From the NCBI GenBank assembly GCA_020628475.1, contig JAHDFB010000003.1, forward strand, positions 10,142 to 74,141: a DNA stretch of 64,000 nucleotides, read 5' to 3'. Source of the stretch: Saprospiraceae bacterium. GTDB lineage: Bacteria; Bacteroidota; Bacteroidia; Chitinophagales; Saprospiraceae. This document shows positions 1 through 64,000 of the stretch, piece by piece (position 1 is the first letter of the stretch; every line of letters starts with the position of its first letter). Made by a program: the position numbers and the translations under genes. The notes beneath the pieces are model-generated. The model did no database searches. It had not been told where the DNA came from and saw only the letters and a list, made by a program, of their open reading frames with translations.

Positions 1-1998
1 ATCTATGAATCGGGTTAATGTATCTGGGCAACCGCTCGGATGCAATACGATCAAATCAATTTTTTGCAAACCCGTATCTTGGAAGGTAAAGGTTGTATTC
101 GGCTGAAATACCGATGCATCATCATTAAATATATACTGCCAAGAAATAGCATCAATGGAATTATCTACGAAACTGACCACATTATCGTTACTTGTCACTC
201 GATCTGGGGTATAATCAAAATCAGCAATCGGGCTCTCCTTTACTTGAATCCAAAACGGGTAGGAAGCGCTGGAATAGCAACCAATAGGTGATGTAATTTC
301 CAAATCAACAGAGAAAATTCCGGTTTCTTCATAGATATGCAACGGACTAATGGTTGTATCTGTTTTCCCGTCTCCAAAACTCCAGAGAATGTCATAGGCA
401 TCGCTGATCGGTTGGGATAAATTATTAAACTTAATATTCGCTGGAAGACAACCTTCAAAAGTACTCGGCTCCACTATAATATTAGCTGGAGCTGGATAAT
501 ACGGAATATCAATGATCATCGAATCTTTACAATCATTGATATCGGTTACCGTCAGTTTGACGATTTTATTATCCGCTGTTGTAAATTCATAGTCATGATC
601 GGCTATTTTGACCGTATCTTCTCCATTGAGATCCCATTCCCAATCTAAAATAATACCAGATCCAGATTCACTGAAATCTTCAAACGTGATCGGCCCAGGC
701 TGACAAGTGTCATAATCATAGGTGTAATCTGCCTCGATCGGAGGAAAGACTTCGATGAACAACAAGGCTGTATCTCGGCATTCATCTGAATTCGGATTAA
801 TGATCAATTGACCAAAATATTCGCCGATTTCAGGAAATTCGATGGTCGGATTCTCTTCATTGGAAGTGACCGTCTCTCCTAAAATATCAAACTCCCATAG
901 ATATTCTTCGATGAAGTTTTTGTCTTGACTTAAATTTTCGAAAGTGATTTCATTTTCGCCGCAAGAGCGAATTAAAAATTCTTGCTCTTTAATCACAGCA
1001 TCATTCGCCACATCCGCATATACTAAAATTTGACAAGCCGTTACGTTAAATTGAAAATCTCTTCTAACCTCGCTCAATAGCTCGCCATTTAGATATTCCT
1101 TCACACAGACTCCAATAACAAATTGGCCTGTTAATTTCGGATTTGCCGTAAGCAATCCAGTAAAGGTATTCAGATTAATCCCACTCCCAGGGCCTAAGGG
1201 ATTATCGACCATAAAATCGGGTCCTTTAAAAATGACCTCGTCATATGGTGGAATACAGTTTGCTGGACTTGGAGTTACTCCTAAACAATCGGTAGGATCA
1301 CCCGGATTCTCATTCGTACCGAGTGTACCTCCTGAAGTAATAGGATTACAAAATTCATATATTAATTGATGGCCTTCATCATCCGATGCTTTGTGATCAA
1401 AAAATAGAGGCGTATTGGCACAGACCACAATCGGAGGGAAATTATCGAAGGTCGGCGAATTATTACATATCTGTTGAGCCAACGGACTAATTTCAACTTG
1501 AAATACCGCTCCTGTACTCTGTGGATTTACAATATTAACAATGGTGTTATTTCGGCAACAACGTTGATAAGTCAACAGATATGAATCATTGATAACCGGT
1601 ACGTTGATATTGAAAATATAAGTTCCTCGTTCAACACAAACATTTGTTGGTTCTTCGATACAAGGATCATCATTGATTGGAATAGAAACCTGTTCTGTTA
1701 AATTTGAAGTAAAGGTTTGTTGATAAACCCAGTTGTCACCGCTACCGGCATACAGACCAAATTCTGCGGGTTCATCGAATTGGGCTCCACCACCGAAACA
1801 ATCTCGATACATATTGAAGGTGATCTGAAAGGTAGCTATAGGGGTCGCAGAAGAACTATCAATGCCGAGACATTCATAATACACTTCTCCACCAATGATA
1901 TGTTTCGCTTCCAATCTTTGTGTAAATAGGACTGAAAGAAAAACAAAGGCCAGCATGTAAATATTTCTCTGCATAAAATAAATTTTCTGTCCTTTCAT
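1..1998 (-). CDS. T9SS type B (gliding-motility C-terminal domain family) secreted multidomain protein, N-terminal ~660 aa; 3' end lies beyond the window start
   Basis: The reverse-strand frame is open from the window edge up to ATG 1998 (alternative ATGs at 1974 and 1956). My translation reads MKGQKIYFMQRNIYMLAFVFLSVLFTQRLEAKHIIGGEVYYECLGID...YRDCFGGGAQFDEP, later GTNENPGDPTDCLGVTPSPA and VVSFVDNSIDAISWQYIF. It is colinear with the 766-aa protein at 2876-5176. It is absent from the ORF track because it has no in-window stop. Confidence 0.8.
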   Translation of the reverse strand, partial: MKGQKIYFMQRNIYMLAFVFLSVLFTQRLEAKHIIGGEVYYECLGIDSSSATPIATFQITFNMYRDCFGGGAQFDEPAEFGLYAGSGDNWVYQQTFTSNLTEQVSIPINDDPCIEEPTNVCVERGTYIFNINVPVINDSYLLTYQRCCRNNTIVNIVNPQSTGAVFQVEISPLAQQICNNSPTFDNFPPIVVCANTPLFFDHKASDDEGHQLIYEFCNPITSGGTLGTNENPGDPTDCLGVTPSPANCIPPYDEVIFKGPDFMVDNPLGPGSGINLNTFTGLLTANPKLTGQFVIGVCVKEYLNGELLSEVRRDFQFNVTACQILVYADVANDAVIKEQEFLIRSCGENEITFENLSQDKNFIEEYLWEFDILGETVTSNEENPTIEFPEIGEYFGQLIINPNSDECRDTALLFIEVFPPIEADYTYDYDTCQPGPITFEDFSESGSGIILDWEWDLNGEDTVKIADHDYEFTTADNKIVKLTVTDINDCKDSMIIDIPYYPAPANIIVEPSTFEGCLPANIKFNNLSQPISDAYDILWSFGDGKTDTTISPLHIYEETGIFSVDLEITSPIGCYSSASYPFWIQVKESPIADFDYTPDRVTSNDNVVSFVDNSIDAISWQYIFNDDASVFQPNTTFTFQDTGLQKIDLIVLHPSGCPDTLTRFID

Positions 1999-2294
1999 GA
2001 CTTGTGCATTTTACTATTAATAAAGAACTCTAAAACTCGAATTTTATTGCTCTGAACCAAAGTTAACAACTAATAAATCAGCAACAAAGTTTAAATTGTC
2101 AAACGGAATATATTTAATTCAAATAAACCGTCTTGCACAGGATGATAAAAAGTTAATTTTTTCCTAATAAATTTTAGAATTTCAATACTTTTCCTCATTT
2201 CATTGGCGTTTCTTGTACGAACATTTGAAATAATCAACGGACTATATCAAATGTGAACGAACATTCCTGTATCTAAAACTCGAGAAACCATTCT

Positions 2295-2864
2295 ATGATT
2301 AATGACTCTTTAATTAATGAAACCGCTGCGATTCTACATGAAGGAAAGACTATATTGTATCCAACCGACACTATTTGGGGACTAGGATGTGACGCCACGA
2401 ATGCGGACGCAGTGAAAAAAATCTTTGAAATTAAAGAACGATCACCAGAAAAGGCTTTCATCTTATTAGTAGATAGTATAGAAATGCTTAAAAACTATGT
2501 AAAAAAGATTCATCCTCGAGTTGAAACCTTACTTGTTTATCATAAAAGACCACTGACATTAATTTATAAAGAAGCTATAAATCTTCCTGACATCAGTCAA
2601 TCTAAAGATAAGTCCGTAGGAATTCGAATTGCCATTGATCCCTTTTGTCAACGATTGATATCGACTTTTGGCAAGCCCATTATCTCAACTTCGGCGAATA
2701 AAAGTAATGAAGGATCGCCAAAATTTTACGACGAAATATCACAATCCATTAAAACAGAGGTGGATTACATTGTCGATCACCGTCGAGAAGATAGAGAGCC
2801 TAAAGAACCGTCTATTATCGCTACTTTCGATAAAAATGGAGAGCTCAATATTATAAGGGGTTAA
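2295..2864 (+). CDS. tsaC: L-threonylcarbamoyladenylate synthase (TsaC/YrdC/Sua5 family)
   Basis: 189-aa ORF with YrdC-domain motifs ILYPTDTIWGLGCDATN and GKPIISTSANKS. Confidence 0.85.
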   Translation: MINDSLINETAAILHEGKTILYPTDTIWGLGCDATNADAVKKIFEIKERSPEKAFILLVDSIEMLKNYVKKIHPRVETLLVYHKRPLTLIYKEAINLPDISQSKDKSVGIRIAIDPFCQRLISTFGKPIISTSANKSNEGSPKFYDEISQSIKTEVDYIVDHRREDREPKEPSIIATFDKNGELNIIRG

Positions 2865-2875
2865 GTACCTCTTGA

Positions 2876-5176
2876 TTAACGTATGAGCGTGATGACACCT
2901 TTTTCTTCAATCAATTGCTGATCCGCATCGAGATAGCTGTATTTGTACACATAAATGTCCGAAGGTAATTCACGACCTTGATTATTAATTCGGCCATTCC
3001 ATCCTAAGGCGATGTCATCCGATTGGAACACGCGTTCCCCCGATCGCGCATAGACCTCCATGTAAAAGTCTTCGATCAAATCTATATTTCCTTTACCTTT
3101 GAATAGATCATTGATTCCATCCCCATTCGGAGAGAAAGCATTCGGAATAAAAAAGCTTGAAGTAGGGCGTATCAATAATGTCTTCATGATTGTGTCGGGA
3201 CAACCACTTGGGTGAAGCGCAATCAGTTCAATCGTATGAAGTCCGATAGTATCAAAAACATAATTTGGATTAGGTTGATAAACTGTATTTTCATTATCGA
3301 ATATATACTGCCAACTAATCGCATCCGTCGATTCATTTCTGAATTGAATCACAACATCATTTCCTTCCGGATTTTCAGGGGTAAATGAAAAATCAGCAAT
3401 CGGCGCAGGCAATACTTCAATCCAAAAAGGATATTCTCGGCTTACATAACAATCCAATGGGCTGGTTATCTCAATTCCTACTGAATAAACACCCACTTCC
3501 TTGTAATCATGCACTTCATTGAGATTTGTTCCAAAGGTACCGTCTCCGAAATCCCATAGTATATCGTAGCTATCATCTATTGGAGTAGAAAGATTATTAA
3601 AAATAATATTGGCGGGAGAACAACCAGCAAACGTATTCGGTTCGACAACAACGACCGGAGGTGCCGGATAATAATCAAATTCTTTTTCGATCATATTCGA
3701 GCAACCATTTAAATCGGAAGTCGTCAATCGAACGGTTTTCGTACCAGGAGTCTCATAAAAATAATCGGGATCCTGAATATTACTTCCATCTCCTCCATCA
3801 AACTCCCAGTCCCAGGTCAATATAACGCCAGTCTCACTCATCGAGGCGTCTTCAAATTTGACCTTTTCAGCAACACAGGTATCGTAATCCAATTCAAAAT
3901 CTGCCACCATATCTGGATACACATCGATTTCAAGGAATAAGGTATCCGAACATCCATTACTTTCTGGATTCAAAACCATTAAACCTGTATAAAAACCAGG
4001 TTCAGGAAAAGGGACGGAAACATCTCTCGTATCATATTCGACAGTTTCTGTTGGTGATAAGAAGAATCTCCACAAATATCCTTCAATCGTCGCTTCATCT
4101 TCCGATTCATTGATAATATCCAATGGTTCATCTCCGCAATGTTCTAATTTGAGATTTTTCCCAACGATAACCTCAGCATCTTCAATAGCCGCACTTACAT
4201 TGATTATACATTCCGTAACATTGAATTGAAAATCTCGTTGAACAACACCTAATAATTCTCCATCCAGATACTCACTTATACAAACCCCGACCACATATTG
4301 CCCCAATTCCATAGGACTTCCAGTCATCATTCCTGTATTGGAATTAATCTGCAAATTTGCCGCAGTTCCCAGTGGATTCGAAAAACTAAAATTGGGTAAT
4401 TTGAACACCAACTCATCATATGGTGGTGGGCACATGGAAACATCTGGATTGATTCCTTCACAATCCCAGACATTACCAGGATTTCCAAATAAACCATTCG
4501 TTCCTCCACCATCTAATGGTGCACAAAATTCATAAACCAAGGTATGTCCATCCGGATCCGTAGCACTGTGATCAAAAACAAGATCTTTATTTCCACAAAT
4601 GATGGGAGGTGGTAAGTCATTAAATTTTGGTGAGTTATTACAGATTTGTTGTGCTAACGGAGAAATAGAAACCGTGAATGAAACGCCAGCTTCCTCCGGC
4701 TGTACGATATTTACAATCGTATTATTTCTACAACATCGTTGGTAAACAACCATATAAGATTCATCATTTGAAACCGGAAATTGAAATTCGAATTCATACG
4801 TTCCTTCGTCCAAACATACATTTGCTGGTGGTTCGATACAAGGATCATCGGTCAAAGGTAAATCCGCATCAATACTGATACCCGCATTCTTAAACTCAAC
4901 AAATTCCCAATCATCACCTGATCCTCGAAACAAATAAAAATCACCCGGATCATCGAATTGTGCTCCTCCACCCTGACAGTCCCGATACATTTTAGCTGTA
5001 AATGCAAACGTTGCGTATTCTACCCCATTGATCACATCAATACCCAAACAATCATAGGTTATTTCACCTCCTACCAAATGCGCAGAATACAGATCACGAG
5101 GGCCGATCAAGAAAATCAGGAAAGCAAGGACGAACATTACATGTTTCGATATGCTGTAATAAGTAGACATAAACAA
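2876..5176 (-). CDS. T9SS type B sorting-domain (gliding motility-associated C-terminal domain) protein with PKD-like repeats
   Basis: 766-aa ORF with a hydrophobic N-terminus and a Cys-rich N-domain (HLVGGEITYDCLG...YRDCQGGGAQFDD). It has PKD-like repeats (WDWEFDGGDG, WDFGDG). The C-terminal FFIPNAFSPNGDGINDLF motif is typical of type B T9SS tails. Confidence 0.85.
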   Translation of the reverse strand: MFMSTYYSISKHVMFVLAFLIFLIGPRDLYSAHLVGGEITYDCLGIDVINGVEYATFAFTAKMYRDCQGGGAQFDDPGDFYLFRGSGDDWEFVEFKNAGISIDADLPLTDDPCIEPPANVCLDEGTYEFEFQFPVSNDESYMVVYQRCCRNNTIVNIVQPEEAGVSFTVSISPLAQQICNNSPKFNDLPPPIICGNKDLVFDHSATDPDGHTLVYEFCAPLDGGGTNGLFGNPGNVWDCEGINPDVSMCPPPYDELVFKLPNFSFSNPLGTAANLQINSNTGMMTGSPMELGQYVVGVCISEYLDGELLGVVQRDFQFNVTECIINVSAAIEDAEVIVGKNLKLEHCGDEPLDIINESEDEATIEGYLWRFFLSPTETVEYDTRDVSVPFPEPGFYTGLMVLNPESNGCSDTLFLEIDVYPDMVADFELDYDTCVAEKVKFEDASMSETGVILTWDWEFDGGDGSNIQDPDYFYETPGTKTVRLTTSDLNGCSNMIEKEFDYYPAPPVVVVEPNTFAGCSPANIIFNNLSTPIDDSYDILWDFGDGTFGTNLNEVHDYKEVGVYSVGIEITSPLDCYVSREYPFWIEVLPAPIADFSFTPENPEGNDVVIQFRNESTDAISWQYIFDNENTVYQPNPNYVFDTIGLHTIELIALHPSGCPDTIMKTLLIRPTSSFFIPNAFSPNGDGINDLFKGKGNIDLIEDFYMEVYARSGERVFQSDDIALGWNGRINNQGRELPSDIYVYKYSYLDADQQLIEEKGVITLIR

Positions 5177-5338
5177 ATCTTTACGTAATAGTAATATGCA
5201 GATGATTGCTAAGATAAGGGATTATTAAGAGATCGCCATCTTAATACATCTTTATTACATGAATGTATTACAATATGTGTTTAAGAATACTTTTTAGCAA
5301 TATTCTGCTGCGTATGTGTTACATTTTTTAGATGTACA

Positions 5339-6892
5339 CTAGTCCTTTAAAAAATCGGCAAATATATTTTCGAAATTAAGTACTTCTTGGGCCTTTAGAA
5401 TAAATGGATCTCTAGCATATTTTTGCAATCGAGCTGGATCCTGTAATCCTAATTGATACAATATTTCTGTCTGAACCAAATTAGTATGTAAATCAACAGC
5501 AGCTGGGTCAACAATTCCATGATCCAGCATAAATTGTTCTTCGTTTTCCTTAGCACTTTCCACCATAACTTGCGCATTGAAATCGGGCATTTGACCAGGC
5601 CGTAGTCCGAGTCTATTGACAATGCTAAAAGCTTCAGACACAACCGTCCTTCTGGTTATATCTTCTGTTTTCATCATGACATCATCATACTGGACGACAT
5701 AGTCTGGCATAATACCACCCTGCGCGTCTAAAGGACGTTGTAAGGTTTTTGTCTTATATTCAATGGTATCATTGATCTGATCAATATCGTAAGGTGTTTG
5801 AATATATCTTCCCGACGGCGTAAAATATCGTGCCGTTGTCAATCGAATACTACCGCCATTGTTCAAATCAAATTGATCTTGAACCAAGCCTTTACCATAA
5901 GACTGTTCACCGACTATAATTCCTTGATCCCAATCTTGAACCGCTCCTGCAATAATTTCACTAGCACTAGCTGAATTTCGATTGATAATGACCGCCAATT
6001 TTTCCACTCTATAGAAGGGCCTACCTGTCGTTTTATATTCCGACTTATTATTTTTCCCTTGCGTGTAAACAAGTAAACGCTTATCCTCCTCAAATAACTG
6101 ATTTAAGATTTTAGTGGCTTCTTGAAGATATCCACCAGGATTATTTCTCAAATCGATGATCAAAGATTCAATGATCTTATCCTTTTGAAAATATTCCAAA
6201 GCCTTTACAATTTCCTCATAGGTATCATCGCTAAACTTTTCTATATTCATGTAGGCATTATCACCGATATAAAAGTAATCTACATTTGGATATTGAATTT
6301 TTTCTGGTTTAATTTCCACCTGTTTCAGCTGATTCTGAACATCCAGTAATTGCATGGAGATCGATTGTCCATCATCCACTTTCAGTAATGCCCACTGATC
6401 TTCTACGGCCATACCCACTCCGGCAACCATGGTGTCTTGAATATTGATAATTCGATCACCATATGACAAGCTGGCCTTTTCAGCAGGAGAACCTTCCATC
6501 ACTTTTGTAATTCGAAGCGTATCATCAAGTACAATGGTTTCTATGCCCACTCCCCTATAATAACCAGACATACGTTGATTGATCTTTCCAATATCCGTTG
6601 CAGGAATATATACTGAATGAGGATCTAATTGATCAAAAATAGCGATTGTTGCGGCATCCATTAATTTCTCTTCATCGACCTCATCCACATATTTTGACTC
6701 GATAAAACGAAGCAACTCTTCCAATCTCCCAATTTTTCCTTCCTCTCCTTCATAACTTTTTATGAGACTCATGGATCGCCCGTTTTGCTCACCGGACATT
6801 CTAAAACCGACGAGCATTCCAAAAGCCGTAAAACCAGCAAATAACAGCGGATACCAAATTTTTGATTGTTGTAACTTCGATTTTCTTGTCAT
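5339..6892 (-). CDS. S41 family C-terminal processing peptidase
   Basis: 517-aa ORF with an N-terminal TM helix, a PDZ-like segment (KVMEGSPAEKASLSYGDRI) and S41 motifs NRNSASASEIIAGAVQD and GEQSYGKGLVQ. Confidence 0.85.
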   Translation of the reverse strand: MTRKSKLQQSKIWYPLLFAGFTAFGMLVGFRMSGEQNGRSMSLIKSYEGEEGKIGRLEELLRFIESKYVDEVDEEKLMDAATIAIFDQLDPHSVYIPATDIGKINQRMSGYYRGVGIETIVLDDTLRITKVMEGSPAEKASLSYGDRIINIQDTMVAGVGMAVEDQWALLKVDDGQSISMQLLDVQNQLKQVEIKPEKIQYPNVDYFYIGDNAYMNIEKFSDDTYEEIVKALEYFQKDKIIESLIIDLRNNPGGYLQEATKILNQLFEEDKRLLVYTQGKNNKSEYKTTGRPFYRVEKLAVIINRNSASASEIIAGAVQDWDQGIIVGEQSYGKGLVQDQFDLNNGGSIRLTTARYFTPSGRYIQTPYDIDQINDTIEYKTKTLQRPLDAQGGIMPDYVVQYDDVMMKTEDITRRTVVSEAFSIVNRLGLRPGQMPDFNAQVMVESAKENEEQFMLDHGIVDPAAVDLHTNLVQTEILYQLGLQDPARLQKYARDPFILKAQEVLNFENIFADFLKD

Positions 6893-7165
6893 AATTTCAA
6901 ATCTGCTTCAAATATATAGTATTAATAGAAGCTTCAGAGATATACTCGACCAATCTGTTAAAAAAGCAGCGAAACGAACATTGATGGAATCCCTTTTTTA
7001 GGAACTTGTTGAACGAAAATTTAACATATACACAAGTTATACATATATTTGACATTGATGCTCTGAGTTCAACAAGTATGTATGTTTTATAATATGTAGC
7101 ATTACACTTCCGATATATCATCAAAGACTTTTACTGAATCATAGGTACTTAATAAATTTATTACA

Positions 7166-7618
7166 ATGCAAAAAATTTACTTTTTACTGTTTCTTATTGC
7201 TTGCTTTTTTGGTCATGGATCCCTTCAAGGCCAAGACATTTTGTTACTTAAAACAAATGGAAAAGTAGTCATTGGAGACACTTCACAAATCAGCACCCCA
7301 GGAAATTACAACCTCTACATTCAAAACGGAATACTCACAGAAAGGGTAAAAGTTGCCCTCAAAGAATCCCTCGATTGGTCCGATGATTCTTTCGATAAAA
7401 CACCGAGTCTTCAGGCAGTAGAGCAATCTATAAAAGAACATTCACACCTTATTAATATTCCTTCTGCAGAAGAAGTTGTCAACGATGGTTATGAACTCCA
7501 AGATATGGATGCCAAACTTCTTGAACAAATTGAATGGCTCTGGCAACATATGATCGAGCTAAAAGCGGAAAATGAAGCCTTACGAAAAGAACTTGAAGAA
7601 CTAAAAAAAGAAAAATAG
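7166..7618 (+). CDS. secreted hypothetical protein with C-terminal coiled coil
   Basis: 150-aa ORF with a signal peptide (MQKIYFLLFLIACFFGHGSLQG) and a heptad-like tail (LLEQIEWLWQHMIELKAENEALRKELEELKKEK). Confidence 0.6.
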   Translation: MQKIYFLLFLIACFFGHGSLQGQDILLLKTNGKVVIGDTSQISTPGNYNLYIQNGILTERVKVALKESLDWSDDSFDKTPSLQAVEQSIKEHSHLINIPSAEEVVNDGYELQDMDAKLLEQIEWLWQHMIELKAENEALRKELEELKKEK

Positions 7619-7660
7619 TTCCATCCCTTTCTTTCTAAAAACAACTTTAATTTCCTATCA

Positions 7661-9469
7661 ATGAATGCAATTTATAGATGGTCTGGATACCTGCATCTCT
7701 TTATATTGATGTTGGTCATTCCATTCCAGATTTTGGCACAAGCGAATGATACCATTATTCTAGGTCAAGGTTATCACCCTGGAGTCACCGTATCAACCAG
7801 CTCACAAACTGCCGAATCTCCAGCAGAAAACACCTTGAACGAAGCAGGATTCCTTCCCAATTTAAACAAGGCTTCTCGTTTTCTATCGCAAGCTACCTTA
7901 GGGTATAATTACGAAGAAATCGTGGCCGTCACCGATATGGGAATCGAAGACTGGATCGACAGTCAATATACGATAATCCAAACGGATACCTTATTAAAAA
8001 ATGTGCGAGCACTGGTTCAAACCTATCGGGACTCCACTAAAAATCCCGAAGCGAATGGAACAAATCGTCAGTGGAAATATGCTTGGTGGGATTACCACAT
8101 GTCCAATCAAGATCACCTGAGACAGCGTATTGCCTTAGCTTTAAGTGAAATACTAGTAATATCGGAAAAATCCAGTTTCGGAGGAAATCCTTATGCATTA
8201 GCGGATTATTATGACATCTTTTTGCGTCATGCATTCGGAAATTACCGCGATATTCTCAATGATGTCACCTTACATGCCTCCATGGGTGTCTATCTTACCT
8301 ACTTAAATAATCCGAAAACTGATACTTCTACCAATCGGTTTCCAGATGAGAATTATGCCCGAGAGATCATGCAATTATTCACGCTGGGACTCTATGAATT
8401 AAATAATGATGGAACCAGAAAACTGGACTCTTTAGATCAATTCATCAGTACCTATGACAACACAGATATTGCTGAATTTGCCAAGGTATTTACTGGTTTT
8501 TCTTGGGCCGATCGAGACGATTTTGGAAAGCGAGCCCGAAAAGATACCAGTTACATTCCAGATATGATCATGTTTGATTCTTGGCACGAGCCTGGTCCAA
8601 AGTATTTATTAAATGGATTTGTTGTACCCGATCGTAATCCAGTAGATGGCTTAGCCGATGTGCAAGATGCCTTAGACAATCTATTTGAACATCCGAATGT
8701 AGGGCCATTTATCTGTAAATTACTGATTCAACGATTGGTTACGTCCAATCCGCCAGCAGATTATGTAGATCGAGTCGCCACGGTATTCAATGATAATGGT
8801 CAAGGTGTTCGAGGAGACATGAAATCGATTATTAAAGCGATTTTACTAGATCCTTATGCAAACGATTGTGAAGCCATCGACAATTTTGATTTCGGTATGT
8901 TGCGTGAACCTTTTGTGCGCTATATGCAGATCAACAAGGCTTTTGATGCAAGTACGATATCAGGTGTATATAGAAATGATATGCAGACTGTAGAAACGTT
9001 GGTCGAACAAAGTCCACTATTTAGTCCAAGTGTATTCAATTTCTTCCAAGCAGACTATCAACCTTTAGGCCCCATCAATGATGCTAATTTAGTAGCACCT
9101 GAATTCCAAATTACGGATGCTCAAACCATCGCTGGATACATCAATGCAGTTTATGAATGGATTGTAAGGGACAATATAGCCGATGAATATGATTTATTTG
9201 GTGGAGAGGACGATGCTGGATACGCCGATGAAAGAAGTTTTATTGATTTGGGTGATGAAACCGTGTACACTGATGATAATGAATTACATATACTGCTCGA
9301 TCGACTCAACCTCATTTTAGCTCAGGGTCGATTATCGGATCTAACCGAAAACACCATTATAGAAACCTTAAAAGAATTTCCTAACAATACAGCCGAGCAA
9401 CAAGAAGATCGCGTGCGACTTGCCATCTATTTGGTAGTATCTGCTCCGGAATACCTTATAAACAGATAA
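7661..9469 (+). CDS. DUF1800-like secreted protein
   Basis: 602-aa ORF with a signal peptide. Its size and 3-nt spacing to a DUF1501-type gene match the widespread DUF1800/DUF1501 pair. The family name comes from recall, not a search. Confidence 0.7.
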   Translation: MNAIYRWSGYLHLFILMLVIPFQILAQANDTIILGQGYHPGVTVSTSSQTAESPAENTLNEAGFLPNLNKASRFLSQATLGYNYEEIVAVTDMGIEDWIDSQYTIIQTDTLLKNVRALVQTYRDSTKNPEANGTNRQWKYAWWDYHMSNQDHLRQRIALALSEILVISEKSSFGGNPYALADYYDIFLRHAFGNYRDILNDVTLHASMGVYLTYLNNPKTDTSTNRFPDENYAREIMQLFTLGLYELNNDGTRKLDSLDQFISTYDNTDIAEFAKVFTGFSWADRDDFGKRARKDTSYIPDMIMFDSWHEPGPKYLLNGFVVPDRNPVDGLADVQDALDNLFEHPNVGPFICKLLIQRLVTSNPPADYVDRVATVFNDNGQGVRGDMKSIIKAILLDPYANDCEAIDNFDFGMLREPFVRYMQINKAFDASTISGVYRNDMQTVETLVEQSPLFSPSVFNFFQADYQPLGPINDANLVAPEFQITDAQTIAGYINAVYEWIVRDNIADEYDLFGGEDDAGYADERSFIDLGDETVYTDDNELHILLDRLNLILAQGRLSDLTENTIIETLKEFPNNTAEQQEDRVRLAIYLVVSAPEYLINR

Positions 9470-9472
9470 ATC

Positions 9473-10930
9473 ATGGGACGTAAATTAACAAGAAGAAAAT
9501 TCCTGGCAGACGCTTCCTGTGCTGCTATGGGTTCCACCGCATTCCTTTCATCTTTTGTCAACTTAGGAATGCTTAACACCTTGGCTGCAAGGCCTCATAT
9601 ACTCTCCAATTCGCAGGATTACAAGGCCATCGTTTGTATACTACTTGCTGGAGGCGTCGATTCATACAACATGTTGGTTCCTACCGAACAAAGCGAATAC
9701 GATGATTATGTAACGACGAGGAGTGCTATTGCCCTTGATAAAGATGCTACGGATCCCTATCAATTACTCGATTTGGATTACAATGATAATGGTAGAACAT
9801 TTGCAGTGAATGCTTCTATGGAAAAGGTTCGCGATATGTTCGATGCTAACCAACTTTCCTTTATATCGAATATCGGAACATTGGCAGAACCGATCGCTAA
9901 TAAAGCCGAATACCAAAGTGGTACAAAAAAACGACCGCTTGGATTATTTTCGCACAGTGATCAAATCATGCAATGGCAAACCTCCGTTCCATTGAATAGA
10001 TCAGCCATAGGGTTCGGAGGAAGAATGGCAGACATTCTCAATGATATGAATACGATTGATGGGGTGTCGATGAATATCTCCTTAAGTGGTAAAAATCGAT
10101 TCCAAACCGGTAATCTATATCCAGAATATTCCATCAAAAACAATACAGATTCCAACAATATTGGTTTCACAGGGGTACCTTCTTGGTATTCCAATGCAGG
10201 CTATCTAAATGATCTAGTAGCTGGTACGATCACCAATGCAGCAGAACAACAATACGCCAATATTTTCCATAAAACAATGGGCGATCTAACATCTCAGACA
10301 GTCGAAAGTATAGAAATATTTAGAGCTGCATTGGGTAATGTAGTACCTCTTAATACATCCTTCTCCGACACGAATCTATCCAAAGATATGCGCAAGATTG
10401 CCGAGATCATTCAAGTACAATCGCATTTGGGCGCCAATCGTCAGATCTTTTTCGTAACCATCGGAGGATGGGATCATCATGATGACGTGATCGCTCGACA
10501 AAACATTCTATTACCTCAGGTGAGTAATGCCATGTTCGAGTTCAATGATGCAATGGCAGAGTTGGGCAGAACAAACGATGTGATCACCTTTACCGTCAGT
10601 GATTTTGCCCGCACCTTGACAACCAACGGAAATGGATCGGATCATGCTTGGGGAGGAAATCAAATGATCATGGGAGGACCGATCAAAGGTGGTGAAATCT
10701 TTGGAAATTATCCTTCCTTACATTTGGATGATCCATTAAATGTCTCCCATCGCGGTAATTTAATTCCAACGACTTCTGTCGATGAATTCTATGCGGAAAT
10801 CGCCTTGTGGTATGGAGTTTCTGTCAATGACTTAGACTATGTACTTCCGAATTTGTGTAATTTCTATGCTTCTTCAAATTGTACGACAGCACCTCCTTCT
10901 TCTTACATGCCAATTGGAATGTTTCAATAA
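9473..10930 (+). CDS. DUF1501 domain protein (sulfatase/alkaline-phosphatase-like fold) with Tat-type signal
   Basis: 485-aa ORF with a twin-arginine N-terminus (MGRKLTRRKFLADASCAAMG) and the motifs GGWDHHDD and GSDHAWGG. Confidence 0.8.
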   Translation: MGRKLTRRKFLADASCAAMGSTAFLSSFVNLGMLNTLAARPHILSNSQDYKAIVCILLAGGVDSYNMLVPTEQSEYDDYVTTRSAIALDKDATDPYQLLDLDYNDNGRTFAVNASMEKVRDMFDANQLSFISNIGTLAEPIANKAEYQSGTKKRPLGLFSHSDQIMQWQTSVPLNRSAIGFGGRMADILNDMNTIDGVSMNISLSGKNRFQTGNLYPEYSIKNNTDSNNIGFTGVPSWYSNAGYLNDLVAGTITNAAEQQYANIFHKTMGDLTSQTVESIEIFRAALGNVVPLNTSFSDTNLSKDMRKIAEIIQVQSHLGANRQIFFVTIGGWDHHDDVIARQNILLPQVSNAMFEFNDAMAELGRTNDVITFTVSDFARTLTTNGNGSDHAWGGNQMIMGGPIKGGEIFGNYPSLHLDDPLNVSHRGNLIPTTSVDEFYAEIALWYGVSVNDLDYVLPNLCNFYASSNCTTAPPSSYMPIGMFQ

Positions 10931-10944
10931 TTAAACGGGAAATA

Positions 10945-13341
10945 ATGACTAAATATATATACATAATCGTATTGCTGGCAATGGCACACACGCTATCCGG
11001 TCAATACTGCGTGGGCGATTCTGCCAAAATTACCTGGAAATATTGGGATGATTACTATGTGAGCAATTTTGCAGAAATGGAAATCAATGAAAACTACCCC
11101 AATCAACCTTACCAGACCAAAACGATTTATCGTTTACAAACACCGACGAACTACAATGATTATTTTGGTTCTTTGATGGAAGGATATATCCGAGTACCTC
11201 AAACAACGACGGTCACCTTCAATATCACCGCCAATGCATATGGAGAATTCTATCTTAGCACCGATGATCAAGTAGATAATCAAGTCCTATTAGCTTACAA
11301 TCTTTCCGCGACTAGTCAAGAAGAACACGATCAGGACACAACACAGACTTCTGTTCCTGTGACACTTCAGGGCAACACCTATTACTACTTCAAATTCAGA
11401 CAGGTAGAAGGTACAAGCGGAGATTATGCAGCAGTCTGGTGGAAAACGGACTTGGTAGATCCGAATGAATGGAACATTATTACAGCCGCCTATTTATGGG
11501 ATTTGGGTTGCCTACCAACGATTTGTCCAGAGAGAGGAACACCTTGCGATGATAATGACGCGACAACCACGGACGATCAGGAAGACGGACTTTGTAATTG
11601 TATGGGAACACCGCCTGCTCCCAATTCATGTATTGGAGAACGAAGCAAAATTGTTTCGTATCGATATGACACAATCACAGGAAGCTCGCTCAATGATCTA
11701 TACGAAGCGCCTAATTATCCTACGATGCCGACCACCGCTGTAAACGTAGACTTCATCGGAATCGAACAGGGAAACAATTATGATGAAATCGGTAGTTTGA
11801 TGCAAGGATATCTAACCGTTCCAGTTACTGGAAATTACAAATTCAACGTAACAGGAGATGACAATACCATTCTTTATATAAGCTCCGACGAAGATCCAGC
11901 CAACAAACAGGATAACTTCTGCTTGGTCAGTGGACATACTTCCTTTAATGAATTTGACAAATACGTTTGGCAATCAACGGGTAATGTCTATCTCGAAAAG
12001 AACAATTACTATTACTTTGAAGTCAATCATAAAGAAGGTGGTGGAAACGAATTCTATGCGGTTCAATGGCAAACACCTTTTACGACGCCCGGTATTTGGA
12101 AACGTACACCGCTTTTCTATCTGTACGATTACGATTGCGAATTGGCGTGTGTACAACAAGGTACGCCTTGTGACGACGGCGACATTTTCACCAATAATGA
12201 TATGTTCGATGCAAATTGCGATTGCGTAGGAACCCCATGCTCTGGTCCAGACTGTGATAATCCATTGGCTAGTTACGTTCCATATGAACCTTGTAATGTA
12301 ACCGAGTTGATCGATAATAATCCTGAAAACAACTGGTTATCTTGTACAAAAGATGAAAATCCAAATCCTCTCCGAGATTCTAGTCACTGGATCATGTATG
12401 ATTTTGGACAACCCTACGAAATCTATACGAGCCATGTTTGGAATTACAATGTGGAGGGATCGGAAGATTTGGGATTTGAAAATGTAGCGATTGATATTTC
12501 AGATGACGGCGTAAACTGGACGGAATTTGGCACATATACCTGGCCGCTGTCAATGGGAGAAAGCCCATATAGTGGATTTGCAGGACCAAATTTCAATGCC
12601 ATTCAAGCACAATATATCTTAGTAACGTCGCTGGATATGGACATGGCCTGTCGGGGTATCGGTAAAATGACCTTTGCCGCAGTATCCTGCCCTTCAGCTG
12701 GAACGGTTTGTGATGATCAAGATCCAAATACCATATTGGATCATATCGATAACAATTGCGAATGTCGAGGGGTACCGCTTGATGCCAACCTATGTACGGA
12801 AGAGTATCTTATTTTAGGAGACAGTCTGCTTAGCACCAATAATTTCAGTGCCGAGAATTACGTGAGCTCCATTAGCCAAATAGAGACAGGAAAGCAGGTC
12901 AGTATGATCGGTGGGCAATATGTGGAACTTAACCCTGGTTTTGAAACAGAAGAAAGCACCCTATTTTTAGCAGCCATCGCTGAGTGTTTGGAAATTCCTT
13001 TGGAATCCAATCAGGCAGCCTTGAAAGCAGCGATTCGAGAAAAGCAGAAAATACAACGCGAAAAAGATCAGATCGCAGGATTACAAGTCATTCCGATGAA
13101 AAATGGGGATTATCTTATCAAATTTTATCTGGATAAAGCGAAACATGTAAATCTCAGTCTATACGATCATACCAATCAACTGTTATCGGAAATTATAGAT
13201 ACAGATTACCGGGCTCAGGGAGTCTATTCTAAGCGGATCAGAACCAAGAAATTACCGGAAGAAATCATTCAAGTTCGATTGGTTACAGAGGACAATACCG
13301 AGACAAAATCTATGACGATTTTACCTCCTTTAGAAGAGTAA
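10945..13341 (+). CDS. secreted multidomain protein: two PA14-like modules, discoidin (F5/8 type C)-like module, coathanger-like segment, T9SS type A-like tail
   Basis: The ORF track gives 10879-13341. I chose ATG 10945 (MTKYIYIIVLLAMAHTLSGQ signal peptide) because it avoids overlap with the upstream gene. It has PA14-like stretches (YFGSLMEGYIRVPQT; EIGSLMQGYLTVPVTGNYKFNVTGDD) and Cys-rich linkers (GTPCDD). Other segments are HWIMYDFGQPYEI, GGQYVELNPGFETEESTLFLAAIAEC and a beta-rich C-terminus. Confidence 0.75.
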   Translation: MTKYIYIIVLLAMAHTLSGQYCVGDSAKITWKYWDDYYVSNFAEMEINENYPNQPYQTKTIYRLQTPTNYNDYFGSLMEGYIRVPQTTTVTFNITANAYGEFYLSTDDQVDNQVLLAYNLSATSQEEHDQDTTQTSVPVTLQGNTYYYFKFRQVEGTSGDYAAVWWKTDLVDPNEWNIITAAYLWDLGCLPTICPERGTPCDDNDATTTDDQEDGLCNCMGTPPAPNSCIGERSKIVSYRYDTITGSSLNDLYEAPNYPTMPTTAVNVDFIGIEQGNNYDEIGSLMQGYLTVPVTGNYKFNVTGDDNTILYISSDEDPANKQDNFCLVSGHTSFNEFDKYVWQSTGNVYLEKNNYYYFEVNHKEGGGNEFYAVQWQTPFTTPGIWKRTPLFYLYDYDCELACVQQGTPCDDGDIFTNNDMFDANCDCVGTPCSGPDCDNPLASYVPYEPCNVTELIDNNPENNWLSCTKDENPNPLRDSSHWIMYDFGQPYEIYTSHVWNYNVEGSEDLGFENVAIDISDDGVNWTEFGTYTWPLSMGESPYSGFAGPNFNAIQAQYILVTSLDMDMACRGIGKMTFAAVSCPSAGTVCDDQDPNTILDHIDNNCECRGVPLDANLCTEEYLILGDSLLSTNNFSAENYVSSISQIETGKQVSMIGGQYVELNPGFETEESTLFLAAIAECLEIPLESNQAALKAAIREKQKIQREKDQIAGLQVIPMKNGDYLIKFYLDKAKHVNLSLYDHTNQLLSEIIDTDYRAQGVYSKRIRTKKLPEEIIQVRLVTEDNTETKSMTILPPLEE

Positions 13342-13352
13342 GCAATGGATCT

Positions 13353-13529
13353 GGGGCGTCCAGTGTATAGCGTCACAAAAGTTATGCTATACACTGGTCG
13401 GGCCGTCCGGAGTTTCACAAGTTCATCCTTCCGCACGATGTGCGTTCAGGATCGAGCATCCATTTCATGTCCGCTCGCCTCCTACCACCCCTTAGCCTAT
13501 ACATTCAATCACTGCTTCGTCGGATGAAC
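13353..13529 (+). repeat. GC-rich structured intergenic element, copy A
   Basis: The layout is GGGGCGT, then a 12-bp perfect hairpin (CCAGTGTATAGC 13360-13371 / GCTATACACTGG 13386-13397), then TCGG ... TCATCCTTCC. Next comes a hairpin GCACgatGTGC (13433-13443), then TTCAGGA ... CGCC ... GGATGAAC. It aligns with the copies at 16901, 42507 and 44332, and starts 11 nt after the stop of the upstream gene. Confidence 0.7.
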
Positions 13530-13596
13530 ATTTTTCTGGCCCTGACCAACCATGTTCTACGTTGGAACGTCTTATACTGTAAAAAGCATTCGTTCT

Positions 13597-14004
13597 ATGT
13601 ATAAGCTAATCATTCCATTACTTTCTTTCTGCCTCCTTTATGCTTGTTCTAAAGACTTACAACAACAAGAAATTTGCATCGATGATGTCTGTATTGATGG
13701 TCATTGGAATTGGTTAGAATCCTATGGCTCCATCGCTGGTATTACCATCACCCCTGAAACAGAAAATGAAACGAAAAAACTAATCATTGACGAAAATAGC
13801 TTCCAAGGCTTTGTCAATGATAGCATGACCGTATATACAGGTTATGAATATGTTAAGACGGATGAGCTAGAAACATTTACGAATGATAGTCTCGTGCTCA
13901 AATTAGAAAGTGGTCAATGGTATGCTGTATTTCGAGAAGCGAATAAACTGATCTTATTCGAACCCTGTGCTGATTGTTGGCAACACACCTTCGAACTTGA
14001 CTAA
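13597..14004 (+). CDS. hypothetical lipoprotein
   Basis: The ORF track gives 13552-14004. The internal ATG at 13597 yields a lipobox-like MYKLIIPLLSFCLLYACSKD. I recognised no family. Confidence 0.55.
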   Translation: MYKLIIPLLSFCLLYACSKDLQQQEICIDDVCIDGHWNWLESYGSIAGITITPETENETKKLIIDENSFQGFVNDSMTVYTGYEYVKTDELETFTNDSLVLKLESGQWYAVFREANKLILFEPCADCWQHTFELD

Positions 14005-14867
14005 AAACGAAAGAGATCCGATTCATCAATCGATGCCAATCGATGACTTAAGGTCTCGTCCATATCCAAAATATTTAATTCTTGAGCAAAGGATTCTAAA
14101 ATGAAAAACAGGGAATTAAACTGTTTAACCATCGATTTATAATAACTACCCTCTAGAAAACTCTCTTTTAATTTTGGAACGTCTTGATCCAAAAACCGCA
14201 TGTTGGAAGAAAATAAAATACTAATTTCTTTATGATCCGTCGATACCATCACAGATCCTTGATTTTTCTGCAGATATTCAATAAACGGAAAGAGGCGATC
14301 CAGCGTTTCGTGAAAAGCGATTTCATCGTTTGTGATATACGAAATATCGTATTCCTCATGATTGGTGTATCTTGTAAAGAAGCGTGAAAAAGCGCCTTGT
14401 TTCGTAGTTATCTTAGATCGTGGAAATATCAATTCTTCCGTAGCAAAACTAAATAGGATTCCACTGAATTTCGTGACTCGTTTTTTCTTGGTCATTCCAT
14501 CTTTATCCGTACTTCGATGGATATCGATCAAGTCAATTTCTGAAATATAGAATGGGATATCATACATAATACCTTTGATCACGTCTTCCTCATCACATTC
14601 GTCGAAACTCATCAAACCAGACTTTCGAACGATATCTGATCCATCATTAGAAGCCAGCTTAAATTCATAAAAACATGCTGGATGATACTGATGCATGTAC
14701 AAATCGACCAATGCTCTCTTATATCTCTTTTTTAGCTTTAAATAAGGTGCTGAGAAAACCCGCGTCTTAATGAATCCAATAATTCCACTGGAAGCTTTCT
14801 CATGGATTGATTTTCGTTCTTCTTCCAGATCTCGAATGGTTTGTTGTAAGTTTTCTAGCTCGGACAT
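14001..14867 (-). CDS. hypothetical protein (possibly DUF3137-like)
   Basis: 288-aa ORF with an N-terminal coiled-coil-like segment. The DUF3137 resemblance is tentative and from memory only. Its stop overlaps the convergent upstream gene by 4 nt. Confidence 0.55.
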   Translation of the reverse strand: MSELENLQQTIRDLEEERKSIHEKASSGIIGFIKTRVFSAPYLKLKKRYKRALVDLYMHQYHPACFYEFKLASNDGSDIVRKSGLMSFDECDEEDVIKGIMYDIPFYISEIDLIDIHRSTDKDGMTKKKRVTKFSGILFSFATEELIFPRSKITTKQGAFSRFFTRYTNHEEYDISYITNDEIAFHETLDRLFPFIEYLQKNQGSVMVSTDHKEISILFSSNMRFLDQDVPKLKESFLEGSYYKSMVKQFNSLFFILESFAQELNILDMDETLSHRLASIDESDLFRF

Positions 14868-15199
14868 GAGATTGTTTTTTGGATGCTTGGCATAGGTACA
14901 AAGTTATAAAAAGGAAAAAAAGTTGAAGATCATATTGGATGAAGTCTTATTTGACGTCGATAAAGTTTGAATTTCTCACTTAGTTGAAAATCAGAGGATC
15001 AGAACCTGTTGAATCTACTCCGATATCAAACATCGCCATTAAAAGAAGCATCATCGATCCTAGTATACCATTCGCATGCAATATAACCGCTTGATTTTAT
15101 TAAGACGATTCCTATACTAAATGTAGATATCAAAAAATATTCTAAAAGATTGATCCGTTATCAAAGCCTATTTTACACATAATTTAAGCGCATTTTCGC

Positions 15200-16243
15200 A
15201 TGTTCAAAGCTCTTTTATTCGTTGCATCGCTAATGCTTTGCAGTCTCTACATATCCTGTGATCACAGTCCGAAATTTTCCGAATGGGAAGAAGAAACCTT
15301 TTATGTCCGCAATGGCGGAAGTGACATGCCTGCTTTTGTACGCGGTAATACAGCATCAAAAACCTTCGTTGTCTATTTAGAAGGTGGACCAGGATTCGGC
15401 TCTTTGTCCGTAGAAGGTCATCCATTTGCAAATGACTTAGAGAAAGATTATGCCATGATTTATTGGGATCAGAGGCATACAGGAAATGCACATGGACATT
15501 TTAATAAGGAAGCCATCAATATTAATACATTGGTGCAGGATCTAGATGCCTTAGTCAAAACGATCAAACTCCGATATGGAGATGATAGTAGTATTTTCTT
15601 AATGGGCGCCAGTTGGGGAGGAAGACTGGCCTTATCCTATCTTGTAACAGGACAACTTCAAGAAGACATTCAAGGATGGATTTCAGTAGCAGGTGTCAAT
15701 ACCGACAATGATTACAAGGATCGTAATGAATGGGTACTAAACTTAGCCGCTGAAGAAATAAATAAAGGCAAGCAATTGGAAGCCTGGCAAGAAATTGTCT
15801 CTTATTTCAGTGCCCTGGATACGATCAATAATCTATCTCCTGAAGAACGTGCTGTGCGACAAAACTATATCAGCCAAATATTACATGAGCTCATCATCGA
15901 TTACATCCATCCTGGCACTTTATTATCTAGAGAAACCTCCAATGCGCATGATTTTCGCGTCAATGGATGGAATTTTAACAATTGCCCTTTATCCGCTCGG
16001 GATTCGCTCCAACAGATTTACTATGGACCAGAGGATCTTTCCATCATTAAAAGTCCAACATTACTTATTTATGGAAAATACGATTTTGTGGTTCCAGGTA
16101 TTCAAGGACAAGCTATTTATGACCATTTAAGCAGTGATTCTAAGTACTTCAAACTTTATGAACATTCAGGACATGGTCCCATGTATACAGAAGCTGAATT
16201 GTTTGTCTCCGATGTAACTAGCTTTATCGATCTTCATAAATAA
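15200..16243 (+). CDS. alpha/beta hydrolase (proline iminopeptidase-like)
   Basis: 347-aa ORF with a signal peptide, the oxyanion-region motif GGPGFGS, the nucleophile elbow GASWGG and a C-terminal HSGHGP. Confidence 0.8.
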   Translation: MFKALLFVASLMLCSLYISCDHSPKFSEWEEETFYVRNGGSDMPAFVRGNTASKTFVVYLEGGPGFGSLSVEGHPFANDLEKDYAMIYWDQRHTGNAHGHFNKEAININTLVQDLDALVKTIKLRYGDDSSIFLMGASWGGRLALSYLVTGQLQEDIQGWISVAGVNTDNDYKDRNEWVLNLAAEEINKGKQLEAWQEIVSYFSALDTINNLSPEERAVRQNYISQILHELIIDYIHPGTLLSRETSNAHDFRVNGWNFNNCPLSARDSLQQIYYGPEDLSIIKSPTLLIYGKYDFVVPGIQGQAIYDHLSSDSKYFKLYEHSGHGPMYTEAELFVSDVTSFIDLHK

Positions 16244-16269
16244 TCTGATTAATATACTTTAAAATTTCA

Positions 16270-16926
16270 ATGCCCTTTCTCATGTTTCACCATACCTCAC
16301 ATTTCAAATCCCTCGCATACATAGGCCTATTTGGATTACTTTTTTCAATAAAAAGTCTTGCACAAGATTCTAGTCAGCCAGTAAAAACCATTCCGATTGT
16401 GGTCAGTTATTTCAGTCATGAATACATTCATCCAGGGCTCAAACTTGGCACCGAGCACGTCATTCATCAATGGGGAAAAGCTAAAAATTCTAATAGGCAT
16501 TACAAACCAAATCGTATCAGCCTCCATCCTCAATTGGCTTTCAATGTTCACTATGAAAATCATAGCGTATGGATTGCAAATCTAGAGCTATCCGTTCAGC
16601 ATCAACTATTTCTGGGATGGCATCTGGCCTACTCCTTAGGCATAGGCAATCTACGACACTTGAATTGGGGGACGACATATGAACTTCAAGATGATGGATC
16701 TTTAGAAGCCAAAAGATGGGCAAGTCGCTCATACTTTTTACCCAATGTCAACGCAGAAATAGGCAAACGAATCAATTCAAAATGCAGTGCCTTTAGCAAG
16801 ATTACCGCTGCTGCAAGAACTAATTATAATACGATTCCTATTCTCCCTCAGGTCTATTGGGAAATAGGAATAAAGATTCATGTACCAACAAAATCGAAGG
16901 GTTCATCAACATCGAAACCCGCGTGA
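16270..16926 (+). CDS. hypothetical secreted beta-rich (outer-membrane-like) protein
   Basis: 218-aa ORF with a signal peptide ending SLAQDS. The last codons and the stop lie inside repeat copy B. Confidence 0.5.
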   Translation: MPFLMFHHTSHFKSLAYIGLFGLLFSIKSLAQDSSQPVKTIPIVVSYFSHEYIHPGLKLGTEHVIHQWGKAKNSNRHYKPNRISLHPQLAFNVHYENHSVWIANLELSVQHQLFLGWHLAYSLGIGNLRHLNWGTTYELQDDGSLEAKRWASRSYFLPNVNAEIGKRINSKCSAFSKITAAARTNYNTIPILPQVYWEIGIKIHVPTKSKGSSTSKPA

Positions 16927-17051
16927 GGAATGTGGAGAGTGGCGACAACGGAGCCATCCTGACGTCGCAGACGGAATGGATGAGTCGCACGAAACTCGAA
17001 ACTCTCCGACCCCGCTAATGAAATGCAATGAAATTTGGCGGGGGCACGCCC
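16901..17051 (-). repeat. GC-rich structured intergenic element, copy B (reverse orientation)
   Basis: Read on the reverse strand it begins GGGCGT, followed by a hairpin (CCCCGC / GCGGGG; plus-strand 17039-17044 and 17010-17015) and TCGG ... TCATCCATTC. Then comes a hairpin CGTCtgcGACG (plus-strand 16963-16973), TCAGGATGG ... GTCGCC ... GATGAAC. Confidence 0.7.
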
Positions 17052-17082
17052 ACTTTACTAAAACTATATGTATTTTTGAACT

Positions 17083-17544
17083 ATGGTAGATGACATTGAT
17101 CTCAAAATATTGAACTTCCTGTTATCCGATGCTAAAATGACCTATCAGGAAATTGGAAAGGCCCTATTCATATCCCAGGGTACCGTGCATGTCCGTGTGA
17201 AGAAAATGATGGAAGCCGGTATTATTGCGGGCTCCAAGGTCTTAGTAAACTATGACAAGTTAGGATTCGGCGTGAGCGCTTTTATAGGCATCTATTTATC
17301 CAAGAGCTCTTTGTATACCACGGTGATCGAGGGTTTATCCGGCATTGAAGAGGTGATAGAAGCACATTACACGACCGGTGTCTACTCCATATTGGCTAAA
17401 ATAGTGTGCCGAGACACCAACCACTTAAGAGATGTATTATCCGTAAAGGTGCAATCCATCAAAGGCATCCAGCGAACAGAAACCTTGATCTCGTTAGAAG
17501 AGGGCATTCAACGACCAATTACCCTATTTAATCAAGTTCCTTAG
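17083..17544 (+). CDS. Lrp/AsnC family transcriptional regulator
   Basis: 153-aa ORF with an N-terminal wHTH ([37 protein letters not shown]) plus an AsnC-type C-domain. Confidence 0.85.
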
Positions 17545-18410
17545 GCACCCAGATAAGATCTCAGTAATTTATTTTTAGACTTAGCGCGAAGTTGATTTAC
17601 ACTCTTGTCCTTGATCTGACGCACTCGTTCTCTCGTAAGACTATAACGCAAACCAATATCTTCTAATGACATAGGATGCTCCAGACCAATTCCATAATAC
17701 AATTTCAAGACCTCTGCTTGTCGACAACTCAATGTGCTCAATGAACGGTTAATTTCCTTACTCAAAGAATCGTGATAATCCAATTGCTTATCTGTATCTG
17801 GAATACTTTCATTCTGCAATACATCGAGTAAAGAGCCATCTTCTCCCTTGGCAAAAGGCGCATCCACACTCACATGTCTTCCTGAAAAACCCATGGTTGA
17901 CTTTACTTCTGAAACGGGAATTTTCAAGCTATCCGCTAACTCCTCAACGGATGGTTCACGTTCATATTCTTGTTCTAATTCAGAGAAAACACGGGTAATT
18001 TTTGTCAGATTACCCACTTTATTGAGTGGCAGTCGTACGATTCTTGAATGTTCGGCTAGCGCTTGCATGATTGACTGACGAATCCACCAAACGGCGTAGG
18101 AAATAAATTTGAATCCTCGAGTTTCGTCAAATCGATTGGCCGCTTTGATCAATCCTAAATTTCCCTCGTTTATTAAATCCGGTAGAGAAAGTCCTTTATT
18201 TTGGTATTGTTTAGCCACCGAAACCACGAAACGTAAATTGGCTTTCGTGAGCGTCTCTAATGCATCCGAATCCCCCTGTTTAATGCGCTGCGTTAATCGA
18301 ACTTCATCCTCTGCGGTTATTAATTCAACTTTTCCTATTTCTTGTAAATACTTTTCTAGAGATTGACTTTCTCTATTAGTGATAGATTTTGTGATTTTTA
18401 GTTGTCTCAT
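17541..18410 (-). CDS. rpoD: RNA polymerase primary sigma factor (sigma-70 family)
   Basis: 289-aa ORF with region 2 ([35 protein letters not shown]) and region 4 ([13 protein letters not shown]). The short form is typical of Bacteroidota. Confidence 0.9.
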
Positions 18411-18729
18411 TCAATTATTTCGTTCGTTTGCTCCCAAATTTATAGGTTCAAACGGAATTGCACAATATTATCTTTGGCAAATTTTAATAAATTCTTAACA
18501 TTAATTTTACTCCCGAGGGCTTACACAGTAGTAAATAAGGTCTGTTTTCTAATCTATAGCATGAAATATCAAAGAATTATGCATAATAGAAAATGCTAAT
18601 GCGTTAATATTTGTAAAAAAATGTGCTCAAAATTTGACAAATTAATTTATTTATCATTTATTGGCGAACTCATACTTTATTATAGAGATAGTTATCATTG
18701 AACAGTCAAATATTAAATTAGCATAATTC

Positions 18730-19107
18730 ATGGAAAGAGTGAGTTTTGAAATGGAGTTCTTATTTCGGGCATCTCCAGCCATCGTTTATCGATTTCTTAC
18801 AACCCCTTCTTGTTTGGTAAGATGGTTTTGTGACAGTGTCGACATCACGGGAGAAATTTATACTTTTTCTTGGGATGGCTATGACGAGATCGCTGAATTA
18901 ATCGATGATATCGAAGAAGAGCGTCTTCGTTTTCACTGGGAAGATGCCGAAGATGGAGAATACCTAGAATTTAGAATGTATAAGAGTGAAGTCACCAACG
19001 AGACCATTGTGGAGATCACGGATTATGCGGATGAAGATGAGGTTGAAGATCAAAAATCCTTGTGGAGATCGCAATTCGAAACGATGAAAGCAGAAATGGG
19101 CGGCTAA
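18730..19107 (+). CDS. START-like / SRPBCC superfamily protein
   Basis: 125-aa ORF. Its pattern (FRASPAIVYRFLTTPSCLVRWF) and length fit an Aha1/START-like fold, and it has an acidic C-terminal half. Confidence 0.55.
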   Translation: MERVSFEMEFLFRASPAIVYRFLTTPSCLVRWFCDSVDITGEIYTFSWDGYDEIAELIDDIEEERLRFHWEDAEDGEYLEFRMYKSEVTNETIVEITDYADEDEVEDQKSLWRSQFETMKAEMGG

Positions 19108-20402
19108 AAATATTGCCCCAAGCCAAGGACGAAATGACGATTATTCCATGCTGACAAATCAACGGCATAATCCACGCGGATCAATCCATTGAATATTTTC
19201 TTATAAATGAACCGGCAACCAATTCCAGCAAATTCATTGATTTGTTCTGAACGTATTGCCTCGATGACTTCGGCCTGTGGTTGCCGAATGGTTCCAATAT
19301 CCAAGAATGCAACCGTTTGAATCGCCCAATTATTTCCAGCCCAAACTTGATAGCGATATTCAGTATTCAAGCTCAAAATAGCGGTTCCTCTTTCGACACG
19401 ATCCCCTACTCCTCGGATATTTTTATAACTATCAATGACAAAAGGAGAAAAGGGCGAATCATTATTGGTGGCTAGGCCCACTACAGCTCGAAAAGCCAAG
19501 TTTGAGTTGGTCTTACCTGATTTATTGCCAAATTTCTTGAAGTAGCGATATCGCGCCTCTACAATATTAAAAAGGGGCTGTTGTTGCTCAAAGGTCTCCA
19601 CAAATTGATAACTAGTCGCAAGATGATGACCAGATATAAAATTTTGATAATAACTCAAGCCATCGTAATTGAGCGCTAATTTGAACAAGGCTTTATTCAA
19701 ATTTAATGCAGCTGGCGCATTTTCAATATCGACTGTAAAATCGCGTCGTTCATAGTTTTCATTAAAAAAGGATCCCCCTATTTCTGCGGTCCAATTTCTA
19801 TTCAACATGTAATATAGACTCAATCCGAATAGATTGTTATCGAAATTATACAACACGCGTTGATCTTCAAAGTATAATGGTTCTATGGAGGCCCATTTCA
19901 GCAGATTGACTGCAAATCCTACATTTGTCTTCCTGATTCTTGGCTTTCTATAATACAGTTGTCCCGTATGACGCCCGGCATTATTTTGATAATAACTGTA
20001 TATTTCATCGCCCCTGCCCAAGAAATTGATATCGACAAATCCCAATTGGAACCAACTGTATTGATCGGCTCGACCAAAATTTACGACGGGTAAAAGCGTT
20101 CGTTGTTCTTCAATCTGAATCAAAATATGCGCTTGGCCCTGCTCCCTACCTAGATTGTATTGGACATCGTATATTCCATTGAGCCGTGAAAGGGCCATTA
20201 TATGATCAATAATATCCGATTCCGAATAACTTTGACCAATTTCTAAAGACAGATGGTACTCTAGAAAACTGGTCTTTGACTTTTTATTTCCTTGAAACTG
20301 AATACTGACAACTTCAAGACTCGTTGAGGAGTCCAGCGCCTGACCCCACATCACTGTCAGACAAAGAAAAAATGCGCAATATGTGGCCAGTATTTTTTTC
20401 AT
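19104..20402 (-). CDS. Omp85/BamA-family outer membrane protein (single POTRA-like module)
   Basis: 432-aa ORF with a signal peptide, a POTRA-like segment (VVSIQFQGNKKSKTSFLEYHLSLEIGQSY) and a beta-barrel-like remainder ending GLGQYF. Confidence 0.7.
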   Translation of the reverse strand: MKKILATYCAFFLCLTVMWGQALDSSTSLEVVSIQFQGNKKSKTSFLEYHLSLEIGQSYSESDIIDHIMALSRLNGIYDVQYNLGREQGQAHILIQIEEQRTLLPVVNFGRADQYSWFQLGFVDINFLGRGDEIYSYYQNNAGRHTGQLYYRKPRIRKTNVGFAVNLLKWASIEPLYFEDQRVLYNFDNNLFGLSLYYMLNRNWTAEIGGSFFNENYERRDFTVDIENAPAALNLNKALFKLALNYDGLSYYQNFISGHHLATSYQFVETFEQQQPLFNIVEARYRYFKKFGNKSGKTNSNLAFRAVVGLATNNDSPFSPFVIDSYKNIRGVGDRVERGTAILSLNTEYRYQVWAGNNWAIQTVAFLDIGTIRQPQAEVIEAIRSEQINEFAGIGCRFIYKKIFNGLIRVDYAVDLSAWNNRHFVLGLGQYF

Positions 20403-21922
20403 TAGAGCGAGTAACGCAATCCTAGATTATACGTAAAGGCCGATCCATCGTTGGACAGTAAAAATTTGTTTTGAAAATAAGTATACAATAATTCCACCTC
20501 GAATTGCGGCGAAATTTGATACTTTGATCCTACTCCAAATTGATAAAAGTAATCAAACGTTTGTTGCCAGTAGGGTGAAAATCCAGAAATGGCATAGATG
20601 GTTGATTGCGGAGTTGGAAAATAACTAAGAATTCCAATGACCGGTGTGGACAATCTGAATATGTGATTTTCCACATTAAATCCGATATCCTCCAACAGTA
20701 CATCTACTTCAGCAAACAATGAAAAACTGTTGGATAAGGTAAAATCATTAAAAAACTGCGTATGAAAAACCGCACCATTCCAATCAATATATGGTTTATC
20801 CGAGGATCCAGCTAGTTCTCTCCCAATAGGAAAGGTCAAGGCACTTTGAATTGAAAAGTTTTTCAGCGAGGGGAAAGGTGCCCATCTAATTTGTGGTCCA
20901 AGTGCTGTCAATCCAGTACGGTTCTGAGGAGATTTTTCAAAGGTAAAAGCTGCCAAGGGTGAAGATGGCAAACCATCGTTTCGCACAAATCGGTATCGAG
21001 CAGCTAATCCAATATTAAATCGATTATTTAAGCCATATAATGCAGAAATAGCAGCTGTATAAAAGGTAGATCGACTTCCACCATTTGACTCATTCCCGAG
21101 TGTTTGAGTATATAAATTATTAAATAATTTAAACTCATAGGTACCTTTCGGAATGGCAGCAGACACAACATAACGATTAGCACTATTACTTCCACCAGTA
21201 ATCACAGGTAATTCCCGCGCATTCAAGGTCCAATCATAATCGTAGTAAGAATCAATCGATTGTATATGTTTTTCTCTATATTGATTAATATAGGATACTA
21301 CATTCTTTGATGAATTTCCAAAATCACTGGCATACCAGCTAAAAATCTGAGATAGTGCCGCCGCTCCCCCCTCTTTTTCTCTTAAAAAGTTGGGATCATT
21401 TAATGCCTTTCTCGTCTGCTGATCCATCAACTTTTCCAAATTACTTGGAGTGTATGCCTCATTAATAATAGGAGGACATCCCAATGCCCCACAAACCAAG
21501 ACGAAATGGAAGCGAGGATCATCGAAAAACTTCAACATCTTCGTTTTCTCATACACATTCAAGGTCATTTCTTTACCTTCGAATCGATGTTTGACTCGAT
21601 CAAAGAAACCAGCTTTTTCTTGCACGCTGCGTACCGGGTATATATCAACTACCTGTTTCATCACCATCAGATTGTACGCATTGATTCGGAAGGCTTTGAT
21701 GAGCTCATCATTCTGCCCCGTCAAATCAACCTGTTCTATAAATTGAATCAAATCGGTAAAAGAAGCATTATTCTGCAAGGAAGGGTAATCGACTTGCCCA
21801 TTCTGAACATGCGCCTGAAATAATTCGTCGGCTTTTTGAAAAAACTGGTTGACATCAACAATCTGTGCTTCTAAGCTAGAAAAGATCGATAGGGATATAT
21901 AAATGGCTATAATAATTCGCAT
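20402..21922 (-). CDS. DUF547 domain protein with long beta-rich C-terminal extension
   Basis: 506-aa ORF with a signal peptide and a DUF547-like core (KAFRINAYNLMVMKQV ... FHFVLVCGALGCPP). About 260 aa of alternating beta-strand-like sequence follow. Confidence 0.7.
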   Translation of the reverse strand: MRIIIAIYISLSIFSSLEAQIVDVNQFFQKADELFQAHVQNGQVDYPSLQNNASFTDLIQFIEQVDLTGQNDELIKAFRINAYNLMVMKQVVDIYPVRSVQEKAGFFDRVKHRFEGKEMTLNVYEKTKMLKFFDDPRFHFVLVCGALGCPPIINEAYTPSNLEKLMDQQTRKALNDPNFLREKEGGAAALSQIFSWYASDFGNSSKNVVSYINQYREKHIQSIDSYYDYDWTLNARELPVITGGSNSANRYVVSAAIPKGTYEFKLFNNLYTQTLGNESNGGSRSTFYTAAISALYGLNNRFNIGLAARYRFVRNDGLPSSPLAAFTFEKSPQNRTGLTALGPQIRWAPFPSLKNFSIQSALTFPIGRELAGSSDKPYIDWNGAVFHTQFFNDFTLSNSFSLFAEVDVLLEDIGFNVENHIFRLSTPVIGILSYFPTPQSTIYAISGFSPYWQQTFDYFYQFGVGSKYQISPQFEVELLYTYFQNKFLLSNDGSAFTYNLGLRYSL

Positions 21923-22036
21923 CGTTAAGTTTATTTAGTTTACGTTAGAAGGATGAACTTCAAACGAGACGCACCTACTATAGAATTAGCAATTTTTGCA
22001 GATTGAAGCAAAATTGTCCGCAACATGATGATTTGC

Positions 22037-23026
22037 TTAAGTTGCCGGAGAAATTCCTCCCTCAGACAAAATATCCTGATAATACTTCTGCAACCACTTA
22101 TTGGACCAACCTTTTAAGGTTGTTTTAGACATAATATTCTTGACATCATCTCGTGACATCTTCACTTCAGAAAATATAACATTGATATTATTCTGGCTCA
22201 GCGCTAAGGTTTTGACGGCAAAGAATAGTGGCCACATACAAGCCAATCGGATTCTATGTTGATGCGTTGGAAAAGCCGCAATATATTCTAACCCATGACG
22301 TAAGTGACGTTCTGCCTTTGCCGTTAAACGATTGACAACCTTCAAGGCCTTGTGTTCGTTTTCTGGCTCAAATAATTCATCTCGTGAAAGGCCAACTTCA
22401 TCCAAAAATTCTTGAGGTGTAAACACCCATCCCCTTTCGTAATCTTTTTTCATTCCACGGAGAATATTCACCGTCTGGAGAGCGAGGCCATATTCTCTGG
22501 ACAATGGCATCAATTCTTCCTTTCTAGCGCGGATTTTTGGAGAATGATAGGCAAAGACTTCTGTAATTAAATAACCTACTCGACCGGCCACTTCATGCAT
22601 ATAATCATCCATCTCGTCTTCCGTCTGGATATAAGGACCTTGTTTTTGCCAACGCGCCATACCTTCTGTGGTATCGCTCACATGTTTGACGATATATTCT
22701 TGAATCTCTTCTGGAAAGGTATGCAAGTGCGACATGAGTACGCCGGCGTTTTGAGCGACTTGGACTTCGGGATCGTCTTTATCAAGATCATCCAATTGAT
22801 TGGTCAATTCATCGACTGGTTTTTTACCGTCTAGAATATCATTCCACAGTTCCAATAATTTGACCTTACGCCCCACTTCCATGACCTCGTTATCTTCTAA
22901 AATATCCGACACTCTCAATAACAAATAAGCTAGCATGATCGAATCCTTTACAATCCCAGGCAATTGCTTGATGGACAGCGTAAAAGTTCGGCTAACCGAC
23001 TCTAGCATTTTAGCGTAATTAATCAT
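22037..23026 (-). CDS. squalene/phytoene synthase family protein
   Basis: 329-aa ORF with SRTFTLSIKQLP, an Asp-rich segment LRVSDILED, and a second acidic segment EDEMDDYMHEVAGRVG. Confidence 0.75.
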   Translation of the reverse strand: MINYAKMLESVSRTFTLSIKQLPGIVKDSIMLAYLLLRVSDILEDNEVMEVGRKVKLLELWNDILDGKKPVDELTNQLDDLDKDDPEVQVAQNAGVLMSHLHTFPEEIQEYIVKHVSDTTEGMARWQKQGPYIQTEDEMDDYMHEVAGRVGYLITEVFAYHSPKIRARKEELMPLSREYGLALQTVNILRGMKKDYERGWVFTPQEFLDEVGLSRDELFEPENEHKALKVVNRLTAKAERHLRHGLEYIAAFPTHQHRIRLACMWPLFFAVKTLALSQNNINVIFSEVKMSRDDVKNIMSKTTLKGWSNKWLQKYYQDILSEGGISPAT

Positions 23027-23275
23027 TTATACTTCTTCTATTCTGCTCATTCAACAACGAATGAAAATTAGCTTTTCAAATGGAAAGCGAAATATCCCTC
23101 AAAGATAAGGATTTCTAGCTTACTTTTCCCGATGCTATCGTTTCGTTTTCCAAAGCAATGTAATTATCAATCAAGACGGTTTTTACGAAAAAATTATTGC
23201 CCATTTGAATTAAATATTAAATATGAAATAGCTCCCCTTGATATCTGTCAAAATTTAGTAAATTGGTTGCCCTTT

Positions 23276-25384
23276 ATGATCAACCCTTACTACAAATCGC
23301 TACTCGCTATGTCTTTGATATGGCTCTGTTATTTTGGGCTCATGGCCCAAAATACCGAACAAGTGGATCAAGTTATCGCCGACCTTCTGGCGGCAGTGGT
23401 TGAAAATGCGGGTGGCGGAGAAGGAAGTTTTGATTTTAATACACTTTATGAAAAATACGAATACCTACAGAAAACACCCATCGATTTAAATCGAGCCGAT
23501 CGTTCCGATCTTCAAGAAATATTCTTTTTGAATGAAATACAAATTTCCAATTTACTGGAGCATAGGAAAGAGCTGGGAGCGCTGAATAATTTGTACGAAT
23601 TACAGACCATACCTGGTTTTGATTCGAATACGATTCGTTTGCTGAAAGGTATTGCTACCACCCAAAGACCTCTTTCTCTTCAGAAAATCTCCATAAGCGA
23701 TCAACTAAAAAATGCAGATCATACCATCTACCTAAAGTGGAAGCGATTCTTACAAACGCAAGCAGGTTTTCTTCCCAATGAAGATGGTGATCCTCCTCGT
23801 TTTTTAGGGGATCAAAATCACTTGTACTTACGCTACAAAATGAATATTGGCAATACATTTAAAATGGGATTCATCGCCGAGAAAGATTATGGTGAACCAT
23901 ACTTCTATCCCGGCAAAACTTACGGAGCGGATTATTTAAGTTTTCATGTTTTTGTCAAGGATTTTAATCAAACAATTCGTTTCCTAGCCTTGGGAGATTA
24001 CAGTGTAAATCTTGGACAAGGTTTGATTATGCATAATGGTTTTGGTGCCGGTAAAAGTTCGCTAACGACCTCCATCAGAAAGGGAGGATATCCATTACGT
24101 GCCTATTCCTCTGTGGCCGAAGCAAACTTCTTACGTGGAGTAGCTGCAACCCTTCGGCTTGGAAATAAAGTAGAATGGACCAGTTTCCTTTCCTCAAAAT
24201 TTCGGAATGGCACCATTGAATTGGATGCGACCGATCCATTCACAGGGGCGAATGCGCAATCGCTTCCGTTGGGAGGCTTGAATCGTACAATTTCTGAGTT
24301 GGAACGAAAAAACCAAATACGGCAAAACACTCTAGGGAATTCGATCAAATATCGATTTGGTCAAGGCCATATCGCCTTCAATGGAATTGTGGACCAATTC
24401 AATGCAACGCTTGTTCCTGTTGGATTGTATCAAGATTTCTTTCCTAGGGGAAGTGTTCTTTGGAATGCATCGGCCGACTTCGGTTTCAACTGGAGAAATA
24501 TTAATTTCTTTGGTGAATATGCGGTAGCTAGTAACTTTTCAACAGCACAAATACACGGACTATTAATCGGTTTAGATGCTAAACTTGATTGGGTCTTAAG
24601 TTGGAGAAATTACAGTCGTGGTTATCGAAGTTTGAGTGCCAATACTTTTGGAGAAAGTCAAAGCGGTAGTAACGAACAAGGCATTTATTCCGGGATAGAA
24701 TTTCGACCAAAAAAAGGTTGGCAGATCAATGCTTATGTAGATTATTGGAGACATCCATGGCTGCGCTTTAGAGTCGATGCACCGAGTTTTGGCAAAGAGT
24801 ACTTCCTCAAGGTAAAGTATTTTAAAAAGCGAACTTGGGAACTTTACATGCAGTATTTTCTAGAAGATAAATTGAGAAATATCAATGGCTTTGTGGATGC
24901 TCCCGTTCAAAATCTTCGCCAACGCTTTAGAATCAATGGAATCGTCAGTATTTCCAAAGATGTTAAATTGCGTCAGCGGATTGAATTTTCCTGGTATGAT
25001 GTGTCTGATTTCAATTTTACAGGTTTCATGGTCTATCAAGATATCATTTACAAACCGGTTGGAAAATCGTATAGCTTCAATGCTCGATATGCCTTATTTG
25101 ATATAGAAGATTACGATAGTCGAATTTATGCCTATGAAAATGATATTCTGAATGAATATTACATTCCGGCCTATTCAGGCCGAGGATTACGTTTGTATGT
25201 GAACGGTCGTTGGAGAGCCACTCGAAATTTAACGGTAGAGGCCCGTTATGAAATGACCAAATTGACACAGCCTTTTAACGACGAAAACGGTCAATTGGTA
25301 AATACCGGATTTGGATCGGGTGTGACCGCTATTGAGGGACGCGTTCGATCTCAAGTAAAAGCGCAGATAAAATACAAATTCTAA
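23276..25384 (+). CDS. helix-hairpin-helix domain protein fused to a large beta-barrel-like domain
   Basis: The ORF track gives 23132-25384. I chose ATG 23276 (MINPYYKSLLAMSLIWLCYFGLMAQ signal peptide). HhH-like repeats are present (IDLNRADRSDLQEI; LYELQTIPGF). The C-terminal ~550 aa are beta-rich and end KYKF. Confidence 0.65.
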   Translation: MINPYYKSLLAMSLIWLCYFGLMAQNTEQVDQVIADLLAAVVENAGGGEGSFDFNTLYEKYEYLQKTPIDLNRADRSDLQEIFFLNEIQISNLLEHRKELGALNNLYELQTIPGFDSNTIRLLKGIATTQRPLSLQKISISDQLKNADHTIYLKWKRFLQTQAGFLPNEDGDPPRFLGDQNHLYLRYKMNIGNTFKMGFIAEKDYGEPYFYPGKTYGADYLSFHVFVKDFNQTIRFLALGDYSVNLGQGLIMHNGFGAGKSSLTTSIRKGGYPLRAYSSVAEANFLRGVAATLRLGNKVEWTSFLSSKFRNGTIELDATDPFTGANAQSLPLGGLNRTISELERKNQIRQNTLGNSIKYRFGQGHIAFNGIVDQFNATLVPVGLYQDFFPRGSVLWNASADFGFNWRNINFFGEYAVASNFSTAQIHGLLIGLDAKLDWVLSWRNYSRGYRSLSANTFGESQSGSNEQGIYSGIEFRPKKGWQINAYVDYWRHPWLRFRVDAPSFGKEYFLKVKYFKKRTWELYMQYFLEDKLRNINGFVDAPVQNLRQRFRINGIVSISKDVKLRQRIEFSWYDVSDFNFTGFMVYQDIIYKPVGKSYSFNARYALFDIEDYDSRIYAYENDILNEYYIPAYSGRGLRLYVNGRWRATRNLTVEARYEMTKLTQPFNDENGQLVNTGFGSGVTAIEGRVRSQVKAQIKYKF

Positions 25385-25393
25385 GGCATCACG

Positions 25394-26650
25394 CTAGCTC
25401 CTTCCATACTTTCTTAGAAAAATCCAAGAAGCCACTAAACCAATGGTGGAAAAAACAGCCAACATCATAAATACATATTGATGCCCCTGCGCGCCAGGAG
25501 ATCCATCCAATAAAACACCAATAATGGGTCCGGCAAATATATCGGGCGTGTATCCAACCAGAGAAATCAATCCGACAGCCGTTCCCGTGAGCATCAGTGG
25601 TATCTTCCCACTCTTCATAACAGCAAAATAAAGCGATCTAGCCGCATAAACTCCAACTGCCACGATAAAAACGGACATCATAAATAGAACTACTCGATAT
25701 TCTGTCAACATACCTGAAGCGAATAAAATAGCTCCCAACAAGCTGATGCCGAAGCTTAATAAAAGCAATAAAATCCCCTTTGTTTTATCGGCTAAAATGC
25801 CGATAAGTATTCCCATGGCAGGTCGAATAAATAACAAAAAGGTCCCTACTTTAGCAGCATTATAAGATGAATAATGCATTACTTCTTTAGCATATAATGA
25901 TAAGACATCTGTTACTTTATAGCCAACATAGGCACATAATATAATCACCATTAATAACCAGACAGAGGGTAATTTTAGGATCTCCTTGATTTGGCTAATC
26001 TGTATCTTTTCCACCCCGACGGTATCTTCTGCCGCATTGGAAAAGCGCAAAAAGAACCAGACCAACAGACCAACCAAGGCTACGATCCCTGAAGAAATTA
26101 GAATGATATATCTCAGAGCCTCCTGACTTTCAGCAAAACTTAACTCCACTGTCACATCGGGTACGAAAAAAGAAAAAACATAAACACCCATTAGGCCGAA
26201 CAAGGCTCCTACCATGCCTCGTCCGCCGTCTAAAAATCCAAAAGCCTTTCCTTGCGCTTGATCCCCACCCCATCTTCTAGTTGCTTTGATCATGGGTGCC
26301 CAAAAGAGAAATATGGTCGTGAATCCCCAATAGCCGTAAAGTAGTTTTAAAACCAACAGGCTTGGAAAACTTGCATATACGATACCTCCAAGCGCTGTCA
26401 TCCAAAGCGCCGTGGACATAAGTTTCCTAGGAGAAAAGCGATCTGCCAGCGGACCACCAAACAAATATGATGCGAAGGCTACCAAGCCATAAATCGAAAA
26501 ACACAGCCCAAGCTGAACATTATCCAACTGAAACGCCTCTAAAACGGTGGGGCGGAAAACTCTGGCTAAAACAAATGGTAAAATAAAAACGGATTCACCA
26601 GCTATTATAATCAATATCAGTAAAACCCAAGACCTTGTTTTTGAATGCAT
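25394..26650 (-). CDS. MFS transporter
   Basis: 418-aa ORF with about 12 hydrophobic helices and a central loop. Confidence 0.8.
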   Translation of the reverse strand: MHSKTRSWVLLILIIIAGESVFILPFVLARVFRPTVLEAFQLDNVQLGLCFSIYGLVAFASYLFGGPLADRFSPRKLMSTALWMTALGGIVYASFPSLLVLKLLYGYWGFTTIFLFWAPMIKATRRWGGDQAQGKAFGFLDGGRGMVGALFGLMGVYVFSFFVPDVTVELSFAESQEALRYIILISSGIVALVGLLVWFFLRFSNAAEDTVGVEKIQISQIKEILKLPSVWLLMVIILCAYVGYKVTDVLSLYAKEVMHYSSYNAAKVGTFLLFIRPAMGILIGILADKTKGILLLLLSFGISLLGAILFASGMLTEYRVVLFMMSVFIVAVGVYAARSLYFAVMKSGKIPLMLTGTAVGLISLVGYTPDIFAGPIIGVLLDGSPGAQGHQYVFMMLAVFSTIGLVASWIFLRKYGRS

Positions 26651-26765
26651 AATCCTATTGTGTGAATACGAAAGTAAAGATTTCTTAGGTAGCTTTTTCC
26701 AAATAGTGAGATTTTCTCTAATATTACTGAGGAAATGTAAGTATCCATCTACAATCCCAATATCT

Positions 26766-27680
26766 ATGTATAAAAAGTTATTTAGTCATCTGAATGATCC
26801 CATCGATAGCGACGCTAAAATCGAGAAACTGGACGAATATTTGTTTCTTTTTATACACAGAAACCATGGTAGTTCGACTTCCATCATTCGTTTTAGTGCT
26901 GATTTAGAAATTGACTTTTTTCATTCATTTCCAATGAAAATCGTGCATACCTACGCGTACGAAGGTCATATAGTCTTAGTTGGTCAAACTGCTGACAAGC
27001 AATACGTTCTTTCCATTGATAAAGACTGTCGAGTCAATTGGACCAATCCATTGAACAAAGACTACATACATGGTCATCTTCCCACTGTACGCTATGATGA
27101 ACATCTTACTTTAGCAAATTATGATGAAATCGGTAAAATCAATTTGGTCTCTCTCAACATTAAAAAACAAGCATACTTCAATGCATTCTCGCGAAAAGTT
27201 CCTGCCAATAAACATCTACGTTTTGCAGGAAATAAAGATTATATTCAGGCATGCTGGTACGAGGACAATTACATTTACAGCTTCGATCCTATTGATGGAT
27301 ATCAAGATAAATTTCATACTGGCCCGATCGCTCAGGATAAACTGGGTAACGATGATGTACGTGTTGCTTTTTGCAAAAACTATCCCGTACTTACTTGGAA
27401 GGATCAAGAATCCTTTTGGATAAAAACGGGTATGTATGAACAGGATAAAAAAGCGATTGCCAAAGCTGGACTCGGTGTTGTTGTTCCTATTGCAGGTCCA
27501 AAGATCGTAGCGCTCGTGATCGACCGACAGTTTAGCAGTCAATCCAATTGGGGGAATATGATCTATATTGACGGACAAGATCCCATTATATTGGACGGAT
27601 TCATTTACCAAGTTTGCCAATGGAATAATCGTATTGCCATCGTGCAAAAAGATCAGGTCATAGCCTACGAAATTGCTTAA
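26766..27680 (+). CDS. hypothetical protein
   Basis: The ORF track gives 26547-27680. The 5' part overlaps the MFS gene on the opposite strand, so I chose ATG 26766 (MYKKLFSHLNDPID). I recognised no family or signal peptide. Confidence 0.5.
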   Translation: MYKKLFSHLNDPIDSDAKIEKLDEYLFLFIHRNHGSSTSIIRFSADLEIDFFHSFPMKIVHTYAYEGHIVLVGQTADKQYVLSIDKDCRVNWTNPLNKDYIHGHLPTVRYDEHLTLANYDEIGKINLVSLNIKKQAYFNAFSRKVPANKHLRFAGNKDYIQACWYEDNYIYSFDPIDGYQDKFHTGPIAQDKLGNDDVRVAFCKNYPVLTWKDQESFWIKTGMYEQDKKAIAKAGLGVVVPIAGPKIVALVIDRQFSSQSNWGNMIYIDGQDPIILDGFIYQVCQWNNRIAIVQKDQVIAYEIA

Positions 27681-27686
27681 GTACTA

Positions 27687-28901
27687 TTAATCGTACAACA
27701 AATATTTAGATCGAATAGACTTAAACGCGTCCAATTCTTGCTCCCAACTAAAGCGAATTTCGTCAGCAGATAATCCTGCATGAATTTGCTTTCTCAATTG
27801 ATCCGTTCCTGCTAATTTGTCAATAAATTGATTTTTAAGGAAAAAGGATTCTCCGAGATTTAGATCACGATAAAAATCCAACAAATAGTTCAGATTTAGT
27901 TGGTTCTCGGTCTTAATGAAACGAGGATTTAGACGATTTAAATCTTTACCATAGCAGGTTTGATTTTCCAATTTCGGATATTTTGCTCCTGGACCACTGA
28001 GCGGAGTAAAAGCGAAATCCTTCTGAGAATAATCAGGATGGCCTATAATAGAAAATGGTGTAGTCGTTCCACGGCCGATACTCACCACGGTGCCTTCAAA
28101 GAAACATAGACTAGGATATAATAAAATACTGCGATGATCAGGCAGGTTCGGAGAAGGTTTAATCTTCAATGCCTCGCTCCAAGTATGATCATATTCCAAA
28201 CAGCTGACCACTTTCAGATCACATTGTATACCACCTTTTAACCAGCCCTCACCATTGACCATTTTTGCGTATTCTCCAATGGTCATTCCGTATACAACGG
28301 GGACTTCGTGCATACCAACGAAAGAGGCATATTCTGGATTCAAAACTGGTCCGTCGATGTAATGGCCGTTGGGATTGGGTCGATCCAAAACGATAACTGG
28401 AACATCATTTTCGGCGCAAGACTCCATGACATAGCTCATCGTGCTTATGTAGGTATAAAAGCGACAGCCAACATCTTGAATATCGAATACCATGATATCG
28501 ATATCTTCTAAATCTTTAGGAGAAGGTTTCTTACTTGACCCATGAAGTGATTTGATGGCTAAGCCTGTTTTAACATCTTTTCCATCATTGATGTGTGCGC
28601 CTGCATCCGCTTGACCTCGAAAACCATGTTCGGGTGCGAATATCTTCACCAAATTGATTTCAAAATCCAATAAACTATCTACTAAATGTTTGTCTCCAAC
28701 CATACTGGTTTGATTAACCACCAAACCGACTCGCTTTCCTTGAAGCTCCGGAATATATTTTCTCATTCTCTCTGCTCCGGGAATCACTTCATTCGATTCT
28801 ATCCGTTCGGGCAAGGAATCTTCTGGCTGATCGCTTAAATTCCAAGCAACTAATCCAAAAATGGCCGTAAGGACGAGTAAGGATATCACAATAATGCGCA
28901 T
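27687..28901 (-). CDS. DUF1343 family protein (NamZ-like exo-beta-N-acetylmuramidase)
   Basis: 404-aa ORF with a signal/anchor and the hallmarks VFDIQDVGCRFYTYISTM and VLDRPNP. Confidence 0.8.
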   Translation of the reverse strand: MRIIVISLLVLTAIFGLVAWNLSDQPEDSLPERIESNEVIPGAERMRKYIPELQGKRVGLVVNQTSMVGDKHLVDSLLDFEINLVKIFAPEHGFRGQADAGAHINDGKDVKTGLAIKSLHGSSKKPSPKDLEDIDIMVFDIQDVGCRFYTYISTMSYVMESCAENDVPVIVLDRPNPNGHYIDGPVLNPEYASFVGMHEVPVVYGMTIGEYAKMVNGEGWLKGGIQCDLKVVSCLEYDHTWSEALKIKPSPNLPDHRSILLYPSLCFFEGTVVSIGRGTTTPFSIIGHPDYSQKDFAFTPLSGPGAKYPKLENQTCYGKDLNRLNPRFIKTENQLNLNYLLDFYRDLNLGESFFLKNQFIDKLAGTDQLRKQIHAGLSADEIRFSWEQELDAFKSIRSKYLLYD

Positions 28902-29070
28902 AGTTCCGTTTATTTTGCACTAAATTAATGCATCCAAGAGGAATTACATGATGCTTGTTCTTCATTATGATATTATTAATAAAATTTCCAAAAATAGTAT
29001 CTGTAATAATTAAGCTTAGATTCGCTTAAAATATATAACTTTAAGCTATACCACTTTCAATTCACAAACG

Positions 29071-32000
29071 ATGAAGAGCAAACTTATCATTCTTTTTTCA
29101 TGCTTATATTACACTATTGTAAATACGAATCATTTAAGAGCACAAGGTTGTCCAGACGTAAATATTTCACTTGAAACCCAAGAACAGGTAGATTCTTTAT
29201 TAATTAAATATCCAGATTGCAAAGAAATACTAGGCAACTTAAATATTGGTGCTGATATTGAAAATTTGCATGGACTTCTTGGAATTACACATATATATGG
29301 AGGGGTGGTTTTACAAGAGAACAATCATCTAAATGATTTTATTGGTCTTGATAGTTTAGTTTTTATTGGTAAATTGAAAGGAGATGGAGTGACTTACATC
29401 GCTGGTTATTTCTTTCAAAATGATCCTTGTGATGAGCCAACTCCGAAATATGGAAAACGCAAAGAATTGTCTTTATTTATCCACAACAACGCTTCCTTAA
29501 AAAATTTGAATGGATTAGAAAAACTAACAAATATCGAAGGAATGCTTTGGATATATAAGAACAGTAAATTACTCCATATTAATGGTTTATCAAACTTAAA
29601 ATCCATAGGCAGTGGTAATTGGGGTTATTATGATATTGAAAATTCCAATTCGCATTTAACCTCAAATATATCGATCGTTATCGATTCCAATGCTACACTT
29701 CAATCTATTGAAGGACTTAATCAAGTTAATGACTTAACGGGTGCTTTACGAATTATTGATAACAAAGAACTTGAAGGAGAAGTTCTACACAACTTACATA
29801 AAATAGGCACTGGTTGGTATTATCATGGTGCCCCTGAAAATCCTTTTGATACTCTTTTTCAATCAATCACAATCAGGCATAACAAAAATCTTTCATGTCT
29901 AAATGTTGGATTTTGTAGAGCAATTACTAATCATAATTATATAAGCCTAAATAATAATGGAATTGATTGCTCTGATAAAGAATTAATGAAATTCAACTGC
30001 GAATATTTAGGAAATATTCTTCATCCAGTTTTTTATGACTTTAATCAAGACGGGGAATACACAATAGACGAACCCTTATTAAATGGATTTAATATTCATG
30101 CCGAACCAGGTAATTTCAATTCTTTAACAAATCAATCGAATGGAGGTAAAATATACCTTCCAACAGGATTCTATGAAGTTGGTATTGATACTACAGCATT
30201 AGATGAATGGAATGTCAGCTCTGATTCCATAAGTTACACGATTCATGTTGACAGTCTTGGGTTCATGGACTCCCTATTTTTTGGAGTTTATCCAGCTGAA
30301 CAAGTTTCAAACATGCAATCAAACATTTTTCCTTCAAACCATCGTTGCAATGAATTTGCCAAAATTTCTGTCATGGCAGAAAATAAGGGTACCACTTCTA
30401 CATCTGGAACCTTATGGCTACAAGCCGATGCAAATATTCAAAATATTCAATATGTAGATGTACCTGACACTATAATTGGCGATACTCTTTTTGGTTGGTA
30501 TTTTGCAAATTTATTTCCTAGAACGAACCTCATAAAAGAAATAGAATTTCAATTACCAGGTCCTCCTGATTTTCCAATTGGTGATCCTATAAATTACAAC
30601 AGCAAAGTCATTTTTACAGATTCAAATGGAAAAGATTCTACTTCACAGATAAACAGTGCTTTGCTTGAATGCGCCTATGATCCAAATGATAAATTAGTAG
30701 CCCCTATTTATCCAAAAAACTATGCCTTAATTGAAGAGGCGTTATACTACACCATTCGATTTCAAAATACAGGGAATGCCTATGCCAAACATGTCATTAT
30801 TCAAGATGTATTAGATGAAAATCTTGATGCAAATAGTTTTGAACTTATAAATGCAAGTCACTTCGATGTGCTATCTGCCAGTATCAACGATAATGCGCAA
30901 GTAACCTTTGACTTTCACGAAATTTATTTACCAGACAGCACAGAAAATTTAGAGGAAAGTCAAGGTTTCGTTACTTTTAGTATCCGAACTAAGGAAGGAA
31001 TAATTGACCAAACAATAATAAATAATTATGCCGATATCTATTTCGATTTCAATCCCGCTATAACTACCAATACCACTACAAGTATCATGGTGCACACTTT
31101 TGATGCAGATGAAGATGGAATCTATATTTGGATTGACTGCGATGATCACGATGCAGAAATAGGTGTAGCTACGGAAGAAATTATTTATGATGGCATAGAT
31201 AATGATTGTGACCCTAACACCTTAGACGATGATTTGGATCAAGATGGTTTTACGCATGACGTAGACTGTGATGACCAAAACAAACATGTCAATCCTGGAA
31301 TGGTTGAGATCGCTTATGACGGCATCGATAATGACTGTAATCTTTTAACGCTCGATGATGACTTGGATCAGGATGGTTATACGCATGAATTGGACTGTGA
31401 TGATCAAAATGAACATATCAATCCAGATATGGTAGAGATCATATATGATGGTAACGATAATGACTGTGATCCTCTGACTCTCGATGATGATTTAGACCAA
31501 GACGGTTATACTCATGATATTGATTGCGATGATCAAAATGAACATATTAATCCTGGAATACAAGAGATCGCCTATGACGGCATCGATAATGATTGTGATC
31601 CTCTGACTCTCGATGATGATTTAGACCAAGACGGTTATACACATGATATTGATTGCGATGATCAAAATGAACATATCAACCCTGGAATACAAGAGATCGC
31701 ATATGACGGCATCGATAATGATTGTGACGCTTTGACATTTGATAACGATGTAGATCAAGATGGTTTTATTTTAGAAGAAGATTGTGACGATACAAATCCA
31801 AATATCTATCCAGGTGCTATTGAAATTTCGAATAATGCTATAGATGAAAATTGTGATGGCCAAGATCAAATCATCGAATCAATTTCAGAATCCATTATGC
31901 TATTTCCGAACCCTGTAAATGACCGACTGAATGTATTATTAAAAGAATTATTCCCTTATAATTTTAATATACAAATTTACAATATGACTGGCCAGAGGGT

Positions 32001-32136
32001 TTTGAGCACGATAATGGAGGGATCCCAAATTAGCATAAATCTTTCGGCGTTTGATGACGGTCTTTATATGGTAGAAATTTCGAATAAAGAACAGAATATA
32101 TCACATATCGAAAAAATCATCAAAATAAATAAGTAG
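29071..32136 (+). CDS. large secreted repeat protein: LRR/receptor-L-like N-domain, beta-sandwich middle, six MopE-like Cys/Asp-rich repeats, T9SS type A C-terminal tail
   Basis: 1021-aa ORF with a signal peptide and leucine-rich periodicity (NLNGLEKLTNIEGMLWIYKNSKL...). It carries a CAYDPNDKLV segment. Six 43-aa repeats follow the pattern DxDxDGY..DCDD.N..INPG..E..YDGIDNDCD. The tail (LFPNPVNDRLNVLL ... GLYMVEIS) resembles a T9SS type A sorting domain. Confidence 0.8.
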   Translation: MKSKLIILFSCLYYTIVNTNHLRAQGCPDVNISLETQEQVDSLLIKYPDCKEILGNLNIGADIENLHGLLGITHIYGGVVLQENNHLNDFIGLDSLVFIGKLKGDGVTYIAGYFFQNDPCDEPTPKYGKRKELSLFIHNNASLKNLNGLEKLTNIEGMLWIYKNSKLLHINGLSNLKSIGSGNWGYYDIENSNSHLTSNISIVIDSNATLQSIEGLNQVNDLTGALRIIDNKELEGEVLHNLHKIGTGWYYHGAPENPFDTLFQSITIRHNKNLSCLNVGFCRAITNHNYISLNNNGIDCSDKELMKFNCEYLGNILHPVFYDFNQDGEYTIDEPLLNGFNIHAEPGNFNSLTNQSNGGKIYLPTGFYEVGIDTTALDEWNVSSDSISYTIHVDSLGFMDSLFFGVYPAEQVSNMQSNIFPSNHRCNEFAKISVMAENKGTTSTSGTLWLQADANIQNIQYVDVPDTIIGDTLFGWYFANLFPRTNLIKEIEFQLPGPPDFPIGDPINYNSKVIFTDSNGKDSTSQINSALLECAYDPNDKLVAPIYPKNYALIEEALYYTIRFQNTGNAYAKHVIIQDVLDENLDANSFELINASHFDVLSASINDNAQVTFDFHEIYLPDSTENLEESQGFVTFSIRTKEGIIDQTIINNYADIYFDFNPAITTNTTTSIMVHTFDADEDGIYIWIDCDDHDAEIGVATEEIIYDGIDNDCDPNTLDDDLDQDGFTHDVDCDDQNKHVNPGMVEIAYDGIDNDCNLLTLDDDLDQDGYTHELDCDDQNEHINPDMVEIIYDGNDNDCDPLTLDDDLDQDGYTHDIDCDDQNEHINPGIQEIAYDGIDNDCDPLTLDDDLDQDGYTHDIDCDDQNEHINPGIQEIAYDGIDNDCDALTFDNDVDQDGFILEEDCDDTNPNIYPGAIEISNNAIDENCDGQDQIIESISESIMLFPNPVNDRLNVLLKELFPYNFNIQIYNMTGQRVLSTIMEGSQISINLSAFDDGLYMVEISNKEQNISHIEKIIKINK
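31102..31869 (+). repeat. in-frame tandem array of six ~129-bp units inside the 1021-aa gene
   Basis: Unit starts are near 31102, 31225, 31354, 31483, 31612 and 31741. Units 31483-31611 and 31612-31740 differ at only 4 positions over their first ~110 nt. Confidence 0.85.
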
Positions 32137-32180
32137 CACAATTGAATAGATAAAATGGTGCTACTTAATTTCTTTAATAT
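32133..32180 (+). terminator. possible intrinsic terminator after the 1021-aa gene
   Basis: GTAGCAC (32133-32139, overlapping the stop codon) pairs with GTGCTAC (32158-32164) and is followed by a T-rich tract (TTAATTTCTTTAATATTT). The loop is long, at 18 nt. Confidence 0.35.
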
Positions 32181-32251
32181 TTCAATCCATCATTAAAGGC
32201 TTATCCCAAGATCAATCCACCGTCCAGACCAAAATTCCTAGCTAAAATACA

Positions 32252-32259
32252 TACCTTTG
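32252..32259 (+). promoter_or_regulatory. Bacteroidota-type -7 promoter box candidate (TACCTTTG)
   Basis: It matches TAnnTTTG and sits 24 nt upstream of the ATG at 32283. Confidence 0.35.
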
Positions 32260-32282
32260 CAGCCTAAATTTTTCTCAACTGC

Positions 32283-33680
32283 ATGGCCAAAAAAAAATAC
32301 GCAATTATTGACATCGAGACCACCGGTGGCATGGCTAAAAGAGACAAAATTACCGAAATCGGCATAGTCATTCACAATGGTGAAGAAGTGATTGATCAGT
32401 TCGAAAGCCTCATCAATCCCGGTAGATCCATTCCGGCGAATATTACAAGAATTACAGGAATAACCAACGACATGGTCGCCGATGCACCACCCTTTTATGA
32501 AATAGCCAAAACCATTGTCGAAATGACCGAAGGCGCTATTTTCGTGGCACACAATGTTCGCTTCGATTATAGTTTTATTCGTGAGGCATTTGCAGAATTG
32601 GGCTATACCTTTTCAAAAAGACAACTATGCACCGTTCGATTATCCCGTAAAGCCTTTCCTGGGCTAAAATCCTATAGCTTAGGGAACCTGATTCGGCACT
32701 TTGACATTAAGGTCAATGCTCGTCACCGAGCGTTGGACGATGCTAAAGCTACCGCAATCCTATTAGACAAAATCCTTAAACAAGAAGCCAATAACGAACA
32801 TATTAATCACTTGATTAATGAAGGAATCAAAGAGAGTCGATTACCAAAAAACATCAATCTCGAATTCTTACACAGTCTTCCTGAATCATGCGGGGTTTAT
32901 TACTTTCATAATGAATATGGCACCCCAGTTTATATTGGTAAAAGTATCAACATTAAAAAACGCGTATTTCAGCATTTTTCAAAAACCACCAAGAAGGCAG
33001 AAAATTTACAGAAATTCGTACACCACATCAGCTTTGAATTAACAGGAAGTGAACTCGCTTCCATGATTTTGGAATCTCAGGAAATCAAGAAATTCAGACC
33101 TGAGATAAATAAGGCTCAACGCACAAGAGAATATCCCTATTTTATACATCAATACTATGATACGGAGGGATATGTGCGATATGCAATTCTCAAAACCAGC
33201 AAGAAAAACGAACAAAACAAGGACATACTGGGTTACTTCAGTTCCCTTAGAAATGCCAAAGGACAGATAAATAACATACTCAAAGCACTGGAATTATGTG
33301 AATACAAAACCGGTTTGGTCAAAGAAGAAGATGGTCCCTGTTATTCCTACAAACTAAAACAATGTTACGGAGCCTGCATTCATGAAGAATCTGCAGAAGA
33401 TTATAATGAAAGAGCCAGTCTGGCGAGACCATTTCTAGAAAAAAAATTCGACAAGGATTTTATACTTATTGATCGTGGAAGATCCGAAGAAGAAAAATCC
33501 GTTTTCTTGGTTCAAGATGAACACTTTCAAGGTTTCGGCTATATCGGATTAGAAGAACTAAATCTAGGTATAGAAGAAATGCTTGAAGCCATCAAATATG
33601 TGAAACCAAATCCAGAAATGAATGGTATCGTTAAAAATTACGTACTCGATAAGAAGTATGAAAATATACTGAATATATAA
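32283..33680 (+). CDS. DnaQ-like 3'-5' exonuclease fused to GIY-YIG (UvrC/Cho-like) nuclease domain
   Basis: 465-aa ORF with DEDDh motifs (AIIDIETTG, FVAHNVRFDYSF, HRALDDA) followed by GIY-YIG (GVYYFHNEYGTPVYIGKSINIKKRVFQH). Confidence 0.8.
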   Translation: MAKKKYAIIDIETTGGMAKRDKITEIGIVIHNGEEVIDQFESLINPGRSIPANITRITGITNDMVADAPPFYEIAKTIVEMTEGAIFVAHNVRFDYSFIREAFAELGYTFSKRQLCTVRLSRKAFPGLKSYSLGNLIRHFDIKVNARHRALDDAKATAILLDKILKQEANNEHINHLINEGIKESRLPKNINLEFLHSLPESCGVYYFHNEYGTPVYIGKSINIKKRVFQHFSKTTKKAENLQKFVHHISFELTGSELASMILESQEIKKFRPEINKAQRTREYPYFIHQYYDTEGYVRYAILKTSKKNEQNKDILGYFSSLRNAKGQINNILKALELCEYKTGLVKEEDGPCYSYKLKQCYGACIHEESAEDYNERASLARPFLEKKFDKDFILIDRGRSEEEKSVFLVQDEHFQGFGYIGLEELNLGIEEMLEAIKYVKPNPEMNGIVKNYVLDKKYENILNI

Positions 33681-33697
33681 TTTGTATATTTAGTACC

Positions 33698-35071
33698 ATG
33701 AAAACGGATAATGGACGCAGAAAAGCCTTGAAAAAACTTGGATTGGCTGGTGGAACGATCATGCTACAACCCCTCCAGCAATGGGATGAATTTGGACAAC
33801 GTTTGCATCGACCAGACCATAATCTTTCAAATAAACTTTCTAAAACGATCACAGCCATCACCTTAGGAGCTGGAGCCAGAGGAAATATTTACGGTAATTA
33901 TGCTACTCAATATCCTGATCAACTTCAAATTGTTGGAGTTGCAGAACCGATTCCTATTCGCAACGAACGATATTGCAAAAAACACAAAATTGAAGCAAAA
34001 AACAGTTTTGTTACTTGGGAACATGTCTTTGAACAAGATAAATTCGCGGATGCCATCATTATTACAACGCCGGATGACCTACATTATGGCCCCTGTATGA
34101 AAGCTCTGGAAATGGGCTATGATGTATTGTTAGAAAAACCCATTTCTCCATCGGAAGAAGAATGCCGAGATATACTAGAACTATCCAAGAAAACAGGACG
34201 TATCGTAGCGGTATGTCATGTGCTTCGATATGCACCTTATTTCCAATCCTTGCGTCAATTAGTACAGAATGGAAGTATTGGGCAGCTAGTCAGCGTACAA
34301 CATTTCGAGCCTATTCAACACATCCATATGTCGCACAGTTACGTCCGTGGTAATTGGCATAATAGTCAAAAAACGACACCTATCATACTAGCAAAATCCT
34401 GTCATGATCTCGATATCCTTCGATGGATTGTTGGAAAACCCGCCAAGAAAGTAACTGCTTTTGGTGCACTGAGTTGGTTTAAAAAATCAAATCAACCGAA
34501 GGGAGCAACCGCTCGATGTATGGACGGTTGTGCCGTTGAAAAAAACTGTCCTTACAGTGCAAAAAGAATCTATCTTGATCGAAGAACTTGGACCTACGTA
34601 TTTGACTTACCAGATAATCCAGCGGATCACGGTGCTGTAATAGAGCGCTACTTACAAGAAACAAATTATGGGCGTTGCGTATATGATATGGAAAATGATC
34701 AACCAGATCATTATGTGTGCAATATAGAATTTGAAGATCAAATTACTGCTTCATTCAGTATGGAAGCGTTCACATCCTATCATGGAAGGAGAACGAGAAT
34801 CATGGGATCTCATGGAGATATCGTCGGTGATATGTCTAAATATGTTCATACCAATTTCAATACTGGTGAAAAAACCGAATGGGCAATGGAAACCGATGGT
34901 CATGGCGGTGGTGATTGGAAGCTCGTAGCCGATTGGTTAATGGCCATCGATCAACAGAATCCTGCTTTGCTCAGTTCTACTATCGAAGCTTCAGTAGAAA
35001 GCCATATCATGGGTTTTCAAGCCGAAAAAAGTAGGCTCCATCAAAGCGTTGAACAAATTTTAATGACCTAA
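33698..35071 (+). CDS. Gfo/Idh/MocA family oxidoreductase with Tat-like signal
   Basis: 457-aa ORF with RRKALKKLGLAGG at the N-terminus, a Rossmann segment (LGAGARGN) and an EKP motif (VLLEKP). Confidence 0.8.
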   Translation: MKTDNGRRKALKKLGLAGGTIMLQPLQQWDEFGQRLHRPDHNLSNKLSKTITAITLGAGARGNIYGNYATQYPDQLQIVGVAEPIPIRNERYCKKHKIEAKNSFVTWEHVFEQDKFADAIIITTPDDLHYGPCMKALEMGYDVLLEKPISPSEEECRDILELSKKTGRIVAVCHVLRYAPYFQSLRQLVQNGSIGQLVSVQHFEPIQHIHMSHSYVRGNWHNSQKTTPIILAKSCHDLDILRWIVGKPAKKVTAFGALSWFKKSNQPKGATARCMDGCAVEKNCPYSAKRIYLDRRTWTYVFDLPDNPADHGAVIERYLQETNYGRCVYDMENDQPDHYVCNIEFEDQITASFSMEAFTSYHGRRTRIMGSHGDIVGDMSKYVHTNFNTGEKTEWAMETDGHGGGDWKLVADWLMAIDQQNPALLSSTIEASVESHIMGFQAEKSRLHQSVEQILMT

Positions 35072-35088
35072 TATATTCAACGAACGCC

Positions 35089-35613
35089 TTAATCTATATT
35101 TTCCAACTGAAACTGAATTGTTTCAAAATCAAAGGAAGGAATAAAATCTTCGGAAAAATCTTCTTTTAAAGTACACCGTAGACTAAACGAACCTTCTATC
35201 CAATCATCGTCAATATGACTGATCGTCAAGAAATAATCTTCATCATCTAGATTATAACAACCAAATAATATATCTCCACAACCAGTAGTTATGTAAAGTG
35301 CAATGCCAGCTTTATCTTCTTCATGAAAATCCTTCAAAAGATGATTACCTTCTTGGAGCGGAACTTCCTTAAAGCTCAGTGTAACTCGTTCACAATCCGT
35401 CGTATTTTGCGTTAATCCAAAATCAAAGTGATCATTCATCTTTCGAATGCCATAAGTCCATCCAGCATAAGCTGCTCCATTCAATTGACCATCCGCAACG
35501 ATGGTTTGTTCTTCCAACTCTTCGGGAAACTCAATTTCGGGATTTGCACAAGCTAGACAAAGTATCGAGCATAAAAATAATAAGCAATATACAGGGCTGC
35601 TAAAAGTATTCAT
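35089..35613 (-). CDS. hypothetical lipoprotein
   Basis: The ORF track gives 35089-35652. The internal ATG at 35613 yields MNTFSSPVYCLLFLCSILCLACANPE, which is lipobox-like. Confidence 0.5.
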   Translation of the reverse strand: MNTFSSPVYCLLFLCSILCLACANPEIEFPEELEEQTIVADGQLNGAAYAGWTYGIRKMNDHFDFGLTQNTTDCERVTLSFKEVPLQEGNHLLKDFHEEDKAGIALYITTGCGDILFGCYNLDDEDYFLTISHIDDDWIEGSFSLRCTLKEDFSEDFIPSFDFETIQFQLENID

Positions 35614-35720
35614 CGTATCTGTTTTTCTAATAGTAAAGATAATCCAAATCATTGGCTCTCTTCTCCACTTTCGTCAAAAGCCAATGCTTCGTTGCTGAAC
35701 AAACTACTATAAGAACGAAA

Positions 35721-37403
35721 TTATTGCAGCCGATGTAGATTATTCATTTTATAAATCAAATCACCGTGAATAGCAACCACCGTAGGTTTCGGAATCTGAT
35801 CGTCGTCAAAAGGCCATAAACTTGTTGGATGCTGTAGATCGCTTGTCTGCTCACCTGGATGTTGTACGCTCAAAAACAAGGTTTTCCCATCTGGGGCAAA
35901 CCAAGGTCCCGTAAATTCAGCATCTCTGGGCGCCGTCGCCACTCGTATAACCTTGCCGGCGTCATCACCAAATCGCGGAATCACAAACAAACTGTTATTC
36001 TTATAGGGCATATAGGGTCCCGAAGGTTGATTCATAGCGCTACCAGACATATCCGTCGTCATCCAAAGATTTCCAGCCAAATCAAAGGCCAAATTGTCTG
36101 GACAAGAAAAACCATGCGCTTCTCCACCCGCCAAATAAGTCGAAGCAGTGAATTTCAAAGCATCATATGCACCATTTTTTTCTTCAATCTTCAAGATAGA
36201 TCCGTGATAATCGCCCTTGTATTTATTATTTGTCAGAGAAACCAAGACATGACCTGTGATCGGATCAATCTCAATATCCTCTGGGCGATTCAATGGAGTC
36301 GCACCCAAAATGGCCGCAGCCTCTCTGGCTCTAATCATTACTTCTGTTTGATCCTTAAAACGCTTTTGAAGCAAAGGTTGCCGTTCCCAATCTAGGGCCA
36401 ACCATTTTCCTTGTATCGTATCCGCCACATATAAGGTTCCTTCCTTTAATGAATTCGGCTTCGATGAAACAAACTTATACATGTGTTCATCATTTCGATC
36501 ATCACCTGTATATGCCACAATACGATTGTCATCCAATTGATACAAGGTACAACATTCGTGTGCAAAACGACCTAAAGCAACATGTTTTTGAGCACTACCC
36601 GTTTTTGGATCGATCTCAACTACCCAACCGTAATGCTCGGGCGGATAATCATAAAACGAATCCCAACCGTAGTATTTACTAGGCATCTTGCTGGCGACAT
36701 TGTTCTCATCATAAATGGTTTCTCCGTAAAAACCATCATAATTCTCTTCACAAGTCAAAAAGGTATTCCAAGGTGTGATGCCTCCAGAACAATTTCCCAA
36801 GGTGCCAATCGCCATCGATGAACCCTTGATGGCTACATCCCAATTAAAAGGAATTGGTGTCTTTGCAGTGATTCTTCTATTATATGGATCATTTTCAACC
36901 AATTTCCATTGACCATCCTCTTTCCTGATGCGTACGATACTCCCTCCCACATTATACATTTCACTGTCCACTTGAACTTTGGTTCTGATTTGAGCAGGAT
37001 CCCGGTAATTATAATTCGACACAAAAAGCGAATCAATATACTCGTGGTTGACCCATAATAATCCATCTTCAGGATTCGCTTCATCAAGCGGAATAAAACA
37101 GGTAAAATCACAATTAAATCCAAATCGGTCCACATCATTAATAGACGTTCCCCACTTAATCACAGGGTAATAATCCATGCCTTCCGATAACAACAGATCA
37201 TCTTTATCAGAAGCCGCTATTTCCTTTAGCTTTATTCCTTTCAAAAAATTGATTACCTCAGATGACAATACTTCAGGCGTAAGCACCGTCGCTGTATTAC
37301 CGCAACGATTCAAAAATGGAGGAATGACAACCGCCATACTCGCTTTTCCTAAAAATGACAGAAATTCCTTTCTACTATATGTTCGCTTGGTAAACGCTTC
37401 CAT
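35721..37403 (-). CDS. phoX: PhoX-like (DUF839) secreted phosphatase
   Basis: The ORF extends to 37460. The start is ATG 37403 or 37460, and the N-terminus (SRKEFLSFLGKASMAVV) is a degenerate Tat-like signal. Beta-propeller motifs are RPEDIEIDPITGHV, PDNLAFDLAGNLWMTTD and FTGPWFAPDGKTLFLSVQHPGE. Confidence 0.75.
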   Translation of the reverse strand: MEAFTKRTYSRKEFLSFLGKASMAVVIPPFLNRCGNTATVLTPEVLSSEVINFLKGIKLKEIAASDKDDLLLSEGMDYYPVIKWGTSINDVDRFGFNCDFTCFIPLDEANPEDGLLWVNHEYIDSLFVSNYNYRDPAQIRTKVQVDSEMYNVGGSIVRIRKEDGQWKLVENDPYNRRITAKTPIPFNWDVAIKGSSMAIGTLGNCSGGITPWNTFLTCEENYDGFYGETIYDENNVASKMPSKYYGWDSFYDYPPEHYGWVVEIDPKTGSAQKHVALGRFAHECCTLYQLDDNRIVAYTGDDRNDEHMYKFVSSKPNSLKEGTLYVADTIQGKWLALDWERQPLLQKRFKDQTEVMIRAREAAAILGATPLNRPEDIEIDPITGHVLVSLTNNKYKGDYHGSILKIEEKNGAYDALKFTASTYLAGGEAHGFSCPDNLAFDLAGNLWMTTDMSGSAMNQPSGPYMPYKNNSLFVIPRFGDDAGKVIRVATAPRDAEFTGPWFAPDGKTLFLSVQHPGEQTSDLQHPTSLWPFDDDQIPKPTVVAIHGDLIYKMNNLHRLQ

Positions 37404-37685
37404 GTTAATCCTACTTTTCGATGATAACCATAAATCAAGTATTAAAATTATACGTTTCATGTAATTATAATGTTAGAGGAATGCTAACTTGTAATGAACG
37501 ATTGATTCTCCGCATATCTCTAACACGACAATTAATCATCAATTTTAACAATCGAGTTTAAACCTTTTTTCAAACATCCTGTTCATACTATAGTGATTGA
37601 GTAGCATAAACAATACTACAAAAATGGTTTAGTGGTAGAATTATTTTTGGAAATTATAACATTAGTTTAGTTAGTTAGTTGAATT

Positions 37686-37719
37686 GATCCCCTGCGAAGT
37701 GAAGCATTTCCAGGGGATC
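37686..37719. terminator. GC-rich hairpin (GATCCCCTG / CAGGGGATC), terminator-like
   Basis: A 9-bp perfect stem with a 16-nt loop. A T-run (TTTT) follows only on the plus strand. It lies 92 nt downstream of the lysA stop, which is on the minus strand. Confidence 0.4.
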
Positions 37720-37810
37720 TTTTAATTCAACATCTTTTTTAACGTCTTATTTTGAAGTATTTTGACCTCGTAATAGATTTTCTAATGCATATTTCGGTTT
37801 TAAGCACCAC

Positions 37811-39040
37811 TTAAGCCGGCATCAAATTCTCCTGTTCAAACACAGCTACATCCACAAACGTCTGCTTCAAATCTTCATAGCGCTCTCGTCTACGAATCAG
37901 AAAATGTTGATCCTGATAGATCAATACTTCAGCCGGTCTCGCCCGCAAATTATAATTACTGGCCATCGAAAAACAATAAGCTCCCGCATTATGAAAGACA
38001 ATCAAATCATTTTTACGCACTTCCGATAAAATCCGATCATTCGCAAACGTATCCGTCTCGCAGATATAACCCACCACATTATACAATTTTTTGTCTCCAG
38101 CAGGATTGGATACATTTTCAACCTGATGATAAGCATCATAAAACATCGGTCGAATTAAATGATTAAATCCTGAATTCAAACCTAAAAATGTGCAAGCTGT
38201 CGTTTGCTTAATCACATTCACCCGACAAAGAAAATAGCCAGCGTCACTCACCAAATATTTCCCCGGTTCAAATCGCAGGGTCAACTCCTTTCCATACGCT
38301 TCACAAAATCGATTAAAGCGCTTTGAAAACACACGTCCCAATTTTTTAATATCTGTCGTGCGATCCCCTTCTTTATAGGGTACTTTAAATCCACTCCCAA
38401 AATCAATATATTCTAAGCCTTCAATTTCTTGAGCCATCGAGAAAACCAATTCTGCCCCGCGCATATATATTTCAACATCAGCGATCTCACTACCCGTATG
38501 TATATGTATACCTTCCACTCGTATGTTCAACCGATCAATCATGCGTTTGACCAGGGGAAATTGATGTATTGAAATACCAAACTTGGAGTCGATGGCCCCT
38601 ACAGAAATCTTTAAATTTCCTCCGGCCATAATATGAGGATTGAAGCGAATACAGAGCGGATAATTCGGATATTTCATGGCGATAAATTCAAGCATATTTA
38701 GATTATCCACATTGACATGCACACCCAGTTCGATAGCTGCCTCATATTCGGCTTCACTGACATTATTGGGTGTATACATTATCTGATCTGGCTCAAATCC
38801 ACATTCCAAAGCCAATCGAACTTCGTTTAAAGAAACGCAGTCTACCCCACTTCCTAAGGATTTCAACAGTTTTAATATAGCCGGATTGGTTAATGCCTTG
38901 CAGGCGTAATGTACTTTTAAGTTCGGCACCTTAAACTGATTCACGAAGCGCTGATAATTTTCTACGATTCGATCCCCGTCATAAATGTACAAGGGACTTC
39001 CATATTCCTGTGCCAATTGGCTAAAATCAATCTGATTCAT
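37811..39040 (-). CDS. lysA: diaminopimelate decarboxylase
   Basis: 409-aa ORF with the fold-type III PLP decarboxylase pattern (HYACKALTN with the PLP lysine, HIHTGS, GYICETD). Confidence 0.85.
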   Translation of the reverse strand: MNQIDFSQLAQEYGSPLYIYDGDRIVENYQRFVNQFKVPNLKVHYACKALTNPAILKLLKSLGSGVDCVSLNEVRLALECGFEPDQIMYTPNNVSEAEYEAAIELGVHVNVDNLNMLEFIAMKYPNYPLCIRFNPHIMAGGNLKISVGAIDSKFGISIHQFPLVKRMIDRLNIRVEGIHIHTGSEIADVEIYMRGAELVFSMAQEIEGLEYIDFGSGFKVPYKEGDRTTDIKKLGRVFSKRFNRFCEAYGKELTLRFEPGKYLVSDAGYFLCRVNVIKQTTACTFLGLNSGFNHLIRPMFYDAYHQVENVSNPAGDKKLYNVVGYICETDTFANDRILSEVRKNDLIVFHNAGAYCFSMASNYNLRARPAEVLIYQDQHFLIRRRERYEDLKQTFVDVAVFEQENLMPA

Positions 39041-39294
39041 TTTATTTTTTAATTTATTAAATGTTTTAGAATATATCCAAAGGATATTTCATGGCATAAA
39101 ATGCAAGCAGTTAGCTGTTCTAATATGCTCTTTTGTTATCTTATTAATGATTTGATAAATGGATCTAGAACTAGATCTCAACCGGTCTTAAATTGATGAA
39201 CATATCTAAAGATGAACGTCCAAGTATAAACCAGTATATAAACAGAAGAATTGGGGGACAATAGAATCTTTAGAACAAAAGTATAATCTGTCCC

Positions 39295-40137
39295 CTATCG
39301 TTTTTTAGTATTGTATTTCTTCTTATTGCTGTACGATTCCCCATCAACAGGTACTAACAATAAGTCTTTGATATCTTGGCTACGTTTATGAAAAACATCC
39401 AAGCCGAAAGTCACCTCATCATATGCCATCCAAGCATAATTTCCCGTCAAACGGTCCCAAAGGCTAAAAATATTGCCATAATTCTTATCGGAATAAGGCT
39501 GCTTATAATGATGATGCACGCGATGCATGCCCGGAGTTACCAATAAATAACTAATCCACTTATCCACCTGCGGAGATAAACGCAAATTAGCATGATTAAA
39601 TTGAGACATGATAGCGGATACACTCTGATACAGCATCACTAACCATATCGGTGCGCCAACAATCAAGACCGCTAAACAGGTAAAAACAGCACGAAAAACA
39701 CTTTCTCCTGGATGATGGCGAAGTGCCGTTGTGGTGTCAACATGCTCATCACTATGATGTATGACGTGGAAGCGCCACATAAAATATACTTGATGCTCCG
39801 TCCAATGAATCAGCCAGGCACCAATAAAATCCATCAACATGAGGCCAAATAACAACTTCAATAAGCTTGGAAATGCATCCATCAATGCCCAGATTCCAAA
39901 GGCATTCGTAATGGCCCAATCACTTGCTTTAACAATTAGAAAAGCAAAGATCAAGTTGATAACAATCGTTGTCAGAGTAAAGAAAAAATTGGGCAGCGAA
40001 TGCCTCCATTTTTTGTAGTTGAAGCGCACAATGGGAAACAGTCCTTCCAGAATCCAGAAGAAACTAATACCGCCCACAAGAATCAAAGTTCTATGCGAGG
40101 AAGGTATCGATTCAAAATATGAACTGAGCCATTCCAC
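39295..40137 (-). CDS. sterol desaturase / fatty acid hydroxylase family membrane protein
   Basis: 280-aa ORF with hydrophobic helices and the His boxes HWTEH, HVIHHSDEH and HRVHHH. Confidence 0.8.
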   Translation of the reverse strand: MEWLSSYFESIPSSHRTLILVGGISFFWILEGLFPIVRFNYKKWRHSLPNFFFTLTTIVINLIFAFLIVKASDWAITNAFGIWALMDAFPSLLKLLFGLMLMDFIGAWLIHWTEHQVYFMWRFHVIHHSDEHVDTTTALRHHPGESVFRAVFTCLAVLIVGAPIWLVMLYQSVSAIMSQFNHANLRLSPQVDKWISYLLVTPGMHRVHHHYKQPYSDKNYGNIFSLWDRLTGNYAWMAYDEVTFGLDVFHKRSQDIKDLLLVPVDGESYSNKKKYNTKKR

Positions 40138-40161
40138 AACTCGAAAATATAAAAATCATTG

Positions 40162-41070
40162 TTAATCGTCCCCTAAATCCAAATCAAAGTTGACATCTCC
40201 AGATAAATCGAACTCACTCGGATCAAAATTCATATCATCCATTTCCATATCCCCCATCATGGACTTATACAGAATCTCCTCCATCTCCTTTTGCAGCTTC
40301 ATAGCCGCCACACGAGCTTCAATGTCAAAATCCTCGTCTTGACCAGCATAAATAATCCCTCGGGAAGAATTTACCAATAATCCGATTTCGTCAATCATTC
40401 CATATTCAGCAATTTTAGCTAAAGAGCCACCTTGCGCTCCGACACCAGGAACCAAGAAAAAGTGACGAGGAAGAAGTTCTCGAATTTCTTTAAATTTCTC
40501 GGGATGTGTAGCACCGATTACAAACATCGTATCATCTGGTGTGCCCCACAGACTTGCCTTTTGCAAGACCGTTTTATACAATTCGTTTCCTGTCGAATCT
40601 TTGATCATCTGAAAATCCTGAGATCCAACATTACTCGTCAATCCCAACACAATCACCCATTTATTTTCATAACTGTAGAAAGGTGTCACAGAGTCAACAC
40701 CCATGTAAGGCGCTACGGTAATAGCATCACATTTCAATTGTTCGAAGAACGCTTTCGCATAGCGTTCGCTGGTATTGCCAATATCTCCACGTTTCGCATC
40801 AGCTATGATTAAAATATCATCTGGAATATAATTGATCGTTTTTTCTAAAGCCTTCCAACCTTTGATACCCTCCGCCTCATAAAAAGCAATATTGGGTTTG
40901 TAAGCTACACAAAGATCTTTGGTGGCATCGATAATCCGCTTGTTAAATTCAAAGATCGGATCCTCTTTCTCCAACAAAAAAGGAGGGATTTTTTTCAAAT
41001 CCGTATCCAGACCTATACAAAGGAATGAATTCTTTTGTAAAATATTTTTAAATAACTTACTTCTGCTCAT
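40162..41070 (-). CDS. pyrF: orotidine-5'-phosphate decarboxylase (type 2) with acidic C-terminal tail
   Basis: 302-aa ORF with [22 protein letters not shown] and [10 protein letters not shown]. The last ~35 aa are strongly acidic. Confidence 0.85.
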
Positions 41071-41318
41071 TAGTTGACTGCTTCTACTCCTGTGATTTCA
41101 GGCAGTACTGATTTTATTGTTTGTTCTATTCCAGCTTTCATGGTAAAGTGTGACATATTACACGAACTACAATTGCCCAACCATTTGACTTTCACCAATT
41201 TATCATCTGTTATATCAATCACCTCTACATCACCGCCATCCACTTTTAGATGTGGACGAACAGCATCCAATGCTTTATCGATCGCCGTTAAAATGTCTGC
41301 TTTTTCTGTATTTGACAT
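41070..41318 (-). CDS. NifU-like (Nfu C-terminal domain) Fe-S cluster protein
   Basis: 82-aa ORF with [14 protein letters not shown] and CSSC motifs. Its stop overlaps the pyrF start by 1 nt. Confidence 0.8.
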
Positions 41319-41327
41319 AGCACAAAA

Positions 41328-42413
41328 TTAGGTATTTATTTTGACTGTTTCTGTAGGTTTCAGTACTTCATTTCTAATGTTGACTTGACGGATAAAGTTC
41401 CCAATCATCTCATCAAAGTAAGGCTTGGCCAAATTTCCTTCTTGTAGAATGATAGGACTACCTTGATCGCCTCCCTCTCGTATACCCTGAATCAACGGAA
41501 TCTGTCCTAAAAGCACAGAATTAGCTGCCTTCGCCAGTGATTTTCCGCCACCTTCTCCAAACAAATAGTACTTATTATCCGGTAATTCCGCTGGAGTAAA
41601 CCAACTCATATTCTCAACAACACCAAGAATAGGTACCTGTACATTAGGAAGTAAAAACATGTTCATTGCTTTGACCGCATCAACCACGGCCACTTCTTGT
41701 GGAGTAGTCACCATGACGGCTCCTGTGACAGGTACGGTCTGTACCATGGTCAATTGGATATCCCCCGTTCCCGGTGGCAAATCAATAATCATAAAGTCCA
41801 ACTCCGGCCAGAGACAATCATTGATAAATTGCTTGATAATACCCCCGAGACGCGGACCTCTCAAAACAACGGCCTGTTCAGGTTCGATGATGAATCCCAT
41901 CGAAATAGCATAGACGCCTTCAAATTGAAGCGGTACGATTTTATGCTTACCGTAAAGACTTTCGATTTTTGGTCGTTTACCTTGGAGACCGAGCATGGTG
42001 GGTAAAGAAGGACCATATAAATCGGCATCCAAAATACCAACTCGATAACCCGCATTTTTTAAGCCCATGGCCAAGTTAACAGACATAGTAGATTTACCAA
42101 CACCTCCTTTTCCGGAGGCTACAGCGATGATATTTTTCACCTGAGGCAAGGCTCGATCTTTAGCGGATTGCGCATCGGAATGCATATGAATGTGTACATC
42201 GGCTTGAGGGTATTTGGTTTGAATCCCGGAGATGCAAGCAAAATTAATTTGCTGTTTGACAGCATCCTCCATGTCCGAATTATTGAGCGCAAAACTGATT
42301 TTATCACCGTTGATTTTCAACTCACTCACCAATTTGGCGCTGACGATATCCATCCCCGTTCTAGGGTCCTTGATCGCTCTCAAAAGCTCCACTATAACAT
42401 TACTATCTATCAT
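41328..42413 (-). CDS. apbC: Mrp/NBP35 (ApbC) family Fe-S cluster carrier ATPase
   Basis: 361-aa ORF with an N-terminal DUF59-like segment and a deviant Walker A (VASGKGGVGKST). Confidence 0.85.
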   Translation of the reverse strand: MIDSNVIVELLRAIKDPRTGMDIVSAKLVSELKINGDKISFALNNSDMEDAVKQQINFACISGIQTKYPQADVHIHMHSDAQSAKDRALPQVKNIIAVASGKGGVGKSTMSVNLAMGLKNAGYRVGILDADLYGPSLPTMLGLQGKRPKIESLYGKHKIVPLQFEGVYAISMGFIIEPEQAVVLRGPRLGGIIKQFINDCLWPELDFMIIDLPPGTGDIQLTMVQTVPVTGAVMVTTPQEVAVVDAVKAMNMFLLPNVQVPILGVVENMSWFTPAELPDNKYYLFGEGGGKSLAKAANSVLLGQIPLIQGIREGGDQGSPIILQEGNLAKPYFDEMIGNFIRQVNIRNEVLKPTETVKINT

Positions 42414-42506
42414 GTTTTGCGTATTCTTTTAGAAATTTGGCACAAAGGTAAAACAACTCCGAATTGATTTTAGTTTTTCTCAATGCTTTGTTTCTTTTTC
42501 GAAAGA

Positions 42507-42624
42507 GGGCGATGCCTGTCGGCCCCAGCTCTTCGTTGTTTCCCTAGGGTCATCCATTCGCTATGGCATAGCTCAGGACCTCCTTTCAGTCGGCAACTAC
42601 GATCTGTATCGCAGATTGAAGATC
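42507..42624 (+). repeat. GC-rich structured intergenic element, copy C (short form)
   Basis: The layout is GGGCGAT ... TGTCGG ... TCATCCATTC, then a hairpin GCTATggcATAGC (42560-42572), then TCAGGACC ... GTCGGC. Hairpin 1 is absent. The 3' limit is uncertain. Confidence 0.6.
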
Positions 42625-42630
42625 TAATAA

Positions 42631-43311
42631 TTAAAGTGTATACATAGCACCTAGTTGTACCCCAATTTGATATGGATAAACCTTGTACAACAAAAAATTG
42701 TGCATATAGAAGGCCTGTTGAGCACAGATTCCATAACTTAAATCGATCCGTCTAGATAGTTTCTGAGCATATAGAACCCCCAAATTATAGCTCAATATAG
42801 GCTTAAAATGATATTGCCAAATGGATATATCCATATTGATAGAATGATCCATAAAGATCTTATCCTTTTTAAGATCAAATAAGATATATCGCACCCCAGC
42901 TGACAACCCAAAGGTATAAATATCTATTTCTAAATCCAATATAAAATAATCTACTGGAAATGGATCATAATAAAAATATTCTCGAACCACTCGCTCCTTA
43001 TAAGATCGTTTCACGCCATGTATACCCAGGAGCAGCGAGTATTTCGAATCAATAATATAAGCATACTTCAAGTCCAATTCAATGCCTTGACTTCCACGGA
43101 CATAAATAAGACTATCGTAGGGCGAATATGACATACTTCCTACGTTTGCTCTATTGGAAAAATAATTCGTATACAAAGGTGAAATGGATAGATCAATAGT
43201 TTTACCGCTATCCTGAGCATACAAGCTTTGGACTGTCAACAGTATAACAGTGCCAATACTGAAAATCATTTTGATATAGGTAAAAGGAGATCTAAACATT
43301 CTACTATCCAA
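42631..43311 (-). CDS. hypothetical secreted beta-rich (outer-membrane-like) protein
   Basis: 226-aa ORF with a signal peptide ending SLYAQDS and an alternating beta pattern. It overlaps the upstream gene by 8 nt. Confidence 0.5.
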   Translation of the reverse strand: MDSRMFRSPFTYIKMIFSIGTVILLTVQSLYAQDSGKTIDLSISPLYTNYFSNRANVGSMSYSPYDSLIYVRGSQGIELDLKYAYIIDSKYSLLLGIHGVKRSYKERVVREYFYYDPFPVDYFILDLEIDIYTFGLSAGVRYILFDLKKDKIFMDHSINMDISIWQYHFKPILSYNLGVLYAQKLSRRIDLSYGICAQQAFYMHNFLLYKVYPYQIGVQLGAMYTL

Positions 43312-43681
43312 ATTTACGAAGTCCGATGAGATACAATACGCCTATGGGTTGCAACAGAATCCATTGAGGTGCAAAAACCGAGAAATAAATACTAGAAATG
43401 ACAAATGGAATGCCCATTAAAATATATAGTATTGCCAAGGGGCGCAAGGCTTGCAATCTAGATCGTTCTACCTCCGAAAATCCAACGGTTAATATCAGGT
43501 AGGAACTATAAAAAAGTATTATGGTGACAATATGCCAAGCACCAATCCACTCCGCTTGTTGTTGGGCCGTAAGCGAACTATTCATCAAAGGATCGACCAG
43601 CGTCCATTCTCCTCCAATCAAGTGGATGAAGGCAGTTAAAAGATTGATAATCCCAGCTAGTTTAATAGACCATTTTCGCAT
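43304..43681 (-). CDS. hypothetical membrane protein
   Basis: 125-aa ORF with four hydrophobic helices. It begins 2 nt after the TetR-family gene stop. Confidence 0.5.
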   Translation of the reverse strand: MRKWSIKLAGIINLLTAFIHLIGGEWTLVDPLMNSSLTAQQQAEWIGAWHIVTIILFYSSYLILTVGFSEVERSRLQALRPLAILYILMGIPFVISSIYFSVFAPQWILLQPIGVLYLIGLRKFG

Positions 43682-43682
43682 T

Positions 43683-44234
43683 TCAGATGGTTATAAAGTG
43701 ACTTAATTCGTGTTTTACTTGGCTCAAATAATCCGCCTCTTGCTTTTTATATCGGATCATCTCGTGATATCCGATGAGATACTTGTAAAAAATACTCGAC
43801 TTTATAGCAGCATCATTCACCGTATATCCAAGTCCTTGTAATAAATCAGCAGTAAATTGAATGCGCTGTTGATCCAATCGAGTGATAGTATCTGTGAGTG
43901 GAGGATTGCCTTGAGCGTATTTTTTCAGATAAAAGAAAAAATCAATCTCGTCATCTTTAAGAAAAGATAATTCGATCAATTTTTCAAATTGATTCATTGG
44001 ACTAGAGGCCTTATTGACCTGTTCGATAATCTTGGAAGTGCTCAGCATTTCCCAATATTGGATGATGGCTTGGACGAAGGCTTGTTTATTGGTAAAATGC
44101 CAATAAAAACTGGACTTATTCACCCTCAATTTCTTGGCCATACGTTCTACGATCAGGCCATCAATCCCCTTATCTGCGAATTGTTTATATCCCAATACTA
44201 TCCAGTCTTCTTTCGTAGCTATTATTTTTGGCAT
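43683..44234 (-). CDS. TetR/AcrR family transcriptional regulator
   Basis: 183-aa ORF with an N-terminal HTH (GIDGLIVERMAKKLRVNKSSFYWHFTNKQAF). Confidence 0.8.
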   Translation of the reverse strand: MPKIIATKEDWIVLGYKQFADKGIDGLIVERMAKKLRVNKSSFYWHFTNKQAFVQAIIQYWEMLSTSKIIEQVNKASSPMNQFEKLIELSFLKDDEIDFFFYLKKYAQGNPPLTDTITRLDQQRIQFTADLLQGLGYTVNDAAIKSSIFYKYLIGYHEMIRYKKQEADYLSQVKHELSHFITI

Positions 44235-44331
44235 TTTATTAAACGGTTGCGTTTATTAAACAAATATACAAAACGCATTCAATCTAAACGATACCGTCTA
44301 ATAAATTATAATCGTGGCATATAAGCTAAGT

Positions 44332-44524
44332 GGATCATCGAACTCGTGCGATAGCAACATGAAGCACTTGTCCCGAGTGATGGTATCACGAGTGGATGAG
44401 CAGTTTGACTGCGAATGCGCAATACTGCGACAGCCGCATCCATAAACCCGAAATATGCATTGAGCAAGAAATTCTTCATGGTAGATGGATCTATTCCATC
44501 ATCAAACCCGCGGCTGGATCGCCC
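44332..44524 (-). repeat. GC-rich structured intergenic element, copy D (reverse orientation, long form)
   Basis: Read on the reverse strand it begins GGGCGAT. A stem CAGCCGC / GCGGCTG (plus-strand 44431-44437 and 44510-44516) encloses a 72-nt insert. TCG ... TCATCCACTC follows, then a hairpin GTGATaccATCAC (plus-strand 44377-44389), then TCGGGA ... CGC ... GATGATCC. It starts 3 nt after the TonB-dependent receptor stop. Confidence 0.7.
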
Positions 44525-44527
44525 TAA

Positions 44528-46753
44528 TCATAATTTATACCCCACTTGAACACCAGCGAAATAATTCTGTTCTAATCCCGGATACAAATATCTTGGCGCA
44601 TTGCCTCCAAAGCTTCTTGGATTAACTGCCAGCATGGATGCATACTGCTCGTTGAAGATATTATTCACCGATGCGTGTATACGAATGGACCAAAATCGAT
44701 TCGCCCATATTTGATATTCTGCATGAAGATTACTCAAGTAATATCCCGGTACTTCGATCGTATTGGCATCGTCTGCAAACATCTTAGAAACCAACTGGTG
44801 CGACCAAGCCAATTTTCCGCGATAATGTTGTAATATGAAGGCCGCATGTGCGCGATGATTCGGATTACCTGGCAAAAAGGCTCCTGAAAAGTCTTGATTT
44901 TTATTGTTGAACTGAATAAATCGGTGTGGGCCGTATTGATAGGAAAAATTGGTTTTCAAATAATATTGATATCCAAGCTTATAGTATCGTCTAATGGTCG
45001 TTTCCACGCCTGGATGCCCTGTTACTCCAGCGTTGACCACGATATATTGATCTTCCGTTACACGTTCAGGCACCAACAAATTAAACACATACATATAATA
45101 CAATGCTGCATCGATCTCCCATTGACCGATCTTTCGGCGCATACCCACTTCAACATTGTAACCAGTCTCTGGCTCGATGGCCTCATTGATCAAATCTTCT
45201 TGTGTCAACGTCTCTTCCAAGGTAGGTATCGAATATCCATGCGATATGCTCAAATAATATAAATAATGGTCTTTGGTTTTGTATTCCAAAGAAATAAATG
45301 GACTCAAAATCGGTTTGTAACGGTACTGACCGCTTTGATCCCCGTTCGTGAGCAGAAAATCAGTCAATTGATAACGGGTGGCATTTAAATTCAAACCCGT
45401 TCGAAGATGTAAGAATTTCCAGCGATAAAGGTGTTCAAGAAATATATTGACATATGTCCTTTGTTCTTGATTATCAGAAAGTAACATTCCTGCACCTTGA
45501 TCCAGCGTCTCTCTGGTATTCCATCGTTCTCCTTCTCGGTACATCTCTGTTCCGAATAGAAATTCGCCTCGCTTACGTAAATACTCCACCGTATTGACCG
45601 ATCGAAATCCTACGAAAGCCGAAGTCTGATTTAAAACATTGAACGGTCGCCGTTCATCGTTGAAATACCTGCCTGCAAAGATGATATTCTTGGTCATCCA
45701 ATGGTTTGTAATTGGTAATTCATACGAGAGTCCACCATAACTTCGATTATTTTGCTCATTCCCATCGGCTTGTTGCCAATTGAAGGCCGCCTTTCTAGGA
45801 TTCACGTCAAAGTCGATTTCGGATAATGAACTAGGAATTTGAGCAGATAAATCCGTATGATTTATATAATATTTCAAGGCGCCTTTTTTCAAATCTAGAA
45901 ATCCCACGGAAGAAAAAATATGACGTCCCACCCTATTGTGCGCACGATATCCCACACTTAACAATCGATCGTAATTAGCGGCAACATAGAGTTTTTTATG
46001 TTTGATCGAGAACTCGGTATTATTTTTCAGTGTTCCATATGAACCGACCGACAATTGATTGGAAGCTTGAATGTTGTCCTGGGTATGATTCCGTATGCTG
46101 TAATGAATCGCACCACCTAATCCAGCACCAAATACCGGTCTTGTCGGTCCTTTATAGATATTGATCTTTTCGATAAATGATAAGTTGATATCTTCCAAAT
46201 TGCTCTCTCCAATTCCTGTCGTGATTGGAATATCATTGACATAAGCCCGGATTTTGGTGGTTGAAAAAGGCGATCGGCTACCAATTCCGCGTATGGTCAA
46301 TCGATTGGTATTCAGAGCTCCAGCATGCATAAAGAGGCCAGGTTTGGCATTGTATATATCTTGTTGACCTTGTACTACATTCGACGGAATATCGCTCTTC
46401 TCAATCCGCTCGAAGCTATGCGCATATTTATATTTATCAGGGACTGCAATAAGAACGGGATCAGAAAGCACATACATTGCTTCTTTCATCTTAAAAGTGA
46501 TTTCCAGGGAATTGATTCGGCGCGCAATCGGTTCATAAAAAACATGTATTATTCGAATACTATCACCTATAGATGCTTCGATTTCGAAACGACCTTCAAA
46601 ATCTGTCTGAATAGTGATATCTCGATCCACATTCTCGACCATCGCTCCTATAAGCGCAATTTTAGTCGCCTTGTCTATGACTTGCCCTTGTAGAGTTTGA
46701 CCAAGTATCCATCCCGGCAGGCAAAGAAAGAAGAATAGATAAAATACTTTCAT
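44528..46753 (-). CDS. TonB-dependent receptor with carboxypeptidase-regulatory-like N-domain
   Basis: 741-aa ORF with a signal peptide and an N-domain (LQGQVIDKATKIALIGAMVEN). The plug region contains IEKINIYKGP, and a long beta-barrel follows. Confidence 0.85.
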   Translation of the reverse strand: MKVFYLFFFLCLPGWILGQTLQGQVIDKATKIALIGAMVENVDRDITIQTDFEGRFEIEASIGDSIRIIHVFYEPIARRINSLEITFKMKEAMYVLSDPVLIAVPDKYKYAHSFERIEKSDIPSNVVQGQQDIYNAKPGLFMHAGALNTNRLTIRGIGSRSPFSTTKIRAYVNDIPITTGIGESNLEDINLSFIEKINIYKGPTRPVFGAGLGGAIHYSIRNHTQDNIQASNQLSVGSYGTLKNNTEFSIKHKKLYVAANYDRLLSVGYRAHNRVGRHIFSSVGFLDLKKGALKYYINHTDLSAQIPSSLSEIDFDVNPRKAAFNWQQADGNEQNNRSYGGLSYELPITNHWMTKNIIFAGRYFNDERRPFNVLNQTSAFVGFRSVNTVEYLRKRGEFLFGTEMYREGERWNTRETLDQGAGMLLSDNQEQRTYVNIFLEHLYRWKFLHLRTGLNLNATRYQLTDFLLTNGDQSGQYRYKPILSPFISLEYKTKDHYLYYLSISHGYSIPTLEETLTQEDLINEAIEPETGYNVEVGMRRKIGQWEIDAALYYMYVFNLLVPERVTEDQYIVVNAGVTGHPGVETTIRRYYKLGYQYYLKTNFSYQYGPHRFIQFNNKNQDFSGAFLPGNPNHRAHAAFILQHYRGKLAWSHQLVSKMFADDANTIEVPGYYLSNLHAEYQIWANRFWSIRIHASVNNIFNEQYASMLAVNPRSFGGNAPRYLYPGLEQNYFAGVQVGYKL

Positions 46754-46890
46754 GGCTCCAAGATAAGCGAATATTTCTCAGCACAAATTGTTTTGCATCA
46801 TCCGAATTGGTCATTCTAGTATTTTACTGTTATTAGTAAACCTTCCACACTTCGAGTACTTTAATTCCGAAATAGCCGATGAATGAGAAG

Positions 46891-47619
46891 TCAAATATTT
46901 TCATTCCAATAATAACTATCGGGTTGTATCCGCTCTCCAAAAATGGCGGTTCCAATACGAATCATAGTTGATCCTTCTTCAATAGCTATCTCCAAGTCCT
47001 TACTCATCCCCATCGAAAGCTCGTACATCTGTACGTTAGGAATTCTTAATTGATTAATCTCCTCTTGCACTTTTCTTAATAAACGAAAACACGTTCGTAC
47101 ATGTTCAGTGTTTGAACTTAATAATCCAATAGTCATGAGTCCTTTAATTTTCAAGGTATCAAAAGTTGCGATTTTTTGAACAAACTCGACGGCTTGTGCG
47201 GGATCTATTCCAAATTTGCTCTTCTCATTCGAGCTATTGACTTGGACCATAACCTCTATCGTTTTTCCTTCTCGTACTAATCTTTTATGTAATTTTTCTG
47301 CCACCCCCAGACGATCAATGGATTGAATACAGCTCGCATATTTAATGACTTCCTTAATCTTATTCGTTTGTAGATGTCCTATGAAGTGTATTTCGGGTTT
47401 CAAAGAAGAAATGGCATCTGCTTTCTGTTTTAATTCTTGGACCTTATTTTCACCGATTAGAGTCTCTCCAAGTTCCAAAGCATTTCGAATTGATTCTACA
47501 TTGACTGTTTTTGTTGCTAAGAGTAAACGAACCTCGTTTATATCTCGATGCGCCCTATTACATGCTCTTTCTATACGTTGATGAATGTTGAGCAGATTAG
47601 ACCTTAATTTTTCTTCCAT
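46891..47619 (-). CDS. yggS: YggS family pyridoxal-phosphate homeostasis protein
   Basis: 242-aa ORF with LLATKTV (PLP lysine region), IGENKVQE and IGHLQTNK. Confidence 0.85.
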   Translation of the reverse strand: MEEKLRSNLLNIHQRIERACNRAHRDINEVRLLLATKTVNVESIRNALELGETLIGENKVQELKQKADAISSLKPEIHFIGHLQTNKIKEVIKYASCIQSIDRLGVAEKLHKRLVREGKTIEVMVQVNSSNEKSKFGIDPAQAVEFVQKIATFDTLKIKGLMTIGLLSSNTEHVRTCFRLLRKVQEEINQLRIPNVQMYELSMGMSKDLEIAIEEGSTMIRIGTAIFGERIQPDSYYWNENI

Positions 47620-48683
47620 TATTTTTGATTCTTAGCGACGTAGACCCAAATTTCTTTTCCAGAAATAGTCACTTGTTTTACTCTTTCGTAAGCATCCACC
47701 TCATATTCATCTGAAGCTAAAAGTTCTTGATAACTGAGCTCAAAGATTGATCCTTGAATCTGGTCCTTGGGATTATCCGTTTTAATGGCAATGGGATGTA
47801 CACTTTTTCCACTAATTGAAACAACTGCTGGGTCCTGGATTTCTAGTTCCTCGATTTTGAACCCATTTAAGAAGCCTTTTTCACCCTGTAATTTGCGTCC
47901 ATAGGTGGACATTTGGACTGACTCCGATTGCAATGTTCCATACGAAAACAGATAACTTTTTTGTTCATTTTCTTTCTGCTTTTCTAATTGAATAATTTGC
48001 CTTTTAATAGATCGTAATGTTATATCCTTGGCCTCAGCATATGAAATTTGATAGGACCTTTCAATCTTCCTGAACTTTTTGGGATAATCACTGAGTAGAT
48101 CGTCGTAATATTTGTCTAGAGCTCTTTTATTAGGAAGTTTGAAGCACAATTTTAATTGAAAGCGTCTCAATAGAGCGGTATCAATACTTTCTATGAAGTT
48201 CGTTGCTCCTATTAGTATCACATCATTTGGTAACTGATCAACGAGTTGGATCACAGTATTGACCAATCGCCTCATTTCACCCGAAGCATTATTGGATTCC
48301 TCATAGCTCCTTGTCTTTGCTAATAAATCAAATTCATCAATAAACAAGACGGCTTTACCTCGAACAGCCTGATTAAATACATGAGCTACATTTTTGGCGG
48401 TTTCGCCTAATCTTGCTGAAATAAACCCACTCAAATTCAGAATGAAAATTCTTTTATTAAGAGCCTTTGCAATGGAACGAGCTGTAGCCGTTTTACCACA
48501 GCCTGTGAATCCATGTAATAAAATTTTATTGTCGATTGGAAGATTAAACGCTTTCAATGCAGTGTAATAATGAAACTCTTCCAACAAATGAGTCAATATC
48601 TTCCTATTTGAATCACTCAAATGGATTTTATCAAGTGGAAGAGCCTCATCTCGAGGAGTAATCGTGAGATTAATTGATGGCAT
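47619..48683 (-). CDS. classic AAA+ ATPase fused to a C-terminal gamma-glutamylamine cyclotransferase (GGACT/AIG2)-like domain
   Basis: 354-aa ORF with Walker A GFTGCGKT, Walker B VLFIDEFD, sensor-1 IGATN and SRH ALLRRF. The C-terminal ~110 aa carry FSYGTLQ, GSIFEL, SDEYEVDAYERV and WVYV, as in the GGACT/AIG2-like fold. The stop overlaps the yggS start (TAATG). Confidence 0.75.
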   Translation of the reverse strand: MPSINLTITPRDEALPLDKIHLSDSNRKILTHLLEEFHYYTALKAFNLPIDNKILLHGFTGCGKTATARSIAKALNKRIFILNLSGFISARLGETAKNVAHVFNQAVRGKAVLFIDEFDLLAKTRSYEESNNASGEMRRLVNTVIQLVDQLPNDVILIGATNFIESIDTALLRRFQLKLCFKLPNKRALDKYYDDLLSDYPKKFRKIERSYQISYAEAKDITLRSIKRQIIQLEKQKENEQKSYLFSYGTLQSESVQMSTYGRKLQGEKGFLNGFKIEELEIQDPAVVSISGKSVHPIAIKTDNPKDQIQGSIFELSYQELLASDEYEVDAYERVKQVTISGKEIWVYVAKNQK

Positions 48684-48754
48684 AGCTTAATAATTCTAGA
48701 TGGTTTTGATGAATTCTATCTACTGGTGAAATACTATGGACATTAAGACTAATG

Positions 48755-49321
48755 TCATGCTTCAAATTCATGGCAGTCTATTCGTACCTCTGATGTTTGA
48801 AGGCGTTGATCTAGTAAGGTGCAATAATGCTTCGCATTTTTATCTCCACTATAAAAGCGACAATTGTAACAGATTCTTTGTACTTGAATTATTCCTTTTT
48901 GATTTAATTGATAAATCAGCTTAGTAATAACATCAAAAAACATCGCGAGATCTTGTTCTTTCAAGGTCGACAACTCATTTTCTATAGGAAAGGCGTAAGA
49001 AACCAAATCTTTCACTAATTCCTTTCCCTTTACACTAAGTAATAGATTATACCTTCGATTGTCTCGAGGAGAGAAATCTTTGTCAAGAAGGTCTTTCCTT
49101 ACAAGAACTCGTACGGCATCACTAATAGTAGCCTTGGTTACATTGAATTCCTTGGCCAAATAACTCACGTTACAGATTTCTGTTTTATGATGCTCCACAA
49201 ATAAAAGAATCTGTATTTGTATAGGGCTTATTCCATGGACTTTAGCTTTTTCCCACAATAGTGATTTAAGCACTTCTGAGATGCGCTCCAATCCGTTGAG
49301 AATTTTGGCTTCTATTTTCAA
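48755..49321 (-). CDS. MarR-like winged-helix regulator with C-terminal Cys/His cluster
   Basis: 188-aa ORF with a wHTH (ICNVSYLAKEFNVTKATISDAVRVLVRKDLL). The C-terminal end reads CYNCRFYSGDKNAKHYCTLLDQRLQTSEVRIDCHEFE. Confidence 0.65.
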   Translation of the reverse strand: MKIEAKILNGLERISEVLKSLLWEKAKVHGISPIQIQILLFVEHHKTEICNVSYLAKEFNVTKATISDAVRVLVRKDLLDKDFSPRDNRRYNLLLSVKGKELVKDLVSYAFPIENELSTLKEQDLAMFFDVITKLIYQLNQKGIIQVQRICYNCRFYSGDKNAKHYCTLLDQRLQTSEVRIDCHEFEA

Positions 49322-49338
49322 ATTATCAGAAATTATTT

Positions 49339-49375
49339 AAAATTAGGATTACTCAAAGTTAGTAATCCTAATTTT
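49339..49375. promoter_or_regulatory. perfect inverted repeat AAATTAGGATTACT-N7-AGTAATCCTAATTT; shared cluster motif overlapping a -7 box
   Basis: The arms are 49340-49353 and 49361-49374. The reverse complement of 49354-49361 is TAACTTTG, which matches TAnnTTTG 33 nt upstream of ATG 49321. T-runs follow the hairpin in both directions, so it may also terminate the upstream gene. Confidence 0.5.
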
Positions 49376-49378
49376 AAA

Positions 49379-49744
49379 TCAAGAAGTACATCCTTCCATT
49401 TCAATGATAAAATATCCTTTCTTATTAATTTCTGCTTCCCATTCTGGCCGTAAACTTTCTATATGACAAAGTCTGCATTCCTTCGCGCTTAATGGCTGTC
49501 CTTCCTGACTTTTCATTTTAAGATACGCCTTCCCGTACTCATAGATGGTCGTTCTTTCTTTGACTTCAATGGGTACGATGATGTCAAAGTGCATCAAAGA
49601 ACCATCCTTTTTAGTCACATAGGTATCCCAAACATTTACTTTCCTTTGCAATTTCATTTCCATATTCCTTTGATTTAGTGAATAAAATATTTTTCCGGTA
49701 TACAATATGAGCAGTAATAGCCCTATCCCTCTAATCATTTTCAT
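49379..49744 (-). CDS. DUF2024-like protein
   Basis: 121-aa ORF. The core (VNVWDTYVTKKDGSLMHFDIIVP ... ECRLCHIE ... GYFIIEMEGC) resembles the DUF2024 family as I remember it. The hydrophobic N-terminal 27 aa may be a leader, or the true start may be ATG 49663 or 49657. Confidence 0.55.
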   Translation of the reverse strand: MKMIRGIGLLLLILYTGKIFYSLNQRNMEMKLQRKVNVWDTYVTKKDGSLMHFDIIVPIEVKERTTIYEYGKAYLKMKSQEGQPLSAKECRLCHIESLRPEWEAEINKKGYFIIEMEGCTS

Positions 49745-49768
49745 CGATTTCTGAAGTTGAATGCAGAT

Positions 49769-50506
49769 TTAATAACTTACGGTATAAGGAAGTGACAAGT
49801 CACCGGATGCAATAGAATAAACGGCATATACTCCAAGCATAGGTCTCTCAGAATCTGAAGCATTTACTTGCATATAAGCACTTACAGCATCAAACTGAAA
49901 ATTGGTTTTATTCTTAATTCGGTATGCTGGAACAATTACTCGAATCGTATGCCCTTTCGCAACTACATGAAATCCTGGTGAATCCATGTACATGGGCATT
50001 CCTGGATTAGTAGTCGGTAAAATCACTTGATCGCGAGCCGCGTCAAATTGTTTAACAGAAAGTCCTCCTCGCACTCTTTTGTCTTCCTGTAATACAACCC
50101 AATGGGGATGCCAGATTCCTCCTTCGCTCATGTTACTTGGATTACCATCCATATCTTCATCCCACAGTGGGGTATCATCAAAATCGGGATGAGAGGTCAC
50201 CGCAAGAGCTACAATTCCATCAGTTTGACTAAATCCTACATCAGCTGGCTTCAGAGTGGTTGGAAAAACATATCCCAACACAGGAGCTCCATCCATAGAT
50301 CCGACTGCCTCTGGATACGATTTGCCAGCCTTTCCCGCCACCGCTATAGTAAATATGAAATGCTCTAACCGATCATCATAAAGCACCGATGTATTGGTGA
50401 TTTTCAAATCTGGACTATTTTGAAAAGATGGGTCTTCATTTTCTCCCTGTGCAGAAAGTATTGCTATACTATAAAAGAACATAAACAGGATAATTAAAGG
50501 TTTCAT
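49769..50506 (-). CDS. hypothetical secreted protein
   Basis: 245-aa ORF with a signal peptide (MKPLIILFMFFYSIAILSAQG). I recognised no family. It has a His/Asp-rich patch (SHPDFDDTPLWDEDMDG ... WHPHW). Confidence 0.55.
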   Translation of the reverse strand: MKPLIILFMFFYSIAILSAQGENEDPSFQNSPDLKITNTSVLYDDRLEHFIFTIAVAGKAGKSYPEAVGSMDGAPVLGYVFPTTLKPADVGFSQTDGIVALAVTSHPDFDDTPLWDEDMDGNPSNMSEGGIWHPHWVVLQEDKRVRGGLSVKQFDAARDQVILPTTNPGMPMYMDSPGFHVVAKGHTIRVIVPAYRIKNKTNFQFDAVSAYMQVNASDSERPMLGVYAVYSIASGDLSLPYTVSY

Positions 50507-50524
50507 AAATATGATTGTTGTAAA

Positions 50525-50582
50525 AAATTAGGATTACTACAAGAGACGCAGGCGTCAACATTAAGTTAGGAATCCTAATTTT
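50525..50582. promoter_or_regulatory. second copy of the cluster motif (AAATTAGGATT ... AATCCTAATTT arms with 35-nt spacer; core TTAGGAATCCTAA)
   Basis: The arms are 50525-50535 and 50571-50581, with an inner palindrome GACGCagGCGTC. The 21-mer at 50562-50582 matches 49355-49375 at 19 of 21 positions. It sits 56 nt upstream of ATG 50506 and just downstream of the stop at 50606. Confidence 0.5.
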
Positions 50583-50605
50583 CCAAATTAAAAAAATAGA
50601 TTGGT

Positions 50606-50839
50606 TTAAGCTCTAAGGTCTTCAATCGAAGCGCCAAAGTTGATATGTAACACATTTCCTGAAGGTGTAATCAAGGCTGGAACAGATTTGACACCAGCGA
50701 TTACGGCTTCTTCCACGCGGCTGCTGTCTTCACCGATATGCACGACGTCGACATTTTCTGCTCCGACTAATTGGATGATATCTTCTTCTGCATGGATGCA
50801 AACGGGACATCCAGCATGATAAAAAATAGATTTACTCAT
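50606..50839 (-). CDS. small thioredoxin-fold protein (CPVC; redox-active disulfide protein 2-like)
   Basis: 77-aa ORF with a CPVC motif at residues 11-14 and a downstream VPAL (cis-Pro-like). Confidence 0.65.
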   Translation of the reverse strand: MSKSIFYHAGCPVCIHAEEDIIQLVGAENVDVVHIGEDSSRVEEAVIAGVKSVPALITPSGNVLHINFGASIEDLRA

Positions 50840-50885
50840 AATTTAAATCTTTAAAAAGGACATTAGCAATATTGCTAGAACAAAT

Positions 50886-50906
50886 ATAGTTAGGATTCCT
50901 TATTAT
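50886..50906. promoter_or_regulatory. third copy of the cluster motif (ATAGTTAGGATTCCTTATTAT)
   Basis: It matches 50562-50582 at 16 of 21 positions. The palindromic core is AGGATTCCT. It sits 47 nt upstream of ATG 50839. Confidence 0.4.
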
Positions 50907-51024
50907 TTATCAATAAATCATAAAAAAATATTTAATCGTCCGTTTATAGAGTGTTATACATATAAGTAATTTGAAATTACACCGATTCTTTTATTAAATT
51001 CGTATTTCAATATTTTACATCTCT

Positions 51025-53076
51025 ATGGAAACGTCCTTATTCGCAAATGAAGAACGCTTTAAAAAGCAAGCTCAGAAAGCCGCAAGATCTATTGTAATTT
51101 TCTTGATTTGTTACTTTATCATTTTTATACTCTCTTTAGCCCTGGCTATCGCTATCATGGCTGGTGGTTTCTTTATTATTGCCAGTCATCCTTCATTCCT
51201 TACCTTGTTATTGGGTGGTGGATTGATGGTAGCAGGAGCATTGATATTATTTTTCTTGTTCAAGTTCATGTTTAGCATCAAAAAAATAGATCGATCTGAT
51301 TATATAGAGGTATATCGCACGGATCAACCCGCTCTCTTTGATACGATCGATCGCGTCGTTCAAGGAACCAACAGTGTATATCCAAAGCGTGTTTATCTGA
51401 CCAACGATGTCAATGCCATGGTTAGTTATGATTCTAGTTTCATGAGTTTATTCGTTCCCACGAAAAAAAACCTGATTATCGGATTAGGCCTAATGAACAG
51501 TCTGTCAACGGCAGAATTTGAATCTATTCTTGCCCATGAATTTGGTCATTTTTCGCAGGACTCCATGAAATTCGGTTCTTATGTATATCAAATTAACCGT
51601 ATACTATTCGATCAATTATATGACAACGATTCTATCAATCGTTTTATTCAACGCTTTAATCAGTCCGGTATCATAACCTTGATGATGGTGATCGGAGTCA
51701 AAATAATTATAGGCATTCAATTCTTATTGACGAAACTCTATGAATTTGTCAACAAAAGTTATCTGGCCTTGTCTCGAGAAATGGAATTTCAGGCAGATTT
51801 GGTAGCGGCACACTATAGTGGCAAAAAACCATTTAAAAGTGCTTTGTTGCGCACCGATCTTGCCAGCTTTTCCTATCAAGAAACGCTACAATTCTTTACC
51901 AATAGAATGTCACAAAATCTGGTGACGGATGATGTCTACGAATTACAGGATTATACCATGAAGTATATCGCTTCTAAGAATAAAATTGCTGTAAAAAATG
52001 GATTTCCCGATGTGTCCTTAGACGATATCAATGCCTATCAGAATACAAAGATTAACATTGAAAATCAATGGGCTTCTCATCCTTCCACGCAGGATCGATT
52101 GGAAAATATCGAACGTATCGAACATCAAGAACGTATTTCCAATGAGACCCCAGCCATTGATTTGCTGGCCAATAAAGCATCTATTGTTTCAAAGATTACT
52201 AAAAACTTATTCAAACACGTTCCATATAAAGGGGCCTTGGTGCAGGTTGAAAACAAACAGTTCGAAAAGGATTATGCCAACGATTTTGAACGGTTTGCGA
52301 TCGATCCTTATTTTAATAATTATTATCGCTACACCGATCCTGCCACGCGTATCAAAAAGAAAGATGCTGCTGTAAGCAATGTAGAAAGTCTTCAAGATTT
52401 CTATAGTCCTGAGAACATTAAAATGGCCCAAAAATACGGTGCTTTGGTCAACGATTTAGCCACACTAGAATCGATCAAGCCTAAAGAATCTGGCATTAAA
52501 TTTTTCGAATATGACGGTAAGAAATATACTCGAAATCAAATTGATGCATTGATCGAAAAATTAGAAGCAAAAAAAGAAAAAAACGAAAAGAAGGTAAACA
52601 AGCATAATCGATTCATTCTGGCGTATTGTCTCCAAAAAGCGGAGGGAAGCGCCCTAGAGAAATCCTTAAAAAAGGCCCTGAAGCAATATGAGGATATTCA
52701 AGAAGATCTTATCAGTAAAGAGCAATCCTATTTGGAATTAACAGAAAAAGCAGAATTCCTATCCTATACACTTGAACCTGAGGTGATTTCCGACGAACAG
52801 ATAAAATTCAGATCAGTCGAAATCGATTGGAAAAAGTACCTGAAGCAAGTGCGTGAAGAAGTATCTTTCGAAACCTTACTAGGACACTACCTCGGTCAAG
52901 AGTTTGACAAATATTTAGAGAATGAACGGCCGCTTTTTAATGGATCACATTACAATGATTTTGTTGTCGAACGACTTGTCTTGATTCTACATAATATACC
53001 ACAATTATTACATAATCGGGCTTTGATTCAAAAGAAACAACTGGTAGAAATCATGAAAGAGATATTGGAATCTTAG
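51025..53076 (+). CDS. M48 family membrane metallopeptidase with long C-terminal helical extension
   Basis: 683-aa ORF with N-terminal TM helices and the zinc motif HEFGH (ILAHEFGHFSQD). Confidence 0.8.
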   Translation: METSLFANEERFKKQAQKAARSIVIFLICYFIIFILSLALAIAIMAGGFFIIASHPSFLTLLLGGGLMVAGALILFFLFKFMFSIKKIDRSDYIEVYRTDQPALFDTIDRVVQGTNSVYPKRVYLTNDVNAMVSYDSSFMSLFVPTKKNLIIGLGLMNSLSTAEFESILAHEFGHFSQDSMKFGSYVYQINRILFDQLYDNDSINRFIQRFNQSGIITLMMVIGVKIIIGIQFLLTKLYEFVNKSYLALSREMEFQADLVAAHYSGKKPFKSALLRTDLASFSYQETLQFFTNRMSQNLVTDDVYELQDYTMKYIASKNKIAVKNGFPDVSLDDINAYQNTKINIENQWASHPSTQDRLENIERIEHQERISNETPAIDLLANKASIVSKITKNLFKHVPYKGALVQVENKQFEKDYANDFERFAIDPYFNNYYRYTDPATRIKKKDAAVSNVESLQDFYSPENIKMAQKYGALVNDLATLESIKPKESGIKFFEYDGKKYTRNQIDALIEKLEAKKEKNEKKVNKHNRFILAYCLQKAEGSALEKSLKKALKQYEDIQEDLISKEQSYLELTEKAEFLSYTLEPEVISDEQIKFRSVEIDWKKYLKQVREEVSFETLLGHYLGQEFDKYLENERPLFNGSHYNDFVVERLVLILHNIPQLLHNRALIQKKQLVEIMKEILES

Positions 53077-53080
53077 TGTT

Positions 53081-53986
53081 TTATTGAACCACTGGAAAGA
53101 AGCCTCTCGTTCCCATATCAACGACCTGTTCTTGTAACAATGGCTCGTAAACTCCATTGCCATTCGTATCGACCCACTCAAAACTGTTATTGGTTGAAAT
53201 GATGACCTCAATTTCTATGTCTTTTGAAGGATCAGCTGGAATGATCAGCGCTTCCGGAAACCTACCTGTAACAACGCAAGATTCCGCTGGGACTGGCGAA
53301 CTATCGAATATCGGATTCGGTACGGTTGTTTGTGGGGCCGTTGCTTCGATAATTTCAGAAAACGGAAACCCGCTAATATCTGCCGAAGTTTCCATACCAA
53401 AATATCCTTGAGCTTTGTTCTGTTGAACTTGTACCGTCTGGTCGTTTAATTGATATGAATTAATATAGGTATTATATCCAAGGAAAGAAGCTACCAATCC
53501 CTTCGCATCAATGTCATCATCTATACCATTGGGTAGATTTGCTCCTTTCAAATTAAAATCAATTTCATACTTCTGAAAGGCGATCGAAGAACGAATGTAT
53601 TCATAAATACCTGGTTCAATATCATCCAAATTCACCTTGAGTATATTATCTTCTTGATTGAACATAAATTCTTGATCAAAATCTATCGCCTTGATGCCTC
53701 CTTGATCGGTTGTAGGTGTGGATAAAAGTGTCACTCCCTGATCATAAGCCGTAAATTTATCAGGATACAATCCAAGGAAATGAATACCCATTTCTTTAAA
53801 ATCTGGAGATTGTGCTGCATTTCCAGCAGGTATGGTTGCCGGATTTCCCAAATTATCCTGTCGGTCTGCCTGATCATCTAAAGTAAAGGTAATGATTAAT
53901 TGATATGGATCTTGCTCTACCATAGGTTCTTCACAAGATGTTAAACCGAATACTGAAAGCACTAAAAAACCGAAAATATAACGCAT
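53081..53986 (-). CDS. hypothetical lipoprotein
   Basis: 301-aa ORF with a lipobox-like LSVFGLTSCEE. I recognised no family. Confidence 0.55.
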   Translation of the reverse strand: MRYIFGFLVLSVFGLTSCEEPMVEQDPYQLIITFTLDDQADRQDNLGNPATIPAGNAAQSPDFKEMGIHFLGLYPDKFTAYDQGVTLLSTPTTDQGGIKAIDFDQEFMFNQEDNILKVNLDDIEPGIYEYIRSSIAFQKYEIDFNLKGANLPNGIDDDIDAKGLVASFLGYNTYINSYQLNDQTVQVQQNKAQGYFGMETSADISGFPFSEIIEATAPQTTVPNPIFDSSPVPAESCVVTGRFPEALIIPADPSKDIEIEVIISTNNSFEWVDTNGNGVYEPLLQEQVVDMGTRGFFPVVQ

Positions 53987-54094
53987 GGATTATTAATTTC
54001 AGACAATAACGTTTTTGACTGAATTAAATATTGTGATCTTTGAAACTTTTAGTGAAGTAATTCCTTTCATTTTGAATAAATCATTCTATATATT

Positions 54095-54448
54095 ATGAAA
54101 TATCAACTTCAAAAAAATCCTTTTACGGTTCCTACCATGGACAACAAAGTGATCAACGAGCACTGGGGAAGAGCGACCGACGGCAATAAAGAAATTAGTA
54201 TCGCCCATATGATTGCCCCTCCTCATTGGTCAGAGGCTCCTCAAACACCGCAATTTGATGAATACACCATAGTTTTAAGAGGAAAAAAACAAGTGCTTAT
54301 TGATCAAGAAACGATTATTTTAGAAGCCGGAGAATCTATCAAAGTCTTTAAAAATACAGAGGTTCAATATTCGAATCCATTTGACGAACCATGTGAATAT
54401 GTAGCTATCTGCCGACCAGCCTTTTCTGTAGAAACCGCCGGCCGATAA
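54095..54448 (+). CDS. small cupin-like protein
   Basis: 117-aa ORF. A single beta-barrel pattern (YTIVLRGKKQVLIDQETIILEAGESIKV) supports the call weakly. Confidence 0.5.
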   Translation: MKYQLQKNPFTVPTMDNKVINEHWGRATDGNKEISIAHMIAPPHWSEAPQTPQFDEYTIVLRGKKQVLIDQETIILEAGESIKVFKNTEVQYSNPFDEPCEYVAICRPAFSVETAGR

Positions 54449-54513
54449 ATTAATAATGTTCCGATTTATTATAATCCAACTTATAGCGTACTTTTACGCC
54501 ATAATCCACGTGC

Positions 54514-56505
54514 ATGCAAGTTCATAGAAACCTTGATCAGCTTCCAACATTTACCCGAGCCGTCATTACCATTGGTTCGTTCGATGGGGTTCATATGGGG
54601 CATCAAAAATTGATTTCAAGAATCAATCAATTGGCAGCAGAAATTAAGGGAGAAAGTGTACTAATTACTTTTTATCCACACCCGAGGCAAGTCATTTATC
54701 CCAATGACCAAAGTCTACAATTGATCACTTCTCTTGAAGAAAAAATAGCCTTGCTCAAAAAGTTCGGTGTGGATCATGTGGTCGTTGTGCCCTTTTCTGT
54801 CGAGTTTTCGCAGCAAAATCCAAGAGAATACATTGAAAAATTTCTCTACGAAAAATTCAAACCATCTTTCATTGTTGTCGGCTACGATCATAAATTTGGA
54901 TTGAATCGTCAAGGCAATATGGAACTTCTTCAATCCTATGAAGAAAAACTTGGATTTAAAACGGTAAAAATAGACCAACAGGAGATTGAGGACATTACCA
55001 TTAGTTCTACCAAGATTAGAAATTCATTACTCCAAAATGAAATATCCAAAGCCAACAAATACCTGAATTATCACTATATGATATCTGGGAAAGTGGTTTA
55101 TGGTGAACAAATCGGTCAAAAAATAGGATTTAAAACGGCCAACATTCAAATTGATGATCGAAATAAATTGATTCCCATTGAAGGTATTTATGCGGTTTAT
55201 GTTTTTCATGAACAGGAACGCTATGACGGCATGTTATATATCGGTAATAAACCAACCATTCATAAAGATGGTAAACGGTCCATTGAAGTAAATATCTTTG
55301 ACTTCAACCAAAATATCTATGGCGCTTACATTCGACTCGAAATTGTTTCATTTATTCGAAATGATCAAAAATTCGACGGGCTGGAAGCCCTTAAAACCCA
55401 GTTGGCTAAAGATGAGATCTCTGCGCGTTCAGTGTTAAATTTCAAGGAGAATTATCAATCTAAAAAAGCCAAGACGGCGATTGTCATTTTAAACTATAAT
55501 GGAGAAGAAATTTTGGAATCGTATCTACCTTCTACTTTGCACTCCACAGATCGCCCTGTAGATTTTGTTATTATAGACAATGCGTCAACCGATGAATCGG
55601 TTTCTTTTATTAAAGAATGGCACCCTGAATATAAATTATTAGAATTCACCTCTAATTATGGCTATGCTGGCGGATATAATAAAGGACTAGAGCAATTGGA
55701 TTATGAATACGTTGCTCTGATCAACTCCGACATACAGTGTACTCAAAACTGGTTGGATCCTATCTTAGATAAAATGGAAGAAGACCCTTCCATTGCAGCT
55801 ATCTCACCAAAAATTAGATCCATAGAACAACCAGATCATTTTGAATATGCTGGCGCAGCAGGAGGATTTATTGATATATTAGCCTACCCTTTCTGTCGAG
55901 GTCGCTTATTTAGTACCGTAGAAAAAGATAGTGACCAATATCAAAGTGAACAAGAAATTTTCTGGGCGAGCGGTGCGGCTATGGTCGTACGAAAATCTGT
56001 TTTTGACGCGCTTGGTGGATTTGACGCGGATTATTTCGCCCATCAAGAGGAAATTGATCTGTGTTGGAGAATGAAAAGAGCCGGCTACAAGATTATGGTG
56101 CTTCCCGGATCACATGTTTATCATTTGGGTGGTGGTACCTTGGCCTATGAAAGTCCCAATAAAACCTATTTAAATTTCCGAAATAGTATGATCAATCTGA
56201 TCAAAAATGATGAGAGTGGTTTTTGGTTCTTCAAATTTGTCCTTCGTGTTTTATTGGATGGATTGGCTGGGGCACAAATGTTGGTTCAAGGAAAAGCAAA
56301 GAATATGTGGGCGATTGTACGCGCTCATTGGTATATATTTCCTCGACTGGGTCATTTTATTCGACAGAGAAAACAACTAAAAGATCGGATTGAAGAAGTT
56401 CGTATTGATAATAGCAATCGAAAAGGCATTTATACTTCCAGTATTGTATGGCAATATTTCGTTCGATCAAAAAAGGTATATAGTAAATTAAACATGCATG
56501 AGTAA
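54514..56505 (+). CDS. ribF: bifunctional riboflavin kinase/FAD synthetase fused in frame to a family 2 glycosyltransferase
   Basis: 663-aa ORF. Residues 1 to ~307 are RibF (VITIGSFDGVHMGHQKLI, FYPHPRQV, GFKTANI, EVNIFDF). Residues ~322-663 are GT2 (TAIVILNYNGEE, IIDNASTDES, ALINSD, FAHQEEIDLCWR). No stop or start codon lies between the two parts. Confidence 0.8.
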   Translation: MQVHRNLDQLPTFTRAVITIGSFDGVHMGHQKLISRINQLAAEIKGESVLITFYPHPRQVIYPNDQSLQLITSLEEKIALLKKFGVDHVVVVPFSVEFSQQNPREYIEKFLYEKFKPSFIVVGYDHKFGLNRQGNMELLQSYEEKLGFKTVKIDQQEIEDITISSTKIRNSLLQNEISKANKYLNYHYMISGKVVYGEQIGQKIGFKTANIQIDDRNKLIPIEGIYAVYVFHEQERYDGMLYIGNKPTIHKDGKRSIEVNIFDFNQNIYGAYIRLEIVSFIRNDQKFDGLEALKTQLAKDEISARSVLNFKENYQSKKAKTAIVILNYNGEEILESYLPSTLHSTDRPVDFVIIDNASTDESVSFIKEWHPEYKLLEFTSNYGYAGGYNKGLEQLDYEYVALINSDIQCTQNWLDPILDKMEEDPSIAAISPKIRSIEQPDHFEYAGAAGGFIDILAYPFCRGRLFSTVEKDSDQYQSEQEIFWASGAAMVVRKSVFDALGGFDADYFAHQEEIDLCWRMKRAGYKIMVLPGSHVYHLGGGTLAYESPNKTYLNFRNSMINLIKNDESGFWFFKFVLRVLLDGLAGAQMLVQGKAKNMWAIVRAHWYIFPRLGHFIRQRKQLKDRIEEVRIDNSNRKGIYTSSIVWQYFVRSKKVYSKLNMHE

Positions 56506-57229
56506 ATCGAAGTTTTATACATTGATTTACGAAGATGAACAGATTCTGGTGGTGAACAAGTCTCCTGGAATTCCTGTCGTCCCTTCGAGAGATCCCAATG
56601 AAAAATCGCTGGTAAAACTACTTCAGCATCATTATGATCAACATATATATGTCGTTCATCGTATTGATCGAGAAACCAGTGGAATCGTTATTTTCGCTTT
56701 GGATGAGGCGAGTCATAAATTGCTCAATGTACAATTCTATAAACGTTCCGTTGAAAAACACTATCTAGCCATATGCAGCGGCGTTAGCTCCAGTGATTGG
56801 ACCCGTGTTGATAAGAGCCTCGCTATGGATCGCAATACAAATCGAATGAAAGTAGATCAACGCGGTAAGGAAGCCTTGAGTTATTATAAGTCCTTAGAAT
56901 CGAGCAATCGATATTCTAAAAATATAATCAAAATTGAAACCGGGCGCACACATCAGGTTCGAATTCATCTTTCTTCTGAAGGCTACCCTATTCTTGGTGA
57001 TTCCCTATACAACTTCAATCCGTATTTGAAATTGAGTGATATCAAAAAGAAGTATGTTGCATCTGGAAAGGATAAAGTAGAGCGCCCATTAATGCCTAGA
57101 ACCGCCTTGCATGCCTTTTCACTTCAGTTTGAGCATCCCACAAAGCAAGAACGCATGACGTTTGAAGCAGACTTACCGAAGGATATGAAAGCTTGTTGGA
57201 AACAAATCATGAAGTGGGATACTAATTAG
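56498..57229 (+). CDS. RluA family pseudouridine synthase
   Basis: 243-aa ORF with the catalytic motif HRIDRETSG and GRTHQVR. It overlaps the upstream gene by 8 nt. Confidence 0.85.
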   Translation: MSKSKFYTLIYEDEQILVVNKSPGIPVVPSRDPNEKSLVKLLQHHYDQHIYVVHRIDRETSGIVIFALDEASHKLLNVQFYKRSVEKHYLAICSGVSSSDWTRVDKSLAMDRNTNRMKVDQRGKEALSYYKSLESSNRYSKNIIKIETGRTHQVRIHLSSEGYPILGDSLYNFNPYLKLSDIKKKYVASGKDKVERPLMPRTALHAFSLQFEHPTKQERMTFEADLPKDMKACWKQIMKWDTN

Positions 57230-59135
57230 CATCAAAATTGTCCAACCACTCTGCGCAGCTTTCCCATTCTTCCATTTTAGATTCTATTTCCGCTTTATAT
57301 TGCTTGTACTTCGCAATAATTTCTTGATGATCTGACTGCTGATAAAAGGCTGGATCCGCCATTTGTTCCTCAATTTCCCCTGCTTTAGACTCTAGTTTTT
57401 CCATGTCTCTTTCAACATATTGAAGCGTTCTTCTTTTTTTCTTGATTTCGTCCCTAGAAGCTTGCTGTTTCTTAGGCTTTGGCTGTGTATTTTGGACGGC
57501 ACTAGCCTTCTCTATTTCACGCATGGAATCGGTTTCGCGCTTCTGCAAGAAATAATTAATATCCCCTAAATACTTCTTGATCTTCTTATCTCGAAATTCA
57601 TAAACGATATGACATAAATCTGCTAAAAAATCCCGATCGTGCGACACGATCACTACAGTACCAGCGTATTTTTTTATCGCATCTTTCAACACTTCTTTAG
57701 AAAGCATATCTAGGTGATTGGTGGGCTCATCCATTATCAGTAGATTACTAGGTCGTAATACCATCATGGCCATGGCCAATCGCGCTCTTTCTCCACCTGA
57801 CAAGACGGAAACACGTTTATCCACATCCTCTCCTGTAAATAAAAATGAACCAAGAATACTTCTTAATTTAGTTCGCATTTCCGCTGGACTGACCGCTTCC
57901 AGGGTCTCCAAAAGAGTTTTCGAATTATCTAGATTATCCGCCTGATTTTGGGCATAATAAATGGATTGCACATTATGTCCTGGTATGACTACACCGCTAT
58001 TGGCTTCAATAAGTTGCGTTAATATTTTAACTAAGGTAGTTTTTCCCTGACCATTCTGTCCAACGAAAGCCACTTTTTCTCCATTATCGATGGAGATGGT
58101 GATATCTTTTAATACCTCTTTATTACCATAACTTTTGAATATATTTTCCGCCTGTAATACGACTCTTCCTGCTCGAACGCCTTCCGGAAATCGAATATTC
58201 ATCGTAGCTGCTTCTTCCTCGACAGCATCTACGCGTTCCATCTTATCCAACTGCTTTTTCATAGATTGCGCCATCTTTGTTTTTGTAGCTTTTGCCATAA
58301 AACGTGTGATGGTTCGCTCCTTCTCAGCAATGACCTTTTGCTGATTTTTATAGGCCGAAATTTGAATGGCTCGTCTTTCTTCTTTTATAGACAAGTACTT
58401 ATCGTACGGCGCCTTATAGACCTCCATTTTACTAAATTCAATTTCCGCTGTCTTATTGGTTACATTCGATAAAAAGGTTTTATCGTGTGAAATCACGATG
58501 ATGGTCATAGAGGATTTCGAAAGATACTGTTCCAACCACAAAATAGACTCAATGTCCAAGTGATTGGTTGGCTCATCTAAAAGAAGAATATCAGGATGAC
58601 TCAACAATAATCGCGCTAATTCTGCTCGCATGGCCCATCCTCCAGAAAATTGATGCATTTTTTTCTCGAAATCATCCGACGTAAAACCCAGTCCCATTAG
58701 GACGGTTTCTATTTGACCTTCGATATTATGACCTCCCAAAAGATCAAATGCTTCATTCAGGTCCGTTAGCTTATCAAAAATAGCAAGGTCTAGATCCTTC
58801 CCTTCAGGATTAGACTCCAACTGTTGGTTAATGGCATCAATTTGGTCCTGAATGGCATTCGCCTCTTGAAAGGCAGATTGTGCCAGTTCTTTAAGACTAA
58901 TATCTTGTGTCTCCGGCAAATCTTGAGTTAGAAAAGCCATTTTAACTTGCTTGGAAATATCTACTTGCCCATCGTCTGGAGACATGGTCCCAGCAATTAG
59001 TTTTAACAAGGTCGATTTACCTGTTCCATTTCTTCCTACTAGTCCAATGCGTTCCCCCTTCTCTACTCGAAAAGTAATATAGTCATATAGAACACGATCA
59101 CCATATTTGATGAAAATATCTGTAAGCTGAATCAT
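57222..59135 (-). CDS. ABC-F family ATPase
   Basis: 637-aa ORF with two cassettes (GRNGTGKST / GQNGQGKTT; signature motifs FSGGW and LSGGE), no TM domain and a C-terminal coiled coil. Confidence 0.85.
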   Translation of the reverse strand: MIQLTDIFIKYGDRVLYDYITFRVEKGERIGLVGRNGTGKSTLLKLIAGTMSPDDGQVDISKQVKMAFLTQDLPETQDISLKELAQSAFQEANAIQDQIDAINQQLESNPEGKDLDLAIFDKLTDLNEAFDLLGGHNIEGQIETVLMGLGFTSDDFEKKMHQFSGGWAMRAELARLLLSHPDILLLDEPTNHLDIESILWLEQYLSKSSMTIIVISHDKTFLSNVTNKTAEIEFSKMEVYKAPYDKYLSIKEERRAIQISAYKNQQKVIAEKERTITRFMAKATKTKMAQSMKKQLDKMERVDAVEEEAATMNIRFPEGVRAGRVVLQAENIFKSYGNKEVLKDITISIDNGEKVAFVGQNGQGKTTLVKILTQLIEANSGVVIPGHNVQSIYYAQNQADNLDNSKTLLETLEAVSPAEMRTKLRSILGSFLFTGEDVDKRVSVLSGGERARLAMAMMVLRPSNLLIMDEPTNHLDMLSKEVLKDAIKKYAGTVVIVSHDRDFLADLCHIVYEFRDKKIKKYLGDINYFLQKRETDSMREIEKASAVQNTQPKPKKQQASRDEIKKKRRTLQYVERDMEKLESKAGEIEEQMADPAFYQQSDHQEIIAKYKQYKAEIESKMEEWESCAEWLDNFDAN

Positions 59136-59158
59136 AGATCAAAAATACGATGCTGTTT

Positions 59159-59710
59159 TTAATTCCAGCTTACTCGATCCGGAATTTCCGCGATAATTCC
59201 AAAGGCATCACTCTTATTTTGAAGAGAAGACTTCCATAAACGGTCGGAAGGAATGTTTAGTAAGTAGTTATTATCCATTTCATCGACCACCCAAGAGCCT
59301 AGCTCTAATTCCTGATCCAATTGTCCTGGAGACCATCCGGAATAACCGATAAAAAATTTGATATCTTTTTTGGTGATTAATTCGGAAGTAATAAGAAATT
59401 TTAATTGTTCGAAATCCCCGCCCCAATACAATCCATCGCGGATTGGGACACTTCCATCTAAGATATGCCCTACAGTATGTACATAATGAATGGTATCATG
59501 TCCTACAGGTCCACCAAAATAGACCTCGACATCAAATTCTGGAAAATCAGCCAGTAATTGGTCCACTTGCATATCGATTGGTTTATTCAATATAAATCCA
59601 ACGGTCCCGTGATCCACTTCATAATCACAAATTAACACAACCGCCTTTTTGAAGTTTGGATCCTCCATAAAGGGTTCTGCTATTAATATTTGTCCTATTC
59701 TATCTTCCAT
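59159..59710 (-). CDS. YqgE/AlgH (UPF0301) family protein
   Basis: 183-aa ORF with the pattern ILIAEPFMEDPNFKKAVVLICDY ... FGGPV. Confidence 0.8.
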   Translation of the reverse strand: MEDRIGQILIAEPFMEDPNFKKAVVLICDYEVDHGTVGFILNKPIDMQVDQLLADFPEFDVEVYFGGPVGHDTIHYVHTVGHILDGSVPIRDGLYWGGDFEQLKFLITSELITKKDIKFFIGYSGWSPGQLDQELELGSWVVDEMDNNYLLNIPSDRLWKSSLQNKSDAFGIIAEIPDRVSWN

Positions 59711-59798
59711 CGTATATACTAAACCCGTGAAACAAGAAATAAATTCTCCTGATCGCGCTAATATTATCTTAAAATTAATCTGACTACGACATTTTGTA

Positions 59799-60677
59799 TT
59801 ACAATGCCGATGTTGGGAATTTTCTATCCACTTTTCTCACAAAACCTGACAAGGTCTTACCATTTCCGCCTACTTCTACAAAGGATGTAACGCCATCCTC
59901 AATCATATTCAACATGATTTGTGTCCATCGAACTGGAGAAGTTAATTGATTAACAAGATTCTTCTGGATCACTTCTGGATCGGTTTGAGCTTGAGCATCC
60001 ACATTTTGATAAATAGGACAATTGGGCGTTTTGAAATCAGTTGATTCGATCGCTTTTTCAAGTCTCAATTTCGCCGATTCCATAAAAGGAGAATGAAATG
60101 CTCCGTTGACAGGAAGAATTATCGCGCGTCTAGCACCTTTTTCGGTAAGAACTTCACACGCTTTTTGTACACCTTCTATGGATCCAGAAATTACCAATTG
60201 ACCCGGACAATTATAATTAGCAGGAATAACAACATCATCGATATTGGCGCAAACTTCTTCAACCACTTCATTATCTAATCCAAGAATGGCCGCCATGGTA
60301 CTTTCAGCTTCATCACATGATTTTTGCATCGCCTGAGCCCGCTCACTAACTAAACGAAGACCATCTTCAAAATCCATAGCACCAGCAGCTACCAAAGCAG
60401 AAAATTCTCCCAAAGAATGTCCAGCAACTACATCTGGTTCAAATGCTTCACCTGCAACAATTGATTTGATAACACTGTGCAAAAATACAGCCGGTTGGGT
60501 AACACTCGTTTGTTTTAAATCTTCGGCTGTACCATTAAACATGATGTCCGAAATATTAAATCCCAGTATTTCATTGGCTTTCTCAAATAGTTCTTTGGCC
60601 TTAGGAAATTGATCGTATAAATCTTTTCCCATACCAGGAAATTGGCTCGCTTGGCCAGGAAAAACAAAAGCTTTCAT
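59799..60677 (-). CDS. fabD: ACP S-malonyltransferase
   Basis: 292-aa ORF with FPGQASQ and GHSLGE motifs. Confidence 0.9.
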   Translation of the reverse strand: MKAFVFPGQASQFPGMGKDLYDQFPKAKELFEKANEILGFNISDIMFNGTAEDLKQTSVTQPAVFLHSVIKSIVAGEAFEPDVVAGHSLGEFSALVAAGAMDFEDGLRLVSERAQAMQKSCDEAESTMAAILGLDNEVVEEVCANIDDVVIPANYNCPGQLVISGSIEGVQKACEVLTEKGARRAIILPVNGAFHSPFMESAKLRLEKAIESTDFKTPNCPIYQNVDAQAQTDPEVIQKNLVNQLTSPVRWTQIMLNMIEDGVTSFVEVGGNGKTLSGFVRKVDRKFPTSAL

Positions 60678-60681
60678 TTAA

Positions 60682-61281
60682 TTATAAACATTTAGATCCA
60701 TGAATAAGCTTCAAGAATTCTGCTCGTGTTTCTGGTTCTCTAAATTGCCCAGTAAATGCTGAAGTTGTAGTTAATGAATTTTGCTTCTGAACCCCGCGCA
60801 TCATCATGCACATGTGCCTTGCTTCTATTACTATAGCTGCCCCTTGAGGGTTTAACGCTTCATCTATACAATTCAGGATCTCATGAGTTAATCGTTCTTG
60901 AACTTGTAATCGTCGCGCAAAGATATCTACTACTCTCGGTAATTTACTAAGACCGACTATCTTTTTATTTGGAATATAGGCAATATGAGCTTTACCAAAG
61001 AAAGGTAACATATGATGTTCACATTGAGAATACAATTCAATATCCTTGACGATGACCATTTCATTATAATCCTCTGTAAACATAGCAGATTCAATAACCT
61101 GCTTAGCGTCCATGTAATAACCTTGGGTCAAAAACTGGGTAGCTTTTGCCGCTCTTTCTGGAGTTTTAACGAGCCCCTCTCGCATAGGGTCCTCTCCGAT
61201 CAGCTCAAGAATATTCTTAAAATTCGCTTTTAAAGCTTCCGTTGTTTTCTCGTCGTATCTTTCTTCTTTTTGGTAACTCAT
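60682..61281 (-). CDS. folE: GTP cyclohydrolase I
   Basis: 199-aa ORF with CEHHMLPF and [11 protein letters not shown] motifs. Confidence 0.9.
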
Positions 61282-61552
61282 GTACAGGTTTTATTGGAAA
61301 TATATCCGGTTTAATGAATGGCTTACGCCAAAAGTCAATGTTTCAACGTTATAATATAATAATGGTTTCAAATAAAACCAGAATCTATGTTAAAATTGGT
61401 AAAGGCGAAATTTTCGTATTCCCTCAATGAAAAGTGCTTAATTCGTAATTTATCGATTATCTTGCGGAATTCGCCGAATTATAGTAAGAAGATGGATAGA
61501 TTTTTAATCTTTCTATGTTGTAAACTCAAATAAAGATTTTTACTTCGCATAC

Positions 61553-62626
61553 GTGATTACAAAAATCTCCAATTTAGAAGAATCTAGAATCAAAGAACGG
61601 TTCTTGAACTCTACAAGAAAAAACTTGTGGTATCACATCTTCTTTTGGTTGATTGTACTTTTTGTACTGGTAATTACGGATAGAAATCAATATGAATTTC
61701 ACACAACGTTACTTAAAGAAGTCGTCAATGTGATTTTTTATGCCATAGTGGTTTATTTCAATCTTCTTTTTTTAATTCCACATTACTTTAAGGAGGGAAA
61801 ATTATTGAGTTATGCGATTTTTCTATTTTTCAGTGTATTATTGATTTATCCGATCAAGACGCTTTGTCTTTATATAATGTTTATCGGATCTCCTTTAATA
61901 CAACAAGGATTTGTAGATAATCAAGCATTTATATTTCTCTCTAGCTTATTTGTGGGAGCATCGTCCACAATTTTTCAAATTTTGTCAGACTGGCAAAAAT
62001 CGGATGTTGAAAAAAGGGAGTTAGAATACAAGACAACACAGACAGAACTCAACTTTTTAAGAAGTCAAATTAATCCGCATTTCTTATTCAATACATTGAA
62101 TAACTTGTACGCATTAACACTTAAGAAATCCGATTCTGCTCCTGAAACTGTGCTAAAACTGAGTGAAATCATGCGTTATATGTTGTATGAATGTAACGAG
62201 GCGCAGGTATTACTTCGAAAAGAGATAAACTATCTAAAAAACTATATCGAACTCGAAAGACTTCGTTTGAATGATTCATTTGAAATAAAACTGGCAGTAA
62301 ATGGTGAAATTGGTCATCACAAAATTGCTCCGTTACTACTTACCCCTTTTATTGAAAATGCTTTCAAACACGGTATCAATCAACAACTCGATAAAGGATA
62401 TATTCATATTACTATAGGTATTGAAGGTGAAATGCTACATCTCAGCATACAAAACAGTAAAGGGAATAAAGGGCCTCAGGAAAAGCCTCTTAAAAAAAGT
62501 GGCGGAATTGGTTTACAAAATGTGAAGAGAAGATTAGAAATTCTCTATCCTTCTACACATCAATTAGATATTGTAGATGATATAGATCACTATAATATTA
62601 ATTTAAAAATTAAATTGGACGAATGA
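61553..62626 (+). CDS. LytS/YehU-type sensor histidine kinase
   Basis: 357-aa ORF with a GTG start per the ORF track. Several TM helices precede FLRSQINPHFLFNTLNNL and the ATPase boxes ENAFKHG and GGIGLQNV. Confidence 0.8.
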   Translation: MITKISNLEESRIKERFLNSTRKNLWYHIFFWLIVLFVLVITDRNQYEFHTTLLKEVVNVIFYAIVVYFNLLFLIPHYFKEGKLLSYAIFLFFSVLLIYPIKTLCLYIMFIGSPLIQQGFVDNQAFIFLSSLFVGASSTIFQILSDWQKSDVEKRELEYKTTQTELNFLRSQINPHFLFNTLNNLYALTLKKSDSAPETVLKLSEIMRYMLYECNEAQVLLRKEINYLKNYIELERLRLNDSFEIKLAVNGEIGHHKIAPLLLTPFIENAFKHGINQQLDKGYIHITIGIEGEMLHLSIQNSKGNKGPQEKPLKKSGGIGLQNVKRRLEILYPSTHQLDIVDDIDHYNINLKIKLDE

Positions 62627-63339
62627 TTAAAGCACTGATCGTAGATGACGAGCCCTTGGCTCAAGAAATATTGGAAAGTTATATTGAAAATCTTCCAAAC
62701 CTAGAATTAATTGCAAAATGCTCGAATGCTATAGAAGCTAACGAAGTCCTCAAAGAGGTAGATGTTGACATCATATTTCTGGACATTCAAATGCCTCAGA
62801 TCACGGGAATCGAATTTGTAAAGTCCTTAAAAAATCCACCACTAATTGTCTTCACGACAGCCTATGCAGACTATGCCGTGGAAGGTTTTGAATTATCCGC
62901 AACGGATTATTTGTTGAAACCGATTTCTATGGATCGATTCATGCAAGCAGTCAATAAAGCGGAACAAGAATTAAATAAAAGAGATCATGTAGGAGGCCCA
63001 GCCAAGGATAAAGATTTTTTCTTTGTAAAAGCTGATAAAAAATTGGTCAAGGTCAATCATTCTGATATTATATATATAGAAGGTCTGAAAGACTATGTAA
63101 TTATTCGTTTGAAAGAAGGGCGTGTCATTACACTGCAGACCATGAAATCTTTGGAGGCCAAATTACCGTCTGAAAAATTTAGAAGAATTCATCGTTCTTA
63201 TATCGTAGCCACCAACGAAATTAAAGCATTGATGGGTAATATGGTTGAAATTACGGAAAACGCTAAGACCAAATTATTACCAATTGGTAAAAACTATAAA
63301 GAGGACCTACTTAAGGTCATCAATGAAAATAGACTATAA
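62623..63339 (+). CDS. LytTR family response regulator
   Basis: 238-aa ORF with a receiver domain (LIVDDEP, IIFLDIQMP) and LytTR (RIHRSYIV). It overlaps the kinase gene by 4 nt. Confidence 0.85.
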   Translation: MIKALIVDDEPLAQEILESYIENLPNLELIAKCSNAIEANEVLKEVDVDIIFLDIQMPQITGIEFVKSLKNPPLIVFTTAYADYAVEGFELSATDYLLKPISMDRFMQAVNKAEQELNKRDHVGGPAKDKDFFFVKADKKLVKVNHSDIIYIEGLKDYVIIRLKEGRVITLQTMKSLEAKLPSEKFRRIHRSYIVATNEIKALMGNMVEITENAKTKLLPIGKNYKEDLLKVINENRL

Positions 63340-63342
63340 TAG

Positions 63343-64000
63343 GTGTTAGATCACAATATTTTAAAAAAAATAGAGTCGATCATTCAAGCCCGTATTTCCG
63401 AAACTGAAATGATCGGAGGCGGAGATACAGGCTCCTCATACAAACTATATTCTTCCGCCCAGAATAGCACCTTCTTTTTCAAATTATTAGAACATCCGAA
63501 GGCTCTTGAAAACATTGCATCGGAAGTGGATAATTTAAAACGAATTGGTGCTAGCAATTCCTGTGAGATTCCTCCTGTAGTCAGTCAGGTTCATACCGAT
63601 AATAAAAACGGTCTTCTATTGGAATGGATCGAACGAAAAATCCCCGACGACAAGGATCTATCCAATTTTGGACAGTGTATAGCCCGACTACATTTAAATC
63701 ATGACAAACAATTCGGTTGGCATCAGTCTAATTATATATCCGTCGTAGAACAAGTGAATGGACGGCATGCATCATGGTCGGAATTCTATTTGACACAACG
63801 TATCGAACCGCTCTTGAAAAAAGGTATCGATCGAGGGATTTTCCCTGGTCATGTAGGCTATAATCTTGAGCGATTAGAATCCACATGGAATGACACTATT
63901 CCCAATGAAAAACCCTCTTTTCTACATGGCGATTTATGGGGAGGAAATTTTATAATAGCCAATAATCGTCACGCTTATCTGATTGATCCAGCCTGTTATT
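63343..64000 (+). CDS. fructosamine/ketosamine kinase family protein, N-terminal part (3' end beyond window)
   Basis: The frame is open from GTG 63343 to the window end in my own translation, and a later ATG start is possible. Motifs are GGGDTGSSYKLY, FLHGDLWGGNF and LIDPACY. It is not in the ORF track because it has no in-window stop. Confidence 0.7.
   Translation, partial: MLDHNILKKIESIIQARISETEMIGGGDTGSSYKLYSSAQNSTFFFKLLEHPKALENIASEVDNLKRIGASNSCEIPPVVSQVHTDNKNGLLLEWIERKIPDDKDLSNFGQCIARLHLNHDKQFGWHQSNYISVVEQVNGRHASWSEFYLTQRIEPLLKKGIDRGIFPGHVGYNLERLESTWNDTIPNEKPSFLHGDLWGGNFIIANNRHAYLIDPACY

Follow-up and report, generated by a model that had tools for sequence, protein, structure and literature searches.

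Structured intergenic elements at the borders of accessory gene cassettes in a Saprospiraceae bacterium

Introduction

Integron attC sites (59-base elements) are among the closest described counterparts of the elements that we report here from a 64-kb stretch of Saprospiraceae DNA (the window, meaning the whole stretch that was analysed). Like our elements, attC sites flank cassettes, conserve their fold while leaving the sequence almost free, form mostly Watson-Crick pairs, keep a few invariant bases at the base of the fold, and vary in length through a variable terminal part. The differences lie in the boxes, the fold, and the layout. Our elements have no R''/R' boxes (RYYYAAC / GTTRRRY; the motif GTTCATC, read directly, does not match GTTRRRY) and end in GGGCGAU/AUCGC or GGGCGUG/CACGC. 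An attC site is one bulged hairpin, present once per cassette in direct orientation, whereas our elements are multi-helix structures with two junctions, and two inverted sites flank each cassette. The cassettes also differ in carrying several genes, on both strands, and no IntI or attI was seen in the window.

The REP, BIME, and REPIN sequences that go with RAYT proteins are, like our elements, GC-rich intergenic hairpins, often found just past stop codons and in inverted pairs; they persist for long times and may act on mRNA ends. A REP, however, is a single imperfect palindrome of ~20-40 nt with a conserved GTAG, near-identical within a genome, whereas our elements span 106-177 nt, form five helices, are 39-56% alike, lack GTAG, and have no RAYT in the window. 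MITEs (Correia/NEMIS, ERIC, RUP, Nezha) are likewise small non-coding intergenic repeats with a patchy distribution that can flank and mobilise cargo. In contrast to MITEs, our elements have as their only terminal inverted repeat a 5-bp helix, P1, against a criterion of at least 10 bp; they lack a population of sequence-similar copies, and their orthologues are under purifying selection. The ends of IS200/IS605 elements, PATEs, and the omega-RNA of TnpB, which adjoin tnpA/tnpB or have left-end and right-end hairpins on one strand, are also unlike our elements: the window has no Y1_Tnp or OrfB domains, and the paired copies lie on opposite strands.

Among RNAs, HDV-like ribozymes form a nested double pseudoknot, in which the 3' strand of P1 comes directly after P3 and P2 closes outside, whereas the topology that we read for our elements is strictly nested (P1 > P2 > H2, H3). 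Orphan structured non-coding RNA motifs have been described from GC-rich intergenic regions of AT-rich genomes (Breaker-lab GC-IGR/DIMPL; PMC6429828, PMC8723152, PMC11109978). These motifs resemble our elements in lying in a GC-rich intergenic region, in their covarying helices and conserved junction nucleotides, and in belonging to no known family; they differ in that most occur once per genome and in a single gene context, whereas our elements are multi-copy, independent of orientation, and located at cassette borders.

Results

A scan of the window with the core pattern TCATCC-N12-22-TCRGGA gave five matches against 0.30 expected, and none of 100 shuffles reached five. The fifth match, at 50157, is part of an ORF and forms no hairpin. 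Once a stem of at least 4 bp was added to the pattern, only the four named sites were left, even with one mismatch permitted; the same stem-filtered pattern in 30 shuffled windows yielded 0-3 matches, mostly 0. These are the four segments to which the initial annotation had drawn attention, and when we re-read the sequence their coordinates and strands were as it gave them, and the stems it quoted were correct and Watson-Crick throughout. It had also described the segments as richer in GC than their surroundings. Indeed, they are the GC-richest intergenic regions of the window: their best 60-nt windows have a GC content of 0.55-0.62, compared to 0.22-0.45 in the other true intergenic regions, and no other true intergenic site in the 64 kb reaches 0.55 in a 60-nt window. 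The only other GC-rich "intergenic" stretch, at 50610-50840, is explained by an unlisted minus-strand ORF of ~76 aa with a CPVC motif (MSKSIFYHAGCPVCIHAEED...) and is no family member.

Generic repeat finding in the window does not connect the four copies, because only 39-56% of aligned positions are common to these paralogues. The window has other repeats. Four tandem 129-nt repeats, 71-77% identical, lie at 31175-31857 within the gene for a 1021-aa secreted protein and correspond to repeated MopE-type metal-binding motifs. The segments 1212-1671 and 4387-4849 (repeats D2 and D11), ~3.17 kb apart, are 72-78% identical; the gene for the PKD/CHU_C secreted protein may thus have a paralogue on the minus strand that extends past the left end of the window.

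By its Mrp and sigma-70 proteins, the window belongs to an uncultured lineage of Saprospiraceae. We found orthologues of two copies in Logan SRR26831635, whose Mrp and sigma-factor proteins are 93% and 86% identical to those of the window: an orthologue of the third copy (c3) lies upstream of Mrp in contig L121, and one of the second copy (c2) lies upstream of AsnC in contig L127 (11357-11505). Homology between orthologues starts at GGGCG and stops at the complement of its last five bases, and these limits therefore define a closing helix, P1. The conserved unit runs from GGGCG(A/U)(U/G) through to that complement; it measures 106-177 nt in the window and 264 nt in the L121 orthologue, and in the window it is shorter than the segments first outlined. 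The copies and their parts are as follows.

13353..13497, plus strand: copy c1, unit from P1 to P1, identified by the core pattern, stem filter, alignment, and covariance model
13353-13358 (GGGGCG) with 13486-13491 (CACCCC): P1 of c1, atypical, with one C.A mismatch
13360-13371 with 13386-13397: hairpin H1 of c1, 12 bp
13409-13412 with 13479-13482: helix P2 of c1
13423-13428 and 13446-13451: TCATCC and TCAGGA of the c1 core
13432-13436 with 13440-13444: hairpin H2 of c1
13453-13457 with 13473-13477: hairpin H3 of c1
13516..13529, plus strand: 3' tail box of c1, TTCG..GGATGAAC, outside P1
16921..17051, minus strand: copy c2, unit from P1 to P1, GGGCGUG...CACGC, with its orthologue at L127:11357-11505
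16957-16983: core of c2
16901-16920: tail box of c2
42507..42612, plus strand: copy c3, the minimal unit, 106 nt, GGGCGAU...AUCGC, with its orthologue at about L121:5956-6219, minus strand
42550-42578: core of c3, whose H1 is cut down to GCC/GGC
44348..44524, minus strand: copy c4, GGGCGAU...AUCGC, with an H1 interior of ~72 nt
44371-44399: core of c4
44332-44342: tail box of c4

The closing helix is GCGAU/AUCGC in c3, c4, and the L121 orthologue and GCGUG/CACGC in c2 and the L127 orthologue; these two variants are two compensated pairs apart. P1 encloses the hairpin H1 and the helix P2. H1 follows directly after the 5' strand of P1, has a stem of 3-17 bp, and carries loop inserts of up to ~135 nt (in L121). 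P2 occurs as GGAG/CUCC, GGAGAG/CUCUCC, GUUG/CAAC, and GUAA/UUAC and, less certainly, as GCAG/UUGC. Inside P2 lie the invariant UCAUCC-AYUC-[H2]-UCRGGA, in which UCC pairs with GGA, and the hairpin H3. The center of the fold is thus an invariant asymmetric internal loop with the 3-bp helix UCC/GGA, capped by the freely varying H2.

This fold extends and in places corrects the plan first proposed for the segments. Both of the hairpins in that plan exist, but the plan was incomplete, missing the nested long-range helices P1 and P2 and the third hairpin, H3. The "CGCC-like" block exists as well; rather than a mere flank, it is the 3' strand of the closing helix, whose partner is the 5' GGGCGAU, in five of the six sequences. 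Hairpin 1 had been called missing from the copy at 42.5 kb, but it is present there as a 3-bp stub, GCC-UGUC-GGC, and has a 17-bp stem in the L121 orthologue. The 3' tail, TTCG..GATGA(A/T)C, can be seen; as a part of the unit it does not stand, lying outside the closing helix and not being conserved in the orthologues of c2 and c3.

The tail box of c1 is complementary to GTTCATCC of the core. On L121, the stretch that separates the c3 orthologue from the TonB-receptor gene has two direct repeats of ~40 nt (5716-5860; AATATTCGATGATTGATCGTAGTCGAAATCTCA and AATATTCGGTGATTCAGCGTAGTTGAAATCTCA on the element's strand). These repeats contain the TTCGATGA box that is also found in the tails of c1, c2, and c4; the tail could thus be a small module in its own right.

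To quantify the pairing, we aligned six sequences (c1-c4 and the orthologues on L121 and L127) by hand with N padding, since MAFFT on the raw copies could not align the paralogues in a structurally consistent way. The aligned segments were checked against the genomic sequences. In this alignment, which was fitted to the structure so that its covariation figures lean in favor of the fold, 97.5% of cells pair (six sequences, six helices, 30 pairs), compared to 36-44% after a shift of the 3' partners by 1-3 columns. Both sides have changed in 21 of the 30 pairs. None of 500 shuffles attains any of the observed pairing measures. RNAalifold run on the hand alignment returned helices identical to those proposed, and P1, H1, and H2 all appear in the unconstrained minimum free energy folds of four of the six sequences (c2, c4, L121, and L127).

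The most independent evidence of covariation comes from compensations between orthologues, at positions fixed by conserved flanks. Between c2 and L127, H1 changes from CCCCGC/GCGGGG to CCCUGC/GCAGGG (C-G to U-A); between c3 and L121, P2 changes from GUUG/CAAC to GUAA/UUAC (U-A to A-U and G-C to A-U). Compensating mutations keep the fold, and the element is therefore functional. These changes and the orthologues bear out the proposal that the segments form a single family in which secondary structure is selected.

The ~153 paired cells of the hand alignment include a single G-U pair, a count that is biased, as helices were sought as perfect complements. The strand named in the initial annotation is C-rich, and the reverse strand forms the more stable fold in all six sequences; either strand may therefore be the active one, even under an RNA model. 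Read on the reverse strand, the invariant loop is UGA/GAAU and could form tandem sheared G.A pairs, which we note as a lead only.

Comparison of orthologues shows that the sequence is retained as well as the fold. Outside the H2 region, c2 and L127 agree at 86 of 94 positions (91.5%), and within it at only 27%; even so, both H2 stems are perfect. Between c3 and its L121 orthologue, identity is 81% outside H2 and 13% within. By comparison, the AsnC coding DNA of the window and L127 is 74% identical overall and 43% identical at third codon positions, near saturation. The identity of the elements far exceeds that of the AsnC third positions, which indicates strong purifying selection on the elements; such selection would exclude both decaying selfish repeats and chance resemblance. 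For H2 and the H1 loop, pairing is the only constraint, if there is any. Thus, of the earlier claim that selection acts on structure rather than sequence, the structure part stands; the words "rather than" do not, as 81-92% of the sequence is kept between orthologues except in H2 and the H1 loop.

The conserved sequence goes beyond the common motifs. About 70 nt of copy-specific sequence is 91% identical between orthologues. The copy-specific single-stranded CACUCUCCACAUUCCUCACGC, for example, is the same in c2 and L127. A -7-like box of the Bacteroidota type (TAGTTTTA / TACTTTTA), read by eye, precedes GGGCG by 7 nt in c2 as well as in L127. Orthologous sites are syntenic on the 5' side and differ in gene content on the 3' side.

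The distribution of the elements among relatives is patchy. No element is present at the Mrp site in relatives with 82% and 77% Mrp identity or at the AsnC site of Logan SRR26831621 (L130), whose sigma factor is 84% identical to that of the window. A metagenome scan for orthologues of the c2 type found none, and P0126 and P0127 (446-aa sigma factors) and P0133 have no synteny with the window. As far as the data reach, the family is confined to a narrow Saprospiraceae lineage.

In the relative with 82% Mrp identity, four tandem units of GAATAGCT lie upstream of Mrp, at the place of c3 (L126:60-100). In L130, the string GGCGATGCCT, with which both c3 and its orthologue begin (10 nt), occurs upstream of the sigma-factor gene (595-604) with no core after it, which may be chance or a remnant. 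The genes for the AsnC-type regulator and the primary sigma factor are convergent, and their 3' ends overlap by 4 nt in the window (17541-17544) and 22 nt in L127 (10855-10876); this arrangement is conserved in three genomes.

We searched for further members with the kind of covariance model that the initial annotation had proposed, built from the copies and orthologues; derived from an N-padded hand alignment, these models are crude. The full model recovers c1, c2, c3, and both orthologues (E-values of 1e-9 to 0.15) with no other match at E<=10 across 153 kb. Turning the filters off revealed no additional copy in the window and left c4 at noise level; because of its insertions, c4 scores weakly with the models (11.8-17.6 bits). 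When c1 was left out of the training set, it was the best non-training match (17.5 bits, E ~0.01); c3, when left out, was the top non-training match with exact ends, but at an E-value of 0.74. An apparent fifth core, at L130:196-223, was rejected as the coding sequence of a START-like gene.

The elements had been said to match no known RNA family, and the database searches agree. Rfam 15 gave no match at the gathering score across the whole window, within a scope that takes in riboswitches, hammerhead, twister, twister-sister, hatchet, pistol, and HDV-like ribozymes, HEARO and IS605-orfB motifs, 6S, SRP, and RNase P. Each copy searched alone at E<=10 gave just unrelated eukaryotic and viral noise, off the element core. 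ARAGORN found no tRNA or tmRNA genes in the window, and blastn against plasmid and phage collections returned nothing. A scan of a genome collection with the core pattern gave, among the matches listed, chance matches across many phyla; among these, none of 100 loci from other taxa with an exact core has the architecture at the pattern site, as judged by stems, flanks, and the covariance model.

The four copies form two convergent inverted pairs with their 5' ends outward, located at the borders of gene cassettes. The initial annotation had the four copies but missed this inverted pairing. The association of the elements with cassette borders is a new finding.

13342..17082: cassette A, c1, four genes (150, 288, 347, and 218 aa), and inverted c2
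42507..44524: cassette B, c3, three minus-strand genes, and inverted c4, between the Mrp and TonB-receptor genes

In cassette A, only the 347-aa protein, an alpha/beta hydrolase, has a Pfam domain; the other three genes have no family assignment. The cargo of cassette B consists of a 226-aa unknown protein, a 125-aa membrane protein, and a TetR regulator. Across the two cassettes, five of the seven cargo genes lack a Pfam or NCBIfam assignment (window 13552-16926 and 42631-43681). The cargos show no homology to each other, and a concatenated word-index query with five cargo and flank proteins found no relatives of the four genes of cassette A, returning only matches to the PA14 protein; these genes may be true ORFans, or a word-index search may miss their relatives.

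Every copy has a stop codon within 12 nt of one end or overlapping it. c1 starts 12 nt past the stop of the PA14-protein gene and c4 starts 4 nt past that of the TonB-dependent receptor; c2 and the 218-aa gene overlap at the stop codon of the latter, and 7 nt separate the end of c3 from the stop of the 226-aa gene. The other copy of each pair, c2 or c3, adjoins the promoter region of the next conserved gene and has its 3' end at the stop of the last cargo gene. The start codon of AsnC is 32 nt from the 5' end of c2. We found no promoter or terminator common to all copies, and a scan for sigma-70-type promoters was uninformative.

In L130, an orthologue of the PA14 protein (65% identity over the last 156 residues, E 2e-65) is followed by a 29-nt spacer and then by AsnC. 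The whole of 13342-17082 (3.7 kb), both elements included, is therefore an indel. At the Mrp site of the closest relative, on L121, there is a solo c3 orthologue without c4 or cargo, next to a TonB receptor that is 55% identical. Neither the four copies nor the borders of cassette A show a target-site duplication, but the L130 spacer is too diverged to place the junction exactly. A RAYT or IS200-type partner had been suggested; Pfam finds no transposase, integrase, HUH, or RT protein among the window ORFs scanned, and so no such partner there.

Discussion

We conclude that the elements are a real, undescribed family of structured intergenic elements. Their family membership and fold, their compensatory evolution and purifying selection, and their border position and presence/absence polymorphism all come directly from the comparisons above. 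For what the elements do, we favor a tentative reading, to which we give a probability of roughly 0.45: that they are boundary elements acting at the RNA level and recognized by a protein.

Under this RNA-level reading, we infer transcription, an active strand, a protein partner, and an effect on transcripts. An element would be transcribed as the end of a neighboring transcription unit, because every copy begins or ends no more than 12 nt from a stop codon or overlaps one. The transcribed element would fold, and a trans-acting protein would recognize the invariant loop and the GGCG motif; to our knowledge, Hfq and ProQ are absent from the phylum Bacteroidota. As a result, transcript ends could be defined, processed, or protected where conserved genes meet accessory cassettes. 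An architecture of five nested helices and two junctions is typical of RNA. The conserved junction nucleotides, the copy-specific conservation, which exceeds what a generic protein-binding site needs, the position at transcript ends, and the -7-like box at c2 and L127 also favor it. Against it, a single G-U in ~153 cells is unusual for RNA and fits folding on both strands or a role as DNA; both elements and the cargo are missing jointly in L130, as expected of a mobile DNA unit; and the copies share no promoter or terminator.

Some of these same observations lead to the strongest competitor, that the elements are ends for recombination or mobilization at the DNA level, either the ends of non-autonomous cassettes or attachment sites for cassette exchange. 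A recombinase encoded elsewhere would recognize a folded single strand and a few invariant bases, following a logic like that of attC but with multi-helix, inverted pairs. We regard this as a doubtful but serious reading. Both pairs are convergent, with outward 5' ends and accessory genes enclosed, and c1, cargo, and c2 are wholly missing at the orthologous PA14-AsnC junction of L130, where just the 29-nt spacer stands; the Mrp site also varies in presence and absence among close relatives. As in attC sites, the paralogues have ~25 conserved bases and a fold in common, and pairing is almost wholly Watson-Crick. Synteny on the 5' side, with varying gene content on the 3' side, also fits DNA ends. 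On the other hand, the window ORFs scanned with Pfam include no integrase, transposase, HUH, or RT, there is no visible target-site duplication, and the element at the L121 site stands alone. Identity between the two ends of a cassette is just ~55%, the ~70 nt of copy-specific sequence conserved at 91% is far above what a generic recombination site needs, and nested junction folds are rare among DNA sites. Moreover, the indel could also come from homologous replacement of the interval between conserved genes. The more specific proposal that Bacteroidota have a hitherto unknown cassette-mobility system with the elements as its folded ends, read as single-stranded DNA or via an RNA copy by a recombinase encoded elsewhere, seems to us improbable.

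Another possibility is that each copy is a gene in itself and encodes one of a set of paralogous small RNAs that act in trans, with a common protein-binding scaffold and copy-specific sequence for pairing with targets. This would account for the strong conservation of copy-specific single-stranded sequence between orthologues, as in CACUCUCCACAUUCCUCACGC, for the promoter-like box kept upstream of c2 and L127, and for divergent paralogues that retain one fold. But c1 and c4 start 12 and 4 nt past stop codons, so there is no intergenic room for a promoter, no terminator is consistent among the copies, and the inverted pairing at cassette borders is left unexplained; we consider small RNAs quite unlikely.

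Decaying selfish repeats of the MITE or REP type, without present function, would likewise be multi-copy, intergenic, GC-rich, hairpin-forming, and patchy among relatives. This explanation is strongly disfavored, however, by orthologues that are far better conserved than neighboring coding DNA, with stems changed by compensation, by the 39-56% likeness of the copies, by the lack of long terminal inverted repeats and target-site duplications, and by the absence of a RAYT or transposase gene from the window. Lastly, chance resemblance among GC-rich intergenic segments, to which one might look since the common motifs are short and the core pattern turns up by chance in many unrelated genomes, is refuted for practical purposes by the excess of the core pattern, the stem filter, and the shuffle statistics, by the recovery of held-out c1 as the best non-training match (E ~0.01), and by the lack of the architecture at the pattern site in all 100 pattern-matched loci of other taxa (among the matches listed).

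Several known structures were considered and dropped as not fitting all copies: hammerhead, twister, HDV-like, and tRNA-like or SINE folds; a K-turn or box C/D-like loop on the reverse strand; Tn7-like ends (TGTGGGCG); a riboswitch with the tail as its expression platform; a small ORF starting in GATGAAC; and an AsnC operator.

Should the elements work as DNA, they would join integron attC sites as a second case in which fold, and not sequence, defines a recombination site, and they would explain how small gene cassettes without a recombinase move in Saprospiraceae. If they act as RNA, as we favor, they would form a new multi-copy class of structured RNA linked to the borders of accessory genes, and the invariant internal loop should point to an RNA-binding partner. 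On either reading, the 106-nt c3 (42507-42612), together with the two orthologue pairs, provides a compact, testable object.

Follow-up and report, generated by a model that had tools for sequence, protein, structure and literature searches.

Two short structured elements, termed C and D, bracket a TetR-type three-gene operon in a Saprospiraceae genome and are read here, with a probability of roughly one half, as the inverted structured ends of a small gene cassette (42507–44524) of the same family as the A...B unit at 13351–17051. Both units lie in one window, meaning the whole 64-kb stretch of Saprospiraceae DNA that was analyzed, in which ~50 genes were examined for mobility functions. The element family itself is real and restricted to one lineage, and its members are probably the boundaries of small gene cassettes capable of insertion.

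One family of four diverged elements

The four elements of the window (Table 1) are ~105–180 nt long and fold-forming, and they appear as GC-rich islands in a genome with a GC content of 38%. Common to all four are GGGCG(A)T(S)CC at the 5′ end, an alignable centre of ~80 nt and a core hairpin with compensatory stems, the core following the pattern TCATCC-AYTC-[4-5 bp hairpin]-TCRGGA with a stem sequence that is different in every copy. A strict structured descriptor gave 4 matches in the 64-kb window and 0 in 2.1 Mb of other Saprospiraceae loci, and the family HMM matched only A–D (the centre of C, 42517–42596, with E = 1e-11) and the copies found in two related genomes, L289 and L291.

Table 1. 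Positions of the elements, the enclosed genes and the backbone genes flanking the second pair, counted from the first letter of the window.
Feature	Position	Strand	Description
Element A	13351–~13487 (inner end approximate)	+	Left member of the first pair
Pair 1 cargo	13552–16926		Four genes: 150 aa, 288 aa (minus strand), 347 aa (alpha/beta hydrolase), 218 aa
Element B	16921–17051	−	Right member of the first pair
mrp	41328–42413	−	Fe-S cluster carrier ATPase (Mrp/ApbC), backbone, downstream of C
Element C	42507–42612	+	GGGCGATGCC terminus outward, toward mrp
Pair 2 cargo gene 3	42631–43311	−	ORFan, 226 aa (or 222 aa), N-terminus signal-peptide-like
Pair 2 cargo gene 2	43304–43681	−	125-aa membrane protein, weak Ion_trans_2 match
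Pair 2 cargo gene 1	43683–44234	−	TetR/AcrR-family regulator, 183 aa, Pfam TetR_N E = 7.5e-10
Element D	44348–44524	−	GGGCGATCC terminus outward, 3 nt past the TGA of the TonB-dependent receptor gene
TonB-dependent receptor gene	44528–46753	−	Pfam Plug + TonB_dep_Rec_b-barrel, backbone gene upstream of D

The initial annotation had regarded the brackets at both loci as copies of the same elements, which holds at the family level and not beyond it. The 4 copies within 64 kb are about 55–65% alike, and C and D have diverged too far to be linked by sequence searches: although GGGCGAT and TCATCCA are identical in the two, neither a repeat finder (12-nt seed) nor BLASTN paired them beyond a 30-nt core of 73% identity. 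Pairwise local scores compared with shuffles reached z values of 2.6–3.7 in four of the six pairs, in the proposed orientation only, and the opposite orientation gave z values of −1.1 to 0.4. The idea that each pair constitutes its own subfamily was dropped because the pairwise scores were all similar, and a coding remnant was rejected as well, since the copies have no peptide in common and differ by indels whose lengths are not multiples of three. The heptamer GGGCGAT alone is unremarkable, with 12 matches in the window against 5.1 expected.

The extents of C and D were refined by their closing stems, by which the annotated outer ends (42507 and 44524) were retained and the inner ends were moved from 42624 and 44332 to 42612 and 44348, respectively. 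In C, GGGCGATGCC begins at 42507 on the plus strand, and the closing stem pairs GCGAT (42509–42513) with ATCGC (42608–42612). In D, GGATCGCCC terminates at 44524 and reads as GGGCGATCC on the minus strand, GCGAT pairs with ATCGC at 44352–44348, and CAGCCGC/GCGGCTG forms the closing stem of a second, long arm. The cores read TCATCC ATTC GCTAT-GGC-ATAGC TCA GGAC in C (42550–42579) and TCATCC ACTC GTGAT-ACC-ATCAC TCG GGAC in D (44399–44370). In the first pair, A starts 9–10 nt past the stop of the PA14-domain gene and contains a perfect 12-bp hairpin at 13360–13397 and the core at 13423–13451, and B has its outer end 31 nt upstream of asnC and an inner end (CACGC) that runs into the convergent 218-aa ORF at its stop codon.

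Conservation of the fold

Element B folds as a three-way junction, P1[P2][P3[P4]], and this fold is maintained in the family through compensatory changes. The core hairpin stems are CGCAC in A, CGTC in B, GCTAT in C, GTGAT in D and GCCT in the L289 copy, all of which are self-complementary, and P2 reads CCCCGC/GCGGGG, CCCTGC/GCAGGG and CCCTAC/GTAGGG in the three B-type copies described below. Paired cells amounted to 97%, as opposed to 36–53% with the partners slid. RNAalifold recovered the same three-way junction on both strands equally well, and the covariation of P2 and the core hairpin is likewise equal on both strands. G–U pairs account for about 1 per ~115 pairs in our own tally from the listed stems and for 1 in 69 counted cells, and the strand evidence they provide is conflicting. 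The two ends of a single element are joined only by the 5-bp closing stem (GCGAT/ATCGC or GCGTG/CACGC), beyond which the individual elements have no terminal inverted repeats.

Searches for known RNAs with Rfam 15 gave no match at the gathering score in the window and nothing credible at E ≤ 10 in 42380–44600, and ARAGORN reported no tRNA or tmRNA. Hammerhead and k-turn motifs were rejected as the core by inspection, as the conserved nucleotides do not fit.

Presence and absence of the first unit in relatives

A role of the elements as cassette boundaries, which the initial annotation considered more plausible than chance, was put to a comparative test at the first pair and found support there. 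In the relative L290 (RpoD identity 84%), the stop of the PA14 gene is followed after 29 nt by the start of asnC, and A, B and all four enclosed genes are missing. The A...B unit thus behaves as a single block between genomes, either there or missing in full, and the breakpoints coincide with the outer edges of the elements. Indels lacking flanking elements are also seen among these genomes, for instance an extra 143-aa ORF in L289. The 446-aa sigma matches P0123 and P0124 were set aside as unrelated sigma factors with duplicated domains.

B-type counterparts are located at the same locus in L289 (11357–11505) and L291 (3425–3593) and differ from B by compensatory stem changes. The DNA on the inner flank of these copies is unrelated, and the inner CACGC is the exact point at which homology among all three B-type copies stops. 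Three genomes have therefore kept a B-type end at this locus, each with different DNA on its inner side. The genomes with B-type ends at this locus have RpoD identities of 79–86%; L291, the most distant of the four genomes by RpoD identity, has an element, and the condition of L290 may have arisen by loss and not be ancestral.

Paired geometry and the second locus

At both loci the GGGCGAT-type ends face outward, so that the order of elements in the window is +,−,+,−, in agreement with the orientation initially annotated. Two tight outward-facing pairs would arise under random placement in intergenic gaps with p = 0.004, the test being post hoc. Each unit sits between co-directional backbone genes with its upstream end 3–10 nt past a stop codon, and both A(+)/B(−) and C(+)/D(−) combine outward GGGCG termini with cargo that has no mobility domain. 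No target-site duplication was detected, as the flanks of A, B, C and D have no direct repeat in common, and the terminal inverted repeat measures 7–9 nt, none longer being present at either pair. Neither a transposase nor an integrase or recombinase was found among the ~50 genes of the window. The term cassette is a loose mechanistic label here, owing to the lack of a target-site duplication, a long terminal inverted repeat and a nearby mobility gene.

Relatives of the second locus were sought via Mrp among GTDB genomes (best 77% identity) and JGI metagenomes (best 69%). The mrp-nifU-pyrF synteny is kept in relatives on the far side of mrp and stops on the side facing C, the DNA upstream of mrp is unrelated in six relatives (75–77% Mrp identity), and neither the element nor the TetR operon occurs upstream of mrp in the relatives found via Mrp. 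As synteny upstream of mrp differs over >20 kb from the relatives compared, C...D does not stand out as a clean insertion against them. No empty site or second copy of the C...D unit was found among these Mrp-based relatives, and for this reason the boundary role that the comparison supports for the first pair is extended to the second by analogy: C and D would delimit a cassette as members of the same family with the same geometry, around cargo that is likewise co-directional with the flanking genes. In a scan of viral contigs, the core pattern gave 120 chance matches and 0 with the hairpin, and element B had no match in plasmid and phage collections.

Proposed mechanism and alternative explanations

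In the cassette model, each end carries GGGCG(A)T(S)CC at its outer edge and folds, on either strand, into a closing stem around a variable hairpin and an arm with the TCATCC...TCRGGA internal-loop hairpin. The whole unit would be inserted or excised by an enzyme encoded elsewhere in the genome, given that the window contains no transposase, integrase or recombinase. This enzyme may recognize the folded or palindromic ends and not long stretches of identical terminal sequence, given that just 7–9 terminal bases are common to the ends, their stems are almost purely Watson–Crick and there is no target-site duplication. The TetR unit would have come to lie between mrp and the TonB-dependent receptor gene by the route that A...B took to its site between the PA14 gene and asnC. 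Points against this model are that the copies, at ~55–65% likeness, are unlike recently active MITEs or IS ends, that target-site duplications, longer terminal inverted repeats and mobility genes were not found in the window, that indels lacking flanking elements are seen as well, and that L290 may have lost the first unit.

The most probable of the alternatives, though still rather unlikely, is that no mobile unit is involved and that the edges of variable blocks are occupied by structured non-coding elements under selection in the host. The elements would then form a paralogous small-RNA family or act as orientation-dependent transcription insulators or terminators, either shielding the backbone genes from read-through or being places beside which variable DNA accumulates. 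B is conserved far above neutral at one locus in three genomes, with compensatory changes: it is 85.5% identical to its L289 counterpart, as compared with 57–67% for orthologous intergenic regions elsewhere and 44–53% for third codon positions. Unless insertions recur at one specific site, a function selected in the host accounts for this conservation no less well than a selfish mobile end does. The GC-rich character of the elements in a genome of 38% GC also agrees with a host function. In each of the three B-type copies GGGCG is preceded, at a distance of 4–7 nt, by a TAnnTTTA/T motif resembling the Bacteroidota −7 promoter box, whereas promoter or terminator signals are not consistent across A–D, and scans for sigma-70 promoters and terminators, which are not built for Bacteroidota promoters, found none in the elements. 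On the strand opposite to GGGCG the core takes the form YGA-stem-GAR, with possible tandem G·A pairs and a covarying Y–R pair, and transcription that enters the enclosed block meets every element in the same polarity; their orientation relative to the neighbouring genes is nevertheless inconsistent on either strand. A host RNA is further disfavoured by the failure to match any Rfam family even at E ≤ 10, and by near-pure Watson–Crick stems that fold equally on both strands, which would be unusual under single-strand RNA selection. The absence of both elements and the interior from L290, with breakpoints at the outer edges, is not explained by host function by itself.

That the elements are old, decaying MITE- or REP-like repeats that inserted independently, with the bracketing and the L290 difference being coincidental, is distinctly unlikely. 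In favour of this view, the elements are intergenic, small, GC-rich and lineage-restricted, as many bacterial repeats are, their copy-to-copy identity is low, and the geometry was judged from only four copies in a post hoc test. Decay would, on the other hand, destroy the hairpins, which are kept in every copy with different sequences, and identity among B-type copies is 85%, compared with ~60% in neutral DNA. Two independent insertions and an unrelated indel would moreover have to share both L290 breakpoints, and the random-placement probability also speaks against such a coincidence. Most improbable is an invertible gene block with the inverted pair as its site-specific recombination sites, for which the inverted arrangement at both loci and the identical GGGCGAT and TCATCCA as potential crossover cores could be cited, since inversion cannot yield the L290 state lacking both sites and the segment, no invertase or recombinase gene was found nearby in the window, the cargo has the same orientation to the backbone at both loci, and A–D are diverged elements of 105–180 nt in contrast to known inverton sites, which are short and nearly identical.

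Comparison with known systems

The cassette model has its closest counterparts in mobile insertion cassettes (MICs) and composite units bracketed by MITEs. Xanthomonas has Tn3-derived MICs (PMC4337579), and in Acinetobacter a class 1 integron is flanked by a 439-bp MITE pair (PMC3934969); prokaryotic MITEs have been reviewed (PMC10969869). Such MIC or MITE composites resemble the present units in having passenger genes without a transposase between inverted short non-coding ends, movement being presumed in trans, and in the presence or absence of a block between relatives, here for the first pair in L290. MIC231 of the Bacillus cereus group is a further example of this kind. The differences lie in the target-site duplication, which is lacking here, in the 20–40-bp insertion-sequence-derived inverted repeats of the composites as opposed to 7–9 conserved terminal bases, in their near-identical ends as opposed to ends that are 55–65% alike and constrained in secondary structure, and in their partner insertion sequence or transposase, none of which was found in the window.

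Integron attC sites also combine low sequence conservation with a conserved folded architecture and delimit small gene cassettes of variable content. They carry the R''/R' consensus RYYYAAC/GTTRRRY and occur once per cassette in the same orientation, beside intI and attI. The ends described here, in contrast, read GGGCGAT ... ATCGC, form inverted pairs and fold into a three-way junction, and the window has no integrase domain. They resemble the IS200/IS605 systems with their miniature derivatives and the REP/RAYT systems, in which subterminal GC-rich imperfect palindromes are recognized as folded DNA and which likewise have no terminal inverted repeats or target-site duplication. In IS200/IS605-type elements both hairpins lie on the same strand and the ends are not inverted copies, and REPs are 20–40 nt long and highly repeated, whereas the present ends are reverse-complement copies of 105–180 nt that enclose kilobases of cargo; neither TnpA/RAYT (Y1 HUH) nor TnpB was found among the window genes. 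Structured small-RNA paralogue families of Bacteroidota are similarly multi-copy, GC-rich, intergenic, of conserved fold and ~100–200 nt in length, and differ from the present elements, which have no Rfam match, strand-symmetric stems and an inverted pairing at indel boundaries.

A tentative possibility, which should be taken with some doubt, is that these units represent an undescribed kind of bacterial cassette, in which kilobase blocks are bounded by inverted three-way-junction ends conserved in fold and not in sequence. Insertion would take place a few bases past a stop codon, without target duplication, by a structure-recognizing enzyme encoded elsewhere, a logic that would place these units midway from the recombination of integron attC sites to single-strand transposition dependent on hairpins. 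To date this kind would be confined to one clade of uncultured Saprospiraceae. If the ends are recognized as folded DNA and the cargo moves with no transposase linked to it, Bacteroidota would have a new way of shuffling small accessory operons, and such cassettes would escape current mobile-element tools, which depend on target duplications, long inverted repeats or transposases. Should the elements instead be host RNAs or insulators, they would form a conserved structured family, not described before, in an uncultured lineage that has received little study. In both cases they provide a concrete sequence and structure signature for searching a complete genome of this clade.

Cargo of the second unit

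As proposed in the initial annotation, C and D enclose exactly one operon, consisting of three minus-strand genes; the gap of 1 nt between the TetR and 125-aa genes was reproduced, as was the overlap of 8 nt between the 125-aa and 226-aa genes, the latter given a TTG start. A 21-nt inverted repeat (44235–44255/44285–44305, 86% complementary) between D and the tetR start codon, just upstream of TetR, is a probable operator. Homologues of the regulator, also of 183 aa, occur across Bacteroidota with 50–69% identity, and the 125-aa protein is the conserved partner of the TetR homologue in other Bacteroidota, showing 54–59% identity to the 127–129-aa product encoded directly after that homologue in L282, L283 and L285.

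The third gene has an ATG four codons downstream that gives the 222-aa form found in the database. Its product matched itself only among 5.8 billion proteins, full HMMER gave one match of 27% identity, and there was no match in Pfam, NCBIfam or PADLOC. Its place in other genomes is taken by a 193-aa Flavodoxin_2/FMN-reductase gene, of which no remnant was found in the window. The 226-aa and 218-aa ORFs were considered as a shared terminal cassette gene and rejected, as BLASTP and hhalign were not significant, and structure prediction of both gave unusable models (pLDDT 30–34).

The cargo of the second unit looks accessory. Maribacter, Jiulongibacter and others also have the module of TetR and the 125-aa protein, in contexts that are unrelated, and the six TetR-homologue contexts inspected showed no flanking inverted elements or GC-rich islands. 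The TetR homologue of L286 adjoins an IS91-type Y2 transposase, which is probably unrelated.

Absence of the first unit as a block

Closer relatives were found in Logan assemblies with the window's primary sigma factor as query. L289 (SRR26831635, RpoD 86%) is syntenic with the window at 17-29 kb and carries a counterpart of element B, the right-hand end of the first inverted pair A and B, at L289:11357-11505, 31 nt upstream of asnC. L290 (SRR26831621, RpoD 84%) encodes the C-terminus of a PA14-domain protein, 65% identical to that at 10879-13341 in the window, with 29 nt between the end of its gene and the start codon of asnC; neither A nor B nor any of the four genes at 13552-16926 is present. 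Outside the unit, the window has 9-10 nt after the PA14 stop codon and 31 nt before the start of asnC, so that the two genomes differ by the A...B unit and the breakpoints fall on its outer GGGCG edges. The comparison that the initial annotation had proposed for this pair thereby found the unit absent as a block.

A third copy of B type lies 43 nt after rpoD in L291 (JGI 3300001203, RpoD 79%); in both L289 and L291 the partner end lies past the end of the contig. More distant Saprospiraceae (RpoD 78%) keep START_2-rpoD(-asnC) with no element. Two sigma-70 proteins of 446 aa in which regions 2-3 are duplicated (L287:84-1424 and L288:383-1723) scored near the query self-match; their contexts are unrelated.

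Conservation and folding of the B-type ends

Aligned positions of element B are 85.5% identical in the window and L289, against 57-67% for three other orthologous intergenic regions; in rpoD and the squalene/phytoene-synthase (SQS_PSY) gene, third codon positions reach 44-53%. All three B-type copies lose homology exactly at the inner CACGC: past this point comes the end of a 218-aa ORF in the window, 150 nt interrupted by stops in every frame in L289, and unrelated sequence in L291.

Stem changes among these copies are compensatory, the hairpin P2 reading CCCCGC/GCGGGG, CCCTGC/GCAGGG or CCCTAC/GTAGGG and the core hairpin passing from CGTC/GACG to GCCT/AGGC, and 97% of cells are paired in the proposed structure versus 36-53% with the partners slid. 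RNAalifold independently arrived at this fold, in which stem P1 closes the element and encloses the hairpin P2 and an arm P3 bearing the core, on both strands (-27.8 and -31.8 kcal/mol). The stems are nearly all Watson-Crick, and the scarce G-U and tandem G.A hints favour different strands; this predicted strand symmetry would fit DNA-level palindromes slightly better.

Relatedness of the four elements

The initial annotation took A-D for the same element, which did not hold by ordinary repeat criteria; a repeat search with a 12-nt seed and BLASTN linked C and D, the second pair, through a 30-nt core alone (73%). With the copies oriented as proposed, the likeness did hold for three features common to all four: the terminus GGGCG(A)T(S)CC, an alignable centre of ~80 nt, and the core TCATCC-AYTC-[stem-3 nt-stem]-TCRGGA, the stem of which differs in each copy and is always self-complementary (CGCAC, CGTC, GCTAT and GTGAT in A-D). 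A descriptor requiring this structure matched the 64-kb window four times and had no match in 2.1 Mb from other loci of Saprospiraceae, and local alignment scores exceeded those of shuffles in the proposed relative orientation only; the family is thus real, lineage-restricted and strongly diverged.

Neither a relaxed descriptor nor an HMM search yielded a fifth copy in the window, and no more than seven copies of the family are known, the window having four, L289 and L291 one apiece and L290 none. A candidate at ~50600-50840 (minus strand, gap 50507-51024) was rejected, its G+C-rich patch being a small unlisted ORF starting MSKSIFYHAGCPVC that looks glutaredoxin/thioredoxin-like.

Coding remnants were ruled out because indels between copies break every reading frame. 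The elements match no Rfam family, tRNA or tmRNA and nothing in plasmid, phage and viral-contig collections; A-D show no target-site duplication and no terminal inverted repeat past the 7-9-nt terminus, and no transposase, integrase or recombinase domain occurs among the ~50 window genes.

The second pair and its cargo

The DNA of the window is chromosomal, has 38% G+C and comes from an uncultured member of the Saprospiraceae (Bacteroidota). Element C begins with GGGCGATGCC at 42507 and element D ends with GGATCGCCC at 44524. The operon between them has the junctions first annotated, a 1-nt gap and then an 8-nt overlap, the latter given a TTG start of the 226-aa ORF.

Genes and spacers around the second pair, in gene order, and alignable centres of the four elements
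Feature	Position	Strand	Remark
TonB-dependent receptor gene	44528-46753	-	first in gene order
Spacer, 293 nt	between TonB-dependent receptor gene and TetR
TetR	43683-44234	-
125-aa membrane protein	43304-43681	-
226-aa ORF	42631-43311	-
Spacer, 217 nt	between 226-aa ORF and mrp/apbC
mrp/apbC	41328-42413	-	last in gene order
Element A, centre	13396-13476	+
Element B, centre	16939-17011	-
Element C, centre	42517-42596	+
Element D, centre	44351-44433	-

All genes around this pair are on the minus strand, and both spacers contain G+C-rich islands (up to 0.59 and 0.54 over 80 nt); of the window's other intergenic regions, just 13342-13551 and 16927-17082 have comparable ones, and these are the regions of A and B. 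Between element D and the TetR start, 44235-44305 contains a 21-nt inverted repeat (TTTATTAAACGGTTGCGTTTA / TAAACGATACCGTCTAATAAA, 86% complementary) that probably serves as the TetR operator; the TetR homologue in L292 is likewise preceded by a similar palindrome, TAAACGnnnnCGTTTA.

The nearest Mrp/ApbC orthologues among GTDB genomes come from Saprospiraceae MAGs (75-77% amino acid identity), and metagenome contigs gave no closer Mrp (best match 69%). In six such relatives the mrp-nifU-pyrF(-fatty-acid hydroxylase) side is syntenic, and the side of mrp facing C differs, five of the six sharing another upstream gene set; none has the TetR, the receptor gene or the G+C-rich island upstream of mrp. 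Synteny on the mrp side stops at C, in relatives too distant and rearranged to reveal an empty site.

The cargo, for its part, looks accessory. The TetR and 125-aa genes recur together as a conserved module in Maribacter, Jiulongibacter, Aquimarina and in many uncultured Bacteroidota (50-69% and 54-59% identity, respectively), normally followed by an overlapping 193-aa Flavodoxin_2/FMN-reductase gene (L282, L283, L285, L286). In the window that position is taken by the unrelated 226-aa ORFan, and no FMN-reductase remnant is present; the ORFan had no relatives among 5.8 billion proteins, and exhaustive HMMER returned one 27% match. Module neighbourhoods in other Bacteroidota are unrelated and show no flanking inverted elements. 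At L286:1913-2413 (Logan contig SRR5754723) the FMN-reductase gene of a TetR-module homologue is overlapped at its 3' end by a fragment of an IS91-family Y2 transposase, which hints that the module sometimes adjoins rolling-circle transposons.

Geometry and interpretation

Each unit is located between two co-directional backbone genes (PA14 gene and asnC; receptor gene and mrp), its upstream end 3-10 nt after a stop codon, its downstream end 31-93 nt before the next start codon and its first cargo gene in the backbone direction. With four elements placed randomly in the window's intergenic gaps, two pairs enclosing no more than four genes arose in 6.6% of trials, and two such pairs both facing outward in 0.4%, in a test devised once the data were known.

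The findings favour a reading of the units as discrete cassettes bounded by these structured inverted elements and probably handled by an enzyme from elsewhere in the genome that recognises their folded ends; A...B is shown to be a block indel, and C...D, we infer, is another. The main rival, an RNA or insulator function selected by the host, explains why B-type copies at one locus are so strongly conserved, and leaves the joint absence of both ends and cargo in L290 unexplained. If related cassettes were inserted repeatedly at one specific site, the conservation, the different inner flanks and the absence as a block would all be accommodated.

The elements are not a general feature of variable sites, since indels without such ends also occur. 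The MFS transporter and 750-aa HHH-motif genes, 9 nt apart in the window, are separated in L289 by an extra 143-aa ORF (L289:2535-2966) with no flanking family element, an indel that can be used as a control. A GFO/IDH/MocA oxidoreductase, a 187-aa ORF and PhoX (33698-37460) are missing in the relative L006, between orthologues of 32283-33680 and 37811-39040, with no family element at the breakpoints.

Other observations in the window

The 1021-aa Por_Secre_tail protein (29071-32136) contains four tandem 129-nt units (31175-31857, 71-77% identity) that correspond to repeated MopE-type metal-binding motifs. A single 663-aa ORF (54514-56505) joins FAD synthetase/riboflavin kinase (RibF) and family-2 glycosyltransferase domains, an unusual fusion if not a missed stop or frameshift, and a 354-aa protein (47619-48683) combines an AAA ATPase with a C-terminal gamma-glutamyl cyclotransferase-like (GGACT) domain.

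What the first reader, a model, noticed from the sequence alone, without database searches (positions are those of the whole stretch)
47619..48683. AAA+ ATPase fused to a GGACT/AIG2-like cyclotransferase domain, translationally coupled to yggS
The ORF combines a classic-clade AAA+ module with a C-terminal ~110-aa domain. The AAA+ module has GFTGCGKT, VLFIDEFD, IGATN and ALLRRF. The C-terminal domain carries signatures of gamma-glutamylamine cyclotransferase/AIG2-like proteins (FSYGTLQ, GSIFEL, SDEYEVDAYERV, WVYV). GGACT-type enzymes act on gamma-glutamyl-amine (isopeptide-like) linkages. Fusing one to a protein-remodelling ATPase suggests an unfoldase-coupled de-modification or peptide-processing activity that I do not know as a described system. 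Its stop overlaps the start of the PLP-homeostasis gene yggS (TAATG at 47617-47621), which implies co-expression.
Basis: partly seen in the sequence, partly recalled or inferred. Interest (0 to 1): 0.6.

Follow-up and report, generated by a model that had tools for sequence, protein, structure and literature searches.

The report
AAA ATPase–GGACT fusion beside YggS paralog
A real but uncharacterised bacterial gene joins an ATP-driven protein-remodelling module to a small gamma-glutamyl-amine-cleaving enzyme domain, and comparative genomics ties both to a second, divergent copy of the vitamin-B6-binding protein YggS, whose biochemical job is still unknown.

Summary
ORF 47619-48683(-) encodes 354 aa with every quoted motif, and its stop overlaps the next start (TAATG). 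Pfam assigns AAA to residues 54-182 and GGACT to 245-352, above its cut-off.

New points:
- **AAA module.** It is a truncated IetA-like core. It lacks IetA's N-domain and an IetS protease, so it is not an IetAS member. Arg replaces the pore-loop-1 aromatic.
- **Neighbouring "yggS".** It is a divergent paralog, "YggS2". The genome has a canonical copy elsewhere, and the two clades split at 100/100.
- **Three-way link.** GGACT is fused C-terminally to the AAA in one AAA clade. It lies as a separate gene upstream of the AAA in another. It is fused to YggS2 in a third family.
- **Domain decay.** The window's GGACT keeps YGTL and the catalytic-position Glu, but only 32 of 84 fused relatives keep that Glu.
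- **Context.** The gene is an optional insert in a patchy MarR-controlled cassette.

My best reading is a small-molecule gamma-glutamyl-amine enzyme plus an ATP-driven remodeller serving a PLP-binding YggS2. This is inference only.

The parts
47619..48683 (-). AAA-GGACT fusion gene, 354 aa
   Evidence: ORF; two Pfam domains; homologues aligned full-length.
48525..48683 (-). N-terminal ~53-aa extension, conserved in the family. It corresponds to IetA profile positions ~89-140. The ~90-100-aa N-domain that precedes this stretch in true IetA is absent.
   Evidence: PADLOC IetA match covers residues 18-246 against profile 89-319/374. Alignment A4 with true IetA.
48138..48524 (-). AAA+ ATPase core, residues 54-182. 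It carries Walker A G58-T65, Walker B D116/E117, sensor-1 N162 and Arg fingers R173/R174. Pore-loop-1 reads S-A-R91-L-G-E, with no aromatic residue.
   Evidence: Pfam PF00004; alignment to Rix7 D1/D2; motif positions.
47964..48137 (-). Helical lid of the AAA module plus linker, residues 183-240, including ISYAEAKD.
   Evidence: IetA/IteA profiles align through residue ~246-250. The stretch is conserved in A1.
47628..47951 (-). GGACT/AIG2-like domain, residues 245-352. It has YGTL (248-251) and D325-x-Y327-E328 intact.
   Evidence: Pfam PF06094, 33.5 bits against a cut-off of 22.8. Subfamily alignment A3. Profile alignment to solved GGACT/AIG2 structures.
46891..47619 (-). YggS-family paralog ('YggS2'), 242 aa. 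Its start overlaps the fusion gene's stop. The PLP-lysine K37 and the HxIGxLQxNK, SMGMS and RIGTAIFG motifs are kept.
   Evidence: TIGR00044, 189 bits. Second, canonical copy at G000:C81. Tree split 100/100. Motif conservation 42-45 of 45.
48755..49321 (-). MarR-type regulator with a Cys-rich C-terminal tail, 71 nt upstream of the fusion gene.
   Evidence: Pfam MarR_2, E 1.3e-12. Next to the AAA in 24 of 80 related loci.
49379..49744 (-). DUF2024 protein of the same cassette.
   Evidence: Pfam PF09630, E 1.6e-31. Found in 19-21 of 80 related loci.
49769..50506 (-). Secreted 245-aa conserved hypothetical protein of the cassette.
   Evidence: No Pfam or NCBIfam family. 61-62% identical copies sit in the same gene order in G153 and G268.
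50606..50839 (-). 77-aa CPVC thioredoxin-fold protein, first gene of the cassette.
   Evidence: Weak glutaredoxin-domain hit. 70-71% identical copies in G153/G268. Present in 22 of 80 loci.
49335..49379 (.). Perfect 19-nt inverted repeat upstream of the MarR gene, a likely operator. Related copies lie at 50524-50582, with a half-site at 50885-50904. There is none in the 71-nt gap before the fusion gene.
   Evidence: the repeat finder I1, I3, I5, I15; sequence.

Best explanation
The gene encodes a single-ring, IetA-type AAA+ ATPase. Its C-terminus carries an intact member of a small stand-alone GGACT subfamily. It is co-translated with a PLP-binding YggS paralog (YggS2) inside a MarR-controlled accessory cassette.

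Most likely mechanism:
1. The GGACT domain is a small-molecule enzyme. It cyclises the gamma-glutamyl part of a free gamma-glutamyl-amine to 5-oxoproline and releases the amine.
2. The AAA part does not thread polypeptides. Like its relative IetA, it uses ATP to hold or remodel a partner protein, most plausibly YggS2. This could open it, load it, or strip a ligand or adduct from its exposed PLP.
3. The fusion arose because the GGACT gene sat between the AAA and YggS2 genes in one operon. It merged with one neighbour in some lineages and with the other neighbour elsewhere.

Shown here: the domain identities, intact motifs, paralogy of YggS2, repeated independent AAA-GGACT-YggS2 associations, and decay and loss of the GGACT domain in most relatives.

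Inferred: the substrate class, AAA action on YggS2, and hexamer formation.
For: **Domains and motifs.** The AAA is closest to IetA (163 bits; the next family scores 63 bits). PADLOC gives IetA at E 1.4e-53.

**GGACT subfamily signature.** F8, S9-Y10-G11-T12-L13, Q19, R25, G73, D87, Y89, E90, R96 and W108-x-Y110 of alignment A3 are all present in the window copy. DxYE aligns with the 'DDFE' of mouse GGACT.

**AAA-GGACT link, seen twice.**
- All 17 fused forms among 92 rows fall in one clade of 32 (SH-aLRT 95), with stand-alone forms nested inside it.
- The three loci with a separate GGACT gene directly upstream of a 241-246-aa AAA (L021, L032, L055) lie in a different clade.

**AAA-YggS2 link.**
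- YggS2 is adjacent in 39 of 80 loci, in three gene orders.
- In an 81-genome genus-level sample, 9 of 9 genomes with YggS2 also have the AAA, against 1 of 72 without it. The two genes are adjacent in 7.
- In a 301-genome class sample, 3 genomes have both, always adjacent, while 8 have the AAA and 7 have YggS2.

**GGACT-YggS2 link.**
- 39 of the 120 best relatives of P0137 are 326-408 aa, and 35 of them carry PF06094 plus PF01168. They include Tenacibaculum finnmarkense, Lentimicrobiaceae, a Cardiobacteriales MAG and Chitinophagales.
- P0137's YggS part sits in the YggS2 clade.
- P0292 aligns collinearly across 'AAA-GGACT | TAA | YggS2' of T. holothuriorum.

**Other support.**
- YggS2 keeps the PLP lysine in 45 of 45 rows.
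- IetA is reported as an ATPase antitoxin that restrains a partner protease (passages of PMC13069673).
- Pore-loop-1 lacks the aromatic residue.
Against:
- **The AAA does not need YggS2 or GGACT.** Five complete genomes with the stand-alone AAA have only the canonical YggS, and two of them have no GGACT of this subfamily.
- **YggS2 does not need the AAA.** G153, G268, G271 and G109 have YggS2 and no AAA.
- **The GGACT domain is usually degenerate.** In 52 of 84 fused relatives the catalytic-position Glu is replaced, G249 is kept in only 43 of 84, and many lineages lost the domain. Catalysis is therefore dispensable for the AAA's core role.
- **The GGACT subfamily is a promiscuous fusion partner.** Of 30 longer representatives scanned, six carry GNAT and two carry MerB. 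Chorismate lyase, DUF922, SulP-STAS, M24, GrpB, 4HBT, PNPOx and YggS occur in one each, and 14 have no partner named. A fusion alone is weak evidence of a shared pathway.
- **Co-occurrence counts are not phylogenetically independent.**
- **The PDB profile matches are marginal.** E is 1.8e-5 at best.
Confidence: 0.4

Rival explanations
1. The GGACT domain is a non-catalytic adaptor, or a decaying passenger. The AAA has a function unrelated to PLP. Its neighbourhood with YggS2, MarR and DUF2024 reflects co-inheritance of a mobile cassette, not a shared pathway.
For: - Only 32 of 84 fused relatives keep the Glu, while structural residues are kept in 81-83 of 84 (G311, D325, R334, W346, Y348).
- Stand-alone AAA forms nested among fused ones imply repeated domain loss.
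- The AAA occurs without YggS2 and the reverse.
- In loci without YggS2 the neighbours are unrelated housekeeping genes: an RNA methyltransferase, DUF1853, a ZIP transporter and HtrA.
- The distribution is patchy: 14 of 301 genomes.
Against: - The window copy and its closest relatives (about 24 of the 84) keep every signature residue of the stand-alone subfamily.
- GGACT joined the AAA in two different AAA clades and in two architectures.
- GGACT is also fused to YggS2 in a separate family.
- The AAA-YggS2 pairing survives gene-order changes.
Confidence: 0.25
2. One reading: an unfoldase-coupled de-modification machine. The AAA ring unfolds a modified protein and the GGACT domain removes gamma-glutamyl (isopeptide-type) marks from it.
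For: A classic-clade AAA with intact ATPase motifs is fused to a domain whose family cleaves gamma-glutamyl-amine bonds.
Against: - Pore-loop-1 has Arg, and Lys/Arg across the family, where translocating AAA rings have an aromatic residue.
- There is no substrate-recognition N-domain.
- GGACT chemistry needs a free alpha-amine on the glutamyl group (recalled from enzymology, not tested). Only mono-gamma-glutamylated amines could be substrates, not cross-links or Pup-like tags.
- The catalytic Glu is lost in most fused relatives.
- No ligase, transglutaminase or tag gene recurs nearby.
Confidence: 0.1
3. An IetAS-like toxin-antitoxin or anti-phage pair. The IetA-type ATPase restrains an effector, here the fused GGACT enzyme or YggS2. 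On infection or stress the effector depletes a gamma-glutamyl metabolite or sequesters PLP.
For: - The best family matches are IetA and a prophage family of unknown function, phrog_3757, at E 9.8e-54.
- IetA acts as an antitoxin to its partner (PMC13069673 passages).
- The distribution is patchy.
Against: - It scores 163 bits against the 510 cut-off of the IteA equivalog.
- IetA's N-domain is missing.
- No IetS is found in the window or in the 61%-complete genome, whereas true IetA genes in five Bacteroidia genomes each sit next to an 808-873-aa ORF; the three of these that were scanned match IetS.
- The partners MarR, DUF2024 and YggS2 gave no convincing defence-family match.
- YggS2 and GGACT exist stably without the AAA, which argues against toxicity.
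Confidence: 0.1

Closest known systems
IetA, the AAA ATPase antitoxin of the IetAS toxin-antitoxin / anti-phage system
   Same: It is the closest sequence family for residues 18-250 (NCBIfam IteA 163 bits, PADLOC IetA E 1.4e-53). It shares the single AAA ring. It shares Lys/Arg at the pore-loop-1 aromatic position with one IetA subtype (L121, L122). It probably acts on a partner protein rather than as a general unfoldase.
   Different: It has no ~90-100-aa N-terminal domain and no C-terminal IetA tail. It has no IetS protease partner. It scores below the equivalog cut-off. It carries a GGACT domain instead and pairs with YggS2.
GGACT / AIG2-like gamma-glutamylamine cyclotransferases (PF06094; mouse GGACT 1vkb/2kl2, Arabidopsis AIG2-like 2g0q/2jqv, E. 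coli YtfP 1xhs)
   Same: It passes Pfam's cut-off. The N-terminal YGTL motif and the acidic residue of D-x-[YF]-E align with these structures.
   Different: It belongs to a distinct subfamily of ~110-125-aa proteins (1312 representatives at E<=1e-3). No direct phmmer hit to any solved chain was found. It has an inserted I-x-D..V...SG...HPI segment relative to the solved ones. The substrate is unknown. Here it is fused to an ATPase.
YggS / PLPBP / PipY (COG0325) PLP-homeostasis proteins
   Same: The neighbour gene passes TIGR00044 and keeps the PLP lysine and the family motifs.
   Different: It is a separate clade: 32-41% identity to canonical copies against 50-67% within the clade, with a 100/100 split. 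It occurs in addition to the canonical gene in G000, G172, G153, G268, G336 and G337. Known YggS contexts in the passages I read are sepF, proC, pipX and cell-division genes (PMC5504682 passages), not AAA or GGACT.
AAA+ enzyme 'activases' such as Rubisco activase and CbbX (analogy recalled, not tested)
   Same: This is a working analogy only. A small AAA+ ring remodels a partner protein to release a tightly bound ligand from its active site.
   Different: No sequence-level membership was tested or claimed. The partner here would be a PLP-binding protein.

Membership tests
Classic-clade AAA+ ATPase (PF00004) | Pfam gathering score; Walker A GxxGxGK[ST]; Walker B hhhhDE | tested here: met
   102.8 bits against 21.2. 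G58-F-T-G-C-G-K-T65, and D116-E117 in VLFIDEFD.
Classic-clade AAA+ ATPase (PF00004) | Sensor-1 Asn and second-region-of-homology arginine fingers | tested here: met
   N162 (ATN) and R173/R174 (ALLRRF) align with 'atN' and 'RRRF' of Rix7 D1. They are invariant in A1 and A4.
Classic-clade AAA+ ATPase (PF00004) | Aromatic-hydrophobic-Gly pore-loop-1, as in substrate-threading members | tested here: not met
   'sARLGEt' aligns with 'nKYVGEs' of Rix7 D2. The family has R or K at this position.
IetA of the IetAS system | Reaches the NCBIfam equivalog cut-off and covers the whole profile | tested here: not met
   163 bits against 510. Only profile positions 92-322 of 367 are matched. True IetA from L124/L125 match PADLOC profiles from position 1.
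IetA of the IetAS system | Adjacent IetS subtilisin-like protease partner | tested here: not met
   No IetS match among five window neighbours. None was found in the own genome with an IetS query, but that genome is only 61% complete. Controls: five Bacteroidia IetA genes each have an 808-873-aa neighbour; the three neighbours scanned match IetS.
GGACT / AIG2-like (PF06094) | Pfam gathering score | tested here: met
   33.5 bits against 22.8, residues 245-352 on profile positions 1-104 of 120. 36.4 bits in the genome search.
GGACT / AIG2-like (PF06094) | N-terminal YG[ST]L motif and the catalytic-position Glu | tested here: met
   Y248-G-T-L251 and E328 are present. The profile alignment puts D-x-Y-E on 'DDFE' of mouse GGACT. 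The catalytic role of that Glu is recalled from the literature, not read here.
GGACT / AIG2-like (PF06094) | GGACT fold and cyclotransferase activity | not testable with these tools
Activity needs an assay.
YggS / COG0325 (neighbour gene) | TIGR00044 cut-off; PLP-binding Lys and family motifs | tested here: met
   189 bits against 106.25. K37 is kept in 45 of 45 YggS2 rows, and H78/I80/G81/Q84/N86/K87 in 45 of 45.
YggS / COG0325 (neighbour gene) | Orthology to the housekeeping yggS | tested here: not met
   A second, canonical copy lies at G000:C81:28023-28643. Identity between the two is 32%. The clades separate at 100/100.

The most novel reading that the evidence does not exclude
AAA, GGACT and YggS2 form a previously unrecognised ATP-driven vitamin-B6 handling or repair system. 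YggS2 carries PLP or a conjugated or damaged B6 vitamer. The GGACT enzyme frees an amine from a gamma-glutamyl conjugate. One candidate that would also explain the single GGACT-PNPOx fusion (P0215) is gamma-glutamyl-pyridoxamine(-phosphate). The IetA-like ring opens YggS2 to load or unload the cofactor. If so, this module would expose the long-sought biochemical activity of the YggS/PLPBP family.
Probability: 0.15. Interest if true: 0.85.

Novelty: new variant of a known kind. Interest (0 to 1): 0.55.

Why it matters
[quoted passage not shown] Here a YggS paralog is repeatedly fused to, or co-translated with, two proteins of definable chemistry: a gamma-glutamyl-amine cyclotransferase and an ATP-driven remodeller. 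That gives a concrete, testable handle on what YggS-type proteins bind or hand over.

The reference list of that same paper cites a report of ophthalmic acid, a gamma-glutamyl peptide, accumulating in an E. coli yggS mutant (title only seen). This makes a gamma-glutamyl link worth testing.

The finding also shows an IetA-type ATPase core working outside the IetAS toxin-antitoxin setting, whose own anti-phage mechanism 'remains unknown' (PMC13069673 passage).

If the link is only co-inheritance, the finding is an ordinary, unannotated domain fusion.

Tried and rejected
I used one genome-contig scan and whole-genome searches instead.
I used profile-to-PDB sequence alignment instead.

**Searches that gave little**
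- phmmer of the GGACT domain alone against solved structures gave only chance-level hits, E>=0.19.
- The sigma-70 promoter and terminator scan was uninformative: 16 sites found against 15.7 expected. The only 'terminator' is the MarR operator palindrome.
- The Atlas look-ups returned only 'AAA family ATPase' clusters and 'hypothetical protein' clusters.
- A search of family f25 for fused GGACT-YggS forms found none in 41 genomes. Three had YggS2, and GGACT was on other contigs.

**Ideas rejected**
- That the AAA is a core Flavobacteriia gene. It is in only 14 of 301 class-level genomes at E<=1e-30, and six of those are true IetA.
- That the neighbour is the housekeeping yggS.
- That the MarR operator also precedes the fusion gene. 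No copy lies in the 71-nt gap.

**Tree caveats**
- In the AAA tree (quick method) two IetA outgroup rows (L124, L125) sit on a 6.66-long branch inside the ingroup, and L107 joins the other IetA rows. The tool flags these as possible long-branch artefacts. I draw no conclusion from the root.
- In building trees I left out ORFs under 200 aa of cluster 0 (the separate GGACT genes) and kept one AAA row per locus.

**Literature**
- Searches with IetA/IetS, AAA + cyclotransferase + AIG2 + fusion, YggS + gamma-glutamyl + ophthalmic acid, COG0325 + fusion/neighbourhood/paralog, and YggS + AAA + cyclotransferase listed no paper on this fusion or on a YggS-GGACT or YggS-AAA link.
- Only the top 12-15 of each list were seen.
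- Prunetti et al. 2016 (COG0325 comparative genomics) was seen only as a citation. It or its supplements might list such fusions. No supplementary files were opened.

**Unpublished genomes**
- The tallies include unpublished genomes G094 and G180, only as ordinary YggS hits. No specific claim rests on them.
Full report
**1. Observation**

ORF 47619..48683 (minus strand) is open for 354 aa. The stop TAA shares one base with the ATG of the next ORF, 46891..47619, giving TAATG at 47617-47621.

Pfam places AAA (PF00004) at residues 54-182 (E 2.5e-29). It places GGACT (PF06094) at residues 245-352 (E 6.8e-8, 33.5 bits against a cut-off of 22.8). The downstream ORF passes the YggS family model TIGR00044 with 189 bits against 106.25. 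The gene is real. Relatives at 71-72% identity cover its full length and start at the same Met. Earlier notes of this scan call the organism an uncultured Saprospiraceae bacterium (not tested). The assembly is a 61%-complete MAG.

**2. The AAA module**

Its best solved relatives are classic-clade rings: Rix7, p97/Cdc48 and Vps4. Walker A, Walker B, sensor-1 N162 and the two arginines of ALLRRF are intact and invariant in the family.

The nearest named family by a wide margin is IetA, the ATPase of the IetAS toxin-antitoxin / anti-phage pair.
- NCBIfam IteA scores 163 bits, and the next family (CdvC) scores 63 bits.
- PADLOC IetA gives E 1.4e-53.
- The prophage family phrog_3757 gives E 9.8e-54.

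It is nevertheless not an IetA.
- The score is far under the 510-bit equivalog cut-off, and only profile positions 92-322 of 367 are matched.
- Five bona fide IetA genes found in Bacteroidia genomes carry an extra N-terminal domain of ~90-100 aa. Each has an adjacent 808-873-aa ORF; the three of these that were scanned match IetS.
- No IetS was found among the window's neighbours or in the (incomplete) genome.

Where threading AAA rings have an aromatic residue in pore-loop-1, this protein has Arg91. 'sARLGEt' aligns with 'nKYVGEs' of Rix7 D2. The family has Arg or Lys there, as does one IetA subtype, while the other IetA subtype has Tyr. This weakens, but does not exclude, an unfoldase reading.

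**3. The GGACT domain**

An exhaustive search with residues 239-354 found 1312 representative proteins at E<=1e-3 and 455 at E<=1e-10. Most are stand-alone proteins of ~110-125 aa. The word-indexed search named some 'gamma-glutamylcyclotransferase family protein' (Microbacterium) at 48-51% identity.

In an alignment of 75 of them, F8, L13, G73, D87, Y89 and R96 are invariant. S9, Y10, G11, T12, Q19, R25, D32, L83, E90, Y94, G104, W108 and Y110 are >=90% conserved. The window copy has nearly all of these; D32 is Gly and L83 is Leu.

A profile of this alignment hits Arabidopsis AIG2-like proteins (2g0q at E 1.8e-5, 2jqv at 4.1e-5) and mouse GGACT (1vkb at 0.012, 2kl2 at 0.02). It aligns D-x-Y-E with 'DDFE' and LFSYGTL with 'FVYGTL'. 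That this Glu is catalytic is my recollection of Oakley et al. 2010.

**4. How common is the fusion, and is its enzyme domain alive?**

Of the 120 best homologues listed, 84 are >=300 aa. All 84 carry a C-terminal domain matching the subfamily profile. The other 36 are <300 aa, mostly ~240-aa stand-alone AAA proteins.

Structural positions are kept in the fused forms: G311 in 83, D325 in 81, R334 in 82, W346 in 81 and Y348 in 81 of 84. Catalytic-motif positions decay: G249 in 43, T250 in 30 and E328 in 32 of 84. Sixteen have lost the whole N-terminal strand. About 24, including the window's protein, keep the complete signature.

In a tree of 92 AAA modules (quick method), all 17 fused forms fall in one clade of 32 rows (SH-aLRT 95). 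The intact forms branch early in it. The nine degenerate forms make one derived clade (92). Stand-alone forms are nested among them, which implies loss of the domain.

Three loci in a different clade have a separate 114-135-aa GGACT gene immediately upstream of a 241-246-aa AAA gene: L021 Ulvibacter, L032 Putridiphycobacter and L055 Patiriisocius. GGACT and this AAA therefore became neighbours or fusion partners at least twice.

**5. The neighbour is a YggS paralog**

The genome has a second YggS-family gene at C81:28023-28643. It is 32% identical to the window copy.

In a 60-row tree the family splits at 100/100.
- One clade holds 15 canonical copies. These include the second copies of G000, G172, G153, G268, G011 and G264.
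- The other clade, 'YggS2', holds 45 rows. Of these, 40 lie next to the AAA, 4 have no AAA nearby, and one is the YggS part of a GGACT-YggS fusion.

Identities to the window copy are 50-67% inside the YggS2 clade and 32-41% outside it. T. holothuriorum and T. larymnensis also have both types. YggS2 keeps the PLP lysine (45 of 45) and the family motifs. Thirteen columns discriminate the clades.

**6. The three-way link**

(a) AAA and YggS2
- Three gene orders occur: AAA then YggS2; AAA, MarR, YggS2 (L019, L042, L066); and YggS2 then AAA in Flavobacterium.
- The gap is <=46 nt or an overlap in 26 of 32 AAA-then-YggS2 cases.
- In an 81-genome genus-level sample, 9 genomes have YggS2 and all 9 have the AAA. 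The two are adjacent in 7, split over contig ends in one, and unlinked in one. One further genome has the AAA only, and G338's 42% hit is probably an IetA.
- In a 301-genome class sample, 8 genomes have the AAA at >=45% identity and 7 have YggS2. Three have both, always adjacent.
- These counts are not phylogenetically independent.

(b) GGACT and YggS2
- A family of ~360-aa proteins has this GGACT domain fused N-terminally to YggS2.
- 39 of the 120 best relatives of P0137 are 326-408 aa. Of these, 35 have both PF06094 and PF01168 on record.
- Sources include Tenacibaculum finnmarkense, Lentimicrobiaceae, a Cardiobacteriales MAG and Chitinophagales.
- P0292 aligns collinearly (67% identity, one TAA inside) across 'AAA-GGACT | stop | YggS2' of T. 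holothuriorum.
- In its own genome the fusion has no AAA within 6 kb, but a stand-alone AAA lies on another contig.

(c) AAA and GGACT: see section 4.

Against a strict dependence:
- Five complete genomes with the stand-alone AAA have only canonical YggS. Three of them have an unlinked GGACT.
- Four genomes with YggS2 have no AAA.
- Where YggS2 is not adjacent, the AAA's neighbours are unrelated genes.
- The GGACT subfamily fuses with many partners. Of 30 longer representatives scanned, 16 had a named partner: GNAT in 6, MerB in 2, and YggS, PNPOx, chorismate lyase, DUF922, SulP-STAS, M24, GrpB and 4HBT in one each. The other 14 had none named.

**7. Cassette context**

The window's order is CPVC thioredoxin-fold (77 aa), secreted 245-aa protein, DUF2024, Cys-tailed MarR, AAA-GGACT, YggS2. 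The same order recurs without the AAA in G153 and G268, from two other families, with 40-71% identity per gene.

The AAA(-GGACT) gene is therefore an optional insert between the regulator and YggS2. A perfect 19-nt inverted repeat lies upstream of the MarR gene. Related copies lie upstream of the secreted-protein gene, with a half-site before the first gene, but none precedes the fusion gene. The fusion gene and YggS2 are probably read through from the MarR gene or from an unrecognised promoter. The sigma-70 scan is uninformative.

**8. Mechanism**

Shown:
- an ATPase-competent IetA-type ring without a threading-type pore loop;
- an intact GGACT-type active-site signature;
- a PLP-lysine-bearing YggS paralog;
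- recurrent physical and genomic coupling among the three;
- dispensability of the enzyme motifs in most relatives.

Inferred:
- The GGACT domain acts on a free gamma-glutamyl-amine. GGACT chemistry needs a free alpha-amine, so protein cross-links are unlikely substrates (recalled).
- The ring, like IetA towards IetS (PMC13069673 passages), acts on a partner protein, most plausibly YggS2.
- The fusion is a merger of operon neighbours.

I give this reading 0.4.

**9. Novelty**

The architecture is recorded in databases. Pfam pairs are on file, and sources name the proteins 'AAA family ATPase' or, once, 'gamma-glutamyl AIG2-like cyclotransferase'. None of my literature searches listed a description of it, of a YggS paralog clade, or of YggS-GGACT fusions (passages). 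Known YggS contexts in what I read are sepF, proC, pipX and cell division.

I rate it a new variant of known kinds. Interest is moderate. It would be high if the link to YggS biochemistry proves real.

Noticed in passing
window 46891-47619 and G000:C81:28023-28643: The genome carries two YggS-family genes. The window copy belongs to a divergent clade ('YggS2') found in scattered Bacteroidia and, by source names, in Chryseobacterium, Flavobacterium columnare, Niabella, Chitinophaga and Petrimonas. Thirteen alignment columns separate it from canonical YggS.
   Followed up: yes
L089 (G153:C7:1-10455) 1683-4482; L090 (G268:C2:1-9038) 2430-5420: A five-gene cassette (CPVC thioredoxin-fold, secreted 245-aa protein, DUF2024, Cys-tailed MarR, YggS2) occurs in the window's gene order in two other families, without the AAA gene. 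It looks like a transferable unit.
   Followed up: partly
window 49335-49379, 50524-50582, 50885-50904: A perfect 19-nt inverted repeat, with related copies, lies upstream of the MarR gene and the secreted-protein gene. A half-site lies before the thioredoxin-fold gene. It is probably the MarR operator.
   Followed up: partly
window 48738-48756: A small 7+7 palindrome overlaps the MarR stop codon. A partly similar stretch lies at 50858-50874, upstream of the first cassette gene. Function unknown.
   Followed up: no
P0137, P0284-P0321; L126 (G365:C7) 6001-7083: A family of ~360-aa GGACT-YggS2 fusion proteins, annotated only as 'YggS family pyridoxal phosphate-dependent enzyme', occurs in Tenacibaculum finnmarkense, Lentimicrobiaceae, Chitinophagales and a Cardiobacteriales MAG.
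   Followed up: partly
P0215 (320 aa, one 1558-nt contig): The same GGACT subfamily domain is fused to pyridoxamine-5'-phosphate oxidase (PNPOx_N + PNP_phzG_C). It is a single record, so the evidence is weak, but it is a second vitamin-B6 partner.
   Followed up: no
P0147, P0148, P0183, P0184, P0221, P0235, P0165, P0193 and others: The small GGACT subfamily is a promiscuous fusion partner. GNAT acetyltransferases are the commonest (6 of 30 scanned), followed by MerB (2). Chorismate lyase, DUF922, SulP-STAS, M24 peptidase, GrpB and 4HBT thioesterase occur once each.
   Followed up: partly
L121-L125 (G068, G004, G285, G089, G039): Apparent IetAS pairs occur in Bacteroidia genomes, and three were checked by PADLOC. 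There are two IetA subtypes, one with Tyr and one with Lys at the pore-loop-1 aromatic position. In three loci the IetS-sized gene is convergent with IetA rather than co-directional.
   Followed up: partly
L080 7227-7950 (Flavobacterium chungbukense): YggS2 is split into two ORFs (134 and 136 aa), with the two halves in different frames. This is a likely frameshift or pseudogene next to an intact AAA gene.
   Followed up: no
window 51025-53076 (+): A 683-aa membrane protein is divergently transcribed from the cassette. Its N-terminal half matches HtpX/M48-type zinc protease (weak NCBIfam matches, E 3e-10), and it has a long helical C-terminal half.
   Followed up: no
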